This document shows, piece by piece, positions 1 through 64,000 of a stretch of DNA of 64,000 nt. Where the stretch lies: assembly GCA_002269645.1 (NCBI GenBank), contig NIVC01000958.1, positions 186,001 through 250,000 of the forward strand, given 5' to 3'. The first letter of the stretch is position 1, and the number at the start of each line of letters is the position of its first letter. This stretch comes from Macrostomum lignano (Eukaryota). A program made the position numbers and the translations under genes. Under the pieces are notes generated by a model, which worked only from the letters and a program-made list of their open reading frames with translations, ran no database searches and had not been told where the DNA came from.

Positions 1-1476
1 GTGTCTGCAGAAGCGGTCGTCGTGATTTGCAAACTATTAAGCAATCCAAAAGTTAATACAAAGCGTGTAAAAGAGAGTGAAAGGAGAGTGAGAAAAGTAA
101 AGTTTTTAGCATTTAACCCCTCGCTTATTTATAGTAAATTTCCCCGATGAAGTCCCTGTGAAACTGTCTGCGTTATCATTTCCCACGTCTTCCAGCCACC
201 GCGCAATTCCGGCCGATTCTCACGGTTCCCCTTTCTCGTGCGATTTCTGAAATGTCTCTGTTAAAAATGTAATTGAACCCCGCCCCACATAAAGGCATAC
301 AACCCCTCTAAAGTGGAAGCAGACTTTTAGGGCGGCCTGCACTCGCCCTTTGCAATGCCGTCATCAAGCACTTGTGGCTTTTTGTAAGAGTGCAGCTGTC
401 CACAACTGCTACACTCCACCACGCTCTGATAACAATGCAATTCCCTAATTTCCTAAATCCTAAGTCCTATTCCTAATAGTTCCTACGATAGTCCCTAAAT
501 ATCGGTTGATTACCATCCTTATACTTACCCGAAGAACATTGGGTGGAAGCCGGTATTTGAAAAGGAAACTTCGTTATCAACGCTACTCTACTTAGCACCA
601 GAGTTCCAGAGGAAATCATTTAGAAAGGCCATGTTATTCCGCGCCTTAGACGTGGAATAACGTTATTCTGGAGGTCGACCGGGAGGTCGACTGACTGCGT
701 GCTGCATGCGATAGTCGAGAAAATTGAACGGACGTCATCTTTGAAGCGTTTTAGAGAGCTTTTCAAAATCACAAAGCTCATGCTACCCTCATACGGTTGT
801 TCATGTACATAATCTCATGTGCATGTACACGGTCACAGCCCCCACTCCTTGGGCAAACTGCCTCCGACAGATCTGAAAAAGAGGACCCCAGGGCGGATTA
901 CTCTCCCGGACGCTGTGGAGCCTGGGTATGGACGCTTTTCTGGGTGACCCCCGACCTGACCCCGTCTTCAAAGTTTGGTATGCTGACGTCGTCACTGCCA
1001 GTGGCAGGGCCGTCTGCCAGAACGCTCAGGGATCTGATGCAGAGCCTTATCCACAGATCAGAATTCTGGGCTAATAATAATGGGCGTCCGCGCCTTCCCA
1101 CTGTGTTCCCTCGGGTATTGTTTGAAAAATAAATGAATATCACTACTCTGGATGTAAAAGTAGATTTCAAATATTTCCAAGAGTACTCACATGCACATGC
1201 CTAAAAGAACCTCAGAGGCCAGTATATGCAGACACACGCATTTAACATTTAACATTTAATGAGCATGTATGAGCATGTAGCATATATTTAAATTGCATGT
1301 AACGTATTTTTAAGTTATCACAGATTTCACAAAAAGTATAAGAGTGCGAGCTACACACCATTTACAATTTAAACCAGTCATTTACTTTGTCCATCCTAGG
1401 CGGAAGTGAAACTGGGTCTCCATGAGACTCCGTAACTACATGTACGGGTAAATTGGTCTCTACTGCTATTGGCTGA

Positions 1477-4268
1477 TCAGATAGAGAGAATTGGCGGATC
1501 AACATCGGCATTGAAGCTTTTTTCATGTCCAAGACGTCGTCGCGCTATTACGAGCATATACTGTGCCAGTGCCATCAAAGTAAGGACAGGCGCGATAACC
1601 GCAGTAACCCCAATTAAAACCATGGGTAGCATATGCTCGTTCGTTTAGGAATATGACTAGTTTGTAGCTGGGCAGCCGGAAGCATCCAGGTGTGAACGGC
1701 ACGGCTGAAGTCTCCGCATCTGTTTCCGATCGCATCCGGGAAGCTGATCAGAGCCAGAAGCTACTCACTGCAGTCCGTGAAGTTCACCAGCCCGAGTACC
1801 TCGCCATCAATGGTGAGATTGACAGCTCTGAGCGAGCCGCAGGAGACAGAGGAGTTCTTAGTCTTGACAACATGGTACCTGGAATTCAAGTGTTAGGAGT
1901 TTGGGATTTGTATGCGATTTGACTAGCAAGCAAGATTAGCAAAATTTTATGACTATTGACTAACGATTACTCTCGAGTTAAGAAACTCACAGCTTATCAG
2001 CATCCTCGAACTCAGCTATTTTGCAGCCAGCTTCTGCCCCGCAGTTCAGGTAGAAGACCTTCTTGGTCCTGTGCTCATAGAACAGTCCGATGCGAAGCCT
2101 CTGTGCGAGATTCAGCGGCTCCTTGCTGCGGGTGCTCAGGCCGGAGCCGACGCGAGTTCGCTGGCCTGAAGCCGGTGTTCAAGTGGAGTGAAATTGTGAA
2201 AAAGTTAAGCTCTGCTGCTTACCTAAAACTCTATCGCTACACAATGATGTTGCTCATGATAGTGCTTACTACTGCGAGTAAGATTAGCTCATTTGAGTAG
2301 CAATGCGATCTTTTATGGTAGATCCTGCCTCTACTGGGTTAAGTTCCACTAAGAGACTTAAAAGCCACCGGTTCACTCCAGCTTACTCTCTCTGACGAAG
2401 TTCTGCAGAGCCGCGGAGCTGTTGAAGCTGGCGAGCCTCATGACTCCGCTGTCAGCGTTCATCGCAGCCAGCTCAGCAGTCAGGTTCCGACGAACCGATC
2501 CAGTGATGTAGCAGCTGCTCTCAAAATTAGTCATGCTTCTGCCGCAGAATCCCGGCTCCATCAGCCGAATATGTAGACCCGGAATATTTGCAGAGCTTCT
2601 CCGATTCAGCCGAAATGAGACCGTCAGGTAGCTCCTACAGTTTCGTGTAGAGCACTGTGATTAGTTTCGAGTAAGGAAAATCTTTTTTTTAAAACAGTCC
2701 AGCATCGGGCCAGCTTTATCGTACCCTTTTGTCAGTTTCAGCACGCGCAGCATTTCCAGCTATACGGGCTTTGGCTCGTTTGTTGAAGGCGACGAGCAAG
2801 TCGCTGGAAAGTTCAAGTTCCATTGGGAGTTGACTGCTTTTATTGAGTACCGGCTAGAAGTCCGTAGTGTGGTATTAAAACCTACAGACTTCTCGCTCAC
2901 ACTTGCCATTCAACAAGTGCAGACTTCACTACTGCACAAAGCATTTATGCGTAGGCGTGAAGTTCGATTTTATCATCTCTACTGTTTGGTTTCAACTTCC
3001 TCAAACTATATAACTTCTGTTTCGCCAGGGGCCGCCTTAGTTATTAACTCTCTTCGTTTGGCTACCAGACGGATAATTAGATGCTGTATTATCTGTATTA
3101 AGCATTTTGTTGGTAATTAACTGAATGGACGTTATTAAACAGCTTTTAGATGTTCTTTTTCTAGTAAAAGACTACCAGGTAACTGCATGCGAACAGGAAA
3201 TAAAAATTAGAACTAGACAAAATCGAATATTATAATTTTTTCTCCAATTGTGCTCAAAGCTATGCTTACAGTCCGAAGCCTTCGAGTGCAGTTCGAATCG
3301 CATCGATTGTTGCTGTGTAGCTGAGTCCACAGATCTGGGCCACCTCCGCTTGCTTATGTGAGCCTCCGTGTCAAAGCCAGTCAGAACCACAACGGCTTTG
3401 TCAAGATAGTCAGTCAGAATCTTCCATTTGCAGTTGAGGCCTTCCTCAGGCACGGCTCTCCGTAAGTTTTAGGGATGATTCGATCCTCAATGAACTCGAG
3501 TTGTAGGCTGAGCTGGAACTCATTGGTGTTGCCACGCGGATAGCAGTACTGGTTGCCTGCCAGAGTTCTGAAGAGAAGAGTAAAAGGGTGGGACTGTAGA
3601 TTTATTGTAAATGGACACTTAGAAGTTACTGGAAGGCCCACTTAAGATTTGGTCTACTAAAAACGTTTTTTTCTGAGCTATTATTAGCAAAATGTGTTGA
3701 TTATGTGATTAATTGGCTTTTCGGTCGGCACTTCAGTTTTTTCTCGCATACCTACCTGTTAAGTAATACGAGTATGTTTCATATTTTAACAATGTATAGA
3801 ATGCATAGTAATATATTATTATCATCAGCTATGCTCTATACGTATGAACGTGTAGAAATGCCATCGATTTTGGGGCAAGATTCTAGCTGAAATCAATACG
3901 ATAAATGGGTGAGTATCTTCTTACTATCCTACTGATAGTAAAAAGACAAGAAAATTTTGTGTAAAGAACAAGTGCTTTTTAACCAACTGAGGTACTATGA
4001 TATAATGCAATTATCTTTAGTACATTAATGTACGTTGACAGCGCCAGACTCGCAAGGACAGGTGGGCCCCATATTCGAATTCAGTATGAATTCAATCAGT
4101 ATGACGCACCCAAAGCGTGGCGTTCTAAAAGCATTTAATTCACCTGAAGCAACAATTGGAATCCGCTACAGAAATCCCAGTTGGTGCAAGAAATTAGCTT
4201 CGCATCACTTACATTTGAAATGTGGCAGACAGCAGCAGAAGAGTCGACAGGCTTCTGCCTATCACTAT
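1477..4268 (-). pseudogene. CUB-like + CTLD + TM receptor family, copy A (pseudogene)
   Basis: Six exons with GT-AG borders matching the paralogues: 4268-4213, 3567-3270, 2803-2725, 2634-2387, 2165-1991 and 1878-~1477. Lesions: start ATG->ATA (4266-4268); exon 2 is 298 nt versus 299 nt in copy F (1-nt frameshift near 3453-3465); in-frame TAG at 1761-1763 (CAG in paralogues C and E); a further frameshift before the TM-like segment MLPMVLIGVTAVIAPVLTLMALAQYMLVIARRR. Confidence 0.85.
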
Positions 4269-6342
4269 GCGTAAATTCAAATACGCGTACTATACGAAAT
4301 TTTTAATTTTAGCAATCTGATTAATGATTTAGCTCGTAGTAATACCCGGATGTAGTGACACATTTCTTGGCTTTTAGCTCGTAGTTTACTCAACCCTGCT
4401 GCCAAGGAATTTTAGCTGTAAAATCGTGTAGATTTAATTCTTTATTTGATTTTAAATATAACATAGCATCTGGTGAGACTGTGAGACAACTCAGCCTTTG
4501 CTCTGACTTACCTGAACATACTTATACTCTAGTGACTCTAATGAACCCCGGTAGCTTTGACGCTTGTATGTATTACAAAGAAATCATCGCGTACGTTGAA
4601 TTCGAAAATCATTTAGCAATCGAAGTAAAATACACAATGCACATTGCCCTAAGGACTCGAGAACGAGAATGTCTGTTAATCGAACGACAGTAGAAAATTC
4701 TGTGGGAACAAAAAATATTTTGTTTAACATTCTTAACTACTATTTATTCTTCTTTCTATCTTTCCTTAAACAAATATCTTGACAAAAAGAACTCTTTAAC
4801 ATTGCTATCAAATTATGCTCAAATTTATTAAACAACTATGGTAACTAAATGTGCACGAAACTCAACTCACTGTCCATGTGGACTCATACTCACCAAGAGA
4901 TGTTGGCCAACTCCAGCTTCCTGCAGACTTAATACAAGAAAATTTAGGAAGGGAGCACCGCGGAAAACCCATGATTTTACAGGCGAAGCCGCGGTAACGC
5001 CGTGGCAGATCAACGGTTTTTCCACGGTGAATTTTCTCTAAAGCAGTTGAAATTTGCCTTCCTTTCAAGTACAACTAAAAGGCAATTCCATGGCTCTTCC
5101 ATGGAAATTCAGTCAGTAGAATTGTTTAAATCACCTAACGGCCGTGGGCTAGCCAGACAATCTGAAGAGTTGATTCGGGAGGTGATCAGTCCCCCGAAAA
5201 CTCCCACTTCCAGACACTTAAGCCTGGGAACAGAATCAGTGATCACTTACTGTTGCGGGCTCCTCTTCTTTGTCGCGCGTGTCTGTAGAGCTCGTCTCCT
5301 TAGAGCTGTTCCTCCCGGGGTAGTCTTCTTGAAGTCTAGAATCGGCCGAAAGTGAGAGCGTAACAATTAAATCGACGTCGCAGTATTTCTTCAAGTGCAG
5401 AATTCAATGTATTCCTCGAGTGCAGAAATCAATATCAACGATGCGCCCTAATAACAAAATCAACTTCAATACGAGGTCCTCCAGAAAGGGCGTCTTCTTC
5501 TAGAACTAACGGAATCGGAGTCGTGTGCTCCTATCGGTTAATCTAGGATAACCAAAATCAACCAATCGATAATCCTCTAAGGGTATCGGAATCGGTCCGC
5601 AGATCCTATCCAATCCCTTAGGAAAAGGGAGGCCTCAAACTCAATAGACTCAATAAAATCAACTGAACAGTAACGGCCGGCAATAACAATCGCTCTCAAT
5701 AATCACAATAACGAAGACTTGAACAAAGCTTACCAATTGGTGTTTATCTCTTCCTCAGAGATATAGCCTCGTTGGCTGCTCTTGCAAAGCCCAAGATCTT
5801 TGGAGGCTGCTCCGAGTCTGAGACTTCAGCTCGGATTTTGCGTTTGTATTTATACACAATTTTTCGGCCAAGGCGCAAGAAGTGAGGACGACTAGCCATC
5901 CATTATCGTTTTGAACGTAAAAGATTTTGAACAACAAACTTAGCAAAGTAAGGTACCAAGCGAGTTATTCTAAAATTGATAGACAGGCTGATTTCCTAAT
6001 TCGCAGAATCGCTGAGTCCCAGTTTTCTAATTTCTATAGATTGGACTTGTCCTTTAGAAGTTATCTTTATTTTCAGAATACTCGTATACTGCATCCGTTT
6101 GTAAATATTATGTCAAAAAGGCAGAAAAATAAATTTTGAATTTCCGCGCAAAATTAAAACAAATTTGAAATTTGAACAAAATTTAAATTCACGCGGATAT
6201 TCAAAATCTCACGTTCGTTAAATTCTGGCAATCTGGCGCCCCCTTTGGCACTTCATTGGCCCTGAAATACAAATACTTGAATTGTGGTTGCTGTATGATC
6301 TTATTTCTTTTTCTAGATTGGGAAGTCAAATAAAGGGCGCAT

Positions 6343-6567
6343 GACTAAGACCGCCACATACCAAGACCACCACAGCTATTACTGGCTACTGGTATTGAGG
6401 GGGAGCTACCAATCTTCTAGCATTGCTATTCCTCTCATAGGTTCTTTTCTCGCTGCTGGCTCTCCTACCCACTCATCTCCTCTCTAGCACCATCTAATAA
6501 CACATAAATTCAAATTTCTCCCTTAGCTCCCCAAGTGTGGCGGTCTTGGTGTGTGGCGGTCTTGGTC
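6343..6567. mobile_element. MITE-like element with ~31-bp imperfect terminal inverted repeats
   Basis: GACTAAGACCGCCACATACCAAGACCACCAC at 6343 matches the reverse complement of GTGGCGGTCTTGGTGTGTGGCGGTCTTGGTC ending at 6567 (28/31). No coding capacity and no clear TSD. Confidence 0.55.
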
Positions 6568-7719
6568 CTATACCAAATAAAGGGTGAGTAGAGTAGTCAA
6601 ATAAATTAATCTTATGCTGGAGTACAATGAGATACTGAATGTTAGCATTTTAAGCAAAGCGATAATATTGTTTGGAATTCTGTTTACACTAGAGCAGTAT
6701 CGCCCTTCGATACATATCGGCTGTTTTGTGATTTTAATTTACAGTTGCTCAAGTTGCACTAAAGTCGCAATCAACCCGCAGGTGACAGAATCCGCTGCCA
6801 GCAGACCTCATAGCTGGCTAGCCGTGGTTTGGCTACTCGGGACGCTGTTCACCTCCCTGGCTGAACGAGGCCATCACTGATTTTGTCCGCTGAGATGGAG
6901 TTCCGCGACGATGGCCGGCCGGCGGCCACGTTCTGATGCTTGGCGGTGCCGCCTAGTGAGTCATTGCATCCTACCACAACAGATAAGCACATTCCATCCA
7001 TAATTGACTCGTCTAAAGCAAATACCCCCAGTCGGAATCCATAAATCCTTATCTGATTACAACTGTAACGTAAATTCTGAATTGTACTTATGAATTGTAC
7101 TTCTGAATTAACACCCCTCGTAAATTGAATTACGAGGTACTTCGAGTATAAAAGTTCAGTAAAACAGAAATACTGAAGTAACTGACTAAAAATGACATTA
7201 GGATTTAGGGGTCCGGTGGGAGCGCCACTCCTCCCAGCGCTCCCTAGGAACTTTTATTACCTGGATACCTAGGTACTTCTTCCTAGGTACTAGAATTTAC
7301 CTTGGCTAGTAATCAGCATACTGTGATTTACTTTGCTAAAATTCTACAGTTTTTGACGCTGGGCCGCTAAATCATTGATGAAACAAGTTGCAACCTTATA
7401 AACTGTAAATTAATATCACAAAACAGCCGACATGTATCGAAGCAACGAAACTAACCATGCAGTCAAAACACATTTTGCACTGTCATTCAGATTCTGCCCG
7501 ATCGCTACGAGGGCTTCCAGCGCGCTCTGCCGTTGCCGGAGTGCAGCGGGCGAGATTGCCGCCTGGCCACTCGGTTGCCGGCATTCTTTGTCCAGCCGGA
7601 CCTGGAGCCCAGGATCATATTTTCAGAATTTAACTGGCAATCAGCGCCCCCCCCGTTGGGGAGCCAAAAAATGCAGTAGAAGTTCTTTTTAATAAACTAC
7701 ATGTAGATTGTAGTGTCTC

Positions 7720-8600
7720 TTTGCAATAACCTCAGCAATCGCTTGTAAGCGTTGACATCTCAGCAATTCCTCCCTCCACAAGTCCTAACACATCAAACTC
7801 CCCCTTGACATCTGAGCGATGATCCCCATAAGCCTTGAAATCTTGAAAAATCTGTCAACCCTAACTCTAAGCCTAACCCAAACCCTAACTAACCCTAAAG
7901 CATTGCCATTTCAGTAATTCTCCCCAAGAGTCATTAGAACATTACAGCATTATAGCAATTCCCTCCAAGCCTTGACATCGTAGCGATTCCCAAATGAATC
8001 TCCTAACTTCGACATGACACTTCTTTATATCTTATTATTATCTTATTATTAAAATGACGCTTCTTCTATTAGCGCCCCTCGTGGGGAACCAACAAAGAAT
8101 GTAATAAAAAAGTGAATAAACTAGATGTAGCTTCTGAATTTTACCTAGACATCTCAGAAATCCCTCATAAGCATTTACGAGTACATCTCAGTTATTCCCC
8201 GTGAGCCTTAACATCTTAGTAATTCTCCTCAAGAGTCACAGCACAGTTTCACGTGACTCTTCTTTTATTTTGACATGACGCTTCATTTGATTTTTACATA
8301 ACGCTTCCTTTATGTTTTGCATGACGTTTCTTTTGTGTTTTACATGATGCTCCTATTATTTTTTACAAGACTTGAAAAAAAGCAAAAAGGCTTGACATCT
8401 CAAAATCCCCCCGTAAACCTTAAAATCTCAGAAATTCTTCCAAAGAGTCACAGCAGAGTTTACGGGAGGCTTCTTTTAATTTCAACATGAAGCTTTTTCA
8501 TTTTACATGACGCTTTTTAAGTTTTGAAATGACGCTCCTTTTGACATGACGCTTCTTTTTACATGATGCTTATTGATTTTTAAATAATGCTTCTATTTTT
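7720..8600. repeat. Degenerate AT-rich tandem repeats (CTTGACATCT.. and TTTTACATGACGCTTCTT-like units)
   Basis: Recurrent TGACAT/ACATGACGCT motifs at roughly 20-25-bp spacing. Includes a short degenerate TAACCC run at 7857-7898. Confidence 0.5.
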
Positions 8601-8638
8601 TAGAACTACGAGGTCATCTGCACCCTGCAGAGCTCATT

Positions 8639-11328
8639 GTGGTCAACTCGAGCAAACCATATGGCTTACTTGGTCGCGATCTGTTGGACGCGGAGGACCT
8701 CTTTCACACCACAAGTGTGCCCCAGAACAACACCCGCGTAGTTGAGCCACTGCCTACCATAAAAGGCGTGAAAGCTCGCATGGAGGTTGTTGACGGTGCC
8801 AGACCCAGATTCTGCCGTGCTCGATCCGTGCCTATTGCAATTGAGGGGCAGATTAACGCCGAACTCGACCGCTTGCAACAGCTAGGAATAATTGAACCCA
8901 TCGAGGGACCCGTGAGCAATGCGTCGCCCGTGGTGTGGGTGAAAAAGAAAGATGGCACCTTGCGCATGTGTGCCGATTACAGTGTACACGTGAATGAGAA
9001 AATAAAGTCCGACTCTCATCCGATCCCCAATGTAGAAATCCTTTTCTCACGCTTGAAAAACGCAAAAGTCTTCGCCACCGTCGACCTCCGCTCGGCCTAC
9101 TGGCAAATTGAACTGGATGAAGCGTCCAGAGATCTCTCTATCATCAACACGTCGCGTGAACTGTACCGAGTAAACAGACTGCAAATGGGTATGAAAAACG
9201 CCTCGTTCATCTTCCAGAGAACTATGGAATCAATTTTTTCAGACATCAAAGGACTGCTGATTTATCAAGACGACATCCTGGTGCACGCACCAGATGCGGC
9301 TACTCTAGAAAAGCGCCTTGCCGCGGTGCGCACCCGACTACAAGAAAAGCGCGTCACCATCAACGAGTCAAAGTGCATCAACTACACCGATTCCATCTCT
9401 TTTCTTGGATTCAAGATCTCTGCCGCCGGAATCCAGCCAGACGATCGGCTTGTTGAAAAAGTCAGAAAAGTTTCTGCACCGACTAACAAATCTGAGCTCG
9501 CGAGCTTTCTGGGACTAGTCAACTTCTTTGGGAGACTGATTCCGAACTTCGCTCGAAAGACCGCTTCTCTTAACCATCTGCGAAAATCCAACGTCAACTT
9601 TGACTGGACCGACGAGTGCTCTCGAGCTTTTAATAACCTCAAAGCCGAAATCGCCTCTGCGCCAATAGTGCAGCCCTATAGCCTATCAAAGGAGCTGACT
9701 CTAACAACGGATGCCTCAAAGAGCTCAATAGCTGCTGTAGTGACTCAGGAAGGGCATCCCGTAATATTTGTATCAAGAACGCTGTCATCCGCCGAATCAA
9801 ATTATTTAAATATTGAGCGCGAGGCCCTCGCCATCTTCTGGGCCGTCGCTCGACTGAAGCACTTCCTTCATGGCCGTCACTTTACAATCAAGACAGATCA
9901 TCAGCCACTGACTCGCCTTTTCCGCGGTGGCATCCCTCTGAACACATCGGCGAGAATCGGGCGCTGGGCTATTCATCTCATGCAATTTGACTTCAACATC
10001 GAGTACGTGCGAGGCCGCGACATTCCACACGCTGACGCTTTATCTCGGCTCCGCTTTGATCACCCTTCAGCAGACGACAAGGAAACGTTTGATGCTATCA
10101 ACGTCGTGGTATTTGAATCGCCGGTAATCGAGGCCGGAAGAATTTTGGCAGAAATGGACGCAGACCCGTTCACCCAGAAGATTTTAATGAGAGTACGCAA
10201 TGGAAATTGGCAAGGTTGCTCGCAGGCAGAGTCAAGCTTCAAAGCCGTTTCCGAAAAGCTAACGCTGGAAAACGGACTTCTTTACATGCAGAGGAGGGTT
10301 TACATCCCCCCACGGTTGCGCCGGGCTGCCTTTGACGCAATCCATGACACCCACTCTGGAATTCATACAACCTGCTTTCAGCGTCTTGCTGGTGGCCTGG
10401 GATGCAACAGGATGTGTCACGATTTGTCCAACGCTGCCCGGTCTGCAGCCGCCTTCGACCGCGTGTCGGCCACGACAGGGATCGATGGCCCGCCCCGGAC
10501 TATCCATTCCAACGCATTCACATGGACTGGGCGCATGTAAGAGGAGCTGGCGACATACTGATTATCGTTGACGCTCATTCTGGCTGGATAGAAGCGTTTC
10601 CCTGCCAAAACAGAGTGGCCAGCAATGTCCAGCGGTGCCTCTGCGCCATCCTTGCACGCTTTGGTATGCCGGAGCTGGTTGTGTCAGACAACGCACCCGA
10701 ATTTGTGGCCGATAGCCTCAACGCATGGCTGCGCGCACATGGAGTGAAGAAAATGGAGTCACCCGCCTACTATCCTCAGGCAAACGGCCTCGCAGAAAGG
10801 GCAGTGCAGACCGTTAAATCAGCGCTGCGTGCATGGTCGGAGAGAATAACTCACATAGATTTCCCATTCTACCTGCAAAAAGTGCTCATGCACCATCGCA
10901 ACTCCTCAAGAAGCCGCGGCCAGTGCCCAGCCGAGTTGGTGCTTGGTAGACGGCTTCGTGTACCGGTCGTCTCACAGTTCGAGCAAGGAGACAACGTCAT
11001 CTACCAGCCGCAGAAAACAACTCAGGGAAGCCAGGCTACATTTCTAATGACTGCTGGACACAATACGGCATGGATTTTAGACGATGAGAGCCTGAAGCTG
11101 GCCAGCACCAATCAGTTGGCCCCATCAATGCCACAGCAGGACGCCCTTACAGCGGACGAAGAGGAAGCGAATGACAATCTGCCTGTGCAACAGCCCCCGA
11201 TGCAAATGGCGGCCGGAGAAGAGAACGCACCAACGACCCATGAGCAGGATGCCCCAGAGCAACCGAATGACAACCCGATGCGCCGAAGCTCGCGAAATCG
11301 TCGGGCCCCTGATCGATTCGTGCCGTAA
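8639..11328 (+). pseudogene. pol: Gypsy pol polyprotein (RT-RNaseH-integrase), frameshifted
   Basis: ORFs 8639-10540 and 10402-11328 join by a frameshift near 10370 (GIHTT / LLSASCWWPGMQQDV) inside the integrase zinc finger. Confidence 0.9.
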
Positions 11329-11492
11329 TTGCTGAACAGTATAGACGCTGATTAAATTCCAAACTTTCAACGAATTCGCCGTTACTTTGTTAAGCACCAA
11401 GCTCCCTAAGCTCACCCGTTCATACTCAAACCCACTAATCAATAACCACCAACGCTTTTCCGTTGCAATTCTCATTCCCTCGAAGGGGGACA

Positions 11493-11668
11493 TGTTGTAT
11501 ACCGATCCGAATCCAATGTACTTTTATTTTCAGTCGTTGCCCCAGCGTTAATTTATTTGTCTGTGTCCCAAACAGCTACCGACTGATTCTGACTCTATAA
11601 AGGCTTGCCGTTACTTATATCGTTAAATAAAATATACATTCAACTTAAGCTACGCTCTCGTTATAACA
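11493..11668 (+). repeat. 176-bp 3' LTR
   Basis: TG...CA ends with a 6/7 terminal inverted repeat, immediately after the PPT. TATAAA at 11596 and AATAAA at 11626. Confidence 0.85.
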
Positions 11669-12548
11669 GCTTTCGGCTCAGCACAGAATCAAAGCACAAA
11701 ACACAACACTTTCAAACATTTAGAAAAAGGTGCCATAAGCTCCTCTCTGCCTTATGAATTATGATAGCCGACCCAGTCTTTCAAGTTTCTTGCAAAAGGT
11801 GCCATATGCCCTATCTGGGAAAGGGAATTAGGAATCTTGGATTCGGATTCCAAACATGATCGAGGAATCAGGGATAGGGAATTAAGAATCGGGGATTGAG
11901 ATTAAAAATGAGCTTTTCTCGGTTCTATGATTTCTGGCAGTCTTTCAAACATTAGACATTCAAACATTAAACATCAACTATTCTTTCAAACATTATATAT
12001 ACTACACCTTGTGGGATTACACGCAGGTGCGGAATAGTTGAGGGGGGGTTAAAGGCCTATTCAAAGGCTTAATAAACTTCATAATGAAGATTTCCGTCTG
12101 CGAAAACTCTGATTCCCGCCCTTATGCGCCACATCCCCCCCTACTCCTGTAGGTTAGGGTGATGCTCAAATTGGCTCGGGAAAGCTGGAATTGGCGCCGA
12201 AAGTCAAATTTGGCGCCAGGATCACCAAATCGGCGCCAGGATCCCCAAATCAGCGCTGGAATGTGCCAGCATATATCAGCTTGCTACTTCTGGGCGCCAA
12301 GTTTAATATACCGGCGCTAATTTCAGCCTTTGGGCGCCCATTTTAGCGCCCTGGCAAGGTCAATGCATTTAGTTCTCACGCAATGGAGCCGAAAAAAAAG
12401 TTTTTTCTTTTTTGAATTAGTGCCATGTATCTTGACAACCAATGCGAGTCAAGTTCCGGCGTCTGCTCCCCACAGCCCCGCAATGACATATCCTAACCAT
12501 TGTGGGCTGGCCCGCGCGAAGGGAGCCTACCCCACCGTGGGGCGGACC

Positions 12549-12695
12549 CCGCTAACGGGCTATTTTAGCGTGGGATGGGCTCCGCTAACGGGCTATTTTT
12601 AGCGTGGGATGGGCTCCGCTAACGGGCTATTTTTAGCGTGGGATGGGCTCCGCTAACGGGCTATTTTTAGCGTGGGATGGGCTCCGCTAACGGGC
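12549..12695. repeat. 34-bp tandem repeat, ~4.3 copies
   Basis: Unit CCGCTAACGGGCTATTTTTAGCGTGGGATGGGCT, at spacings 33, 34, 34 and 34. Confidence 0.9.
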
Positions 12696-12699
12696 GGCC

Positions 12700-14420
12700 A
12701 TAAACTGTCGATCTGTATCGTGCATGCGCTTCCCGACCAAGCATGCACTGTTCTCTGTACGCCGCATAACGTCAGTGCTGTACAAAAAAGAGAACTTCAG
12801 TTTTACAGAGAACTTAAGTGTTCTTGATTTATTGTTTTTTCGAAAGGTGGTGAAATAAACAAATTCGCATGCATACAGATCCCACAAATAGCTCGTAAAT
12901 AAGAAGCCTACTGTTCAGCTCAAAGCAGTAGACTGCAGGGAATAAGATTACAAGCATGTAACATTGGGTCTGGGTCTGGCCGACGTTCCTGTCATCTAAG
13001 TTAAGAGACTAAAATTTCTGTACGGGTTCACAAGGGTTTTCAAATTTATGAATTATTCTTTTAGTTAAGTTCAACAACTGCGAGCAGTTCGAGCTAAAAG
13101 TACTGTGGTGCAGAAACATCATTAGTTTCGTCGCTCTCATTAGGTCTTTTTGGTGGCAAACTTTAGCTAGAACTTTAGGGTAGGTTTTACATTCCCCAGA
13201 TTTTACATTCCCCAGAGTTCACATTCCCCAAAATTCACTTTCACCAGAATTCCCATTCCCAAGATTTTGCAACACCAGATTTCACAGATTTAAAATTCCC
13301 CAGATTTAACATTCCTCGCATTTCACATTCATCATATTTCACATTCCCGAGATTTTACGTTCGAAAAATTTTACATTCCCCAGATGTCTCCGGCGTCACA
13401 AGGAAACAACAATACGATACGCTGTCAGAGTCCTTAGACGACAGCGGCACAGGGCGCGCCTTTCGGTCAGGATGCAAAGGAAGGCCACGTCGCCGACTAA
13501 ATCCGGGGCACTGGCGTTAGACAGCAGGCAGGAGACAAGGCGCAAACCCGCGATACGTGGCCTGCCTGCTTGTGCCAGCTGGACGCCACCCTCACTCCAT
13601 TTACCCAGGAAAACCCAGAGCTATTTTTAGCAACACATCTGTAGAGAGCCATCTACATATGCAAGTACGAGCGGATTCTCTGGTCTGTGCTGAACGCTCC
13701 TTGATTTTTAAACGTTATTAACAAGTTTTTCCCTGTTATCTTCTGCTTGCATGGCAGAAAGACTTCAAACACACTGGCCTGTAAAGGCCCTATTATGAGT
13801 GTCAGGCCCAAATCACAGAATTCGCAGTACCGAATATTATTCAAAGCAGGGTATTTGATAGTCAACTAGATCCAAGTATAATGCAAAAAATGCATAGTTT
13901 GAGTAAGGGTAGGGTTAGCGCTCACGCAGTTTCTCTCTGTGCAATTTTTAGGCAACCATCAACCCCCGCCATGACGCGTCTCCATGGCGCTGACGCCTCT
14001 TGCTATGGCGCCACTTGCCGAGACGCAGCCCCCAATAAAAGCCTCAGCTGCAAACCCTGTTATGATAAACTCCATACCAGGTGTGGTAATTATAAGATTG
14101 AACGATAAAATATTGCTAATCGTACGTCGGATTTTGACTCGCACTGTGTAGAGAGACAGCTTCAAGACACTTGTACAAAGAATTGAAGCGTGAACATGAG
14201 CTAGCTCGTACAGCAAGATTTAATACTCTATCGTCTAAATGTTAAAAAGGTTAAAATGGTAAAACGTTACCGCTCGTTGTGGGACGATGTCGTCAAAAGC
14301 GTTGCGCCGGTAGGCTACTCGTACCAATTAGAAGAATGCAATTAGCACTAAACAATAGTTAGACAATTCCGAATTAATAAAATGAATTTAGTAACCACTG
14401 CCTTCATTTGAGATGCTTCA
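12700..14420. repeat. Duplicated intergenic module found 3' of the CUB-CTLD genes
   Basis: Same-strand homologues at ~55370-57000 and ~59550-61740, with mirror copies at ~38450-40640 and ~43200-44820. Shared blocks include GCATGCACTGTTC, the AGATTTCACATTCCCC degenerate array and GGCGCAAACCCGCGATACGTGGCCTGCC. Confidence 0.8.
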
Positions 14421-15732
14421 AGAACTGTGCCACAACTTAAGTAGACCAGGTTTTTAAATATGACGGAGCTTATATTTATGCAAAAAATCAGTTCATTTTC
14501 ACCATCAGCTTTTTCAATCTTACAGCTGGATGTAAAATGAGACATGAAATCTGGCTGGCTTCGGGAACGCAACTATTTCTCTTTGATTACCTTAATTCTC
14601 GGTCACTTAAAATATACATGTAGTTTTCCTATTGCATACTTTCCAGATTATTAACGTTCAACTTTCTGATTACCTTAGCCATGCATGATCACGTAGCCAT
14701 CTGATTGCTTAATTCCAGAATTACTTCATTTTTTGCAGGTGTTTTCAGGATGCCTGTACACTCGTGTAAAGCAGTCTACCATTATTCCACACTTATTTCA
14801 CGGTAGTGCAAAAATAATGACGGGTAGATAAGATAACCCACGTGACAAAACACTCACTCCGGGATGGAATTTGCACATAGGGTGAAAGCACAAGTGAGAG
14901 CAACTGTGGAATAATGGACTAAAGTAATTGCTACTGGGCCTGGAAGACAGTATGAAATTCTGATCGGGCAACACTGTGCCCCGTAGAAGCTCAGGCAGCC
15001 GTCTCTATGTAACAACGACGTAAATGAAAGTAACAAAGCAGTAAATGAATTCTAAATAACTAAAATGTACAGAAAGTTTATATATGAAATAGAAATTACA
15101 ATGTCCGATATTTGCAGTGATTTCCGTATATACGAGCGTATGCTACAGAAGCAGCATATTTATGCAGTAATTGTACCAACAACAATGATCCACCCACTAA
15201 GCAGCTATATTTTATTCACATTTTACTGTATGTTGTAAATGAAGTTTTCTATCCAACCACACGTGATTTGTACAGGTGAAACTTTTTCTGTTCTTGATTA
15301 TACTCGCGTATTTAGCAGCATTTCTCTCTCTATATTCGGATTCAAATGAGAGATTTAAGGCAGCGAACTCGCATTCTTAATAAAGCCGTTTAAGAGGCAA
15401 TTATAAATATTGTACTTATAGTTTATATATCAGGTAGTTAACAACAGCAGCAAAAATCCAAGGTACAGTGTCTGTTGGATCTTCCGATGAAGAATTGAAA
15501 CTGAATTTCGAGCTATCAGACTCCGGAATCATGGATAATTTAGTCTCTGTTGCTAGCTCTGTTATTGGCAGTTCAGACTGAGATGATTAGAGAGACAAAA
15601 TGCGAGTTCGAAGGCTTTCAAGCTGTTTTATGTGTGCGCTGTAGCCTTGGTCAGGTTGACAGGGATGGGTGCTGCAGGGTGTTGCGTCACTCCGTCCACA
15701 TTAGGCATTCCGCTGTGACGTCCAAGGCGCAG

Positions 15733-18700
15733 TCACCCGTTACGAACGAGAGGTTTTTCAGAGTCGGATTGGCAAACCGCCTCAAACCTTCCTCCATTTT
15801 CAACCGGGCTTGCGCCCGGATTTGCCGAAATTGCGGCTATATATTGAAGGCTGTGCCGTCGTCTCATAAAAAGTAGCATCAAAGCAAGCAGAAGTGCCAA
15901 TATAATTCCAACAGGGGTCCCAAGTAGAACCATAATCAGCCTCATTCTTATAGGATTGGCACTTGTTTGTTTTTCCTTAACCAGCCGTGTCCCACTCGTG
16001 AGGCCATTCTATCCTCGGAAAACACGGCCTTGCAGCCCAGTAATGAATGCAGCGGTGTAGCGCTGCATGTATTTCTGGCTTTATTTTACGTTGTATTTAA
16101 TACATTTGCGCACGTATGCACCAGCCGGTTCTATAAGCCACCGTGGGTGATATTGGTAAACAAGTGTACAATTCAAATTGCATTTTAGCTAGCTATTAAA
16201 ATAAGCCTGCCTATACATAAAATTTTACCACTTGCCAATTAGTTAGGCTTAGATTTATTTATTGCTCTTTAGACTTTGGAATCATTTAAAATTTACATAA
16301 CTATATCCTATTTTTTGTTTAGCCTAGGCAAAATGCATATTTAATAAGCTTTCTAGGCTTCTAAAATCTAATAGCAATAGATAAAAACTACCTACCTAGT
16401 AATTTTTTACCTAATAGTAATACAAAGCCTTCTATTTCAAATCATTGATTATTTTCTACTATTGACTAGTAGGTCTAAGTCTAAAATATTTTCTTTTCTT
16501 TTGTGTTATAAAGCCTTTATGCTATATTAGAATATGTTTTTTAATGATAATAAGATTAAGAATCTTTTTTTTTCTTTGGATCTAAAATTCATTTGGTCCT
16601 TCTTTAATTTAAGTAGCTTAGGCCTATCTTTTTATAAGACCTAAGCCTAGCCTATGTTTATAATGTATTATATTAAAATGTTTTAATAATATTGTTTTAT
16701 GGGAATCAAAAGTAGGAATATAACTATATAAGATAAAGCATGCCTAAAATAAAAATCTTTTTGAAATAATTAGCCATAGTCTAATCAACTATAGACTAAG
16801 TAATAACTATTCATTGCCACTATATAAAGTCATGATATCCCTCTAGTTGTGACCTTTTCTTCCCCTCTAATGCTAGGCCTTACCTTTTTCTTTCTAGCCC
16901 ATATTCTCTTCTCTAAAGCCTCACCTTCTTTTCCCTTCAGTATTACCCTCCTCCCCAGTCCCACAATGTTTTCCCATTAAATTCTTACCCTTTTTTCATA
17001 ATCTCACTCTCCTACCCTCTAGCCCCACCTTCCTAGCCTCTAGTCCCACTATCCTTCCCTCCAGCCCCACCCTCCTTCCCTCTAGCCCCGCCCTCCCTTC
17101 CAGCTTCCACCCTTTTCTCTCCTCTGGACCAATCCCTTCTCTCTAGCCCCACCCCTTCCTTCCAGCCCCACCCATTCCCTCCAGCCCTACCTCTTCCCTC
17201 CAGCCCCTCCCCTTCCCTCCAGCCCCACCCCTTTCCTCTAGCCCCAACCCTCCCCTCCAGCTTCCACCCTCTTCTCCCCTCTAGCCCAACCCTCTTACCC
17301 TCTAGCCCCACCCTCTTTCCCTCCAGCCCCACCCTCCTACCCTCTAGCCCCACCCTCCTTCCCTCCAGCCCCACCCTCCTACTCTCTAGCCCCACCCTCC
17401 TTCCCTCCAGCCCCACCCTCTTCTCTTCTGTAGCCCCACCCCACCCCCTTCCCTCCAGCCCCACCCTCCTACCCTCTAGCCCTGCCCTCCCTTCCAGCTT
17501 CCACCCTCTTCTCCTCTCCAGCCCCACCCTCCTACCCTCCAGCCCCACCCTCCTACCCTCTAGCCCCACCCTCCTACCCTCTAGCCCTGCCCTCCCTTCC
17601 AGCTTCCACCCTCTTCTCCCCTCCAGCCCCACCCTCCTACCCTCCAGCCCCACCCTCCTACCCTCCAGCCCCACCCTCCTACCCTCCAGCCCCACCCTCC
17701 TACCCTCTAGCCCCACCCTCCTTCCCTCCAGCCCCAACCTCCTACTCTCTAGCCCCACCCTCCTTCCCTCCAGCCCCACCCTCCTTCCCTCCAGCCCCAC
17801 CCTCTTCTCTTCTGTAGCCCCACCCCACCCCCTTCCCTCCAGCCCCACCCTCCTACCCTCTAGCCCTGCCCTCCCTTCCAGCTTCCACCCTCTTCTCCCC
17901 TCCAGCCCCACCCTCCTACCCTCCAGCCCCACCCTCCTACCCTCTAGCCCCACCCTCCTACCCTCTAGCCCTGCCCTCCCTTCCAGCTTCCACCCTCTTC
18001 TCCCCTCCAGCCCCACCCTCCTACCCTCCAGCCCCACCCTCCTACCCTCCAGCCCCACCCTCCTACCCTCTAGCCCCACCCTCCCCTCCAGCTTCCACCC
18101 TCTTCTCCCTCCAGCCCCACCCTCCTACCCTCCAGCCCCACCCTCCTACCCTCCAGCCCCACCCTCCTACCCTCCAGCCCCACCCTCCTACCCTCTAGCC
18201 CCACCCTCCCTCCAGTTTCCAACCTCTTCTCCTTTCTAGCCCCACCCTCCCCTCCAGTTTCCAACCTCTTCTCCCCTCCAGCCTCACCCTCTTCTCCCCT
18301 CCAGCCCCACCCTCCTACCCTCTAGCCCTACCCTCCCTTCAAAATTCCACCCTCTTCTCCCCTCCAGCACCACCCCCTTCCCTCCAGCCCCACCCTCCTA
18401 CCCTCTAGCCCCACCCCCTTCCCTCCAGCCCCACCCTCCTACCCTCTAACCCCACCCTCCCCTCCAGTTTCCAACCTCTTCTCCCCTCCAGCCTCACCCT
18501 CCTCCCCTCCAGACCCACCCCCTTCCCTCCAGCCCCACCCTCCTACCCTCTAGCCCCACCCTCCCCTCCAGCTTCCAACCTCTTCTCCCCTCCAGCCTCA
18601 CCCTCTTCCCTCCAGACCCACCCTCCTACCCTCCAGACCCACCCTCCTTCCCTCCAGCCCCACCCTCCTTCCCTCCAGCCCCACCCTCCTACCCTCTAGC

Positions 18701-21700
18701 CCCACCCTCCCCTCCAGCTTCCACCCTCTTCGCCCTCTAGCCCCACCCTATTTTCCTATTCAGCCTCACCCTTTCTCGTAGCTCTGCTAATAAAATTTAA
18801 TTATCCTTTTCAGAAGTGAAAAATAATATTTCTCTTTTCTCTCTTCAGAATGTCCTCGCACCGGTCTTGAGGTCATACCACGTGCCGGAGCGACTGGTCG
18901 CAGCAACCATAACTCTCTTCTAGGAGACCCTGGCCGCCGTGGTGACACCTGACGGACTATCCGACCTGTTCAAAACGACCTCAGGGATGCTGCAAGGCGA
19001 CACGCTTGCGTCCAACCGTTTCGTGTTGGTGCTCGATGGGGTGCTACGTAGGGCCCTGCCAACAGATGAGGACAGCTTCCTACTGTGCCGGCAAACAAGC
19101 AGCCGCCAATCGGAGAAGCGGCTGTCACTCATGGGTTACGCCGACGACCTGGCGCTGCCCGCCTCTACGGCTGAGGGAGCTCAGCGCATGCTAGACAGCC
19201 TGGTTGGTGGCAGCTGCGGCATCGGTCGGGCTAGCGGTGAACATCGAGAAGACGGAGGTGATGACTGTACCTGCGGAGCTGCCTATCAAAATCACCTGCT
19301 GGGACACCCGACGGTCATGCAGCAGCTCTACCTCGCTGCGTGTGCTTCACGTACCCCGGCGATCTTGTGCCCAGTGTCCAGGAGGACTTGGCGCGACGCA
19401 GGGGCCTGGCCTGGGCGGCCTTCCGCTCCATCCGAGTCCGTCCTGCAGAACGCCGCGCTGCCAGACTGCTGCGATCACCTAGCGAGACCCTCCGCAGGCG
19501 AAGACATCAGCTGGCGGGCCACACCATCCACGCGGAGGCCTACTGTTCTCAACCAGTGCAAGACGTCCTGCTGCTCACGATGCAGGGCCCCTGGCGCCGG
19601 GGCTACGGCCGGGCGAGTCGCGTCGCGGATTGCCTGTTGGATGGCGCTGGGGTGATTGGCCAGGCGCACGCTGTTGCCGCCTTTAGAGAGCTCGCACTGA
19701 GAGAACTGATCTGACATTGCCTCCCATTGTGAACTGTTACTTTTAACTCAACAATACTGGGTGTGCCTTGTTGTTATTTTCTCTTCAAAAAAATTTGCCT
19801 AGCTGCGAACTGTGATGGTGCATATCGCGTACTCGTGATTCAATAGCTTATACTTATTACTGTTTTACTTATTGCCTTCCGATGTCAATGCTATTTATTG
19901 CGTGTAATATTATCGCAAAATTTAAGTTCGGGTGTCATTATTTAGCTACTGCCGCTGTTCTGCATTACAATTATTATAGTACTTCCTATCTACTGACGTA
20001 ACATTGTACCAAAAATTTTACATTGCGTGGCGCCAAAACCAATCTTGTTGAATGCTACTAGCGTAATAGCCGTTTGAATCGCTTGAAATACATTGTAATG
20101 CCATGCTGTATTGCTTTTGACGATCTAAACGACACTGGCTAGACTTCACTGATCCATATGCTCCTCAAGCAAGGTATATGGAATGCAGATTGAGCAGCAA
20201 ACTTAGTGTTTGATTGATAGAGATATTGTATAGTTGGATTTTGGATCACGGATAGAACCAAGGAATCTAGATCTGGAGGCATGGAGGCATGCGGGGGGAG
20301 CCGCCGAAAGCAGCGGAGCTGTTGGGGGGAGCGGCGGAAAGCAGCGGAGCTGTTGGGGGAGCGGCGGAAAGCAGCGGAGCTATTGGTGGAAGTGGCGGAA
20401 AGCAGCGGAGCTGTTGGGGGGAGCGGCGGAAAGCAGCGGAGCTGTTGGGGGGAGCGGCGGAAAGCAGCGGAGCTGTTGGGGGAGCGGCGGAAAGCAGCGG
20501 AGCTATTGGTGGAAGTGGCGGAAAGCAGCGGAGCTGTTGGGGGGAGCGGCGGAAAGCAGCGGAGCCGTTGGGGGGAGCGACGGAAAGCAGCGGAGCTGTT
20601 GGGGGAGCGGCGGAAAGCAGCGGAGCTGTTGGGGAGCGGCGGAAAGCAGCGGAGCTATTGGTGGAAGTGGCGGAAAGCAGCGGAGCTGTTGGGGGGAGCG
20701 GCGGAAAGCAGCGGAGCTATTGGTGGAAGTGGCGGAAAGCAGCGGAGCTGTTGGGGGAGCGGCGGAAAGCAGCGGAGCTATTGGTGGAAGTGGCGGAAAG
20801 CAGCGGAGCTGTTGGGGGGAGCGGCGGAAAGCAGCGGAGCTGTTGGGGGAGCGGCGGAAAGCAGCGGAGCTGTTGGGGGAGCGGCGGAAAGCAGCGGAGC
20901 TGTTGGGGGAGCGGCGGAAAGCAGCGGAGCTGTTGGGGGGAGCGGCGGAAAGCAGCGGAGCTGTTGGGGGGAGCGGCGAAAAGCAGCGAAACTATTGGTG
21001 GAAGTGGCGGAAAGCAGCGGAGCTGTTGGGGGGAGCGGCGGAAAGCAGCGGAGCTGTTGGGGGGAGCGGCGGAAAGCAGCGGAGCTGTTGGGGGGAGCGG
21101 CGGAAAGCAGCGGAGCTGTTGGGGGGAGCGGCGGAAAGCAGCGGAGCTGTTGGGGGAGCGGCGGAAAGCAGCGGAGCTGTTGGGGGAGCGGCGGAAAGCA
21201 GCGGAGCTATTGGTGGAAGTGGCGGAAAGCAGCGGAGCTGTTGGGGGAGCGGCGGAAAGCAGCGGAGCTATTGGTGGAAGTGGCGGAAAGCAGCGGAGCT
21301 GTTGGGGGGAGCGGCGGAAAGCAGCGGAGCTGTTGGGGGAGCGGCGGAAAGCAGCGGAGCTGTTGGGGGAGCGGCGGAAAGCAGCGGAGCTGTTGGGGGG
21401 AGCGGCGGAAAGCAGCGGAGCTATTGGTGGAAGTGGCGGAAAGCAGCGGAGCTGTTGGGGGAGCGGCGGAAAGCAGCGGAGCTATTGGTGGAAGTGGCGG
21501 AAAGCAGCGGAGCTGTTGGGGGAGCGGCGGAAAGCAGCGGAGCTGTTGGGGGAGCGGCGGAAAGCAGCGGAGCTGTTGGGGGAGCGGCGGAAAGCAGCGG
21601 AGCTGTTGGGGGAGCGGCGGAAAGCAGCGGAGCTGTTGGGGGAGCGGCGGAAAGCAGCGGAGCTGTTGGGGGAGCGGCGGAAAGCAGCGGAGCTGTTGGG

Positions 21701-24700
21701 GGAGCGGCGGAAAGCAGCGGAGCTGTTGGGGGAGCGGCGGAAAGCAGCGGAGCTGTTGGGGGAGCGGCGGAAAGCAGCGGAGCTGTTGGGGAGCGGCGGA
21801 AAGCAGCGGAGCTGTTGGGGAGCGGCGGAAAGCAGCGGAGCTGTTGGGGGAGCGGCGGAAAGCAGCGGAGCTATTGGTGGAAGTGGCGGAAAGCAGCGGA
21901 GCTGTTGGGGGGAGCGGCGGAAAGCAGCGGAGCTATTGGTGGAAGTGGCGGAAAGCAGCGGAGCTGTTGGGGGGAGCGGCGGAAAGCAGCGGAGCTGTTG
22001 GGGGGAGCGGCGGAAAGCAGCGGAGCTGTTGGGGGAGCGGCGGAAAGCAGCGGAGCTGTTGGGGGAGCGGCGGAAAGCAGCGGAGCTATTGGTGGAAGCG
22101 GCGGAAAGCAGTGGAGCTGTTGGTTTGATAACAGCTGACAGGCTTATTTGCATAGAGCGATGCTATGAGAATGAATTCAGTTAGTCAGTTTAAGGCAGAA
22201 TGCTGGCTCTCTGCCTCTGCCTACCCTTCAACTGAATCGAGTGAACTCGCAGTGCCTGAAGTGCCCGAAGTTGGTTCTACATGTACGTATGCATATTGTT
22301 TTGGCAAACTGGATTACAAACAGGTACGGCTCATATATTACAGTGTACTACATGTATTTGAGTGGCGAATTGGTGACGGTTTAAATGTTACTAGGGCTAC
22401 GTGTATGTGACCCGGCCGGTGCTCTACTACCTTGAATTCATGCCCGTAAGGCTCAGCCTCCGATCATTTACTAATTATTTAATGTCGCGAGAGGGGACTC
22501 TCAGTCCCCAACATCCTGCATGGTATTTAGGGGCCTAGGGTCTTGTCCTTGGGGCCTTCGACAAGTGACTGCCGCAATTTGACTGGGGACTATGAACTCT
22601 AAACATTGGCACCTCAAGATTAGAGCGGCGGCACTCGAACCAAAATAATGTTGAAGGACTACAGAATACATGCTGTATATATAGCTACGTACATGTAACG
22701 CATCTTACACTCAATGTATCAATGTTACATGTACAGTATCCAATACCATGCTAAAAGAGCACGTAACTTCTGAATGTACAGTGTACATATAGCAGGCGTG
22801 AGGGCATTAAAGATATTCTTCCATCTATACCGAGGGTCATCTCAAAAGTTTCATTAAACACTTATTAATTTTCAACAAACGAGTTTCAGAACAGTGAACA
22901 GCTCAAAAACCTTTAAAATAACTTCCGTTGGTTTGAATCATGCGCTACCAGCAGCCAGGCAACTTGTGGACGCCGTCAGCAGCGCCAGATTCGCACAGGT
23001 CTTTTGCAATGCGGCCGATCTCGCTGCCTGGATGCTGGTTCCCTTGAATACCCTTGAAGCTGGTTTTTAAGCTTTGGGAAAGGCTAAAATCGCAGGGACT
23101 GAGGTCTGGGGAGTAAGTAGGATGAGGCAGCACCTCCCACTGATAGTCCCGCAGTAGGTCCTGCACAATGCGGGCTGTGTGCGAACTGGCATTGTCGTGC
23201 GGAAGGAGTGGACCAAGTTCCAGGGTCTGGCCGCTTTTTGCGCAAGGCAGGCCGAAGATGGTGGGTGGGGAAGCTCCGATAAAACTTTGGTTGATGTTTT
23301 GGCCCTCAGAAATGCGGTGGATGAGAATAATGCCAAAACTGTCGTAGCATGCGATGATCATCAGTTTGTCGGCTCCCTTGGCGCGCCGCAAAACTGATGG
23401 TCTCAGTGGCTGGGCAGAATTTTTCGACTGCCACTCGGAATTCTGGCTCTTGAGGTTGGGCTAAATGAGCTAGCTTCTCTCTGTTCTATATGATCTCGTA
23501 TACATGTAGCTGCATGGCAGCTTTCAAACATTTCGTAAAAGGTGCCCCAGTTCCAACTTACGTCATATTCAACTTAAGAATATGATACCTGACCCGACCA
23601 GTCTTATACAAGTTTCTCGTAAAAGTTGCCAATGCCCTATACCCTAGAAGACATTGACTTGTTGATTCTTAGTAGATCTTGTCTATCTTCCTGGGTTGCT
23701 GCGCAAGTACTTGCAAGAACGTGCAAGATCTTCGCTATAATAATACTTAGGTAAACCTAGATCTGGGCGACTTGCTACATCGTACAAGAGCTTAGCTTTT
23801 ATATCCTTTTAGAGCTTCGAATCGCATATTTTCTTAAATTTATTGTTCCTTTTTGTCATAAAATAAATATAGTTCAGCTAGAACACTTTAGCGAAATGAA
23901 TTACAAAGCAAATGTACCTCCCATCTTAGAAGATCCTGCAAGAACCGAGCAGATTGAGAAGATCTGCTAAGAATGGCACAGAGACAAGATCTGCTAAGTT
24001 TGAGAAACAGAATGTCCTCTAGGGTATCCCCTCAACTTCCCCTACTATTTTCTGTCTCCTCTCTGCTCTCGCATATTTCTACTCTACTCCTAACAGGATC
24101 ATATTTAGATGTATACATGTATAGCTAAAGCAGCAACTCGGTCCTCAGAAGCATCCCCTCATCATTCCCCTCTGAGGGATATCAACAAGCTGGATTCGGA
24201 TTTCAACATTAGGAATCAGGGATATAAGGGAATTAACAATCGGGGATTGAGATTTAGAAATGAAAATGAAAATGAAAATTGGGGATTGAGATTAAAAAAA
24301 TATCTAAATGAACTAGCTTCTCTCTATTTTATGATATACATGTATTCTGTAGTCCTTCAACATTATTTTGGTTCGAGTGCCGCCGCTCTAATCTTGAGGT
24401 GCCAATGTTTAGAGTTCATAGTCCCCAGTCAAATTGCGGCAGTCACTTGTCGAAGGCCCCAAGGACAAGACCCTAGGCCCCCTAAATACCATGCAGGATG
24501 TTGGGGACTGAGAGTCCCCTCTCGCGACATTAAATAATTAGTAAATGATCGGAGGCTGAGCCTTACGGGCATGAATTCAAGGTAGTAGAGCACCGGCCGG
24601 GTCACATACACGTAGCCCTAGTAACATTTAAACCGTCACCAATTCGCCACTCAAATACATGTAGTACACTGTAATATATGAGCCGTACCTGTTTGTAATC

Positions 24701-27700
24701 CAGTTTGCCAAAACAATATGCATACGTACATGTAGAACCAACTTCGGGCACTTCAGGCACTGCGAGTTCACTCGATTCAGTTGAAGGGTAGGCAGAGGCA
24801 GAGAGCCAGCATTCTGCCTTAAACTGACTAACTGAATTCATTCTCATAGCATCGCTCTATGCAAATAAGCCTGTCAGCTGTTATCAAACCAACAGCTCCA
24901 CTGCTTTCCGCCGCTTCCACCAATAGCTCCGCTGCTTTCCGCCGCTCCCCCAACAGCTCCGCTGCTTTCCGCCGCTCCCCCAACAGCTCCGCTGCTTTCC
25001 GCCGCTCCCCCCAACAGCTCCGCTGCTTTCCGCCGCTCCCCCAACAGCTCCGCTGCTTTCCGCCACTTCCACCAATAGCTCCGCTGCTTTCCGCCGCTCC
25101 CCCCAACAGCTCCGCTGCTTTCCGCCACTTCCACCAATAGCTCCGCTGCTTTCCGCCGCTCCCCCAACAGCTCCGCTGCTTTCCGCCGCTCCCCCAACAG
25201 CTCCGCTGCTTTCCGCCGCTCCCCCCAACAGCTCCGCTGCTTTCCGCCGCTCCCCCAACAGCTCCGCTGCTTTCCGCCGCTCCCCCAACAGCTCCGCTGC
25301 TTTCCGCCGCTCCCCCAACAGCTCCGCTGCTTTCCGCCGCTCCCCCAACAGCTCCGCTGCTTTCCGCCGCTCCCCCAACAGCTCCGCTGCTTTCCGCCGC
25401 TCCCCCAACAGCTCCGCTGCTTTCGGCGGCTCCCCCCGCATGCCTCCATGCCTCCAGATCTAGATTCCTTGGTTCTATCCGTGATCCAAAATCCAACTAT
25501 ACAATATCTCTATCAATCAAACACTAAGTTTGCTGCTCAATCTGCATTCCATATACCTTGCTTGAGGAGCATATGGATCAGTGAAGTCTAGCCAGTGTCG
25601 TTTAGATCGTCAAAAGCAATACAGCATGGCATTACAATGTATTTCAAGCGATTCAAACGGCTATTACGCTAGTAGCATTCAACAAGATTGGTTTTGGCGC
25701 CACGCAATGTAAAATTTTTGGTACAATGTTACGTCAGTAGATAGGAAGTACTATAATAATTGTAATGCAGAACAGCGGCAGTAGCTAAATAATGACACCC
25801 GAACTTAAATTTTGCGATAATATTACACGCAATAAATAGCATTGACATCGGAAGGCAATAAGTAAAACAGTAATAAGTATAAGCTATTGAATCACGAGTA
25901 CGCGATATGCACCATCACAGTTCGCAGCTAGGCAAATTTTTTTGAAGAGAAAATAACAACAAGGCACACCCAGTATTGTTGAGTTAAAAGTAACAGTTCA
26001 CAATGGGAGGCAATGTCAGATCAGTTCTCTCAGTGCGAGCTCTCTAAAGGCGGCAACAGCGTGCGCCTGGCCAATCACCCCAGCGCCATCCAACAGGCAA
26101 TCCGCGACGCGACTCGCCCGGCCGTAGCCCCGGCGCCAGGGGCCCTGCATCGTGAGCAGCAGGACGTCTTGCACTGGTTGAGAACAGTAGGCCTCCGCGT
26201 GGATGGTGTGGCCCGCCAGCTGATGTCTTCGCCTGCGGAGGGTCTCGCTAGGTGATCGCAGCAGTCTGGCAGCGCGGCGTTCTGCAAGACGGACTCGGAT
26301 GGAGCGGAAGGCCGCCCAGGCCAGGCCCCTGCGTCGCGCCAAGTCCTCCTGGACACTGGGCACAAGATCGCCGGGGTACGTGAAGCACGCGCAGCGAGGT
26401 AGAGCTGCTGCATGACCGTCGGGTGTCCCAGCAGGTGATTTTGATAGGCAGCTCCGCAGGTACAGTCATCACCTCCGTCTTCTCGATGTTCACCGCTAGC
26501 CCGACCGATGCCGCAGCTGCCACCAACCAGGCTGTCTAGCATGCGCTGAGCTCCCTCAGCCGTAGAGGCGGGCAGCGCCAGGTCGTCGGCGTAACCCATG
26601 AGTGACAGCCGCTTCTCCGATTGGCGGCTGCTTGTTTGCCGGCACAGTAGGAAGCTGTCCTCATCTGTTGGCAGGGCCCTACGTAGCACCCCATCGAGCA
26701 CCAACACGAAACGGTTGGACGCAAGCGTGTCGCCTTGCAGCATCCCTGAGGTCGTTTTGAACAGGTCGGATAGTCCGTCAGGTGTCACCACGGCGGCCAG
26801 GGTCTCCTAGAAGAGAGTTATGGTTGCTGCGACCAGTCGCTCCGGCACGTGGTATGACCTCAAGACCGGTGCGAGGACATTCTGAAGAGAGAAAAGAGAA
26901 ATATTATTTTTCACTTCTGAAAAGGATAATTAAATTTTATTAGCAGAGCTACGAGAAAGGGTGAGGCTGAATAGGAAAATAGGGTGGGGCTAGAGGGGCG
27001 AAGAGGGTGGAAGCTGGAGGGGAGGGTGGGGCTAGAGGGTAGGAGGGTGGGGCTGGAGGGAAGGAGGGTGGGCTGGAGGGAAGGAGGGTGGGTCTGGAGG
27101 GTAGGAGGGTGGGTCTGGAGGGAAGAGGGTGAGGCTGGAGGGGAGAAGAGGTTGGAAGCTGGAGGGGAGGGTGGGGCTAGAGGGTAGGAGGGTGGGGCTG
27201 GAGGGAAGGGGGTGGGTCTGGAGGGGAGGAGGGTGAGGCTGGAGGGGAGAAGAGGTTGGAAACTGGAGGGGAGGGTGGGGTTAGAGGGTAGGAGGGTGGG
27301 GCTGGAGGGAAGGGGGTGGGGCTAGAGGGTAGGAGGGTGGGGCTGGAGGGAAGGGGGTGGTGCTGGAGGGGAGAAGAGGGTGGAATTTTGAAGGGAGGGT
27401 AGGGCTAGAGGGTAGGAGGGTGGGGCTGGAGGGGAGAAGAGGGTGAGGCTGGAGGGGAGAAGAGGTTGGAAACTGGAGGGGAGGGTGGGGCTAGAAAGGA
27501 GAAGAGGTTGGAAACTGGAGGGAGGGTGGGGCTAGAGGGTAGGAGGGTGGGGCTGGAGGGTAGGAGGGTGGGGCTGGAGGGTAGGAGGGTGGGGCTGGAG
27601 GGTAGGAGGGTGGGGCTGGAGGGGAGAAGAGGGTGGAAGCTGGAGGGGAGGGTGGGGCTAGAGGGTAGGAGGGTGGGGCTGGAAGGTAGGAGGGTGGGGC

Positions 27701-30700
27701 TGGAGGGGAGAAGAGGGTGGAAGCTGGAGGGGAGGGTGGGGCTAGAGGGTAGGAGGGTGGGCTGGAGGGTAGGAGGGTGGGGCTGGAGGGTAGGAGGGTG
27801 GGGCTGGAGGGAGAAGAGGGTGGAAGCTGGAAGGGAGGGCAGGGCTAGAGGGTAGGAGGGTGGGGCTAGAGGGTAGGAGGGTGGGGCTGGAGGGTAGGAG
27901 GGTGGGGCTGGAGGGGAGAAGAGGGTGGAAGCTGGAAGGGAGGGCAGGGCTAGAGGGTAGGAGGGTGGGGCTGGAGGGAAGGGGTGGGGTGGGGCTACAG
28001 AAGAGAAGAGGGTGGGGCTGGAGGGAAGGAGGGTGGGGCTGGAGGGAAGGAGGGTGGGGCTAGAGAGTAGGAGGTTGGGGCTGGAGGGAAGGAGGGTGGG
28101 GCTAGAGGGTAGGAGGGTGGGGCTGGAGGGTAGGAGGGTGGGGCTGGAGGGTAGAAGGGTGGGGCTGGAGGGTAGGAGGGTGGGGCTGGAGGGGAGAAGA
28201 GGGTGGAAGCTGGAAGGGAGGGCAGGGCTAGAGGGTAGGAGGGTGGGGCTAGAGGGTAGGAGGGTGGGGCTGGAGGGTAGGAGGGTGGGGCTGGAGGGGA
28301 GAAGAGGGTGGAAGCTGGAAGGGAGGGCAGGGCTAGAGGGTAGGAGGGTGGGGCTGGAGGGAAGGGGGTGGGGTGGGGCTACAGAAGAGAAGAGGGTGGG
28401 GCTGGAGGGAAGGAGGGTGGGGCTGGAGGGAAGGAGGGTGGGGCTAGAGAGTAGGAGGTTGGGGCTGGAGGGAAGGAGGGTGGGGCTAGAGGGTAGGAGG
28501 GTGGGGCTGGAGGGTAGGAGGGTGGGGCTGGAGGGTAGGAGGGTGGGGCTGGAGGGTAGGAGGGTGGGGCTGGAGGGGAGAAGAGGGTGGAAGCTGGAAG
28601 GGAGGGCAGGGCTAGAGTGTAGGAGGGTGGGGCTAGAGGGAAGGAGGGTGGGGCTAGAGGGTAGGAGGGTGGGGCTGGAGGGAAGGAGGGTGGGGCTAGA
28701 GGGTAGGAGGGTTGGGCTAGAGGGGAGAAGAGGGTGGAAGCTGGAGGGGAGGGTTGGGGCTAGAGGAAAGGGGTGGGGCTGGAGGGAAGGGGAGGGGCTG
28801 GAGGGAAGAGGTAGGGCTGGAGGGAATGGGTGGGGCTGGAAGGAAGGGGTGGGGCTAGAGAGAAGGGATTGGTCCAGAGGAGAGAAAAGGGTGGAAGCTG
28901 GAAGGGAGGGCGGGGCTAGAGGGAAGGAGGGTGGGGCTGGAGGGAAGGATAGTGGGACTAGAGGCTAGGAAGGTGGGGCTAGAGGGTAGGAGGGTGAGAT
29001 TATGAAAAAAGGGTAAGAATTTAATGGGAAAACATTGTGGGACTGGGGAGGAGGGTAATACTGAAGGGAAAAGAAGGTGAGGCTTTAGAGAAGAGAATAT
29101 GGGCTAGAAAGAAAAAGGTAAGGCCTAGCATTAGAGGGGAAGAAAAGGTCACAACTAGAGGGATATCATGACTTTATATAGTGGCAATGAATAGTTATTA
29201 CTTAGTCTATAGTTGATTAGACTATGGCTAATTATTTCAAAAAGATTTTTATTTTAGGCATGCTTTATCTTATATAGTTATATTCCTACTTTTGATTCCC
29301 ATAAAACAATATTATTAAAACATTTTAATATAATACATTATAAACATAGGCTAGGCTTAGGTCTTATAAAAAGATAGGCCTAAGCTACTTAAATTAAAGA
29401 AGGACCAAATGAATTTTAGATCCAAAGAAAAAAAAAGATTCTTAATCTTATTATCATTAAAAAACATATTCTAATATAGCATAAAGGCTTTATAACACAA
29501 AAGAAAAGAAAATATTTTAGACTTAGACCTACTAGTCAATAGTAGAAAATAATCAATGATTTGAAATAGAAGGCTTTGTATTACTATTAGGTAAAAAATT
29601 ACTAGGTAGGTAGTTTTTATCTATTGCTATTAGATTTTAGAAGCCTAGAAAGCTTATTAAATATGCATTTTGCCTAGGCTAAACAAAAAATAGGATATAG
29701 TTATGTAAATTTTAAATGATTCCAAAGTCTAAAGAGCAATAAATAAATCTAAGCCTAACTAATTGGCAAGTGGTAAAATTTTATGTATAGGCAGGCTTAT
29801 TTTAATAGCTAGCTAAAATGCAATTTGAATTGTACACTTGTTTACCAATATCACCCACGGTGGCTTATAGAACCGGCTGGTGCATACGTGCGCAAATGTA
29901 TTAAATACAACGTAAAATAAAGCCAGAAATACATGCAGCGCTACACCGCTGCATTCATTACTGGGCTGCAAGGCCGTGTTTTCCGAGGATAGAATGGCCT
30001 CACGAGTGGGACACGGCTGCCTTAACCGACAGGGCAGCCGCAAGCATCCAGCTGAGCACAGGTTGGCTCGATTTTCCGCATCTGTTTCCGGCCGCATCCG
30101 GGAAGCTGATCAGAGCCGGAAGCTGCTCACTGCAGTCCGTAAAGCTCACCAGTCCGAGCACCTCGCCATCAATGGTAAGATTGATAGCTCTGAGTGAACC
30201 GCAGGAGACTGACAAGTTCGTACTCTGGACAGTATGGTGTCTGGAATTCAAGTGTAAAGAGTTGTGAAATTTGATTTAATTAGCGAGCCAATTGTTCTCA
30301 TAGCAGATGAACTGCTATTCTCAACTTAAGAAACTCACAGCTTATCAGCATCCTCGAACTCAGCCATTTTGCAGCCAGCTTCTGCACCGCAGTTCAGGTA
30401 GAAGACCTTCTTGGTCATGTGCTCATAGAACAGTCCGATGCGAAGCCTCTGTGCGAGATTCAGCGGCTCCTTGATGCGGGTGCTCAGGCCGGAGCCGACG
30501 CGAGTTCGCTGGCCTGAAGCCGGTGTTCAAGTGGAGTGAAATTGTGCGAGAGTTAAGCTGTGCTGTCTACAATCCAAAGTAAACAGCGATGTTCAATAGT
30601 GGACACTGTGCGTGATAAACTGATAATGATAATGGCAATGAACGCCATGTAGATTCTACTTCAAGTTAGTATTGCAGGCGTGGAATATGCATCTCTAGTA

Positions 30701-33700
30701 GTGCGTTACCGCACCTATTTACTGAGATTTACTGAACACAGCAGTGCTCGGCACTGTACGAGCGTAGTAATTTACTACAATTTAATAGTTTGAGCGCGGG
30801 CGAACAGCCGCCCCAAATGAATCACCGCCGGCTTATAAGCACACAGAGCAACCACCCCCAACCAACACCGACCCCAAGGCCAAGCTGGGCTGGCTGACTA
30901 AAGCCGGTTTACACTGCCGCAACAAACCCGTGCATAATAAGTAAACCATTTTTGACTCCACGAATTGTTTTAAAAGCCACCGGTTCACTCCAGCTTACTC
31001 TCTGTGACGAAGTTCTGCAGAGCCGCGGAGCTGTTGAAGCTGGCGAGCCTCATGACTCCGCTGTCAGCGCTCATCGCAGCCAGCTCAGCAGTCAGGGACC
31101 GACGAACCGGTCCAGTGGTGTAGCAGTTGCTCTCAAAATTAGTCATGCTTCTGCCGCAGAACCCCGGCTCCATCAGGCGAATTTGCAGAGCCGGGATATA
31201 CGCTGAGCTTCTCCGATTCAGCCAGAATGAGACCGTCAGGTAGCTCCTACAGTTTGATGTAGAGTGCAGTGATTAGTTTCGAGTAAGAAATTGATTTAAA
31301 AAAACTTTTTTCAGCATCGGCCCAGCTCTCTCGTACCCTTTCGTCAGTTGCAGCACGCGCAGCATCTCCAGCTCCACGGGCTTTGGCTCGCTTGTTGAAG
31401 GCGACGAGCAAGTTGCTGGAGATGCATTGGGGTTTGTAATGGCACATAAGAAATGAAAGCATTTGACCGGTTTTATTGAGTTCAAGCTAGCAGTCAGCAG
31501 TATGGGTCAACAACCACACAGACTGCTCGTTCACAGATATGGTTAGAATTGGAAGTTGAAAACCAATAATTTAACTACATGTTTAACTGTGCTCAAAGCG
31601 CTCTGCTTACAGTCCGAAGCATTCGAGTGCAGTTCGTATCGCATCAGTTGATGCTGTGTAGGCGAGTCCACAGATCGTGTCCACCTCTGCTGTTTAACGT
31701 GAGCCTCCGTGTCAAAGCCAGTCAGAACCACTACGACTTTGTCAAGATGGTCAGTCAGAATCTTCCATTTGCAGTTGAGGCCTTCCTCAGGCACAGGGTC
31801 TGCGTCAGTTTTAGGAATGATTCGATCTTCAGTGAACTCAAGGCTGAGCTGGATCTCATTGGTGTTGCCACGGGGAAAGCAGTACTGGTTGCCTGCCAGA
31901 GCGCTGTGGATAAGAACGGGCGGGACAGTAGATTTGGTGTGGTAAATTTAGTGTTGAAAGTTAATGCAGACGCATCCTATTTATGATCTTAGGTAAGATA
32001 TACGCAAAATATTAAATACTTAGTTTTGTGGCATTGTGGTGAGTAGCTAAGAGATTTTAGAAATGAAAGAAATGACATCGAAACTTTGGTAAAATTGTTG
32101 TTTTGCTTTTACCCTTAGCAATCAGTATGATGACCCAATCAGTATGATGACCCAATCAGTAGGATGACCCAATCAGTATGATGACCCAATCAGTATGATG
32201 ACCCAATCAGTATGATGACCCAATCAGTATGATGACCCAATCAGTATGATGACCCAATCAGTATGATGACCCAATCAGTATGATGACCCAATCAGTATGA
32301 TGACCCAATCAGTATGATGACCCAATCAGTATGATGACCCAATCAGTATGATGACCCAATCAGTATGATGACCCAATCAGTATGATGACCCAATCAGTAT
32401 GATGACCCAATCAGTATGATGACCCAATCAGTATGATGACCCAAATCAGTATGATGACCCAATCAGTATGATGACCCAATCAGTATGATGACCCAATCAG
32501 TATGATGACCCAATCAGTATGATGACCCAATCAGTATGATGACCCAATCAGTATGATGACCCAATCAGTATGATGACCCAATCAGTATGATGACCCAATC
32601 AGTATGATGACCCAATCAGTATGATGACCCAATCAGTATGATGACCCAATCAGTATGATGACCCAATCAGTATGATGACCCAAATCAGTATGATGACCCA
32701 ATCAGTATGATGACCCAATCAGTATGATGACCTAAATCAGTATGATGACCCAATCAGTATGATGACCCAATCAGTATGATGACCTAAATCAGTATGATGA
32801 TCCAATCAGTATGATGACCCAATCAGTATGATGACCCAATCAGTATGATGACCCAATCAGTATGATGACCCAAATCAGTATGATGACCCAATCAGTATGA
32901 TGACCCAATCAGTATGATGACTCAATCAGTATGATGACCCAATCAGTATGATGACCCAATCAGTATGATGACCCAATCAGTATGATGACCCAATCAGTAT
33001 GATGACCCAAATCAGTATGATGACCCAATCAGTATGATGACCCAACCAGTATGATGACCCAATCAGTATGATGACCCAATCAGTATGATGACCCAATCAG
33101 TATGATGACCCAATCAGTATGATGACCCAATCAGTATGATGACCCAAATCAGTATGATGACCTAAATCAGTATGATGATCCAATCAGTATGATGACCCAA
33201 TCAGTATGATGACCCAATCAGTATGATGACCCAATCAGTATGATGACCCAATCAGTATGATGACCCAATCAGTATGATGACCCAATCAGTATGATGACCC
33301 AATCAGTATGATGACCCAATCAGTATGATGACCCAATCAGTATGATGACCCAATCAGTATGATGACCCAATCAGTATGATGACCCAATCAGTATGATGAC
33401 CCAATCAGTATGATGACCCAATCAGTATGATGACCCAATCAGTATGATGACCCAATCAGTATGATGACCCAATCAGTATGATGACCCAATCAGTATGATG
33501 ACCCAATCAGTATGATGACCCAATCAGTATGATGACCCAATCAGTATGATGACCCAATCATTATGATGATCCAATCAGTATGATGACCCAATCAGTATGA
33601 TGACCCAATCAGTATGATTCACCCCAAGCAAAAACCGGATTCCGCAACAGAAATTCCAGCTGGTGCAAGAAATTAAGCGTCGCATCACTCACATTTGAAA

Positions 33701-33748
33701 TGTGGCAGACAGCAGCAGAAGAGTCGCCAGGCTTCTGCCAATCGCCAT
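15733..33748 (-). CDS. CUB-like + CTLD + TM receptor family, copy B/C, interrupted by the foldback element
   Basis: Exons 33748-33693 (MAIGRSLATLLLLSATFQ signal peptide), 31903-31611, 31415-31337, 31246-30999, 30513-30339, and 30240-30020 + 15974-15733. Intron phases 2,1,2,1,2 are consistent and there are no stops. CUB-like motifs: NCKWKILTD..VVVVLTGFDTE and GSYLTVSF. CTLD-like motifs: C...FESNCY, LASFNS, LRIGLF and C..DC. TM segment: MRLIMVLLGTPVGIILALLLALMLLFM-RRR. Confidence 0.85.
17008..18750. repeat. 21-bp-based polypyrimidine minisatellite (CCCTCCAGCCCCACCCTCCTA), left arm
   Basis: Tandem units with variant blocks. Produces the artefactual LEGRRVG ORFs. Confidence 0.95.
18846..19720 (+). 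pseudogene. Decayed non-LTR retrotransposon RT fragment (RTE/RTE-X-like), left arm
   Basis: GMLQGDTLA..FVLVLD..LR, GYADDLAL, VGLAVNIEKTEVM and F.Y.G..V.S..EDLARRRGLAWAAF are spread over three frames. In-frame TAG at 18921-18923. Confidence 0.85.
20290..22125. repeat. ~30-bp G-rich satellite (GCGGCGGAAAGCAGCGGAGCTGTTGGGGGA), left arm, ~60 copies
   Basis: Tandem units with a variable G-run and a TATTGGTGGAAGTGG variant. All three frames are open, which is a repeat artefact. Confidence 0.95.
22829..23455 (-). pseudogene. Mariner (DD34D) transposase 3' fragment with probable TIR
   Basis: KLMIIACYD..GI, HDNASSH and YSPDLSPCDF are present, with 34 residues between the last two catalytic Asp. A TA-CCGAGGGTCATCTCAAAAGTTTC TIR-like end lies at ~22828-22852. 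The fragment is frameshifted and 5'-truncated. Confidence 0.85.
24895..25435. repeat. Same 30-bp satellite, right arm, ~18 copies
   Basis: Reverse complement of 20290-22125 but about 1.3 kb shorter. Confidence 0.95.
26010..26885 (-). pseudogene. Mirror copy of the RTE-like RT fragment, right arm
   Basis: ORFs mirror 18939-19717 (coordinate sum 45730), with the same stop codon at 26807-26809. Confidence 0.85.
26980..28995. repeat. 21-bp-based polypurine minisatellite, right arm
   Basis: Mirror of 17008-18750 but about 270 bp longer. Confidence 0.95.
32119..33617. repeat. 17-bp minisatellite (AATCAGTATGATGACCC), ~88 copies, in intron 1 of copy B/C
   Basis: Near-perfect tandem units with occasional CAAATC/CTAAATC variants. 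Confidence 0.97.
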
Positions 33749-34675
33749 CTGCAGATTCAGTCGCATGTCGCTCGCTTCCGGCACCTAAAAATCGCGATGT
33801 GAGGTGGACGCTGCATGCAGGAGATTGTGTGTCCGCTCAGCATTTATAGGTAAAGACGTGAAACTGCCGAACAAGCTGGATATTCGTAAATGCCATCAAA
33901 CTTCTAGTACACGTACGAGCCTACTTCTAATTTAAGTATTTTAGTGTTTTAGTACCCGGATGTAGTGACACAATTAACTTGGCTGTTTGTTAACCCAACC
34001 CTGAGACCAAGGAATTTCACATGCAATAAGCGTCTAGATTTGACTTTTTATTTGATTTTAAATATAAAATTGCATCTGCTGAGACAGACTCAGCCTTTGG
34101 TCTGACTTTCATGAGCATAATTATATTCTAGTGACTCTAATGAACCCCTGTAGCTATGATACTACATGCATTACAAAGAAATCTAATCAATCAATCAATC
34201 AATCAATCAAATCAATCAGTTGAATACGAAAATCATTTAGCAATCGAAGTACAATACACAATACACAGCCCTAATCAAACGACAGTAGAAAGTTCCGTGG
34301 GAACAAAAAATATTTTGTTTAACATTCTTAACTACTATTTTTTCTTCATTCTATCTTTCCTTAAACAAATATTATTTGACAAAAGAGGACACTTTAACAT
34401 TGCCATCAAATAATGCTCAAATTTCTTAAAAATTATGGTAACTAAGTGTGCACGAAACTCAACTCACTGTCCATGTGGACTCATACTCACCAAGAGATGT
34501 TGGCCAACTCCAGCTTCTTGCAGACTTTATAAGAGAAAATTTAGGAAGGGAGCACCACGGAAAACCCATGATTTTACAGGCCAACTCTGTGGCAGATCCA
34601 AGAAAAATCCAAGTAAACCCACGGCTTTTCCGCGGCTCCAATAACACCTAACGGCCGTGGGCTAGCCAGACAATC
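33620..34675. repeat. Paralogous exon 1/upstream region, homologous to 4130-5162
   Basis: Collinear identity blocks, e.g. TGGTAACTAA.TGTGCACGAAACTCAACTCACTGTCCATGTGGACTC and ACGGCCGTGGGCTAGCCAGACAATC. Confidence 0.9.
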
Positions 34676-34894
34676 CACTAAACAAAAAATACGTGGCTAG
34701 CTAGTGAGTCCACGTGTGGACCCACACAGGCTAGCCCTTGCGAGTCCACACAGTGCGCACAGTGATAGTACGCTAGATATGCTAAGGAACGCTGCTATTG
34801 GTCCGTGTGGGCTAGGGTGGGCTGGTCGAGTGCACCCGCGGACGGGAATGAGAAGTCTGGGAATTCCTTGAGTGCTAAAAATAGGCACCGCTAA

Positions 34895-34960
34895 AAATTG
34901 GTCGAGTGGCCAGTGGGCCTAACTCGAAATTGGAAGGTTTGAGGTTCGAATCCTGCTAGA
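34895..34960 (+). mobile_element. tRNA-derived, SINE-head-like RNA polymerase III promoter
   Basis: A-box-like TGGTCGAGTGG at 34899-34909 and B-box GGTTCGAATCC at 34943-34953. No convincing full cloverleaf. Confidence 0.45.
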
Positions 34961-36307
34961 CAAAATATTATCTTAATGTAAATATTGTGCGTGTAAAAAA
35001 AGCAGAACATGCAGAAAAGCAGAAATTAGAATTTGAGTGAACAAACGTTAAATTATGGTAATGAGGATTATTATTAAGATTAGAGGATTGTTAAGTTCAA
35101 GCGATGAAAATACACGTATTAGAAAAGTAGTATCGAAAGAGTGAAAATTATTATTTATTCGAACTGCCAATCGAAAATAAATTAGTGATAAAAAAATAGT
35201 TATCATAAATATATAAATTTTATAATTTTTAAATAAAATATATAAATTTTTTTATTTATTTATAATTTATTTATTTATTTATTTATTTATTTATAATTTA
35301 TTTAATTTATTTATAAATATTTATTTATAGCTATAAATATTTATAGTGATAAATAAAAAACAGTGGAAATGATTTTTTTTAATTTTAGTATTAGCACCCA
35401 TACTTCTTCGTCTGTAATCATATTACTTTAAATCAGTAGCTCATTTTGGGATTGTAGAATTTAAGTGATTAAGCTCGCGATAATGTATTGGAGAGCCACT
35501 CATAAGCCAAATTGATATTAGGTTAGCCAATAGCCTAAACTAAGATGCACAGGGAGGGCCCCTTGCGTGCACGCGCTCGCAGCTCACACTGCTGCTAATA
35601 TCAGCAGCAGTCTGAAGGGTAAGCTCAACTGCCTGCAAGTTAGCGATGTGACAGTCCATTAGTGTGGCAGTTGCAGGCCTAAAGTAACTCTCATGAAGTC
35701 ACGGACTCATGGTCTCTATTTTATTGGCTTGTTTTTCTTTTGGCACGGTTTGAGTCTAGCAGTACTAATATTAAACACATAGTAATCTTTTGTAACACTT
35801 GGGGTGAAGCACATTTAGTTCCTGTCATATTTATTGTCATTGAAGTCGAAGATCAATTATATATACCGGTACCGTATCGACTTCCGGTACCGGTACTGTA
35901 TCTTATTTTTTAAAAATTAGATTCTATGTTTGAAAGTTTAACTGTTGTGCTACCTTAGATACATCTCATATTTTATCAAAGTTGCTTCTCTGCCCACTTA
36001 TTCTGCTTTCAGTTACTCGGCATGTACAGTAGGAGAGTCAAGTGTTTTTTGAAAATTATATTGACTTCTGTAGAAACGGACTGAACGATCCTTCACTGAT
36101 TATAAAATATGAAAGATTTTATACTTGGAAACGCATTGCGCTGCATTTAGTTGTGTGGCGGTGGTGACTGCATGCGCTGCATGCACTACTCAATAGTAAA
36201 TCTTAAAGTGTCTTGTTCGCTTTGAATTTTTGTTTACTCTAGTACTGTAAGTAGAACGGTATTGTACATTAGTGCTAGAAAGTAAAAAATCAAGAAGAAA
36301 ATTCAAA

Positions 36308-37720
36308 GGGGCTTTAGCACCAAGGGGCTTTAGCACCAAGGGGCTTTAGCACCAAGGGGCTTTAGCACCAAGGGGCTTTAGCACCAAGGGGCTTTAGCAC
36401 CAAGGGGCTTTAGCACCAAGGGGCTTTAGCACCAAGGGGCTTTAGCACCAAGGGGCTTTAGCACCAAGGGGCTTTAGCACCAAGGGGCTTTAGCACCAAG
36501 GGGCTTTAGCACCAAGGGGCTTTAGCACCAAGGGGCTTTAGCACCAAGGGGCTTTAGCACCAAGGGGCTTTAGCACCAAGGGGCTTTAGCACCAAGGGGC
36601 TTTAGCACCAAGGGGCTTTAGCACCAAGGGGCTTTAGCACCAAGGGGCTTTAGCACCAAGGGGCTTTAGCACCAAGGGGCTTTAGCACCAAGGGGCTTTA
36701 GCACCAAGGGGCTTTAGCACCAAGGGGCTTTAGCACCAAGGGGCTTTAGCACCAAGGGGCTTTAGCACCAAGGGGCTTTAGCACCAAGGGGCTTTAGCAC
36801 CAAGGGGCTTTAGCACCAAGGGTCTTTAGCACCAAGGGGCTTTAGCACCAAGGGGCTTTAGCACCAAGGGTCTTTAGCACCAAGGGGCTTTAGCACCAAG
36901 GGGCTTTAGCACCAAGGGTCTTTAGCACCAAGGGGCTTTAGCACCAAGGGGCTTTAGCACCAAGGGGCTTTAGCACCAAGGGGCTTTAGCACCAAGGGGC
37001 TTTAGCACCAAGGGGCTTTAGCACCAAGGGGCTTTAGCACCAAGGGGCTTTAGCACCAAGGGGCTTTAGCACCAAGGGGCTTTAGCACCAAGGGGCTTTA
37101 GCACCAAGGGGCTTTAGCACCAAGGGGCTTTAGCACCAAGGGGCTTTAGCACCAAGGGGCTTTAGCACCAAGGGGCTTTAGCACCAAGGGGCTTTAGCAC
37201 CAAGGGGCTTTAGCACCAAGGGGCTTTAGCACCAAGGGGCTTTAGCACCAAGGGGCTTTAGCACCAAGGGGCTTTAGCACCAAGGGGCTTTAGCACCAAG
37301 GGGCTTTAGCACCAAGGGGCTTTAGCACCAAGGGGCTTTAGCACCAAGGGGCTTTAGCACCAAGGGGCTTTAGCACCAAGGGGCGCCAGCACCAAGGGGC
37401 GCCAGCACCAAGGGGCTTTAGCACCAAGGGGCTTTAGCACCAAGGGGCGCCAGCACCAAGGGGCGCCAGCACCAAGGGGCTTTAGCACCAAGGGGCTTTA
37501 GTACCAAGGGGCTTTAGCACCAAGGGGCTTTAGCACCAAGGGGCTTTAGCACCAAGGGGCGCCAGCACCAAGGGGCGCCAGCACCAAGGGGCTTTAGCAC
37601 CAAGGGGCTTTAGCACCAAGGGGCGCCAGCACCAAGGGGCGCCAGCACCAAGGGGCGCCAGCACCAAGGGGCGCCAGCACCAAGGGGCGCCAGCACCAAG
37701 GGGCGCCAGCACCAAGGGGC
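36308..37720. repeat. 16-bp satellite (GGGGCTTTAGCACCAA / GGGGCGCCAGCACCAA), ~88 copies
   Basis: Tandem 16-bp period. The CGCC variant appears only from ~37381 and dominates the 3' end. Confidence 0.97.
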
Positions 37721-38451
37721 GTCGGCTCCGGCCTGAGCACCCGCATCAAGGAGCCGCTGAATCTCGCACAGAGGCTTCGCATCGGACTGTTCTATGAGTA
37801 CAGGACCAAGAAGGTCTTCTACCTGAACTGCGGGGCAGAAGCTGGCTGCAAAATGATGGAGTTCGAGGATGCTGATAAGCTGTGAGTTTCTTAAGTTGAG
37901 AATAGTAGTTTATCTGCTATGAGAACAATTGGCTCGCTAATTAAATCAAATTTCACAACTCTTTACATTTGAATTCCAGACACCATACCGTCCAGAGTAC
38001 GAACTCCTCAGTTTTCTGTGGTTCACTCAGAGCTGTCGATCTTACCATTGATGGTGACGTACTCGGGCAGGTGAGCTTTACGGACTGCAGTGAGCATCTT
38101 CCGGCTCTGATCAGCTTCCCGGATGCGACCGGAAACAGATGCGGAGACTCGAGCCAACCTGTGCTCAGCTGGATGCATGCGGCTGCCCAGCCGGCTGCGG
38201 AAGAAGAACAAACAAGTCCCAAACCTAAAAGGATGAGGCTGGTTTTGGTTCTACTTGTGGTTTCTGGTGCGATTCTATTGCTAGTTCTCTCTACTTTAAC
38301 GCCAATGAGACGACGGCACAGCCTTAAATATAAAGCAGCAACTCCACCAAAGTCGGACCAAAGCCCGGTCAAAAGAGGAGGAGGGTTTGAAGTGGTCTGC
38401 CAATCCAACTCTGAAAAACCTCTGGTTCGTAACGGGGGCTGCTGTAACTGA
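37719..38451 (+). pseudogene. CUB-CTLD-TM copy D: 3' fragment only (partial exon 5 + exon 6)
   Basis: Exon 5 is cut mid-exon at the satellite (37719-37881). Exon 6 (37980-38451) is identical to copy F. Confidence 0.85.
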
Positions 38452-40822
38452 CTCAGTGGTTGCTAAATTCATTTTTTAATTTGGAATGTCATACAATATG
38501 CCGTATGAATAAAGTGAGCATTTGCTCAAACTCTGTGCTGTGTGCTGCTGTGCCCTTACTCATGAGTTTTTTCTGATTTTATTCATACGGGCTAATATCT
38601 TAATTGTCTTACTATTGTGTACAGCTGTTAATTGCATTCTTCTAAGGTAGCCTACCGGCGCAACGCTTTCGACTACATCGTCCCACAACGAGCGGTAACG
38701 TTTTACAAACAAACGGGTCTTTGGGTGTGTCAGATTTCTTTTCCGGATTATTGGAATGATGCCACCTTTTTAACATTTAGACGATAGAGTATTAAATCTT
38801 GCTGTACGAGCTAGTTCATGTTCACGCTTCAATTCTTTGTACAAGTGTCTTGAAGCTGTGTCTCTACCCAGTGCGAGTCAAAATCCGACGTACGATTAGC
38901 AATATTTTATCGTTCAATCCTAGAATTAACACACCTGGTATGGAGTTTATCATAACAGGGTTTGCAGCTGAGGTGTTTATTGGGGGCTGCGTCTTGGCAA
39001 GTGGCGCCATAGCAAGAGGCGCCAGCGCCATGGAGACGCGCCAGCACCAAGTGGCGCCAAGGGGCTGCTGATGAGGCCAAAGTAGCCAAAGTGGTTGTTG
39101 GAGAACTGCTAGAATTGAGATCAGAGGCGTCAAACCTGCTTTGAAGGGGCGCCAAGTCAACGGGAAATCAGCCATTATTTTTGACAGCCTTTTTGGAGGG
39201 CCGGGTCCCCTTGGCCCCCTCCCTAGCCACGGCCTGATCATTTAATCGTCAGATTAGTAAGAGACAATTAACTAAGTACCTCGTTTCAAACCTTGTTTGC
39301 GATATCATTTTCAGGTTTGTTAATTTTTAATAATTGTAAGCACTGGAAAAGCGAGCACTGGAGAAGCGCTTAGGTTTCCGCAAGCCAGCCAGCAGCCTGC
39401 GAACGTGTGATACAGAAAACTTGCAGGAAAATGCGTTGGGTTTGGGGGTTGACCGTTTCCTAACGACGGCACAGAGAGAAACTGCGTGAGCGCTAAACCT
39501 ACCCCGCTAAAACTATACATTTTTTGCATTATACATGTACTCGTACATGAACCTATGCGTTCTTGTTGACTAGATCAAATACACTGCCTTAAATAATATT
39601 CGGTACTGCAAATTCTGAGATGTGAGCCTCGCACTCATAATAGGGCCTTTACAGGCCAGTGTGTTTGAAAGTCTTTCTGCCATGCAAGCAGAAGATACGA
39701 GAAAAATAAAACTTGTTAATGAGAGTAATGACTTTTAGAAATAAAGGAGCGTTCAGCACAGAACAGAGAATCCCCTTGTACTTGCACATGCAGATAGCTC
39801 TCTACAGATGTGTTGCTAAAAATAGCTTCTGGGTGAGGGCGGCGTCCAGCTCGCACAAGCAGGCAGGCCACGTATCGCGGGTTTGCGCCTTGTCTCCAGC
39901 CTGCTGGCTGACGCTGGCGCCCTGAATTCGGTCGGCGACGTGGCCTTCCTTTGCGACTTGTACCGCTAATGTCAAAGGACTGTCAGCGTATCTTGCTGTT
40001 TCCTTGCGACGCCGAGGAAATCTGGGAATTTATAATTTGGAATTGTGAAATCTGGGAAATGTAAAATCTGGGGAATGTGAAATCTTAGGAACGTGAAACA
40101 TGGAGGAAAGCAAAACCTGGGGAATGTGAAATCTGAGGGAATGTAAAATCTGGGGGAATGTGAAATCTGGGAGATATGAAATCTGGGGAATGTAGAATCG
40201 AGAAAATGTAAAACCTACCCTAAAGTTCTAGCTAAAGTTTTCCACCAAAAAGACCAAATGAGAGCGATGAAACTCATGATGTTTCTGCACCGCAGTACTT
40301 TTAGCTCGCACTGATCGCATTTGTTGAACTAAATAAAAAGAAGAATTCATAAATAATTCTGATAACCGTTGTGAATCCGGACAGAGTCCATAAAGATAAT
40401 TTTAGTCTCTTAACTTTGACGACAGTGACATCCGCCAGACCCAATGTCACATGCTTGTAATCATTCCCTGCAGTTGACTGCTTTGCCTTTGAGCTTTGAA
40501 CTTTGAACAATAAATAAAGAACTCTAAAGTTCACAGAAAAACTGAAGTTCCCTTTTTGTACAGCGTTAGGCGGCGTACAGAGAACAGTGCATGCTTGGTC
40601 TGAAAGCGCATGCACAGTACAGATCAAGCGTGCGTCCTCTGCTTCTCTTTCCTCGCATGCTACGTACAATGGTGATGTAAAGGGCGGCAACTGTGCGCAC
40701 GCATACACTCACACTCCTATAATTCAATCCTCTACCTAAACAATATTACTGGCTGAATTTCCATGGGAGAGCCATGGAATTGCCTTTTAGTTGTACTTGT
40801 AAGGAGGGCAAACTCCAACTGA

Positions 40823-43090
40823 GCTGAGCTGGCTGCGATGAGCGCTGACAGCGGAGCCATGAGGCTCGCCAGCTTCAGCAGCTCGGAGGCTCTGCAGAAC
40901 TTCGTCACAGAGAGTAAGCTGGAGTGAACCGGTGGCTTTTTAAACAGCGGAACGAAGAAATCATGTACGAATTACAAGTAAATAAAGACTATACATCTTA
41001 AAACAGGGATGAGTACTGTTGTGTTAGTGAATTTCCCTCAATATATTATGTCAGGAATGGATTAGGGATAAAAACAAAGCCATCCCTGCAATAGCACAAT
41101 AAATGACACTATATAAAGTTTATTTAAATTGCAATCAAATGAAGTAAAATACTTCATTCCCTTGCACATCAGCTATTGAATTTGATGGCTCCTGAGTATG
41201 AGTGCGAATGAGCCTTTCCCTGAGAAATTCCCTGAGGTATTCCTACGGTTAATGTCCGTGCTTACAGCTTGCATTGAATAAACTTGAAATCTTTAACCAA
41301 CTGTTAGAGTACGGAAAAATTTCTGGTCAAGAAAGCTGGTAAATTCATGTCTTGTACCCGTCATATCAATACCAAACCGATATTTAAAGCTAATCACAAC
41401 GTAACAGCGCAGGTAAAAAAGAATGCGTGTGTAGCCAGACGGTGCGGCGGTGCGGCCTTTGTTCGCGCCCAAGCTTCGAAGCGCGCCATCTGACGCTGCT
41501 TTTGCGAACTGGCAGCGTACTCTGTTGTTGTTGTTGTTGTTGTAGCCAGAAGTTTTGCCTTGATAATTGTGCTGCGGTGTACGAGCGTATGCATCAAATT
41601 TGAACAATTGCTCAAAAATGCTCATTTTCGCCACTGAAAAAAACATTTTTCACCAGATTGCCAATCATAATCAAGACAGTGATTAAAAGGTTTAATCACA
41701 CTCTGTAGGTAATTTAAGCCGAATTAATTGGCGAATTTTCAAATTAATTAATAATAATTAATGCAAATTAAAAACTGCATTTCCAAATACGCTCTTATTT
41801 CAATAAAGTTTTCAAGTTACAAACCGTCGTTTTATTTGCTGTTGCATCTCATATCCCAAGCTCCTATGGCCTAAGTTACATAATTTTTGCAATATGCATG
41901 CTTCACACAGCATCAATAATATGGCCCATGATACCAGATAGCGCCATAATCAGAAACATAAAGTTGTCCTGCACTTACTTTTATATCGATAGTTTTCATA
42001 TTATTATCGAATAATATTATTCTTATTAATATTATTATCGAATAATATTATTCTTATTAATATTATTCACAAGTTTCAGGCCGACAAAGCCGTTATGTTA
42101 AACCGCCGCAAAACCCACAATAGGAGCAGTAAAGCACTAGAGATGTAAATTCCTCGCCTGCAGTAACTTAGAAATGGTTTTCATTGCCAGCTTATTGAAC
42201 GCATGCAGTGTCCTTTACTGAACATCGCTGTTTACTTTGGGTTGTAGACCGCACACCTTAACTTTTGAACAATTTCACTCTCCTTGAACACCGGCTTCAG
42301 GCCAGCGAACTCGCGTCGGCTCCGGCCTGAGCACCCGCATCAAGGAGCCGCTGAATCTCGCACAGAGGCTTCGCATCGGACTGTTCTATGAGCACAGGAC
42401 CAAGAAGGTCTTCTACCTGAACTGCGGGGCAGAAGCTGGCTGCAAAATGATGGAGTTCGAGGATGCTGATAAGCTGTGAGTTTCTTAAGTTGAGAATAGT
42501 AGTTTATCTGCTATGAGAACAATTGGCTCTCTAATTAAATCAAATTTCACAACTCTTTACATTTGAATTCCAGACACCATACCGTCCAGACTACGAACTT
42601 GTCAGTTTCCTGTGGTTCACTCAGAGCTGTCGATCTTACCATTGATGGTGAGGTACTCGGGCAGGTGAGCTTCACGTACTGCACTGAGCAGCTTCCGGCT
42701 CTGATCAGCTTCCCAGATGCGACCGGAAACAGATGCGGAGACTCGAGCCAACCTGTGCTCAGCTGGATGCTTGCGGCTGCCCAGCCGGCTGCGGAAGAAG
42801 AGCAAAGAAGTCCCAAACCTAAAAGGATGAGGCTGGTTTTGGTTCTACTTGTGGTTTCTGGTGCGATTCTATTGGTAGTTACCTTAACGCTGATTTATAT
42901 GCGACGACGGCACAGCCTTCAATATATAGCAGCAACTCCGAAAAATGAAGGAAAGGTTGTTGAGGTCCGCCAGTCCGGCTCTGAAAAACCTCTGGTTTGT
43001 CGGATCTGCGCCTTAGACGTCGCAGCTGAATGCCCTAATTTGGACGGAGTGACGCAACACCGGAAACACATTTCCCTGACGTTGTGTTAA
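40823..43090 (+). pseudogene. CUB-CTLD-TM copy E, 5'-deleted (mirror of E')
   Basis: Partial exon 4 at 40823-40913, exon 5 at 42301-42475 and exon 6 at 42574-43090. Exons 1-3 are missing. Confidence 0.8.
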
Positions 43091-44382
43091 GTTGTGACGC
43101 AGTTTTTTAAACATCTTAAATTACAAGGCAGTTGTTTCTGTATTAATTTTACCTATTCAGAATTTCATAATTGAGAGTATTTACAAAATTCATTAAAGAT
43201 TAACCAATTACGCTGTACGTCGTTATAAAACTTGTTTGTAATATCATTTTCAGCCTCGTTTAAATTTTTTTAATCACTGAAGCACTGGAAAAGTATTTAC
43301 AAGTGGTTTGATGGCCAAGCCAGCAACCTGCGACTGCGTGACACAGAGGACTCGCAGCAAAATGCGTTGAAAGGGCGGGTAATGATAGTTGCCCAACGAC
43401 GGCGCATAGAGAAACTGCGTGAGCGCTAACTTTACCCCGCTCAAACTATTCATTTTATTGTATTGCGCCTATGCGTTCTGTTGACTATAACACTGCCTTG
43501 AATAATATTCAGTACTGCGAATTCTGACATGCAAGCCTCACAGTCATAATAGGGCCTTTACAAGCCAGTGTGTTTCAAAGTCTTTCAGCCATGTAAGCAG
43601 AAGATGACAGAAAAAACCCGTTAACAACGCGTTTACAAATCAAGGAGCGTTCAGAACAGACCAGAGCATCCCCTTGTACCACTTGTATTGCAATACATGC
43701 AGATAGCACTCTACACAGATGTGTTACTAAAAATAACTCTGGGGTTCGCCTTGCGTACATGCGTGAGGGTGGCGTCCAGCTGGCACAAAGCAGGCAGGCC
43801 ACGTATCGCGGGTTTGCGCCTTGTCCTCTAGCCTGCTGGCTGACGCCGGCGCCCCGGATTCGGTCGGCGACGTGGCCTTCCTTCGCCACCTGGCCCAGAC
43901 GCGCACCTTGTGCTGCTTCCGTCTAAGGAATATTTGTTGTTTCTTCGACGCCGGGGAAATCTGAGGAATGCAAAATTTGGGGAACGTAAAATATCCTTAA
44001 TGTAAAGTCCTTGATAATATCTTGAGAATGTGAAATGTGGTGAACGTGAAATGGGAGGTATGTGAAATCTGGTGAATGAGAAATGCGAGGAATGCGAAAT
44101 TTGGAGAATATGAAATCTGGGGAATGTAAAATCTGGCGAACATGAAATCTGTGTTATGTAAATTTTAATCTATGGAATGTGAAATCGGGGTTAAGCATAC
44201 CCCAAAGTTCTAGTTAATGATGTCCACCTAAAGTACAAAATGAGAGCGACAAAAGCTATTGTTGTTTTTGCACTACGTACTGTACTTAAGCTCTCGGTTG
44301 TTGAACCAAACTAAAAAAAGTAATCAATAAACTTTTATCATTTGGCTTTGACGACGAGAAGGACATCACAGACTAGTGTTAC

Positions 44383-44545
44383 CTGTGGCGCACTCATAAA
44401 TTTGTTGAGGACGGGGCGGATTCTGGAGGGTAAAGAAACAAGGGGGTGGAGGGGGTGGCTCTATATTTTGGCGAAAATTCGCTTAATCCTCCCTTTGATT
44501 TTTCAGGTCTCCGCTTTTCAGGTCGCCCCCCTCGGTGTGCCCCTG
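44383..44545. mobile_element. 163-bp hAT-like MITE (mirror at ~55649-55811)
   Basis: Ends CTGTGGCGCAC / GTGTGCCCCTG, with a degenerate 8-bp TSD AGTGTTAC / AATGTCAC. Absent from the paralogous module at ~40440, which has a single AATGTCAC. Confidence 0.6.
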
Positions 44546-46988
44546 AATGTCACATGATCACGTAATCTTATTCCTTGCAACTGCATGAGTGCTTTGAGCT
44601 GAACGGTGGACTAATAATTACGAGCTACATGTATTTGAGTGAGCTGTACGCATTTATATTTCTTATTTCACAACCTTTCAAAGTGCATGTAGCTATAGTA
44701 AGTCTGAAATTCTTGAAAAAACAGAAGTTCTCTTTTTTTACAGCACTAACGTTAGGCGACGTACAGCGAACAGTGCATGCTTTGGAAGCGCATGCACGAT
44801 ACAGAAGCGTGCGTCCTCTGATTCTGCTTCCTGGCGTCGTCCTTGCTCATGTAATCAGGGTGACGCAACACCCATCACCTTTCAATGGCAACCTAACTAT
44901 TGCTAAAGCGTAGAGACTAAAACAGATTGAAAGCCTAGGAGCTCGCATTTTGTCACGCCCGTCATCTGATCATGATCAACCAATTGTCCCGCTAGCAACA
45001 GAGACCCAGTTTTCTAAGAACAGAGACCCACTTTTCCTCATCGAAAGGTACAAGAAACATCGTACTTTTGGTTTATATGCTGTCGTTGTTAACTACGAGT
45101 AATTAGATGTGAACAAATATCTTGTTGTTGCATAACAATCACTCTGCTGTAGAAATACTGTAATCGCTGCAAATATCGGACATTGAACATATATACTTTC
45201 TGCAAATTTCAGTAATTTACTCGTAGAATTCATTTACTGCTTTGTTAATTCATCATGGCATAAAGACGGCTGCCCGAGCTTCTTCCAGGCCTTGGTTTTC
45301 AATACAGTTGCCTAGACAGACAAAATGATTCCGCAGCTTCTCGACAATGTACAAAAAACCCATGTAATAAATGTGCATGCCACGTGCCCAGAGTCCAGGC
45401 CGTTTCTGATTGGCTCTCCGCGCAAAGCCGGGGTACATCGCTGAGTTGTAGATCGCGACGACCCTTCCGCTTGGCCAAACGGGTTCTGAAATTTCGCCTA
45501 CTATCTTGATCTATTTCGCAATAACAAACTATAAACTGACACGAACTTTGAGAACATAGCTGAAATATAAAAACAATCAATAATCAGAACAAATAACAGC
45601 AATTCGCATAACTAGCTTAAGATGCTCACATTACAACCTGGTGCTGAGTATGTCTTAGTCAGCTGAGTCTGTAGTTTTTGCTTTACATGGTGCCCCTGTG
45701 TGGCGGACGGCTGCGCATGCGGGGTCGCTGGCTGCGGTCTGGATCATGTTCGAGGGCCTCGAGCTGCTTCTGATTCTGGCAACTGGATGGCAGGACTCAG
45801 TGCCTTTGAGGTCGGCGATCTCCATTATGGGTTGGGACTGAAATTGAACTCAGTCAGTCAACTAAGTGAGGGGGTTCTCGGTCGTCCTACGGAAGATCGT
45901 GACGGTTTTGGGATTATGATGATAGTAGGGGACAAGCAAGTGCTCACCGGATGGGTAGATTCCATTCTGTAGTACATGTAGATACAGACTTTAGTATTTT
46001 TGAGAACTAAAAGTTAGGGAACTGAAAGTTGAAAGCTTCAACAAAAAATGTTTTTTTAATATTCGATATTTGAAAAGCAAAAAAGTCTTTCTTTAAGGAA
46101 TCGCACTTATCGCATCAAGCATCGAACTTATCGGTCTCATGCGGCTCGTTCAAAGCGATGAAATCGACCAAAGGCGGTGACACTGCCGTATTTGTCAACT
46201 TTACAGACTGCGACGAATAGCTGCCAGCAGCACTTAGTAGTTTCAAGAATGCACCCAGGAGCCACCGGCAGTGCAGGAGATGCAGCGAGAAGAAGCTTCT
46301 CTACCGTTTTTTTATTGTCTTACAATTGTAGGCCTCTTAAATTAGCTCATAGCTAGCTTTCTCTGATTAATCCTACATCTTTAACTCTGAATCATTGAGA
46401 GATTTTATAGTTTGAAAATTCCGACTAAACAGAGTAACAAAGACAGTCCTAACTGAGGAAAACCCCAATGAAAAAATATACTAGGAGCTAGAAGAACAGA
46501 CAAGTCAAGTCACGAAAACATGAAGACCAATCACATTAACATTTTCTTTCGTAAAAGCTACTTTAATATAAATCGGTTTTTTCTCTATCCAAAAGTTCTG
46601 AAATTATTAAAATTTTATTGAGACTTCACAGCCAGAAAGTGTCTGAACAGTAAAACAACTGCCACCCAAGGTGGCAGTATTTAGGTAGGTAAGGCAAGGT
46701 ATTTAGGTAGAGAATTTCTATCTATACGTTCGTACTAGTGGCAAGATACGCTATCAGAAACATGGCGAGATTGGCATTGAAACCATGCAGCAAACCACCA
46801 GATAGAGGTAATGCCAATACAGTCCACTGCATGCGATCAGATATGATGGCTTTTTACGCTGCTTGTTGTGTGCAACGGAACACGTTATATAGAATGCAAA
46901 AGAAACTGACCAAAGTCTGCGATTGTAAATTTAAAACCGGACAGCCAGCAACAGACTTGTTGCAATAAAGATTTTTATTACAAGAACA

Positions 46989-49900
46989 ATGAAAAGTACG
47001 CTTTGGCAGCTGCTGTCTCTGCTGCTGAGCATGCGAGTTACTGCATCATTGGACTGCTCTAATGTTAGTTGCACGGGTGAGTCAGCTGCTTTTACCAACA
47101 GCTCAAAGGCTGGCAATGCAAGTCTGCAAATACTTTGCGATAAATATTTCAGTGACAGTGCAGCTGAGCAGGGCTGACGTTCTGCGCACCTGGCAACCCA
47201 GCGGTGCGCACTGCCGTTGGTGTAAGAGTCGGCAGTCAGAGACAAACCGATTCCCTGCTGCTGTGCGGTCCGGGCCTCGGTGGCTTGTGATGCAGCTGAG
47301 GCAGCCGATGATGCTGAAGGCGGTGAGCGTACGAGACTGGGGTGAGTGACGCTGACCGACTCATTCTCATGATGCATGATGAGGCAGAAGCAGACTGGGA
47401 CACAATGTGTGAGACAGTGTGAGACCAGCTAGCATCTAATTAGCACTCTGAGACAGTGTGAGACCAGCTAGCATCTAATTAGCACTCTGAGACAGTGTGA
47501 GACCAGCTAGCATCTAATTAGCACTCTGAGACAGTGTGAGACCAGCTAGCATCTAATTAGCACTCTGAGACAGTGTGAGACCAGCTAGCATCTAATTAGC
47601 ACTCTGAGACAGTGTGAGACCAGCTAGCATCTAATTAGCACTCTGAGACAGTGTGAGACCAGCTAGCATCTAATTAGCACTCTGAGACAGTGTGAGACCA
47701 GCTAGCATCTAATTAGCACTCTGAGACAGTGTGAGACCAGCTAGCATCTAATTAGCACTCTGAGACAGTGTGAGACCAGCTAGCATCTAATTAGCACTCT
47801 GAGACAGTGTGAGACCAGCTAGCATCTAATTAGCACTCTGAGACAGTGTGAGACCAGCTGCAGCCAAGCACTCGTGTTGCAGGTGGTCAGTGGCTCGCAG
47901 CAGCTCCGGTCGGCTCGCCCGTGTCAGCGGTCGGAGCCTCGAGCCTCCCGCTGGAGCTGCAGCTGGAGGATCCGTGCCGCGCCAGCTGGGAGGCCTTGAA
48001 CGGTAGCGACCGCTGGCGGAGTCTTGATGGCTCCAGCGGCACCGCCATGGTGAGTGAAAGAGGCAGCTTTTTGCATGCCTGCACATTTTGCACATTCTGA
48101 AGAACTCAGACATTCTGAGCACTCCTCCTTCCAGCTGCCAGTGGCCTACCTTTTGTTCAGCAGCTCCCAGCAGCTCCAGTGGAGCGCTCTCAATCTGCAA
48201 GGTGAGGTCTTTCAACTCAATGCTTTGATTTGCAGGTCACTGAGTTCATTTTACCTCCGCATCCTCAGGCCGCACGGCCCCAATGCAGCTGAATGAGACC
48301 AGAAACCCATTCTGCCTGAATTGCGAGCCCCTCTCGTGGAGACCCGGAGATCGCATTGGCTTTTCAGTGAGCAGCTGCGGCTCCCAGACTCCGGGCCAGA
48401 CCCAGCCACCCCTCACCCAGCCACCCCTCACCCAGCCAACCCTCACCCAGCCACCCCTCACCCAGCCATCCCTCACACAGCCACCCCTCACCCAGCAACC
48501 CCTCACCCAGCCACCCCTCACCCAGCCACCCTCACCCAGCAACCCCTCACCCAGCCACCCCTCACCCAGCCACCCTCACCCAGCCACCCCTCACCCAGCC
48601 ATCCCTCACCCAGCCTCCCTCACACAGCAACCCCTCACCCAGCCACCCCTCACCCAACCACCCCTCAACCAGCCACCCCTCACCCAGCCAGACCTCACCC
48701 AGCCACCCCTTACCCAGCAACCACTCACCCAGCCACCCCTCATCCAGCCACCCTCACCCAGCCACCCCTCACCCAGCCATCCCTCACACAGCCACCCCTC
48801 ACCCAGCCAGCCCTCACCCAGCAACCCCTCACCCAGCCACCCCTCACACAGCAACCTCTCACCCAGCCACCCCTCACCCAGCCACCCCTCACCCAGCCAC
48901 CCCTCACACAGCCACCCCTCACACAGCCAGCCCTCACACAGCAACCCCTCACCCAGCCACCCCTCACCCAGCCACTCACTCGCACTGCAGAGCCGTGCCA
49001 GACGGCCGTAGTCCTGGGCTCGAGTCCGTACTGGGAGGTGGGCCAAACCCGCCACATCGCAGTGACCTCCAGCAAGTGCAGCATCTGGAACGTGAGCCAC
49101 AGCTGCCGGCTGCTGCAGGCTGATGGCGCTTCACCCGTGCCGCTCCACAGAGTTGAAGTACGCTTGCACTGAGACTGGCCAAAGTGCTCAGAGAAGTGCA
49201 GAGCCTCACCTGTCCCAATCTGCACCCTCATTCGCATTGCAGCAGAGCAGCTTCAGCAGCGTTCACCAGCTGCAGGTGAGCAGGTCGATGGCTCACCAGA
49301 ACTGGTCGGTTCGCTGCAGCGTCAACCAGTCAGGTGTGGTGTATGATGAGGCTGAGAGTCTGGAGCAGCTGCGACCGCCGATTTTCTGTGAGTGCCGAAC
49401 AGTGCATGAAGCGAGTCAGCTGTGAACGCTTTGCTTGAATGCGATTTCCAATTTCACTGCAGACCCGGCAAGCATTCAGGTAAATGGCAGCATTGAGAGC
49501 TCGCGACTGCACCTGGCTGTGGCTGCCTCCGACGCTCGGCCTCCGGTGTCATCTGTTGTCTGCCAGATCGCAAATTCCACTGTGAGTGCTTGATGCGAGC
49601 CCGAAAGAGGGCCGAATATCCGCGCATGACAGTAGCGTGCAGATGCATATTTTTGCTATCATCTTTAATATCTCTTCAAAGTTAAAATGCTGTGATGAAA
49701 ATGTTGCTTAAATGTTTACGGGCGCTGTTTACGGGCAACTGATTGACTAGAGAACCCAGGTGATATACTAGAGAACCTAGGTGATTGACTAGAGAACCCA
49801 GGTGATTGACTAGAGAAGCCAGGTGATTGACTAGAGAAGCCAGGTGTTTGACTAGAGAAGCCAGGTGATTGACTAGAGAACCCAGGTGGTTGACTAGAGA

Positions 49901-52795
49901 ACCCAGGTGATTGACTAGAGAACCCAGGTGATATACTAGAGAACCTAGGTGATTGACTAAAGAAGCCAGGTGATTGACTAGAGAACCCAGGTGATTGACT
50001 AGAGAACCCAGGTGATATACTAGAGAACCTAGGTGATTGACTAAAGAACCCAGGTGGTTGACTAGAGAACCCAGGTGATTGACTAGAGAACCCAGGTGAT
50101 TGACTAGAGAACCCAGGTGATATACTAGAGAACCTAGGTGATTGACTAGAGAAGCCAGGTGATTGACTAGAGAAGCCAGGTGATATACTAGAGAACCTAG
50201 GTGATTGACTAGAGAAGCCAGGTGATTGACTAGAGAACCCAGGTGATATACTAGAGAACCTAGGTGATTGACTAGAGAAGCCAGGTGATTGACTAGAGAA
50301 CCCAGGTGATATACTAGAGAACCTAGGTGATTGACTAGAGAACCCAGGTGATATACTAGAGAACCTAGGTGATTGACTAGAGAACCCAGGTGATTGACTA
50401 GAGAACCCAGGTGATTGACTAGAGAACCCAGGTGATATACTAGAGAACCTAGGTGATTGACTAGAGAACCCAGGTGATTGACTAGAGAAGCCAGGTGATT
50501 GACTAGAGAAGCCAGGTGATTGACTAGAGAAGCCAGGTGATTGACTAGAGAACCCAGGTGGTTGACTAGAGAACCCAGGTGATTGACTAGAGAACCCAGG
50601 TGATTGACTAGAGAACCCAGGTGATTGACTAGAGAACCCAGGTGATATACTAGAGAACCTAGGTGATTGACTAGAGAACCCAGGTGATTGACTAGAGAAC
50701 CCAGGTGATTGACTAGAGAACCCAGGTGGTTGACTAGAGAACCCAGGTGATTGACTAGAGAACCCAGGTGATTGACTAGAGAACCCAGGTGATATACTAG
50801 AGAACCTAGGTGATTGACTAGAGAACCCAGGTGATTGACTAGAGAACCCAGGTGATTGACTAGAGAAGCCAGGTGATTGACTAGAGAAGCCAGGTGATTG
50901 ACTAGAGAACCCAAGTGGTTGACTAGAGAACCCAGGTGATTGACTAGAGAACCCAGGTGATATACTAGAGAACCTAGGTGATTGACTAGAGAAGCCAGGT
51001 GATTGACTAGAGAAGCCAGGTGATTGACTAGAGAAGCCAGGTGATTGACTAGAGAAGCCAGGTGATTGACTAGAGAAGCCAGGTGATTGACTAGAGAAGC
51101 CAGGTGATTGACTAGAGAAGCCAGGTGATTTACTAGCGCCCTTCTTACCCAGCCTTATTTAACCTAATACTTTAGACTAGTCTGATTCTAGCAAGACTTG
51201 AACCGGCCAGGGAGAACTGCACTGACTTGACGGGAAAGCTGTAGCATAGGCCTGTGTCTTATTATTCTAACCTAAAGCCGTAGCTTTCAGATGCGCACTT
51301 GCGCCAGAATCGTGTATTATGGGTAAGCTGCCTGGGTTGAAACGCGATTGAAACGCTCTACATTTGTCCGCCGTCACTGTCTATGGTTGAAGCATATTTC
51401 AATTATATTAAATTCATCACTGATAGCCACTGTTTATTTCACTGCCAACAAACACAAGACCAAACACAACAGGAATGAAACACGAAGTAAACGAAATAAT
51501 TCAGTAAATAACGCTTGGAAGCTCAAAATGATATGTGGCTGGAGAGTTTATCAATAGTTACCTCAATTCGCACGTTCCTTGTCTCCAGCACGTACCGATG
51601 AATAGACGCCCTGAAGCACACCAGACTTCGGACAGCGTATGGCTTGCCTACCTGAGTCCTCAGTGACACAAACCACAGCCGCATATAGGCACAAAGATAG
51701 CGGATCGGAATTGTTTCGATGTTGTCCGGCAGTTTCTGGTCCACCAGATATTTTTTGAAGCGCTTCACATGGAGTGCGGTTTGATCCGTGATCGATTTGC
51801 GTTTGGCAGCCTCTTCGACGTCTTGCACAGCAGCTTCCTCTTCTTCCGTCAGTTCCCGCAGAAGCTCGGCATTATTCAGAATGCTTGGATTGGACAATTC
51901 TGCGTCAATCAACTCCTGCTGTCTTACGGTCACACCGGTCCACTGACTAACTTCTTCACCAGGATCACGATGTCCAAGTTGCTGCAGAAACTCAATCTCA
52001 CTCATTTCTAAACCGCTAATATCTTCCTCTAGTATTGATTCCCAGTGAAACATGGCTAATTCCGAACCTTAAAGCTGTTTAAATCTTATTTTCTCTCCCA
52101 CCCACCAAGAGAAGAATGCTTCAAACTCTATTTGGGTTTCAACCATAGACAGTCTCCGCGGACTGCGAAACCGCCACGAAGCATATAGCTAAAGCTTTTT
52201 CAACCATAGACAGTTTCTGTGGACGTGAAACCGCGTTGTGCGTCCGCGCTTCAGCCTACCCAAAACACTAATATGGACTGGCTGTTCGGACTGAAATGAA
52301 CTGAAAAGCCTCGGTGTACGCGCCTCGGCGTTTCAGTTCATTTCAGTCCTCAACAGCCAGTCTATATTAATATATTTGAGACGTGCGCTTGCGTCGTGAG
52401 CGCCAATGTAATCTATTGGTGGATTGAAAACCCCATCGCATCTGCTCCCCAGCCAGCCCCTGTAGGACAATGAGGAGAAATGTGAATCTTGAACTCGATG
52501 TCAACTTGAGCACCGGAATGGAGCCAAGCGCTCAGCTGTGGACCAAGCTGACTCATTGAACAAAATTCAAAGTTAAATCTCAATAACTGTCTTCATCCAC
52601 AGAGTGTTGAACTGACGCGGATGCAAAACAGCCACACCTGGCAGGCAAACGGCAGCATTTCACCACCATCATGCGAATCTCTGCTTAACGAATCGAATTT
52701 TCTCATCAACTGCACTGCTCAGCAGGACTTCAATGGCTCGATTATTTTTCAAACAAGCGAACAGGTCTTTCGTAACTGCACCTCGAAGGAAACAG
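46989..52795 (+). CDS. Multi-exon gene, 5' part: putative secreted or cell-surface glycoprotein with F5/8-type-C-like and Ig-like segments
   Basis: Signal peptide MKSTLWQLLSLLLSMRVTAS. Candidate exons: 46989-47076, 47153-47341 (WLVMQLRQPMMLKAVSV), 47883-48049, 48135-48201, 48269-48366, ~49000-49158, ~49245-49331 (LQVSRSMAHQNWSVRCSV), ~49480-49580 (SRLHLAV..D..VVCQIAN) and ~52600-52795 (N-glycan-rich). The first five have consistent phases. Domain calls come from motif resemblance only. Confidence 0.45.
47411..47859. repeat. 39-bp perfect tandem repeat, 11.5 copies
   Basis: Unit GAGACAGTGTGAGACCAGCTAGCATCTAATTAGCACTCT. Intronic. Confidence 0.97.
48401..48975. repeat. 15/14-bp C-rich minisatellite (CAGCCACCCCTCACC)
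   Basis: Tandem units. Produces the QPPLT / PSHPS artefact ORFs. Confidence 0.95.
49741..51136. repeat. 21-bp minisatellite (CCAGGTGATTGACTAGAGAAC), ~66 copies
   Basis: Tandem units with GAAG, GGTT and ATA/CTAGG variants. Produces the LVNHLGS ORF. Confidence 0.97.
51523..52053 (-). pseudogene. Crypton/DUF3504-family tyrosine recombinase, N-terminal core-binding fragment
   Basis: VKRFKKYL..QKLP..IETI....LCAYMRLWFVSLRTQVGKPYAVRSLVCFRASIHRYV fits the F..yL...L..F...R...G..Y...SL.....I.RY pattern of Crypton-derived proteins. No catalytic domain follows. Confidence 0.7.
52269..52369. repeat. 101-bp hairpin / putative MITE
   Basis: Arms 52269-52306 and 52331-52369 are near-perfect reverse complements around a 24-nt loop. 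Outer ends are TA. Confidence 0.75.
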
Positions 52796-52882
52796 GTAAC
52801 TTATTTTCTGACAGCAAAATATTCTGACAGCAAATATTGTACCTGGCGGCTTATATCGTAATTTTACAAGCCCGAAGACGAC

Positions 52883-53810
52883 TCACATTCTCTCAATAAT
52901 AATTGTTAGCACAAACTCTTCCCCGTTAAAAATCGACACCAACTCCATCCTCTGTCTCAAACTGCAGAACGATTTCATGTATCTCTCTATTACTCAGAAT
53001 CACTCTTTTCACGGGGTTTGGCTTTTGCACAAGCATTTGGCCACCAGCAACAGAGTTTGAAATGTTAAAAAGTATGTTGGTTCGTTTGCCCTTGAATATC
53101 CAATCATGGCTCAGATTGCTGCGAATTAATATATTCAAACCTTTGACAATGTCAGCGATATTTGGCGCCAAGTACATACCGGATATTGGCCGGGACACAG
53201 CAACAGTGCCAGGCGCCTGCGGTGGGCTTTGGTCTGTGGCGCCACCATAAACTCTCTTTTCAAATCCCAACTCGCGATACCAAGTGCCATATTTAAACTC
53301 TACCTCTGCATCCTTATGAACTTGCAAGACAACTCTCATGACAGTTAGATCATAAGTTAATCTAACAGGGAACAGTTTATTTTCTGGTTTGCTTTCATCC
53401 GGTATCTCAAAATGCTTTCGTTTAGTGAAGACGTTCTCCAAGAAGTAATTATAAGTATCCACGCTCTGTGTGCTGACAGGAAATATCACAACCTCTGTTG
53501 TAGTACGCTTCCATTTGTAATAAAACTTGTTTTTTTCCGCTGTCACATTCGGAACATTTGACCACCAAGTGAAATCATTGAGATAGACGTGGTAATTCGC
53601 CTCTAGATCCAAACGAAGTGGTTGCTCCAATTTTTGAATGAAGATTCTGTTTGACTCAGTAATGCGACCCGCTACAGTGATTGGAATGCTCTCCTTAGAG
53701 TGTGAAGCTAGATTAATTATACTCGTAGGGACATTGATATCAACGCCGGGCCAATATTTTCTCATGTACTCGCTGCATTTAAGTTTGCATTGGTACTTGG
53801 ATTTGTACAA
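52883..53810 (-). pseudogene. Polinton/Maverick (adintovirus-like) minor capsid protein (penton), 1-nt frameshift near the C-terminus
   Basis: Typical penton pattern: KLEQPLRLD..Y.V.L..F..WSNVPNVT..KNKFYY, ELGF, NIADIV..LNILI.SNL, P.PV..V...I.EI.LQFETEDG..VDF. Removing one T of the T5 run before the stop gives the expected DFNGEEFVLTIIIERM* ending at 52883. Confidence 0.85.
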
Positions 53811-54241
53811 TGGATGAGGCTGAGTATAATAGGAACCTGGAGAGACAATTGGAAAATTTTTATTAGGAATTTAATTTTTTTCAAAGGGTAAGGACCCTGC
53901 GCTGATAATTTAAAGTCTTGGGGATTTGGTTTCGTGTTGCAAATTGAATGTGGGGAGAAGAATGCAGATTCTTTTCTGATTGTTTCGAATATGCTATGGG
54001 TGGATGTCAGTGGATTATAATGGGATTATGTTCGAAGTTTTCGGAACAAGTAGGACACCTGTTATGCTCTTATTCTGTCGGGGATAATACGGATGGATTT
54101 AATGGGATTATGGAGGACGTTTTGTGAGCGAGTGCGACTCCCTCTTTTTTTCTGATTCTGTCAGGGATAATATAGATGGGTTTAATGGGATTATGGAGGA
54201 CGTGAAAAATTTTGTCCCAGAAGCCCCCTCATGCATTCTAC

Positions 54242-57200
54242 TCCGGTGAGCACTTGCTTGTCCCCTACTATCATCATAATCCCAAAACCGTCACGATCTT
54301 CCGTAGGACGACCGAGAACCCCCTCACTTAGTTGACTGACTGAGTTCAATTTCAGTCCCAACCCATAATGGAGATCGCCGACCTCAAAGGCACTGAGTCC
54401 TGCCATCCAGTTGCCAGAATCAGAAGCAGCTCGAGGCCCTCGAACATGATCCAGACCGCAGCCAGCGACCCCGCATGCGCAGCCGTCCGCCACACAGGGG
54501 CACCATGTAAAGCAAAAACTACAGACTCAGCTGACTAAGACATACTCAGCACCAGGTTGTAATGTGAGCATCTTAAGCTAGTTATGCGAATTGCTGTTAT
54601 TTGTTCTGATTATTGATTGTTTTTCATATTTTAGCTATGTTCTCAAAGTTCGTGTCAGTTTATAGTTTGTTATTGCGAAATAGATCAAGATAGTAGGCGA
54701 AATTTCAGAACCCGTTTGGCCAAGCGGAAGGGTCGTCGCGATCTACAACTCAGCGATGTACCCCGGCTTTGCGCGGAGAGCCAATCAGAAACGGCCTGGA
54801 CTCTGGGCACGTGGCATGCACATTTATTACATGGGTTTTTTGTACATTGTCGAGAAGCTGCGGAATCATTTTGTCTGTCTAGGCAACTGTATTGAAAACC
54901 AAGGCCTGGAAGAAGCTCGGGCAGCCGTCTTTATGCCATGATGAATTAACAAAGCAGTAAATGAATTCTACGAGTAAATTACTGAAATTTGCAGAAAGTA
55001 TATATGTTCAATGTCCGATATTTGCAGCGATTACAGTATTTCTACAGCAGAGTGATTGTTATGCAACAACAAGATATTTGTTCACATCTAATTACTCGTA
55101 GTTAACAACGACAGCATATAAACCAAAAGTACGATGTTTCTTGTACCTTTCGATGAGGAAAAGTGGGTCTCTGTTCTTAGAAAACTGGGTCTCTGTTGCT
55201 AGCGGGACAATTGGTTGATCATGATCAGATGACGGGCGTGACAAAATGCGAGCTCCTAGGCTTTCAATCTGTTTTAGTCTCTACGCTTTAGCAATAGTTA
55301 GGTTGCCATTGAAAGGTGATGGGTGTTGCGTCACCCTGATTACATGAGCAAGGACGACGCCAGGAAGCAGAATCAGAGGACGCACGCTTCTGTATCGTGC
55401 ATGCGCTTCCAAAGCATGCACTGTTCGCTGTACGTCGCCTAACGTTAGTGCTGTAAAAAAAGAGAACTTCTGTTTTTTCAAGAATTTCAGACTTACTATA
55501 GCTACATGCACTTTGAAAGGTTGTGAAATAAGAAATATAAATGCGTACAGCTCACTCAAATACATGTAGCTCGTAATTATTAGTCCACCGTTCAGCTCAA
55601 AGCACTCATGCAGTTGCAAGGAATAAGATTACGTGATCATGTGACATTCAGGGGCACACCGAGGGGGGCGACCTGAAAAGCGGAGACCTGAAAAATCAAA
55701 GGGAGGATTAAGCGAATTTTCGCCAAAATATAGAGCCACCCCCTCCACCCCCTTGTTTCTTTACCCTCCAGAATCCGCCCCGTCCTCAACAAATTTATGA
55801 GTGCGCCACAGGTAACACTAGTCTGTGATGTCCTTCTCGTCGTCAAAGCCAAATGATAAAAGTTTATTGATTACTTTTTTTAGTTTGGTTCAACAACCGA
55901 GAGCTTAAGTACAGTACGTAGTGCAAAAACAACAATAGCTTTTGTCGCTCTCATTTTGTACTTTAGGTGGACATCATTAACTAGAACTTTGGGGTATGCT
56001 TAACCCCGATTTCACATTCCATAGATTAAAATTTACATAACACAGATTTCATGTTCGCCAGATTTTACATTCCCCAGATTTCATATTCTCCAAATTTCGC
56101 ATTCCTCGCATTTCTCATTCACCAGATTTCACATACCTCCCATTTCACGTTCACCACATTTCACATTCTCAAGATATTATCAAGGACTTTACATTAAGGA
56201 TATTTTACGTTCCCCAAATTTTGCATTCCTCAGATTTCCCCGGCGTCGAAGAAACAACAAATATTCCTTAGACGGAAGCAGCACAAGGTGCGCGTCTGGG
56301 CCAGGTGGCGAAGGAAGGCCACGTCGCCGACCGAATCCGGGGCGCCGGCGTCAGCCAGCAGGCTAGAGGACAAGGCGCAAACCCGCGATACGTGGCCTGC
56401 CTGCTTTGTGCCAGCTGGACGCCACCCTCACGCATGTACGCAAGGCGAACCCCAGAGTTATTTTTAGTAACACATCTGTGTAGAGTGCTATCTGCATGTA
56501 TTGCAATACAAGTGGTACAAGGGGATGCTCTGGTCTGTTCTGAACGCTCCTTGATTTGTAAACGCGTTGTTAACGGGTTTTTTCTGTCATCTTCTGCTTA
56601 CATGGCTGAAAGACTTTGAAACACACTGGCTTGTAAAGGCCCTATTATGACTGTGAGGCTTGCATGTCAGAATTCGCAGTACTGAATATTATTCAAGGCA
56701 GTGTTATAGTCAACAGAACGCATAGGCGCAATACAATAAAATGAATAGTTTGAGCGGGGTAAAGTTAGCGCTCACGCAGTTTCTCTATGCGCCGTCGTTG
56801 GGCAACTATCATTACCCGCCCTTTCAACGCATTTTGCTGCGAGTCCTCTGTGTCACGCAGTCGCAGGTTGCTGGCTTGGCCATCAAACCACTTGTAAATA
56901 CTTTTCCAGTGCTTCAGTGATTAAAAAAATTTAAACGAGGCTGAAAATGATATTACAAACAAGTTTTATAACGACGTACAGCGTAATTGGTTAATCTTTA
57001 ATGAATTTTGTAAATACTCTCAATTATGAAATTCTGAATAGGTAAAATTAATACAGAAACAACTGCCTTGTAATTTAAGATGTTTAAAAAACTGCGTCAC
57101 AACTTAACACAACGTCAGGGAAATGTGTTTCCGGTGTTGCGTCACTCCGTCCAAATTAGGGCATTCAGCTGCGACGTCTAAGGCGCAGATCCGACAAACC

Positions 57201-60200
57201 AGAGGTTTTTCAGAGCCGGACTGGCGGACCTCAACAACCTTTCCTTCATTTTTCGGAGTTGCTGCTATATATTGAAGGCTGTGCCGTCGTCGCATATAAA
57301 TCAGCGTTAAGGTAACTACCAATAGAATCGCACCAGAAACCACAAGTAGAACCAAAACCAGCCTCATCCTTTTAGGTTTGGGACTTCTTTGCTCTTCTTC
57401 CGCAGCCGGCTGGGCAGCCGCAAGCATCCAGCTGAGCACAGGTTGGCTCGAGTCTCCGCATCTGTTTCCGGTCGCATCTGGGAAGCTGATCAGAGCCGGA
57501 AGCTGCTCAGTGCAGTACGTGAAGCTCACCTGCCCGAGTACCTCACCATCAATGGTAAGATCGACAGCTCTGAGTGAACCACAGGAAACTGACAAGTTCG
57601 TAGTCTGGACGGTATGGTGTCTGGAATTCAAATGTAAAGAGTTGTGAAATTTGATTTAATTAGAGAGCCAATTGTTCTCATAGCAGATAAACTACTATTC
57701 TCAACTTAAGAAACTCACAGCTTATCAGCATCCTCGAACTCCATCATTTTGCAGCCAGCTTCTGCCCCGCAGTTCAGGTAGAAGACCTTCTTGGTCCTGT
57801 GCTCATAGAACAGTCCGATGCGAAGCCTCTGTGCGAGATTCAGCGGCTCCTTGATGCGGGTGCTCAGGCCGGAGCCGACGCGAGTTCGCTGGCCTGAAGC
57901 CGGTGTTCAAGGAGAGTGAAATTGTTCAAAAGTTAAGGTGTGCGGTCTACAACCCAAAGTAAACAGCGATGTTCAGTAAAGGACACTGCATGCGTTCAAT
58001 AAGCTGGCAATGAAAACCATTTCTAAGTTACTGCAGGCGAGGAATTTACATCTCTAGTGCTTTACTGCTCCTATTGTGGGTTTTGCGGCGGTTTAACATA
58101 ACGGCTTTGTCGGCCTGAAACTTGTGAATAATATTAATAAGAATAATATTATTCGATAATAATATTAATAAGAATAATATTATTCGATAATAATATGAAA
58201 ACTATCGATATAAAAGTAAGTGCAGGACAACTTTATGTTTCTGATTATGGCGCTATCTGGTATCATGGGCCATATTATTGATGCTGTGTGAAGCATGCAT
58301 ATTGCAAAAATTATGTAACTTAGGCCATAGGAGCTTGGGATATGAGATGCAACAGCAAATAAAACGACGGTTTGTAACTTGAAAACTTTATTGAAATAAG
58401 AGCGTATTTGGAAATGCAGTTTTTAATTTGCATTAATTATTATTAATTAATTTGAAAATTCGCCAATTAATTCGGCTTAAATTACCTACAGAGTGTGATT
58501 AAACCTTTTAATCACTGTCTTGATTATGATTGGCAATCTGGTGAAAAATGTTTTTTTCAGTGGCGAAAATGAGCATTTTTGAGCAATTGTTCAAATTTGA
58601 TGCATACGCTCGTACACCGCAGCACAATTATCAAGGCAAAACTTCTGGCTACAACAACAACAACAACAACAGAGTACGCTGCCAGTTCGCAAAAGCAGCG
58701 TCAGATGGCGCGCTTCGAAGCTTGGGCGCGAACAAAGGCCGCACCGCCGCACCGTCTGGCTACACACGCATTCTTTTTTACCTGCGCTGTTACGTTGTGA
58801 TTAGCTTTAAATATCGGTTTGGTATTGATATGACGGGTACAAGACATGAATTTACCAGCTTTCTTGACCAGAAATTTTTCCGTACTCTAACAGTTGGTTA
58901 AAGATTTCAAGTTTATTCAATGCAAGCTGTAAGCACGGACATTAACCGTAGGAATACCTCAGGGAATTTCTCAGGGAAAGGCTCATTCGCACTCATACTC
59001 AGGAGCCATCAAATTCAATAGCTGATGTGCAAGGGAATGAAGTATTTTACTTCATTTGATTGCAATTTAAATAAACTTTATATAGTGTCATTTATTGTGC
59101 TATTGCAGGGATGGCTTTGTTTTTATCCCTAATCCATTCCTGACATAATATATTGAGGGAAATTCACTAACACAACAGTACTCATCCCTGTTTTAAGATG
59201 TATAGTCTTTATTTACTTGTAATTCGTACATGATTTCTTCGTTCCGCTGTTTAAAAAGCCACCGGTTCACTCCAGCTTACTCTCTGTGACGAAGTTCTGC
59301 AGAGCCTCCGAGCTGCTGAAGCTGGCGAGCCTCATGGCTCCGCTGTCAGCGCTCATCGCAGCCAGCTCAGCTCAGTTGGAGTTTGCCCTCCTTACAAGTA
59401 CAACTAAAAGGCAATTCCATGGCTCTCCCATGGAAATTCAGCCAGTAATATTGTTTAGGTAGAGGATTGAATTATAGGAGTGTGAGTGTATGCGTGCGCA
59501 CAGTTGCCGCCCTTTACATCACCATTGTACGTAGCATGCGAGGAAAGAGAAGCAGAGGACGCACGCTTGATCTGTACTGTGCATGCGCTTTCAGACCAAG
59601 CATGCACTGTTCTCTGTACGCCGCCTAACGCTGTACAAAAAGGGAACTTCAGTTTTTCTGTGAACTTTAGAGTTCTTTATTTATTGTTCAAAGTTCAAAG
59701 CTCAAAGGCAAAGCAGTCAACTGCAGGGAATGATTACAAGCATGTGACATTGGGTCTGGCGGATGTCACTGTCGTCAAAGTTAAGAGACTAAAATTATCT
59801 TTATGGACTCTGTCCGGATTCACAACGGTTATCAGAATTATTTATGAATTCTTCTTTTTATTTAGTTCAACAAATGCGATCAGTGCGAGCTAAAAGTACT
59901 GCGGTGCAGAAACATCATGAGTTTCATCGCTCTCATTTGGTCTTTTTGGTGGAAAACTTTAGCTAGAACTTTAGGGTAGGTTTTACATTTTCTCGATTCT
60001 ACATTCCCCAGATTTCATATCTCCCAGATTTCACATTCCCCCAGATTTTACATTCCCTCAGATTTCACATTCCCCAGGTTTTGCTTTCCTCCATGTTTCA
60101 CGTTCCTAAGATTTCACATTCCCCAGATTTTACATTTCCCAGATTTCACAATTCCAAATTATAAATTCCCAGATTTCCTCGGCGTCGCAAGGAAACAGCA

Positions 60201-62475
60201 AGATACGCTGACAGTCCTTTGACATTAGCGGTACAAGTCGCAAAGGAAGGCCACGTCGCCGACCGAATTCAGGGCGCCAGCGTCAGCCAGCAGGCTGGAG
60301 ACAAGGCGCAAACCCGCGATACGTGGCCTGCCTGCTTGTGCGAGCTGGACGCCGCCCTCACCCAGAAGCTATTTTTAGCAACACATCTGTAGAGAGCTAT
60401 CTGCATGTGCAAGTACAAGGGGATTCTCTGTTCTGTGCTGAACGCTCCTTTATTTCTAAAAGTCATTACTCTCATTAACAAGTTTTATTTTTCTCGTATC
60501 TTCTGCTTGCATGGCAGAAAGACTTTCAAACACACTGGCCTGTAAAGGCCCTATTATGAGTGCGAGGCTCACATCTCAGAATTTGCAGTACCGAATATTA
60601 TTTAAGGCAGTGTATTTGATCTAGTCAACAAGAACGCATAGGTTCATGTACGAGTACATGTATAATGCAAAAAATGTATAGTTTTAGCGGGGTAGGTTTA
60701 GCGCTCACGCAGTTTCTCTCTGTGCCGTCGTTAGGAAACGGTCAACCCCCAAACCCAACGCATTTTCCTGCAAGTTTTCTGTATCACACGTTCGCAGGCT
60801 GCTGGCTGGCTTGCGGAAACCTAAGCGCTTCTCCAGTGCTCGCTTTTCCAGTGCTTACAATTATTAAAAATTAACAAACCTGAAAATGATATCGCAAACA
60901 AGGTTTGAAACGAGGTACTTAGTTAATTGTCTCTTACTAATCTGACGATTAAATGATCAGGCCGTGGCTAGGGAGGGGGCCAAGGGGACCCGGCCCTCCA
61001 AAAAGGCTGTCAAAAATAATGGCTGATTTCCCGTTGACTTGGCGCCCCTTCAAAGCAGGTTTGACGCCTCTGATCTCAATTCTAGCAGTTCTCCAACAAC
61101 CACTTTGGCTACTTTGGCCTCATCAGCAGCCCCTTGGCGCCACTTGGTGCTGGCGCGTCTCCATGGCGCTGGCGCCTCTTGCTATGGCGCCACTTGCCAA
61201 GACGCAGCCCCCAATAAACACCTCAGCTGCAAACCCTGTTATGATAAACTCCATACCAGGTGTGTTAATTCTAGGATTGAACGATAAAATATTGCTAATC
61301 GTACGTCGGATTTTGACTCGCACTGGGTAGAGACACAGCTTCAAGACACTTGTACAAAGAATTGAAGCGTGAACATGAACTAGCTCGTACAGCAAGATTT
61401 AATACTCTATCGTCTAAATGTTAAAAAGGTGGCATCATTCCAATAATCCGGAAAAGAAATCTGACACACCCAAAGACCCGTTTGTTTGTAAAACGTTACC
61501 GCTCGTTGTGGGACGATGTAGTCGAAAGCGTTGCGCCGGTAGGCTACCTTAGAAGAATGCAATTAACAGCTGTACACAATAGTAAGACAATTAAGATATT
61601 AGCCCGTATGAATAAAATCAGAAAAAACTCATGAGTAAGGGCACAGCAGCACACAGCACAGAGTTTGAGCAAATGCTCACTTTATTCATACGGCATATTG
61701 TATGACATTCCAAATTAAAAAATGAATTTAGCAACCACTGAGTCAGTTACAGCAGCCCCCGTTACGAACCAGAGGTTTTTCAGAGTTGGATTGGCAGACC
61801 ACTTCAAACCCTCCTCCTCTTTTGACCGGGCTTTGGTCCGACTTTGGTGGAGTTGCTGCTTTATATTTAAGGCTGTGCCGTCGTCTCATTGGCGTTAAAG
61901 TAGAGAGAACTAGCAATAGAATCGCACCAGAAACCACAAGTAGAACCAAAACCAGCCTCATCCTTTTAGGTTTGGGACTTGTTTGTTCTTCTTCCGCAGC
62001 CGGCTGGGCAGCCGCATGCATCCAGCTGAGCACAGGTTGGCTCGAGTCTCCGCATCTGTTTCCGGTCGCATCCGGGAAGCTGATCAGAGCCGGAAGATGC
62101 TCACTGCAGTCCGTAAAGCTCACCTGCCCGAGTACGTCACCATCAATGGTAAGATCGACAGCTCTGAGTGAACCACAGAAAACTGAGGAGTTCGTACTCT
62201 GGACGGTATGGTGTCTGGAATTCAAATGTAAAGAGTTGTGAAATTTGATTTAATTAGCGAGCCAATTGTTCTCATAGCAGATAAACTACTATTCTCAACT
62301 TAAGAAACTCACAGCTTATCAGCATCCTCGAACTCCATCATTTTGCAGCCAGCTTCTGCCCCGCAGTTCAGGTAGAAGACCTTCTTGGTCCTGTACTCAT
62401 AGAACAGTCCGATGCGAAGCCTCTGTGCGAGATTCAGCGGCTCCTTGATGCGGGTGCTCAGGCCGGAGCCGACGC
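54242..62475. repeat. Right arm of the 8.2-kb inverted segmental duplication (probable donor)
   Basis: Reverse complement of 37719-45951. Continues without a break into intact exons of copy F. Confidence 0.95.
57104..59371 (-). pseudogene. CUB-CTLD-TM copy E', 5'-deleted
   Basis: Exon 6 at 57104-57620, exon 5 at 57719-57893 and partial exon 4 at 59281-59371, fused to sequence homologous to 5045-5130. Confidence 0.8.
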
Positions 62476-63622
62476 GAGTTCGCTGGCCTGAAGCTGGTGT
62501 TCAAGTGGAGTGAAATTGTGCAAGAGTTAAGCTCTGCTGCTTACCTAAAACTCTATCGCTACACAATGATGTTGCTCATGATAGTGCTTACTACTGCGAG
62601 TAAGATTAGCTCATTTGAGTAGCAATGCGACCTTTATGGTAGATCCTGCCTCTACTGGGTTAAGTTCCACTAAGAGACTTAAAAGCCACCGGTTCACTCC
62701 AGCTTACTCTCTCTGACGAAGTTCTGCAGAGCCGCGGAGCTGTTGAAGCTGGCGAGCCTCATGACTCCGCTGTCAGCGCTCATCGCAGCCAGCTCAGCAG
62801 TCAGGTTCCGACGAACCGATCCTGTGGTGTAGCAGTTGCTCTCAAAATTAGTCATGCTTCTGCAGCAGAATCCCGGCTCCATCAGGCGAATTCGTAGACC
62901 GGCGATATTCGCTGAGCTTCTCTGACTCAACCAAAATGAGACCGTCAGGTAGCTCCTACAGTTTCGTGTAGAGTACAGTGGTTGAGTTCAATTACAGAAT
63001 TATAGATTTAAAAGAATTGGTCCAGCATCGGGCCAGCTCTATCGTACCCTTTCGTCAGTTGCAGCACGCGCAGCATCTCCAGCTCCACTGGCTTTGGCTC
63101 GCTTGTTGAAGGCGACGAGCAAATGGCTGGAAATGCATTGGGATTTGTATTGGAACGATAAGAATGAAAGCATTTGGCTGGTTTTATCGAGTAACGGCTA
63201 GCATGGGTCAAAAACCACTGACTGCTCGTTCACAGATATTGTTAGAATTGGTGAAAACTGGTGAAGAGTTGAAAAACAGTCATGTAACTACAAGTTTAAC
63301 TGTGCTCAGAGCACTCTGCTTACAGTCCGAAGCCTTCGAGTGCAGTTCGTATCGCATCGGTTGTTGCTGTGCAGCTGAAACCGCAGATCTTCCCGACCTC
63401 CGCACGCTTAGGTGAGCCACCGTGTCAAAGCCAGTCAGAACCACAACGGCATTGTCAAGATGGTCAGTCAGAATCTTCCATTTGCAGTTGAGGCCTTCCT
63501 CAGGCACAGGGTCTCCATCAGTTTTAGGAATGATTCGATCTTCAATGAACTCGAGTTTTAGGCTGAGCTGGAACTCATTGGTGTTGCCACGCGGATAGCA
63601 GTACTGGTTGCCTGCCAGAGAT
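61743..63622 (-). CDS. CUB-like + CTLD + TM receptor family, copy F (exons 2-6 intact; exon 1 expected just beyond the window)
   Basis: Exons 63622-63324 (299 nt), 63126-63048 (79), 62955-62708 (248), 62487-62313 (175) and 62214-61743. Phases are consistent and there are no stops. The window end is homologous to intron 1 of copy A (~4060). Confidence 0.85.
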
Positions 63623-64000
63623 CTGTGGATAATAAAGGGCGGGACAGTAGATTTATTGTAAATGGACAGTTAAAAGTTACTGGAAGGCTCAGCTCACTTA
63701 AGATTTATTCTCATAAACGTTTCAATACATAGAATGTGAGTTAATATATTATCCTTAGCTATACCCATGAACTTGAAGAATTGCCACCGATTTTTTGGCA
63801 ACATTCTAGTCGAATTCAATACGATAAAATGGGTGAGTATCTACGTACTATCCTACTGATAGTAAAAGACAAGAAAGTTTTGTGTAAAGAACAAGTGCTT
63901 TTTAGCCAGCTACAGTACTATGATATAATCCAATTGAATTTAGTACATTAATGTACATCGACAGCGCTAGCCTCGCAAGGACAGGCCCCCAAAGAACAGT

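What the first reader, a model, noticed from the sequence alone, without database searches (positions are those of the whole stretch)
15975..30026. Giant 14-kb foldback element with a clean 7-bp TSD and CA...TG ends
Seen: arms of 6691 and 5681 bp are reverse complements around a 1666-bp spacer. They end in perfect CAGCCGTGTCCCACTCGTGAGGCC termini with CCTTAAC on both outer sides. Deleting the element plus one TSD restores an open host exon that differs from its paralogue by only 3 nt. Known: 7-8-bp TSDs with CA..TG ends typify the P superfamily, and Drosophila Galileo is a P-family foldback with 7-bp TSDs and long TIRs containing tandem repeats. Inference: this is a very large non-autonomous P/Galileo-like element whose multi-kb TIRs are built from captured DNA. 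The TSD and the unequal arms argue against an assembly fold-back artefact.
Basis: partly seen in the sequence, partly recalled or inferred. Interest (0 to 1): 0.85.

Follow-up and report, generated by a model that had tools for sequence, protein, structure and literature searches.

The report
Giant foldback transposon splitting a flatworm gene
A 14-kb piece of mobile DNA made almost entirely of two mirror-image arms has inserted into the coding exon of a Macrostomum (flatworm) membrane-protein gene; the insertion is real and unusually large, but it is a known kind of element and its transposon family could not be determined here.

Summary
A 14,038-bp element (15982-30019) has arms of 6,691 and 5,681 bp around a 1,666-bp spacer. 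Its 24-nt termini are perfect inverted copies (CAGCCGTGTCCCACTCGTGAGGCC), and CCTTAAC flanks both ends. Removing the element and one CCTTAAC restores an open minus-strand exon. That exon is collinear with four in-window paralogues and aligns without gaps to an empty site in Macrostomum lignano scaffold NIVC01002507.1. So this is a genuine insertion with a 7-bp target-site duplication. The arms match at 5,397 of 5,406 aligned bases. They differ mainly by whole-unit indels in two tandem arrays (21-bp and 30/31-bp units). They also carry a decayed non-LTR reverse-transcriptase fragment, and the spacer holds a mariner-like transposase remnant. No usable transposase is present. Best reading: a non-autonomous, foldback-type cut-and-paste DNA transposon, mobilised in trans, with arms built by inverted duplication of junk DNA. 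Assignment to the P/Galileo family rests on the 7-bp duplication alone. No second copy or partner transposase could be found with these tools, so superfamily membership is untested. A Kolobok-style TTAA reading fits worse. A second near-perfect 8.2-kb inverted repeat without TE hallmarks lies at 37.7-62.5 kb. Moderate interest: a new member of a known kind.

The parts
15975..15981 (.). Left copy of the target-site duplication, CCTTAAC
   Evidence: One copy is needed to match the length of the empty site in L001 without gaps.
15982..16005 (+). Left 24-nt terminus CAGCCGTGTCCCACTCGTGAGGCC, a perfect inverted copy of 29996-30019
   Evidence: only two matches in the window, 0.00 expected by chance.
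15982..22672 (+). Left arm, 6,691 bp (segments A-E)
15982..17004 (+). Segment A: unique, non-coding terminal domain, 1,023 bp, 100% identical to 28997-30019
   Evidence: the longest ORF is 73 aa and starts in the host flank; the others are 44 aa or shorter.
17005..18749 (+). Array B, left: 21-bp unit CACCCTCCTACCCTCCAGCCC, about 83 copies
18750..20293 (+). Segment C, left: unique 1,544 bp, 2 mismatches to the right-arm copy, carries the RT fragment
18939..19482 (+). Frameshifted C-terminal fragment of a non-LTR reverse transcriptase (YADD motif)
   Evidence: RVT_1 at 38.3 bits, E 1.5e-9, after joining two frames; 45-66% identity to M. lignano RT plus endonuclease proteins.
20294..22123 (+). 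Array D, left: 30/31-bp unit GGGGGAGCGGCGGAAAGCAGCGGAGCTGTT, about 60 copies
22124..22672 (+). Segment E, left: unique 549 bp, innermost part of the arm
   Evidence: 1 indel relative to 24339-24888
22673..24338 (.). Central unpaired spacer, 1,666 bp
22945..23391 (-). Remnant of a Tc1/mariner-type transposase C-terminus (HDNA...SPDLSPCDF)
   Evidence: weak DDE_3 hit, 18-22 bits, below Pfam's cut-off. The motif reading is mine.
24339..30019 (-). Right arm, 5,681 bp: E 24339-24888, D 24889-25436 (about 18 copies), C 25437-26980, B 26981-28996 (about 96 copies), A 28997-30019
30020..30026 (.). Right copy of the target-site duplication, CCTTAAC
15733..15981 (-). 3' half of the interrupted host exon: transmembrane segment, cytoplasmic tail and TGA stop
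30027..30275 (-). 5' half of the interrupted host exon (extracellular part)

Best explanation
This is a genuine insertion of a non-autonomous class II (cut-and-paste, terminal-inverted-repeat) transposon with foldback architecture. It sits in the last coding exon of one member of a Macrostomum-specific transmembrane-protein gene family. A transposase encoded elsewhere in the genome recognised the CAG...CTG termini, excised the element, and joined it to a target cut with a 7-nt stagger. Repair of that stagger produced the CCTTAAC duplication. The arms make up 88% of the element. They were not built as transposase-binding repeats. They arose by inverted duplication (TIR extension) of one side of an ancestral element that already contained two tandem arrays and a dead LINE fragment. 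Since then the arms have differed only by array slippage and a few transitions. The superfamily is unresolved. A 7-bp duplication fits the 1360/Galileo branch of the P superfamily best. Shown here: the insertion, the duplication, the termini, the arm anatomy, the absence of a transposase, and disruption of the reading frame. Inferred: trans-mobilisation, the order of events that built the arms, and the superfamily.
For: The junctions and termini are exact. Four in-window paralogues are collinear across the site. M. lignano NIVC01002507.1 carries an empty site that aligns without gaps once the element and one CCTTAAC are removed. The restored open frame is homologous to an annotated M. lignano protein. 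The arms are 99.8% identical at aligned bases, and their large indels are multiples of the array units (189 and 83 bp in the 21-bp array; 1224, 29 and 28 bp in the 30/31-bp array). Eight of the nine mismatches are transitions. Both arms carry the same frameshifted RT fragment, so the arms were duplicated or homogenised after that fragment had decayed. No transposase domain was found. This architecture matches published foldback-like elements: long TIRs with internal tandem repeats, unequal TIRs from differing repeat numbers, TIR extension by recruiting internal sequence, and the longest TIRs in non-autonomous copies (PMC3573991, PMC4168063, PMC3169594, PMC4079207). Within the P superfamily, 1360 and Galileo make 7-bp duplications (PMC3698922).
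Against: Only one copy is seen. The terminus is absent from the other 50 kb of the window, from 28.8 kb of M. lignano scaffold, and from JGI metagenomes. No predicted protein in the large database derives from another copy. Mobility as a family is therefore inferred from a single event. The duplicated 7-mer differs at 3 of 7 positions from every paralogue (CCGCAGC), an unexplained cluster. The 7-bp length cannot be separated from an 8-bp reading. The source assembly cannot be checked against reads, and published M. lignano assemblies are redundant and partly chimeric (PMC5730564; bioRxiv 10.1101/2023.04.19.537444). A second large near-perfect inverted repeat in the same window has no TE hallmarks. 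That shows large palindromes can arise here, or be assembled here, without transposition.
Confidence: 0.72

Rival explanations
1. One reading: the element belongs to the P superfamily (Galileo/1360-like) and is mobilised by a THAP-domain P-type transposase.
For: The duplication is 7 bp and the ends are CA...TG. 1360 and Galileo make 7-bp duplications and the P element 8 bp (PMC3698922). Galileo has long TIRs with internal tandem repeats, unequal arms and TIR extension (PMC3573991).
Against: There is one insertion only. The duplicated sequence, CCTTAAC or GTTAAGG on the other strand, does not match Galileo's palindromic GTANTAC/GTATTAC target (PMC4168063). No P-type transposase or THAP site was examined. 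CA..TG ends are not specific to this superfamily (my own knowledge). The TIRs are about five times longer than the 1.2 kb given as the P-superfamily maximum (PMC3573991). The papers I read report most foldback elements as Mutator-type (PMC4079207).
Confidence: 0.35
2. It is a foldback element of another C/DxxH-group superfamily. One option is hAT, with an 8-bp duplication CCTTAACC and (C)AG...CTG ends. The other is Mutator/Phantom-type, like Drosophila FB, Tetris, Tm1 and FARE.
For: The direct repeat extends to 8 bp if the left end starts at AGCC. CAG...CTG ends resemble hAT termini (from memory). Most described foldback elements are assigned to Mutator (PMC4079207, PMC3169594). M. lignano encodes MULE-domain proteins (P0018).
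Against: The 8-bp reading makes the otherwise perfect termini asymmetric. A 9-bp reading fails (TTCCTTAAC versus CCTTAACCG). Mutator-type foldbacks give 8-10 bp duplications (PMC3169594, PMC4079207). The 8-mer does not fit the hAT nTnnnnAn target pattern (from memory).
Confidence: 0.2
3. It is a TTAA-targeting element (Kolobok or piggyBac type). The true duplication is TTAA, and the extra shared bases (CC before it, C after it) are coincidence.
For: TTAA lies at the centre of the repeat. Read this way, one end is TTAA-GGCAGCC, which fits Kolobok's 5'-RR rule (PMC9587614). The paralogues have GCAG where this copy has TTAA.
Against: The other end would read TTAA-CCAGCC, which breaks the RR..YY rule and makes the ends unequal in length and sequence (PMC9587614). 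It also requires three extra flanking bases to match by chance, about 1 in 64. piggyBac-type CCC...GGG ends are absent.
Confidence: 0.05
4. The outer junctions are real, but the multi-kb palindromic interior is wholly or partly an assembly product. Alternatively it was built in place after a smaller element inserted, by the same inverted-duplication or gene-conversion process that made the 8.2-kb inverted repeat at 37.7-62.5 kb.
For: A second inverted repeat in the window has 8,233/8,234-bp arms with 1 mismatch and 1 indel and an 8.3-kb spacer. It carries host genes and has no duplication or TE ends. The M. lignano assembly is described as redundant, with 36% of its length in chimeric scaffolds (bioRxiv 10.1101/2023.04.19.537444). 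Tandem arrays make up 44% of the element, and arrays are hard to assemble.
Against: Missed-adapter fold-back reads give palindromes with no spacer or only a short one, usually at contig ends (general knowledge). This one has a 1.67-kb unique spacer and continuous host sequence on both sides. The arms differ by transitions and by whole-unit indels, which looks like evolved sequence rather than consensus error. The inverted repeat runs exactly to the last base next to each duplication copy, as expected for transposon ends.
Confidence: 0.12

Closest known systems
Galileo (P superfamily, Drosophila), especially its non-autonomous '2 TIR' and 'extended TIR' copies
   Same: It makes a 7-bp duplication. 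The TIRs are long and make up most of non-autonomous copies. Tandem repeats inside the TIRs differ in number between the two arms. TIRs grow by recruiting internal sequence. Other TEs are found nested inside copies (PMC3573991, PMC4168063, PMC3698922).
   Different: Galileo TIRs are 0.3-1.2 kb; these are 5.7-6.7 kb. Galileo targets GTANTAC; here the duplication is CCTTAAC. Galileo is known from Drosophilidae and has an identified THAP/P-type transposase; here the host is a flatworm and no transposase or partner is known. Homology was not tested.
Mutator-type foldback elements: Drosophila FB, Tetris (D. virilis), Tm1 (Meloidogyne), FARE (Arabidopsis)
   Same: The architecture is foldback, with internally repetitive TIRs. 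Arms are unequal because repeat numbers differ. Most copies have no coding capacity. Paralogous filled and empty sites were used as evidence of mobility (PMC3169594, PMC4079207).
   Different: These elements give 8-10 bp (mostly 9 bp) duplications; here it is 7 bp. Their TIRs are largely tandem short repeats that start near the ends. Here a 1-kb unique terminal domain precedes the arrays, and the arms contain 3.1 kb of unique sequence including a LINE fragment.
Kolobok superfamily
   Same: TTAA lies within the duplicated sequence, and one end can be read as TTAA-GGCAGCC (5'-RR).
   Different: Kolobok duplicates only TTAA and has RR...YY termini at both ends (PMC9587614). Here 7 bp are duplicated, and under the TTAA reading the other end begins with CC.
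Large inverted segmental duplications (palindromes), such as the one at 37719-62475 in this window
   Same: Arms are multi-kb and near-identical around a unique spacer of several kb.
   Different: The neighbouring palindrome carries host genes, has no defined inverted termini and no flanking duplication, and is not an insertion relative to paralogues.

Membership tests
Class II TIR (cut-and-paste) DNA transposon, generic | Terminal inverted repeats that run to the exact ends of the insertion | tested here: met
   The 24-nt termini are perfect, and the inverted repeat continues for 5.7-6.7 kb.
Class II TIR (cut-and-paste) DNA transposon, generic | Short direct target-site duplication, plus an empty site that holds a single copy | tested here: met
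   CCTTAAC is on both sides. The L001 empty site aligns without gaps, and four paralogues are collinear across the site.
Class II TIR (cut-and-paste) DNA transposon, generic | Multiple dispersed copies sharing the termini | not testable with these tools
   No other copy was found in the rest of the window, in L001 or in JGI metagenomes. No Macrostomum genome could be searched.
Class II TIR (cut-and-paste) DNA transposon, generic | Encoded transposase, or an autonomous partner with the same ends | tested here: not met
   No transposase domain was found inside, only a mariner-like remnant below threshold. The element is therefore non-autonomous. A partner could not be searched for.
Foldback-like elements (a structural class, polyphyletic) | TIRs make up most of the element, with little or no coding capacity | tested here: met
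   The arms account for 12,372 of 14,038 bp, or 88%. No intact ORF has a domain hit.
Foldback-like elements (a structural class, polyphyletic) | Tandem repeats inside the TIRs, with copy number differing between arms | tested here: met
   The 21-bp array has 83 versus 96 copies and the 30/31-bp array 60 versus 18.
P superfamily (P, 1360, Galileo) | Target-site duplication of 7-8 bp (9 bp in some) | tested here: met
   It is 7 bp, with 8 bp possible, from a single insertion. Lengths per family are from PMC3698922.
P superfamily (P, 1360, Galileo) | THAP-domain, RNase H-like P-type transposase encoded by the element or by a partner with matching termini | not testable with these tools
   None is present in the element. 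The genome was not available for a partner search.
P superfamily (P, 1360, Galileo) | Palindromic target-site motif (Galileo GTANTAC, within a 15-bp palindrome) | tested here: inconclusive
   CCTTAAC/GTTAAGG matches GTANTAC at only 2 positions and is not palindromic (PMC4168063). One site cannot define a motif, and another lineage need not share Galileo's.
Kolobok | TTAA-specific 4-bp duplication | tested here: not met
   The duplicated stretch is 7 bp (CC-TTAA-C). A TTAA-only reading leaves three further matching bases unexplained.
Kolobok | Termini 5'-RR ... YY-3' | tested here: not met
   Under the TTAA reading the ends are 5'-CC...CC-3', so only one end conforms (rule from PMC9587614).
Mutator/Phantom-type foldbacks (FB, Tetris, Tm1) | 8-10 bp, mostly 9 bp, target-site duplication | tested here: not met
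   The 9 bp on each side differ (TTCCTTAAC versus CCTTAACCG). An 8-bp match needs asymmetric ends. Lengths are from PMC3169594 and PMC4079207.
hAT | 8-bp duplication with symmetric YARNG-type termini | tested here: inconclusive
   With symmetric CAG...CTG ends the duplication is 7 bp. An 8-bp duplication requires the left end to lack its C. The terminal and target consensus are recalled from memory, not tested.
Tc1/mariner (because of the remnant in the spacer) | TA duplication at the element ends | tested here: not met
   The bases next to the ends are C and C, not TA. The mariner-like piece is an internal fragment.
Dada (6-7 bp duplication; family recalled from memory) | Insertion into multicopy small-RNA genes | tested here: not met
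   The target is a protein-coding exon. Rfam finds no RNA gene anywhere in the window.

The most novel reading that the evidence does not exclude
The element is one copy of a recently or currently active Galileo-like (P-superfamily) foldback family in flatworms. It would then have by far the longest TIRs known for that superfamily, and its transposase could move cargo of at least 14 kb. The near-identity of the arms would be maintained by intramolecular conversion. Read-through transcription from the host gene would produce a hairpin RNA of more than 5 kb that feeds small-RNA pathways.
Probability: 0.2. Interest if true: 0.55.

Novelty: new member of a known kind. Interest (0 to 1): 0.36.

Why it matters
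Macrostomum lignano is a regeneration and stem-cell model in which transgenesis is still being developed (PMC5730564, PMC8717057). An endogenous cut-and-paste system that has recently moved a 14-kb element would be a candidate large-cargo vector, if its transposase can be found. It would also be a source of insertional mutations in laboratory lines. For transposon biology, this is a clean example with a single-copy empty site. It shows foldback architecture growing by inverted duplication of already decayed TE debris and satellite arrays, in a phylum where my literature searches turned up no such element. For genome assembly, two multi-kb near-perfect palindromes within 64 kb mark this region for validation with long reads.

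Tried and rejected
1. Other copies at the protein level. A search with the ORF that reads through the terminus found nothing. Exact-product look-ups of window ORFs were not on record. A chimeric query of all arm and spacer ORFs returned only LINE reverse transcriptases at 45-66% identity.
2. Other copies at the DNA level. The 24-nt and 14-nt termini, with mismatches allowed, matched only the two ends in the window and nothing in L001. The JGI metagenome scan returned 0. No eukaryotic genome collection was available.
3. Composite transposon made of two complete elements in inverted orientation. Rejected, because the inner ends of the arms lack the terminal sequence.
4. The central spacer as a nested complete Tc1/mariner. 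Rejected: it has no TIRs and no TA flanks, and holds only a C-terminal remnant of about 150 aa.
5. Twin-priming or retrotransposition origin, prompted by the RT fragment. Rejected: the RT piece is about 0.55 kb of each arm (0.8 kb counting the ORF2 tail), frameshifted and mirrored in both arms, and I saw no poly(A) or simple-repeat tail in 19680-20360.
6. CCTTAAC as part of the element, like Tm1's terminal motifs. Rejected: removing both copies would leave the exon 7 bp shorter than L001 and out of frame.
7. Subterminal repeat motifs in the terminal 1 kb. Nothing convincing was found.
8. RNA genes as target or cargo. Rfam found none.
9. The palindrome CAGCCGGCTG at the paralogous sites equals the two 5-nt element ends abutted. 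I considered it as an excision footprint or a target mimic. I set it aside as probably Ala-codon (GCN) low complexity, because this copy's own homologue of that motif (TAACCGACAG) lies wholly outside the element. It remains unexplained.

Full report
OBSERVATION. At the left junction the window reads ...GTTTGTTTTT CCTTAAC | CAGCCGTGTCCCACTCGTGAGGCC..., and at the right junction ...GGCCTCACGAGTGGGACACGGCTG | CCTTAAC CGACAGGG.... The 24-nt terminus occurs only at these two places, on opposite strands. With up to 3 mismatches allowed, shuffled sequence gave 0.00 expected matches. The element is 14,038 bp (15982-30019). The left arm is 15982-22672 (6,691 bp), the right arm 24339-30019 (5,681 bp) and the spacer 22673-24338 (1,666 bp).

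ARM ANATOMY. Each arm has five parts, listed from the outer end inward.
- A: unique, 1,023 bp, 100% identical between arms.
- B: tandem array of a 21-bp unit, 83 copies on the left and 96 on the right.
- C: unique, 1,544 bp, 2 mismatches between arms.
- D: tandem array of a 30/31-bp unit, 60 copies on the left and 18 on the right.
- E: unique, 549/550 bp, 1 indel between arms.
A global arm-to-arm alignment gives 5,397 matches, 9 mismatches (8 of them transitions) and 12 gap events. The large gaps are 189 and 83 bp in the 21-bp array and 1,224, 29 and 28 bp in the 30/31-bp array, all close to whole numbers of units. The arms make up 88% of the element and the arrays 44%.

IT IS AN INSERTION. 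Removing the element and one CCTTAAC produces a sequence that aligns straight across the junction with four paralogous copies in the window, at about 38.2, 42.8, 57.4 and 62.0 kb. Identity is 86-88%, and the paralogues carry 3 extra bases at the site. The reconstructed site encodes an open minus-strand frame, 30275..30027 joined to 15981..15733. Its best database relative is a hypothetical protein of Macrostomum lignano, BOX15_Mlig030037g1. They share 66% identity over residues 118-268 of 272, including a transmembrane segment followed by RRR.

EXTERNAL EMPTY SITE. The scaffold carrying that gene was fetched as L001 (GCA_002269645.1, NIVC01002507.1). A third family member there matches the window's right flank at 92.7% (L001 26469-27010 against window 30569-30026). 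It matches the left flank at 95.5% (L001 27015-28776 against window 15976-14207). It has no trace of the element. L001 aligns to the reconstructed empty site without a single gap. So exactly one copy of the 7-mer belongs to the host, and the repeat is a target-site duplication rather than part of the element. The window therefore comes from M. lignano or a very close relative. The 4.5-7% flank divergence exceeds the roughly 2% reported between M. lignano subgenomes (bioRxiv 10.1101/2023.04.19.537444). L001 is thus a paralogue, or an orthologue in a sibling genome, and not an allele.

LENGTH OF THE DUPLICATION. With symmetric ends (CAGCC...GGCTG) it is 7 bp. It can be read as 8 bp (CCTTAACC) only if the left end lacks its first C. 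It can be read as TTAA only if the ends are C-CAGCC... and ...GGCTG-CC, which are unequal. Kolobok elements duplicate TTAA and have 5'-RR...YY-3' termini (PMC9587614). Under that reading only one end complies. I take 7 bp as most likely, 8 bp as possible and TTAA as unlikely.

ONE ODDITY AT THE TARGET. Every paralogue and L001 read CCGCAGC where this copy reads CCTTAAC, which is 3 changes in 4 adjacent bases. The paralogues' CAGCCGGCTG equals the two 5-nt element ends abutted. This copy's own homologue of that motif (TAACCGACAG) lies entirely outside the element. The motif encodes an Ala-rich stretch, and differences between the copies are clustered throughout this region. I therefore treat the resemblance as coincidence, but it is not explained.

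CONTENT. There is no transposase. ORFs and six-frame translations of the spacer, of segment E and of the forward frames of segment C gave only two Pfam signals. One is a sub-threshold DDE_3 match (18-22 bits) on the minus strand of the spacer, 22945-23391. Its HDNA...SPDLSPCDF sequence looks like the C-terminus of a mariner-type transposase (the motif reading is mine). The other is in segment C: an RVT_1 match of 38.3 bits once two reading frames are joined. That fragment is 45-66% identical to M. lignano proteins carrying RT and AP-endonuclease domains, that is, non-LTR retrotransposons. The same frameshifted fragment is present in both arms. So the arms were duplicated, or last homogenised, after the fragment had decayed. 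Segment A has no ORF above 44 aa apart from a 73-aa ORF that starts in the host flank and no convincing subterminal repeats. Rfam finds nothing in the window.

MECHANISM. The best-supported account is a non-autonomous foldback-type cut-and-paste transposon. A transposase supplied in trans bound the termini and integrated the element at a 7-nt staggered cut. The long arms arose by inverted duplication of one side of an ancestral element that already held arrays and TE debris. Array slippage has since made the arms unequal. All of this has precedent. In Galileo, TIRs contain tandem repeats whose number differs between the two arms. They also lengthen by recruiting internal sequence, and the longest TIRs occur in non-autonomous copies (PMC3573991, PMC4168063). 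Foldback architecture is considered to have evolved independently in several superfamilies (PMC3169594, PMC4079207). What is shown here is the insertion, its ends, its duplication, its anatomy, its lack of a transposase and the disruption of the host frame. Mobilisation in trans, the order of events that built the arms, and the superfamily are inferred.

SUPERFAMILY. Duplication length is the only discriminating character available. P makes 8 bp, and 1360 and Galileo make 7 bp (PMC3698922). Mutator-type foldbacks such as Tm1 and Tetris make 8-10 bp (PMC3169594, PMC4079207). Kolobok makes TTAA (PMC9587614). This favours the 1360/Galileo type, but from a single insertion. The duplicated sequence does not resemble Galileo's GTANTAC target (PMC4168063). 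These TIRs are about five times the 1.2-kb maximum quoted for the P superfamily (PMC3573991). No P-type transposase or partner could be sought, because none of the searchable DNA collections holds the Macrostomum genome. Attempts through predicted proteins and a metagenome scan found no second copy. Membership in the P superfamily is therefore a lead, not a finding. I put it at about 0.35.

ARTEFACT AND CONTEXT. A missed-adapter fold-back read would give a palindrome with little or no spacer, typically at a contig end. Here there is a 1.67-kb unique spacer, host sequence on both sides, an exact duplication, and arms that differ by transitions and whole-unit indels. That argues for real sequence. 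However, the window contains a second near-perfect inverted repeat: 37719-45951 against 62475-54242. Its arms are 8,233/8,234 bp with 1 mismatch and 1 indel, and its spacer is 8,290 bp. It carries host-gene paralogues, has no flanking duplication, and its left outer end abuts a 16-bp tandem array. Published M. lignano assemblies are redundant and partly chimeric, and 15% of the genome is simple and tandem repeats (PMC5730564; bioRxiv 10.1101/2023.04.19.537444). So large palindromes arise, or are assembled, in this region without transposition. Read-level validation is needed before array lengths are trusted. I cannot tell whether the arms were built before or after the insertion.

VERDICT. It is a new member of a known structural kind, notable for its size and its clean empty site. 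Interest is moderate.

Noticed in passing
window 37719-45951 and 54242-62475: A second giant inverted repeat. The arms are 8,233/8,234 bp with 1 mismatch and 1 indel, around an 8,290-bp spacer. It carries two host-gene paralogues per arm, has no flanking duplication, and its left outer end abuts a 16-bp tandem array.
   Followed up: partly
window 15975-15981 / 30020-30026, compared with 38181-38200, 42775-42794, 57400-57419, 61994-62013 and L001 ~27005-27020: The duplicated 7-mer CCTTAAC differs at 3 clustered positions from CCGCAGC in all paralogues. The paralogues' CAGCCGGCTG palindrome equals the two 5-nt element termini abutted. This is probably Ala-codon low complexity, but it is unexplained.
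   Followed up: partly
window 8639-11328 (+): Gypsy-type LTR-retrotransposon pol ORFs with RVT_1, RNase H and integrase core domains. No LTR pair of 100 bp or more was found within 4.5-15.9 kb.
   Followed up: partly
window 32119-33618, 36306-37720, 47410-47859, 48400-48975, 49740-51136: Five further long tandem arrays with units of 17, 16, 39, 15 and 21 bp. The last one underlies a 410-aa ORF (49682-50914, minus strand) that draws many spurious coiled-coil and collagen-type Pfam hits.
   Followed up: no
window 1667-4984, 30032-34581, 62003-63985; L001 1-28776: The interrupted gene belongs to a clustered Macrostomum gene family with no Pfam domain (a transmembrane protein). It has at least six copies in the window and three in the M. 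lignano scaffold. The copies are arranged differently in the two loci.
   Followed up: partly
window 23461-23489 and 24304-24332: A 29-nt direct repeat (90% identical) lies 843 bp apart inside the spacer. It may mark a further nested insertion. Not examined.
   Followed up: no

What the first reader, a model, noticed from the sequence alone, without database searches (positions are those of the whole stretch)
29801..30240. The insertion could convert a membrane receptor into a secreted CUB-lectin
Seen: the element sits after the complete CTLD and just before the TM helix, and exons 1-5 are intact. On the minus strand the frame runs ...SWMLAAALSVK-AAVSHS* into the TIR (TGA at 30000-30002). An ATTAAA follows about 200 nt later (29801-29806). 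Inference: rather than a knockout, the allele may encode a soluble or decoy form using a TE-supplied stop and poly(A) signal.
Basis: partly seen in the sequence, partly recalled or inferred. Interest (0 to 1): 0.7.

Follow-up and report, generated by a model that had tools for sequence, protein, structure and literature searches.

The report
Foldback transposon truncates flatworm receptor gene
A 14-kb foldback transposon sits in the last coding exon of one copy of a flatworm-specific membrane-protein gene; that copy could at most encode an anchor-less, secretable ectodomain, but nothing in the sequence shows the product is made or used, so it is most likely an ordinary gene disruption.

Summary
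The window is Macrostomum lignano DNA (Mlig_3_7 contig NIVC01000958.1, 186001-250000). On the minus strand, one paralogue ("copy B") of a Macrostomum-only family has five intact exons with canonical splice sites. Its exon 6 is split at 30020/30019 by a 14,038-bp foldback-type DNA transposon (15982-30019). The transposon has perfect CAG...CTG ends and a 7-bp target-site duplication. An uninterrupted relative supplies a gap-free empty site.

The reading frame runs ...SVK-AAVSHS-TGA (30002-30000), and ATTAAA lies at 29806-29801. The insertion falls 13 codons before the TM helix. A structure model and fold and profile searches support the architecture signal peptide-CUB-CTLD-TM. Pfam finds neither domain, and no sugar-binding motif is present.

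The predicted product is 369 aa with no TM segment. The stop lies in the last coding exon, so it would probably escape NMD. The soluble form is therefore mechanistically possible.

However, the stop and the ATTAAA are what chance gives in this AT-rich terminus. No transcript or protein evidence could be obtained. The insertion looks recent. The cluster also holds pseudogenes and gene fragments. The most likely reading is a nascent pseudogene or loss of the membrane form, with any secreted ectodomain incidental. Interest is low.

The parts
33693..33766 (-). Copy B exon 1: ATG and signal peptide (MRLNLQMAIGRSLATLLLLSATFQ...), donor GTGAGT
   Evidence: aligns with the N-termini of P0001-P0006
32119..33618 (.). 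17-mer satellite (CAATCAGTATGATGACC, about 88 copies) inside intron 1 of copy B
   Evidence: the same satellite occurs with other lengths in intron 1 of paralogues in L002 and L003
31611..31903 (-). Exon 2: N-terminal part of the CUB-like domain (YCFPRG...NCKWKILTDHLDKVVVVLTGFDTE...)
   Evidence: fold match to neuropilin and Neto CUB domains
31337..31415 (-). Exon 3: middle of the CUB-like domain (TCSSPSTSEPKPVELEMLRVLQLTKG)
30999..31246 (-). Exon 4: end of the CUB-like domain and start of the CTLD (FCGRSMTNFESNCY...LASFNSS...), donor GAGA|GTAAGC
   Evidence: PDB profile hits to CD69 and DC-SIGN align here
30339..30513 (-). Exon 5: middle of the CTLD (...RLRIGLFYEHMTKKVFYLNCGAEAGCKMAEFEDADK)
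30020..30240 (-). Exon 6, upstream part: end of the CTLD (SCGSL...FTDCSEQLPALISFPD) and a short juxtamembrane helix, up to ...SWMLAAALSVK. The last 7 nt (30026-30020) are the upstream copy of the target-site duplication.
   Evidence: model strands 305-341 and helix 353-363 of the paralogue
30000..30019 (-). TE tip read in frame: (G)CA GCC GTG TCC CAC TCG TGA = AAVSHS*, stop at 30002-30000
29801..29806 (-). ATTAAA, the first poly(A)-signal-like hexamer, 196 nt after the TE stop. Use as a poly(A) signal is untested.
   Evidence: chance-level
15982..30019 (.). 14,038-bp foldback-type non-autonomous DNA transposon. Tips are CAGCCGTGTCCC...GGGACACGGCTG. The arms are near-perfect inverted repeats. 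Outer unique parts 15982-17004 / 28997-30019 are 1023/1023 identical. The 21-mer arrays lie at 17005-18749 / 26981-28996. Mid unique parts 18750-20293 / 25437-26980 are 1542/1544 identical. The 30/31-mer arrays lie at 20294-22123 / 24889-25436. Inner unique parts are 549/550 identical. The central loop at 22673-24338 is not palindromic.
22948..23460 (-). Degenerate Tc1/mariner-type transposase fragment (…LLPHDNASSHTA…PHPTYSPDLSPCDF…) in the central loop. It is not an intact transposase and does not fit the element's 7-bp duplication.
   Evidence: Pfam DDE_3, E=1.9e-4, below the gathering score
15975..15981 (-). Downstream copy of the 7-bp target-site duplication (GTTAAGG on the gene strand)
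15733..15974 (-). Exon 6, downstream part, now severed: stalk, TM helix (codons 376-400, 15939-15865), RRRH stop-transfer signal and cytoplasmic tail. Native stop TGA at 15735-15733.
15211..15216 (-). Probable native poly(A) signal AATAAA, 519 nt after the native stop. Conserved at the same position in the closest relative (L004 12595).

Best explanation
Copy B is one member of a Macrostomum-specific family of type I membrane proteins: signal peptide, CUB-like domain, C-type-lectin-like domain, short helix, TM helix, short tail. The family forms a tandem and inverted, birth-and-death gene cluster.

A 14-kb non-autonomous foldback DNA transposon inserted recently into the last coding exon of copy B, in the juxtamembrane stalk. 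The cut-and-paste integration made a 7-bp target duplication. It separated the ectodomain-coding part from the TM and tail part by 14 kb of near-perfect palindrome.

Shown by the sequence:
- The membrane-anchored product of this copy is lost.
- The only long ORF left ends six codons into the transposon.

Inferred:
- The allele is a loss-of-function or nascent pseudogene, buffered by many intact paralogues and homeologues.
- If its promoter still fires, transcripts will either end at one of several A/T-rich hexamers in the first kilobase of the element or run on into the palindrome.
- Ending early would give an NMD-immune mRNA for a 369-aa anchor-less ectodomain that would be secreted.
- Running on would form a long hairpin RNA that would probably be destroyed.
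- Any secreted ectodomain would be an accidental by-product, not an evolved decoy.
For: Organism and family:
- All homologues are M. lignano proteins.
- The window matches NIVC01000958.1 at 100%.

Architecture:
- The AF2 model has pLDDT 75.4.
- Foldseek hits go to neuropilin and Neto CUB domains and to many CTLDs, with TM-score up to 0.72.
- A PDB profile search returned 23 hits, all CTLDs, best E=1.7e-4.

Real and recent transposition:
- The tips are unique and identical.
- The 7-bp duplication is perfect, and two relatives give a gap-free empty site.
- The arms are 1023/1023, 1542/1544 and 549/550 identical.
- The copy B ORF is otherwise intact with canonical splice sites.
- Its dN/dS against paralogues (0.60-0.75) lies inside the family range of 0.6-0.9.

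Loss of the anchor:
- The truncated ORF has no TM segment.
- The pre-insertion ORF has a TM helix at residues 376-400.

Decaying neighbourhood:
- Copy A has at least two in-frame stops.
- At least six further gene fragments lie in the window.

No sign of exaptation:
- The stop and the ATTAAA are at chance level.
- The native AATAAA is conserved elsewhere.
- No protein matches copy B or the TE tip.
Against: - Nothing excludes that the truncated mRNA and protein are made.
- The promoter flank is conserved.
- The premature stop is in the last coding exon.
- A poly(A) hexamer followed by T-rich sequence is available 196 nt downstream.
- The missing gene model is uninformative, because repeat-overlapping transcripts were filtered from the annotation.
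- "Recent" rests on arm identity, which gene conversion between the arms could also maintain.
- No expression or population data could be examined.
Confidence: 0.6

Rival explanations
1. The insertion has converted the receptor into a functional secreted or decoy CUB-CTLD protein, using the TE-supplied stop and ATTAAA, and this form is biologically used.
For: - All sequence prerequisites are met: signal peptide, folded ectodomain, stop before the TM helix, last-exon position and a nearby hexamer.
- The promoter flank is conserved.
- The mechanism has precedents in vertebrate immune receptors: IFNAR2 (PMC10515820), IL18R1-Short (PMC13232192) and IL-13Ra1-LOR1a (PMC7617988).
Against: - The stop and the hexamer are chance-level.
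- The insertion looks very young, with a perfect duplication and near-identical arms. There has been little time for selection.
- Unlike the precedents, the TE is exonic, so the membrane isoform is abolished rather than supplemented.
- No ligand or function is known for the family.
- No matching protein exists in the databases.
- Neighbouring copies are decaying.
Confidence: 0.07
2. Transcription runs through the element. The two roughly 6.7-kb arms then fold into a very long RNA hairpin, which is diced or edited, so the locus yields small RNAs against the transposon and no stable mRNA.
For: - The arms are 99.8-100% complementary over their unique parts.
- Only four weak or canonical hexamers lie in the first kilobase, so read-through is plausible.
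- M. lignano has active piRNA/PIWI transposon silencing (PMC4604429, listed; the abstract only was seen).
Against: - Read-through of 14 kb that includes about 2 kb of G/C-skewed minisatellite arrays is uncertain.
- No small-RNA data were available.
Confidence: 0.15
3. The element is removed from the pre-mRNA as an intron. The two copies of the duplication offer a donor (TCG|GTTAAG) and an acceptor (GTTAAG|G). Splicing between them would delete 6 nt (Val-Lys) in frame and restore an almost normal membrane protein. The hairpin would bring the two sites together.
For: - The GT and AG dinucleotides are present at the right places, and the arithmetic is in frame. This is read directly from the junctions.
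Against: - The donor has T at +3, and the acceptor has no pyrimidine tract (…GGGACACGGCTGGTTAAG|G).
- All five real introns of the gene use GT[AG]AG/GTACGA donors and pyrimidine-rich acceptors.
- The real introns are 98-1789 nt long, not 14 kb.
Confidence: 0.03
4. The palindromic 14-kb block is an assembly artefact, for example a chimeric long read, and copy B is intact in the animal.
For: - The assembly is PacBio-based, the genome is highly repetitive and neopolyploid, and the authors describe it as hard to assemble (PMC5730564).
- Another near-perfect 8.2-kb inverted duplication lies nearby.
Against: - A clean 7-bp duplication and CAG...CTG tips sit exactly at the borders.
- The centre is a 1,666-nt non-palindromic loop.
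- Array lengths differ between the arms: 1,830 against 548 nt for the 30-mer array.
- Missing-adapter palindromes do not have these features.
Confidence: 0.04

Closest known systems
Transposon-derived truncated or soluble receptor isoforms in vertebrates: IFNAR2-S (PMC10515820), IL18R1-Short from a LINE2 (PMC13232192), IL-13Ra1-LOR1a (PMC7617988)
   Same: TE sequence supplies the stop codon, and possibly the 3' end, upstream of the TM or signalling part. The ligand-binding ectodomain could then be made without its anchor or tail.
   Different: - The vertebrate cases are old intronic retroelements used as alternative terminal exons, so both isoforms coexist. They have transcript, protein and functional evidence.
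- Here a young DNA transposon sits inside the coding exon and abolishes the membrane form of that copy.
- There is no expression or functional evidence here.
Foldback-type DNA transposons: Drosophila FB, and Galileo/1360 of the P superfamily (compared from my own knowledge, not tested against reference sequences)
   Same: - Very long, nearly identical inverted arms built partly of tandem minisatellites around a short unique centre.
- No transposase of its own.
- A short target-site duplication. Its 7 bp equals that of Galileo.
   Different: - The tips (CAGCCGTG...) are unrelated to those I recall for FB or Galileo.
- FB makes 9-bp duplications.
- The only transposase-like remnant inside is a Tc1/mariner-type fragment, a type that makes TA duplications and so is probably a passenger.
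- The superfamily is unassigned.
CUB-plus-CTLD cell-surface proteins (for example attractin and nematode clec genes; from my own knowledge) and NK-receptor-type CTLDs (CD69, LOX-1, NKR-P1B)
   Same: - A CUB-like beta sandwich followed by a CTLD fold.
- The long-form N-terminal Cys pair (C179-C190) and the C2-C3 pair (C303-C326) are retained.
   Different: - The family is restricted to M. lignano in the databases searched.
- It is too divergent for Pfam CUB or Lectin_C.
- It lacks the C1-C4 disulfide, the WIGL tryptophan and the EPN/QPD and WND sugar/Ca2+ motifs.
- Ligand and function are unknown.

Membership tests
TE-truncated soluble/decoy receptor | TE sequence terminates the ORF between the ectodomain and the TM helix | tested here: met
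   Stop at 30002-30000, six codons into the TE and 13 codons before the TM helix
TE-truncated soluble/decoy receptor | Polyadenylated transcript that ends in the TE | not testable with these tools
   No RNA data. ATTAAA at 29806-29801 is chance-level. No copy B protein in the databases.
TE-truncated soluble/decoy receptor | Secreted protein that binds or antagonises the receptor's ligand | not testable with these tools
   Ligand unknown. Only the lack of a TM segment in the predicted 369-aa product is shown.
TE-truncated soluble/decoy receptor | Full-length membrane isoform still made from the same gene (alternative terminal exon) | tested here: not met
   The TE is inside the coding exon. The TM-coding part lies 14 kb downstream.
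CUB domain | Match to the Pfam CUB profile | tested here: not met
   No hit at E<=10 for copy B and none at E<=0.01 in 34 family members. UniRef names the proteins 'CUB domain-containing'.
CUB domain | CUB beta-sandwich fold | tested here: met
   Foldseek: neuropilin-1/-2 CUB-containing chains at E=4.6e-5 to 7e-4, NRP2 CUB1 alone (6gh8_A) with TMt 0.54, and Neto2. The model is of paralogue P0003, pLDDT 75.
C-type lectin-like domain (CTLD) | Sequence-profile similarity to known CTLDs | tested here: met
   The family profile against PDB gave 23 hits, all CTLDs, best CD69 at E=1.7e-4. The hits cover the N-terminal 45-60 residues of the domain. Pfam Lectin_C does not hit.
C-type lectin-like domain (CTLD) | CTLD fold | tested here: met
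   Foldseek probability 1.00, TMt 0.55-0.72 to LOX-1, CD69, NKR-P1B, Mincle and CEL-IV
C-type lectin (sugar-binding sense) | Ca2+/carbohydrate motifs EPN or QPD plus WND | tested here: not met
   The motifs are absent from the copy B CTLD sequence (read directly)
Foldback-type DNA transposon | Long inverted arms containing tandem subrepeats, short centre, target-site duplication | tested here: met
Foldback-type DNA transposon | Multiple copies at different genomic sites (mobility as a family) | tested here: inconclusive
   No second copy in the window or in about 100 kb of other M. lignano loci. The whole genome could not be searched.
hAT or P superfamily | Cognate transposase or diagnostic termini | tested here: inconclusive
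   The 7-bp (or 8-bp) duplication and CAG tips are compatible. No such transposase is inside; there is only a mariner-like fragment. No TE reference library was available.

The most novel reading that the evidence does not exclude
A young DNA-transposon insertion has turned one paralogue of a lineage-specific CUB-CTLD membrane receptor into a secreted ectodomain that is expressed and acts as a soluble competitor of its membrane-bound sisters. This would catch receptor-to-secreted-factor conversion by exonic TE truncation at the moment it happens, in a neopolyploid flatworm.
Probability: 0.07. Interest if true: 0.45.

Novelty: new member of a known kind. Interest (0 to 1): 0.2.

Why it matters
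If the truncated ectodomain were expressed and used, this would be an invertebrate, DNA-transposon example of a mechanism so far documented mainly for vertebrate immune receptors and retroelements. It would be seen at a very early stage, with intact homeologues available for comparison.

As it stands, it mainly documents three things:
- a previously undescribed foldback-type element in M. lignano;
- a lineage-specific CUB-CTLD receptor family that is too divergent for Pfam;
- ordinary TE-driven erosion of a redundant gene cluster.

Tried and rejected
- Pfam on single exon ORFs, on the assembled protein and on 34 family members gave no CUB or Lectin_C hit.
- AlphaFold with the shallow 10-sequence alignment gave pLDDT 37.7 and was discarded. 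The 34-sequence alignment was needed.
- My first gene model used a wrong exon 4/5 junction. It was corrected from the paralogue proteins.
The model is therefore of copy C (P0003), and no exact look-up of an AAVSHS-terminated product was possible.
- A search with the 68-aa ORF of the TE tip found nothing.
- Paper searches for foldback elements in Macrostomum, for the gene identifiers and in the supplements of the genome paper found nothing useful.
- A piggyBac-like TTAA reading of the junction was considered and rejected. It would need mismatched ends (GGCAG versus CCAG), whereas the 7-bp duplication gives perfect CAG...CTG tips.
- The absence of a GenBank gene model for copy B was considered as evidence against transcription. 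It was rejected because of the annotation filter.
Full report
**What the window is.** A homology search with the assembled copy B protein returned only Macrostomum lignano proteins. A locus fetched for one of them (P0003) matches window 51743-64000 at 100%. The window is therefore contig NIVC01000958.1 of assembly GCA_002269645.1 (Mlig_3_7, line DV1), positions 186001-250000. The genome paper describes this genome as more than half repetitive and neopolyploid, with 180 Mb of duplicated blocks at 95% identity or more (PMC5730564).

**The observation.** On the minus strand the frame reads ...SWMLAAALSVK, then AAVSHS, then TGA at 30002-30000. ATTAAA lies at 29806-29801, which is 196 nt further on. 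Exon 6 begins at 30240 behind an AG.

I rebuilt the gene as follows:
- Exons: 33766-33693, 31903-31611, 31415-31337, 31246-30999, 30513-30339 and 30240-30020.
- All have AG...GT[AG]AG or GTACGA borders.
- My first model misplaced one junction. The annotated paralogues showed the right one.
- The spliced product is 84-88% identical to the paralogues, with no frameshift or stop.

**The element.** Positions 15982-30019 (14,038 bp) form an almost perfect palindrome:
- The outer unique kilobase is 1023/1023 identical between the arms.
- The 21-mer arrays follow.
- A 1.5-kb unique segment is 1542/1544 identical.
- The 30/31-mer arrays have different lengths in the two arms, 1,830 against 548 nt.
- An inner segment is 549/550 identical.
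- The centre is a 1,666-nt non-palindromic loop.

The 28-nt tips occur exactly twice in the window, where 0 are expected. The borders read CCTTAAC|CAGCCGTG...CACGGCTG|CCTTAAC on the plus strand. This is a 7-bp duplication with perfect CAG...CTG tips, or 8 bp if one tip base is reassigned.

The closest uninterrupted relative is the P0008 gene in L004, at 93-95% nucleotide identity. Copy C is a second uninterrupted relative. Both align across the site without a gap:
- Copy B without the element: CTGTCG GTTAAGG AAAAAC.
- L004: CAGTCG GCTGCGG AAGAAC.

This is a true transposition event, not an assembly palindrome.

The loop holds only a degenerate Tc1/mariner-type transposase fragment. That type does not fit the duplication length, so the fragment is probably a passenger. 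The element is non-autonomous and of the foldback type. Its superfamily could not be assigned. No second copy lies in the window or in about 100 kb of other M. lignano loci.

**The protein family.** Pfam detects neither CUB nor Lectin_C in copy B or in any of 34 family members. A full-database profile search found 29 relatives. Ten of these were checked by name: nine are M. lignano proteins, and the tenth is a weak hit (E=6e-5) to a pufferfish protocadherin.

With those relatives added:
- The family profile hit 23 PDB chains, every one a CTLD. The best is CD69 at E=1.7e-4, and the hits align to the first 45-60 residues of the domain.
- AlphaFold on the 34-sequence alignment (first row P0003, which is copy C) gave pLDDT 75.4 and pTM 0.70. 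The shallow alignment had failed.
- Foldseek matched the N-terminal half to neuropilin and Neto CUB domains.
- Foldseek matched the C-terminal half to LOX-1, CD69, NKR-P1B, Mincle and other CTLDs, with TM-scores up to 0.72.

The model shows a signal-peptide helix, two beta-rich domains, a short helix (353-363) and a TM helix (376-400).

Read directly from the sequence, the CTLD keeps the long-form N-terminal Cys pair and the C2-C3 pair. It has lost C1-C4, the WIGL tryptophan and the EPN/QPD and WND motifs. "Lectin" in the sugar-binding sense is therefore doubtful.

**Where the insertion falls and what it leaves.**
- The insertion is after codon 363, at the end of the short helix, 13 codons before the TM helix.
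- The pre-insertion ORF is 443 aa, with its only strongly hydrophobic segment at 376-400.
- The interrupted ORF is 369 aa, with none beyond the signal peptide.
- The native stop (15735-15733) is in the same exon. A conserved AATAAA lies 519 nt later.
- Exon 6 is therefore the last coding exon. A stop inside the TE would have no exon junction behind it if the transcript ends there, and by established knowledge of EJC-dependent NMD it should be tolerated.
- The 5' flank of copy B (about 870 bp) is 86% identical to the flanks of annotated paralogues.

**Is there any sign that the truncated form is more than an accident?** No.
- Entering the TE, the three frames stop after 5, 25 and 68 codons.
- 36% of shuffles of the outer kilobase place AATAAA or ATTAAA within 200 nt.
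- Hexamer density there is 3.9 per kb against 1.6 per kb window-wide.
- No database protein corresponds to copy B, and none ends in AAVSHS.
- No protein contains the TE-tip ORF.
- The lack of a GenBank gene model does not count against transcription, because repeat-overlapping transcripts were filtered out of that annotation.
- The duplication is perfect and the arms are nearly identical, so the insertion is young.
- dN/dS of copy B against its paralogues (0.60-0.75) lies within the family range of 0.6-0.9. It shows no separate history.
- The neighbourhood is decaying. Copy A has at least two in-frame stops, and at least six orphan fragments of the gene lie in the window, some inside an 8.2-kb inverted duplication of 99.98% identity.

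**Verdict.** The most likely reading (about 0.6) is a recent disruptive insertion that removes the membrane-anchored product of one redundant paralogue. A secreted 369-aa ectodomain is a possible but incidental by-product.

I put the chance that a stable TE-terminated mRNA exists at roughly one in three. I put the chance that it is a functional decoy at about 0.07.

Other fates:
- Read-through into a 6.7-kb-stem hairpin with degradation or small-RNA production, about 0.15.
- Splicing out through the GT and AG offered by the two duplication copies. This is in frame with loss of Val-Lys, but both sites are poor, about 0.03.
- An assembly artefact, about 0.04.

TE-supplied truncation of receptors into soluble or decoy forms is a known mechanism (PMC10515820, PMC13232192, PMC7617988). 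This case differs in that the TE is an exonic, young DNA transposon, and there is no expression evidence. It is a new member of a known kind, of low interest unless RNA data show otherwise.

Noticed in passing
window 37719-45951 and 54242-62475: An 8.2-kb inverted duplication at 99.98% identity with an 8.3-kb spacer. It carries the 3' part of copy C (P0003) on one arm and an orphan copy of exons 5-6 on the other. The orphan copy is cut off at 37719 by a 16-mer satellite.
   Followed up: partly
window 1632-3566 (minus strand): Copy A of the same gene is a pseudogene. It has in-frame stops in exon 3 (EPKPV*LEML) and exon 6 (FTDCSE*LLALISF), and a disrupted region just before the TM helix.
   Followed up: partly
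window 32119-33618; L002 10172-10520; L003 24277-25520 and 36160-36382: A 17-mer satellite (CAATCAGTATGATGACC) sits in intron 1 of several paralogues, with lengths from about 220 to 1,500 bp. It is absent from copy C. This makes it a length-variable intronic satellite inherited with the gene family.
   Followed up: partly
window 22948-23460 (minus strand): A Tc1/mariner-type transposase remnant (HDNASSHTA...YSPDLSPCDF) lies in the non-palindromic centre of the foldback element. It is probably a nested or captured fragment.
   Followed up: partly
window 17005-18749 and 26981-28996: The 21-mer arrays of the element are extremely strand-skewed (AGGGTGGGGCTGGAGGGTAGG, GC skew up to 0.63). On one strand they are runs of G-tracts that could form G-quadruplexes. 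In the gene orientation, the first array transcribed would be C-rich and the second G-rich.
   Followed up: no
window 36306-37720, 47410-47862 and 49614-51136: There are further minisatellites: a 16-mer (AAGGGGCTTTAGCACC, about 88 copies), a 39-nt-period array and a 21-mer array of about 70 copies. These fit the 15% simple and tandem repeat content reported for this genome.
   Followed up: no
window 30020-30027 and 15975-15981: The duplicated target GTTAAGG happens to offer a GT just upstream of the element and an AG just downstream. Splicing between them would excise the whole element with an in-frame 6-nt loss. Both sites are weak.
   Followed up: partly
window 15733-15740 versus L004 (P0008): Copy B has GGG where the P0008 reading frame implies GG at the end of the tail (…PLVRNG). 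Copy B therefore stops at RNG*, while P0008 continues for about 40 more residues. The cytoplasmic C-termini differ widely among paralogues.
   Followed up: partly
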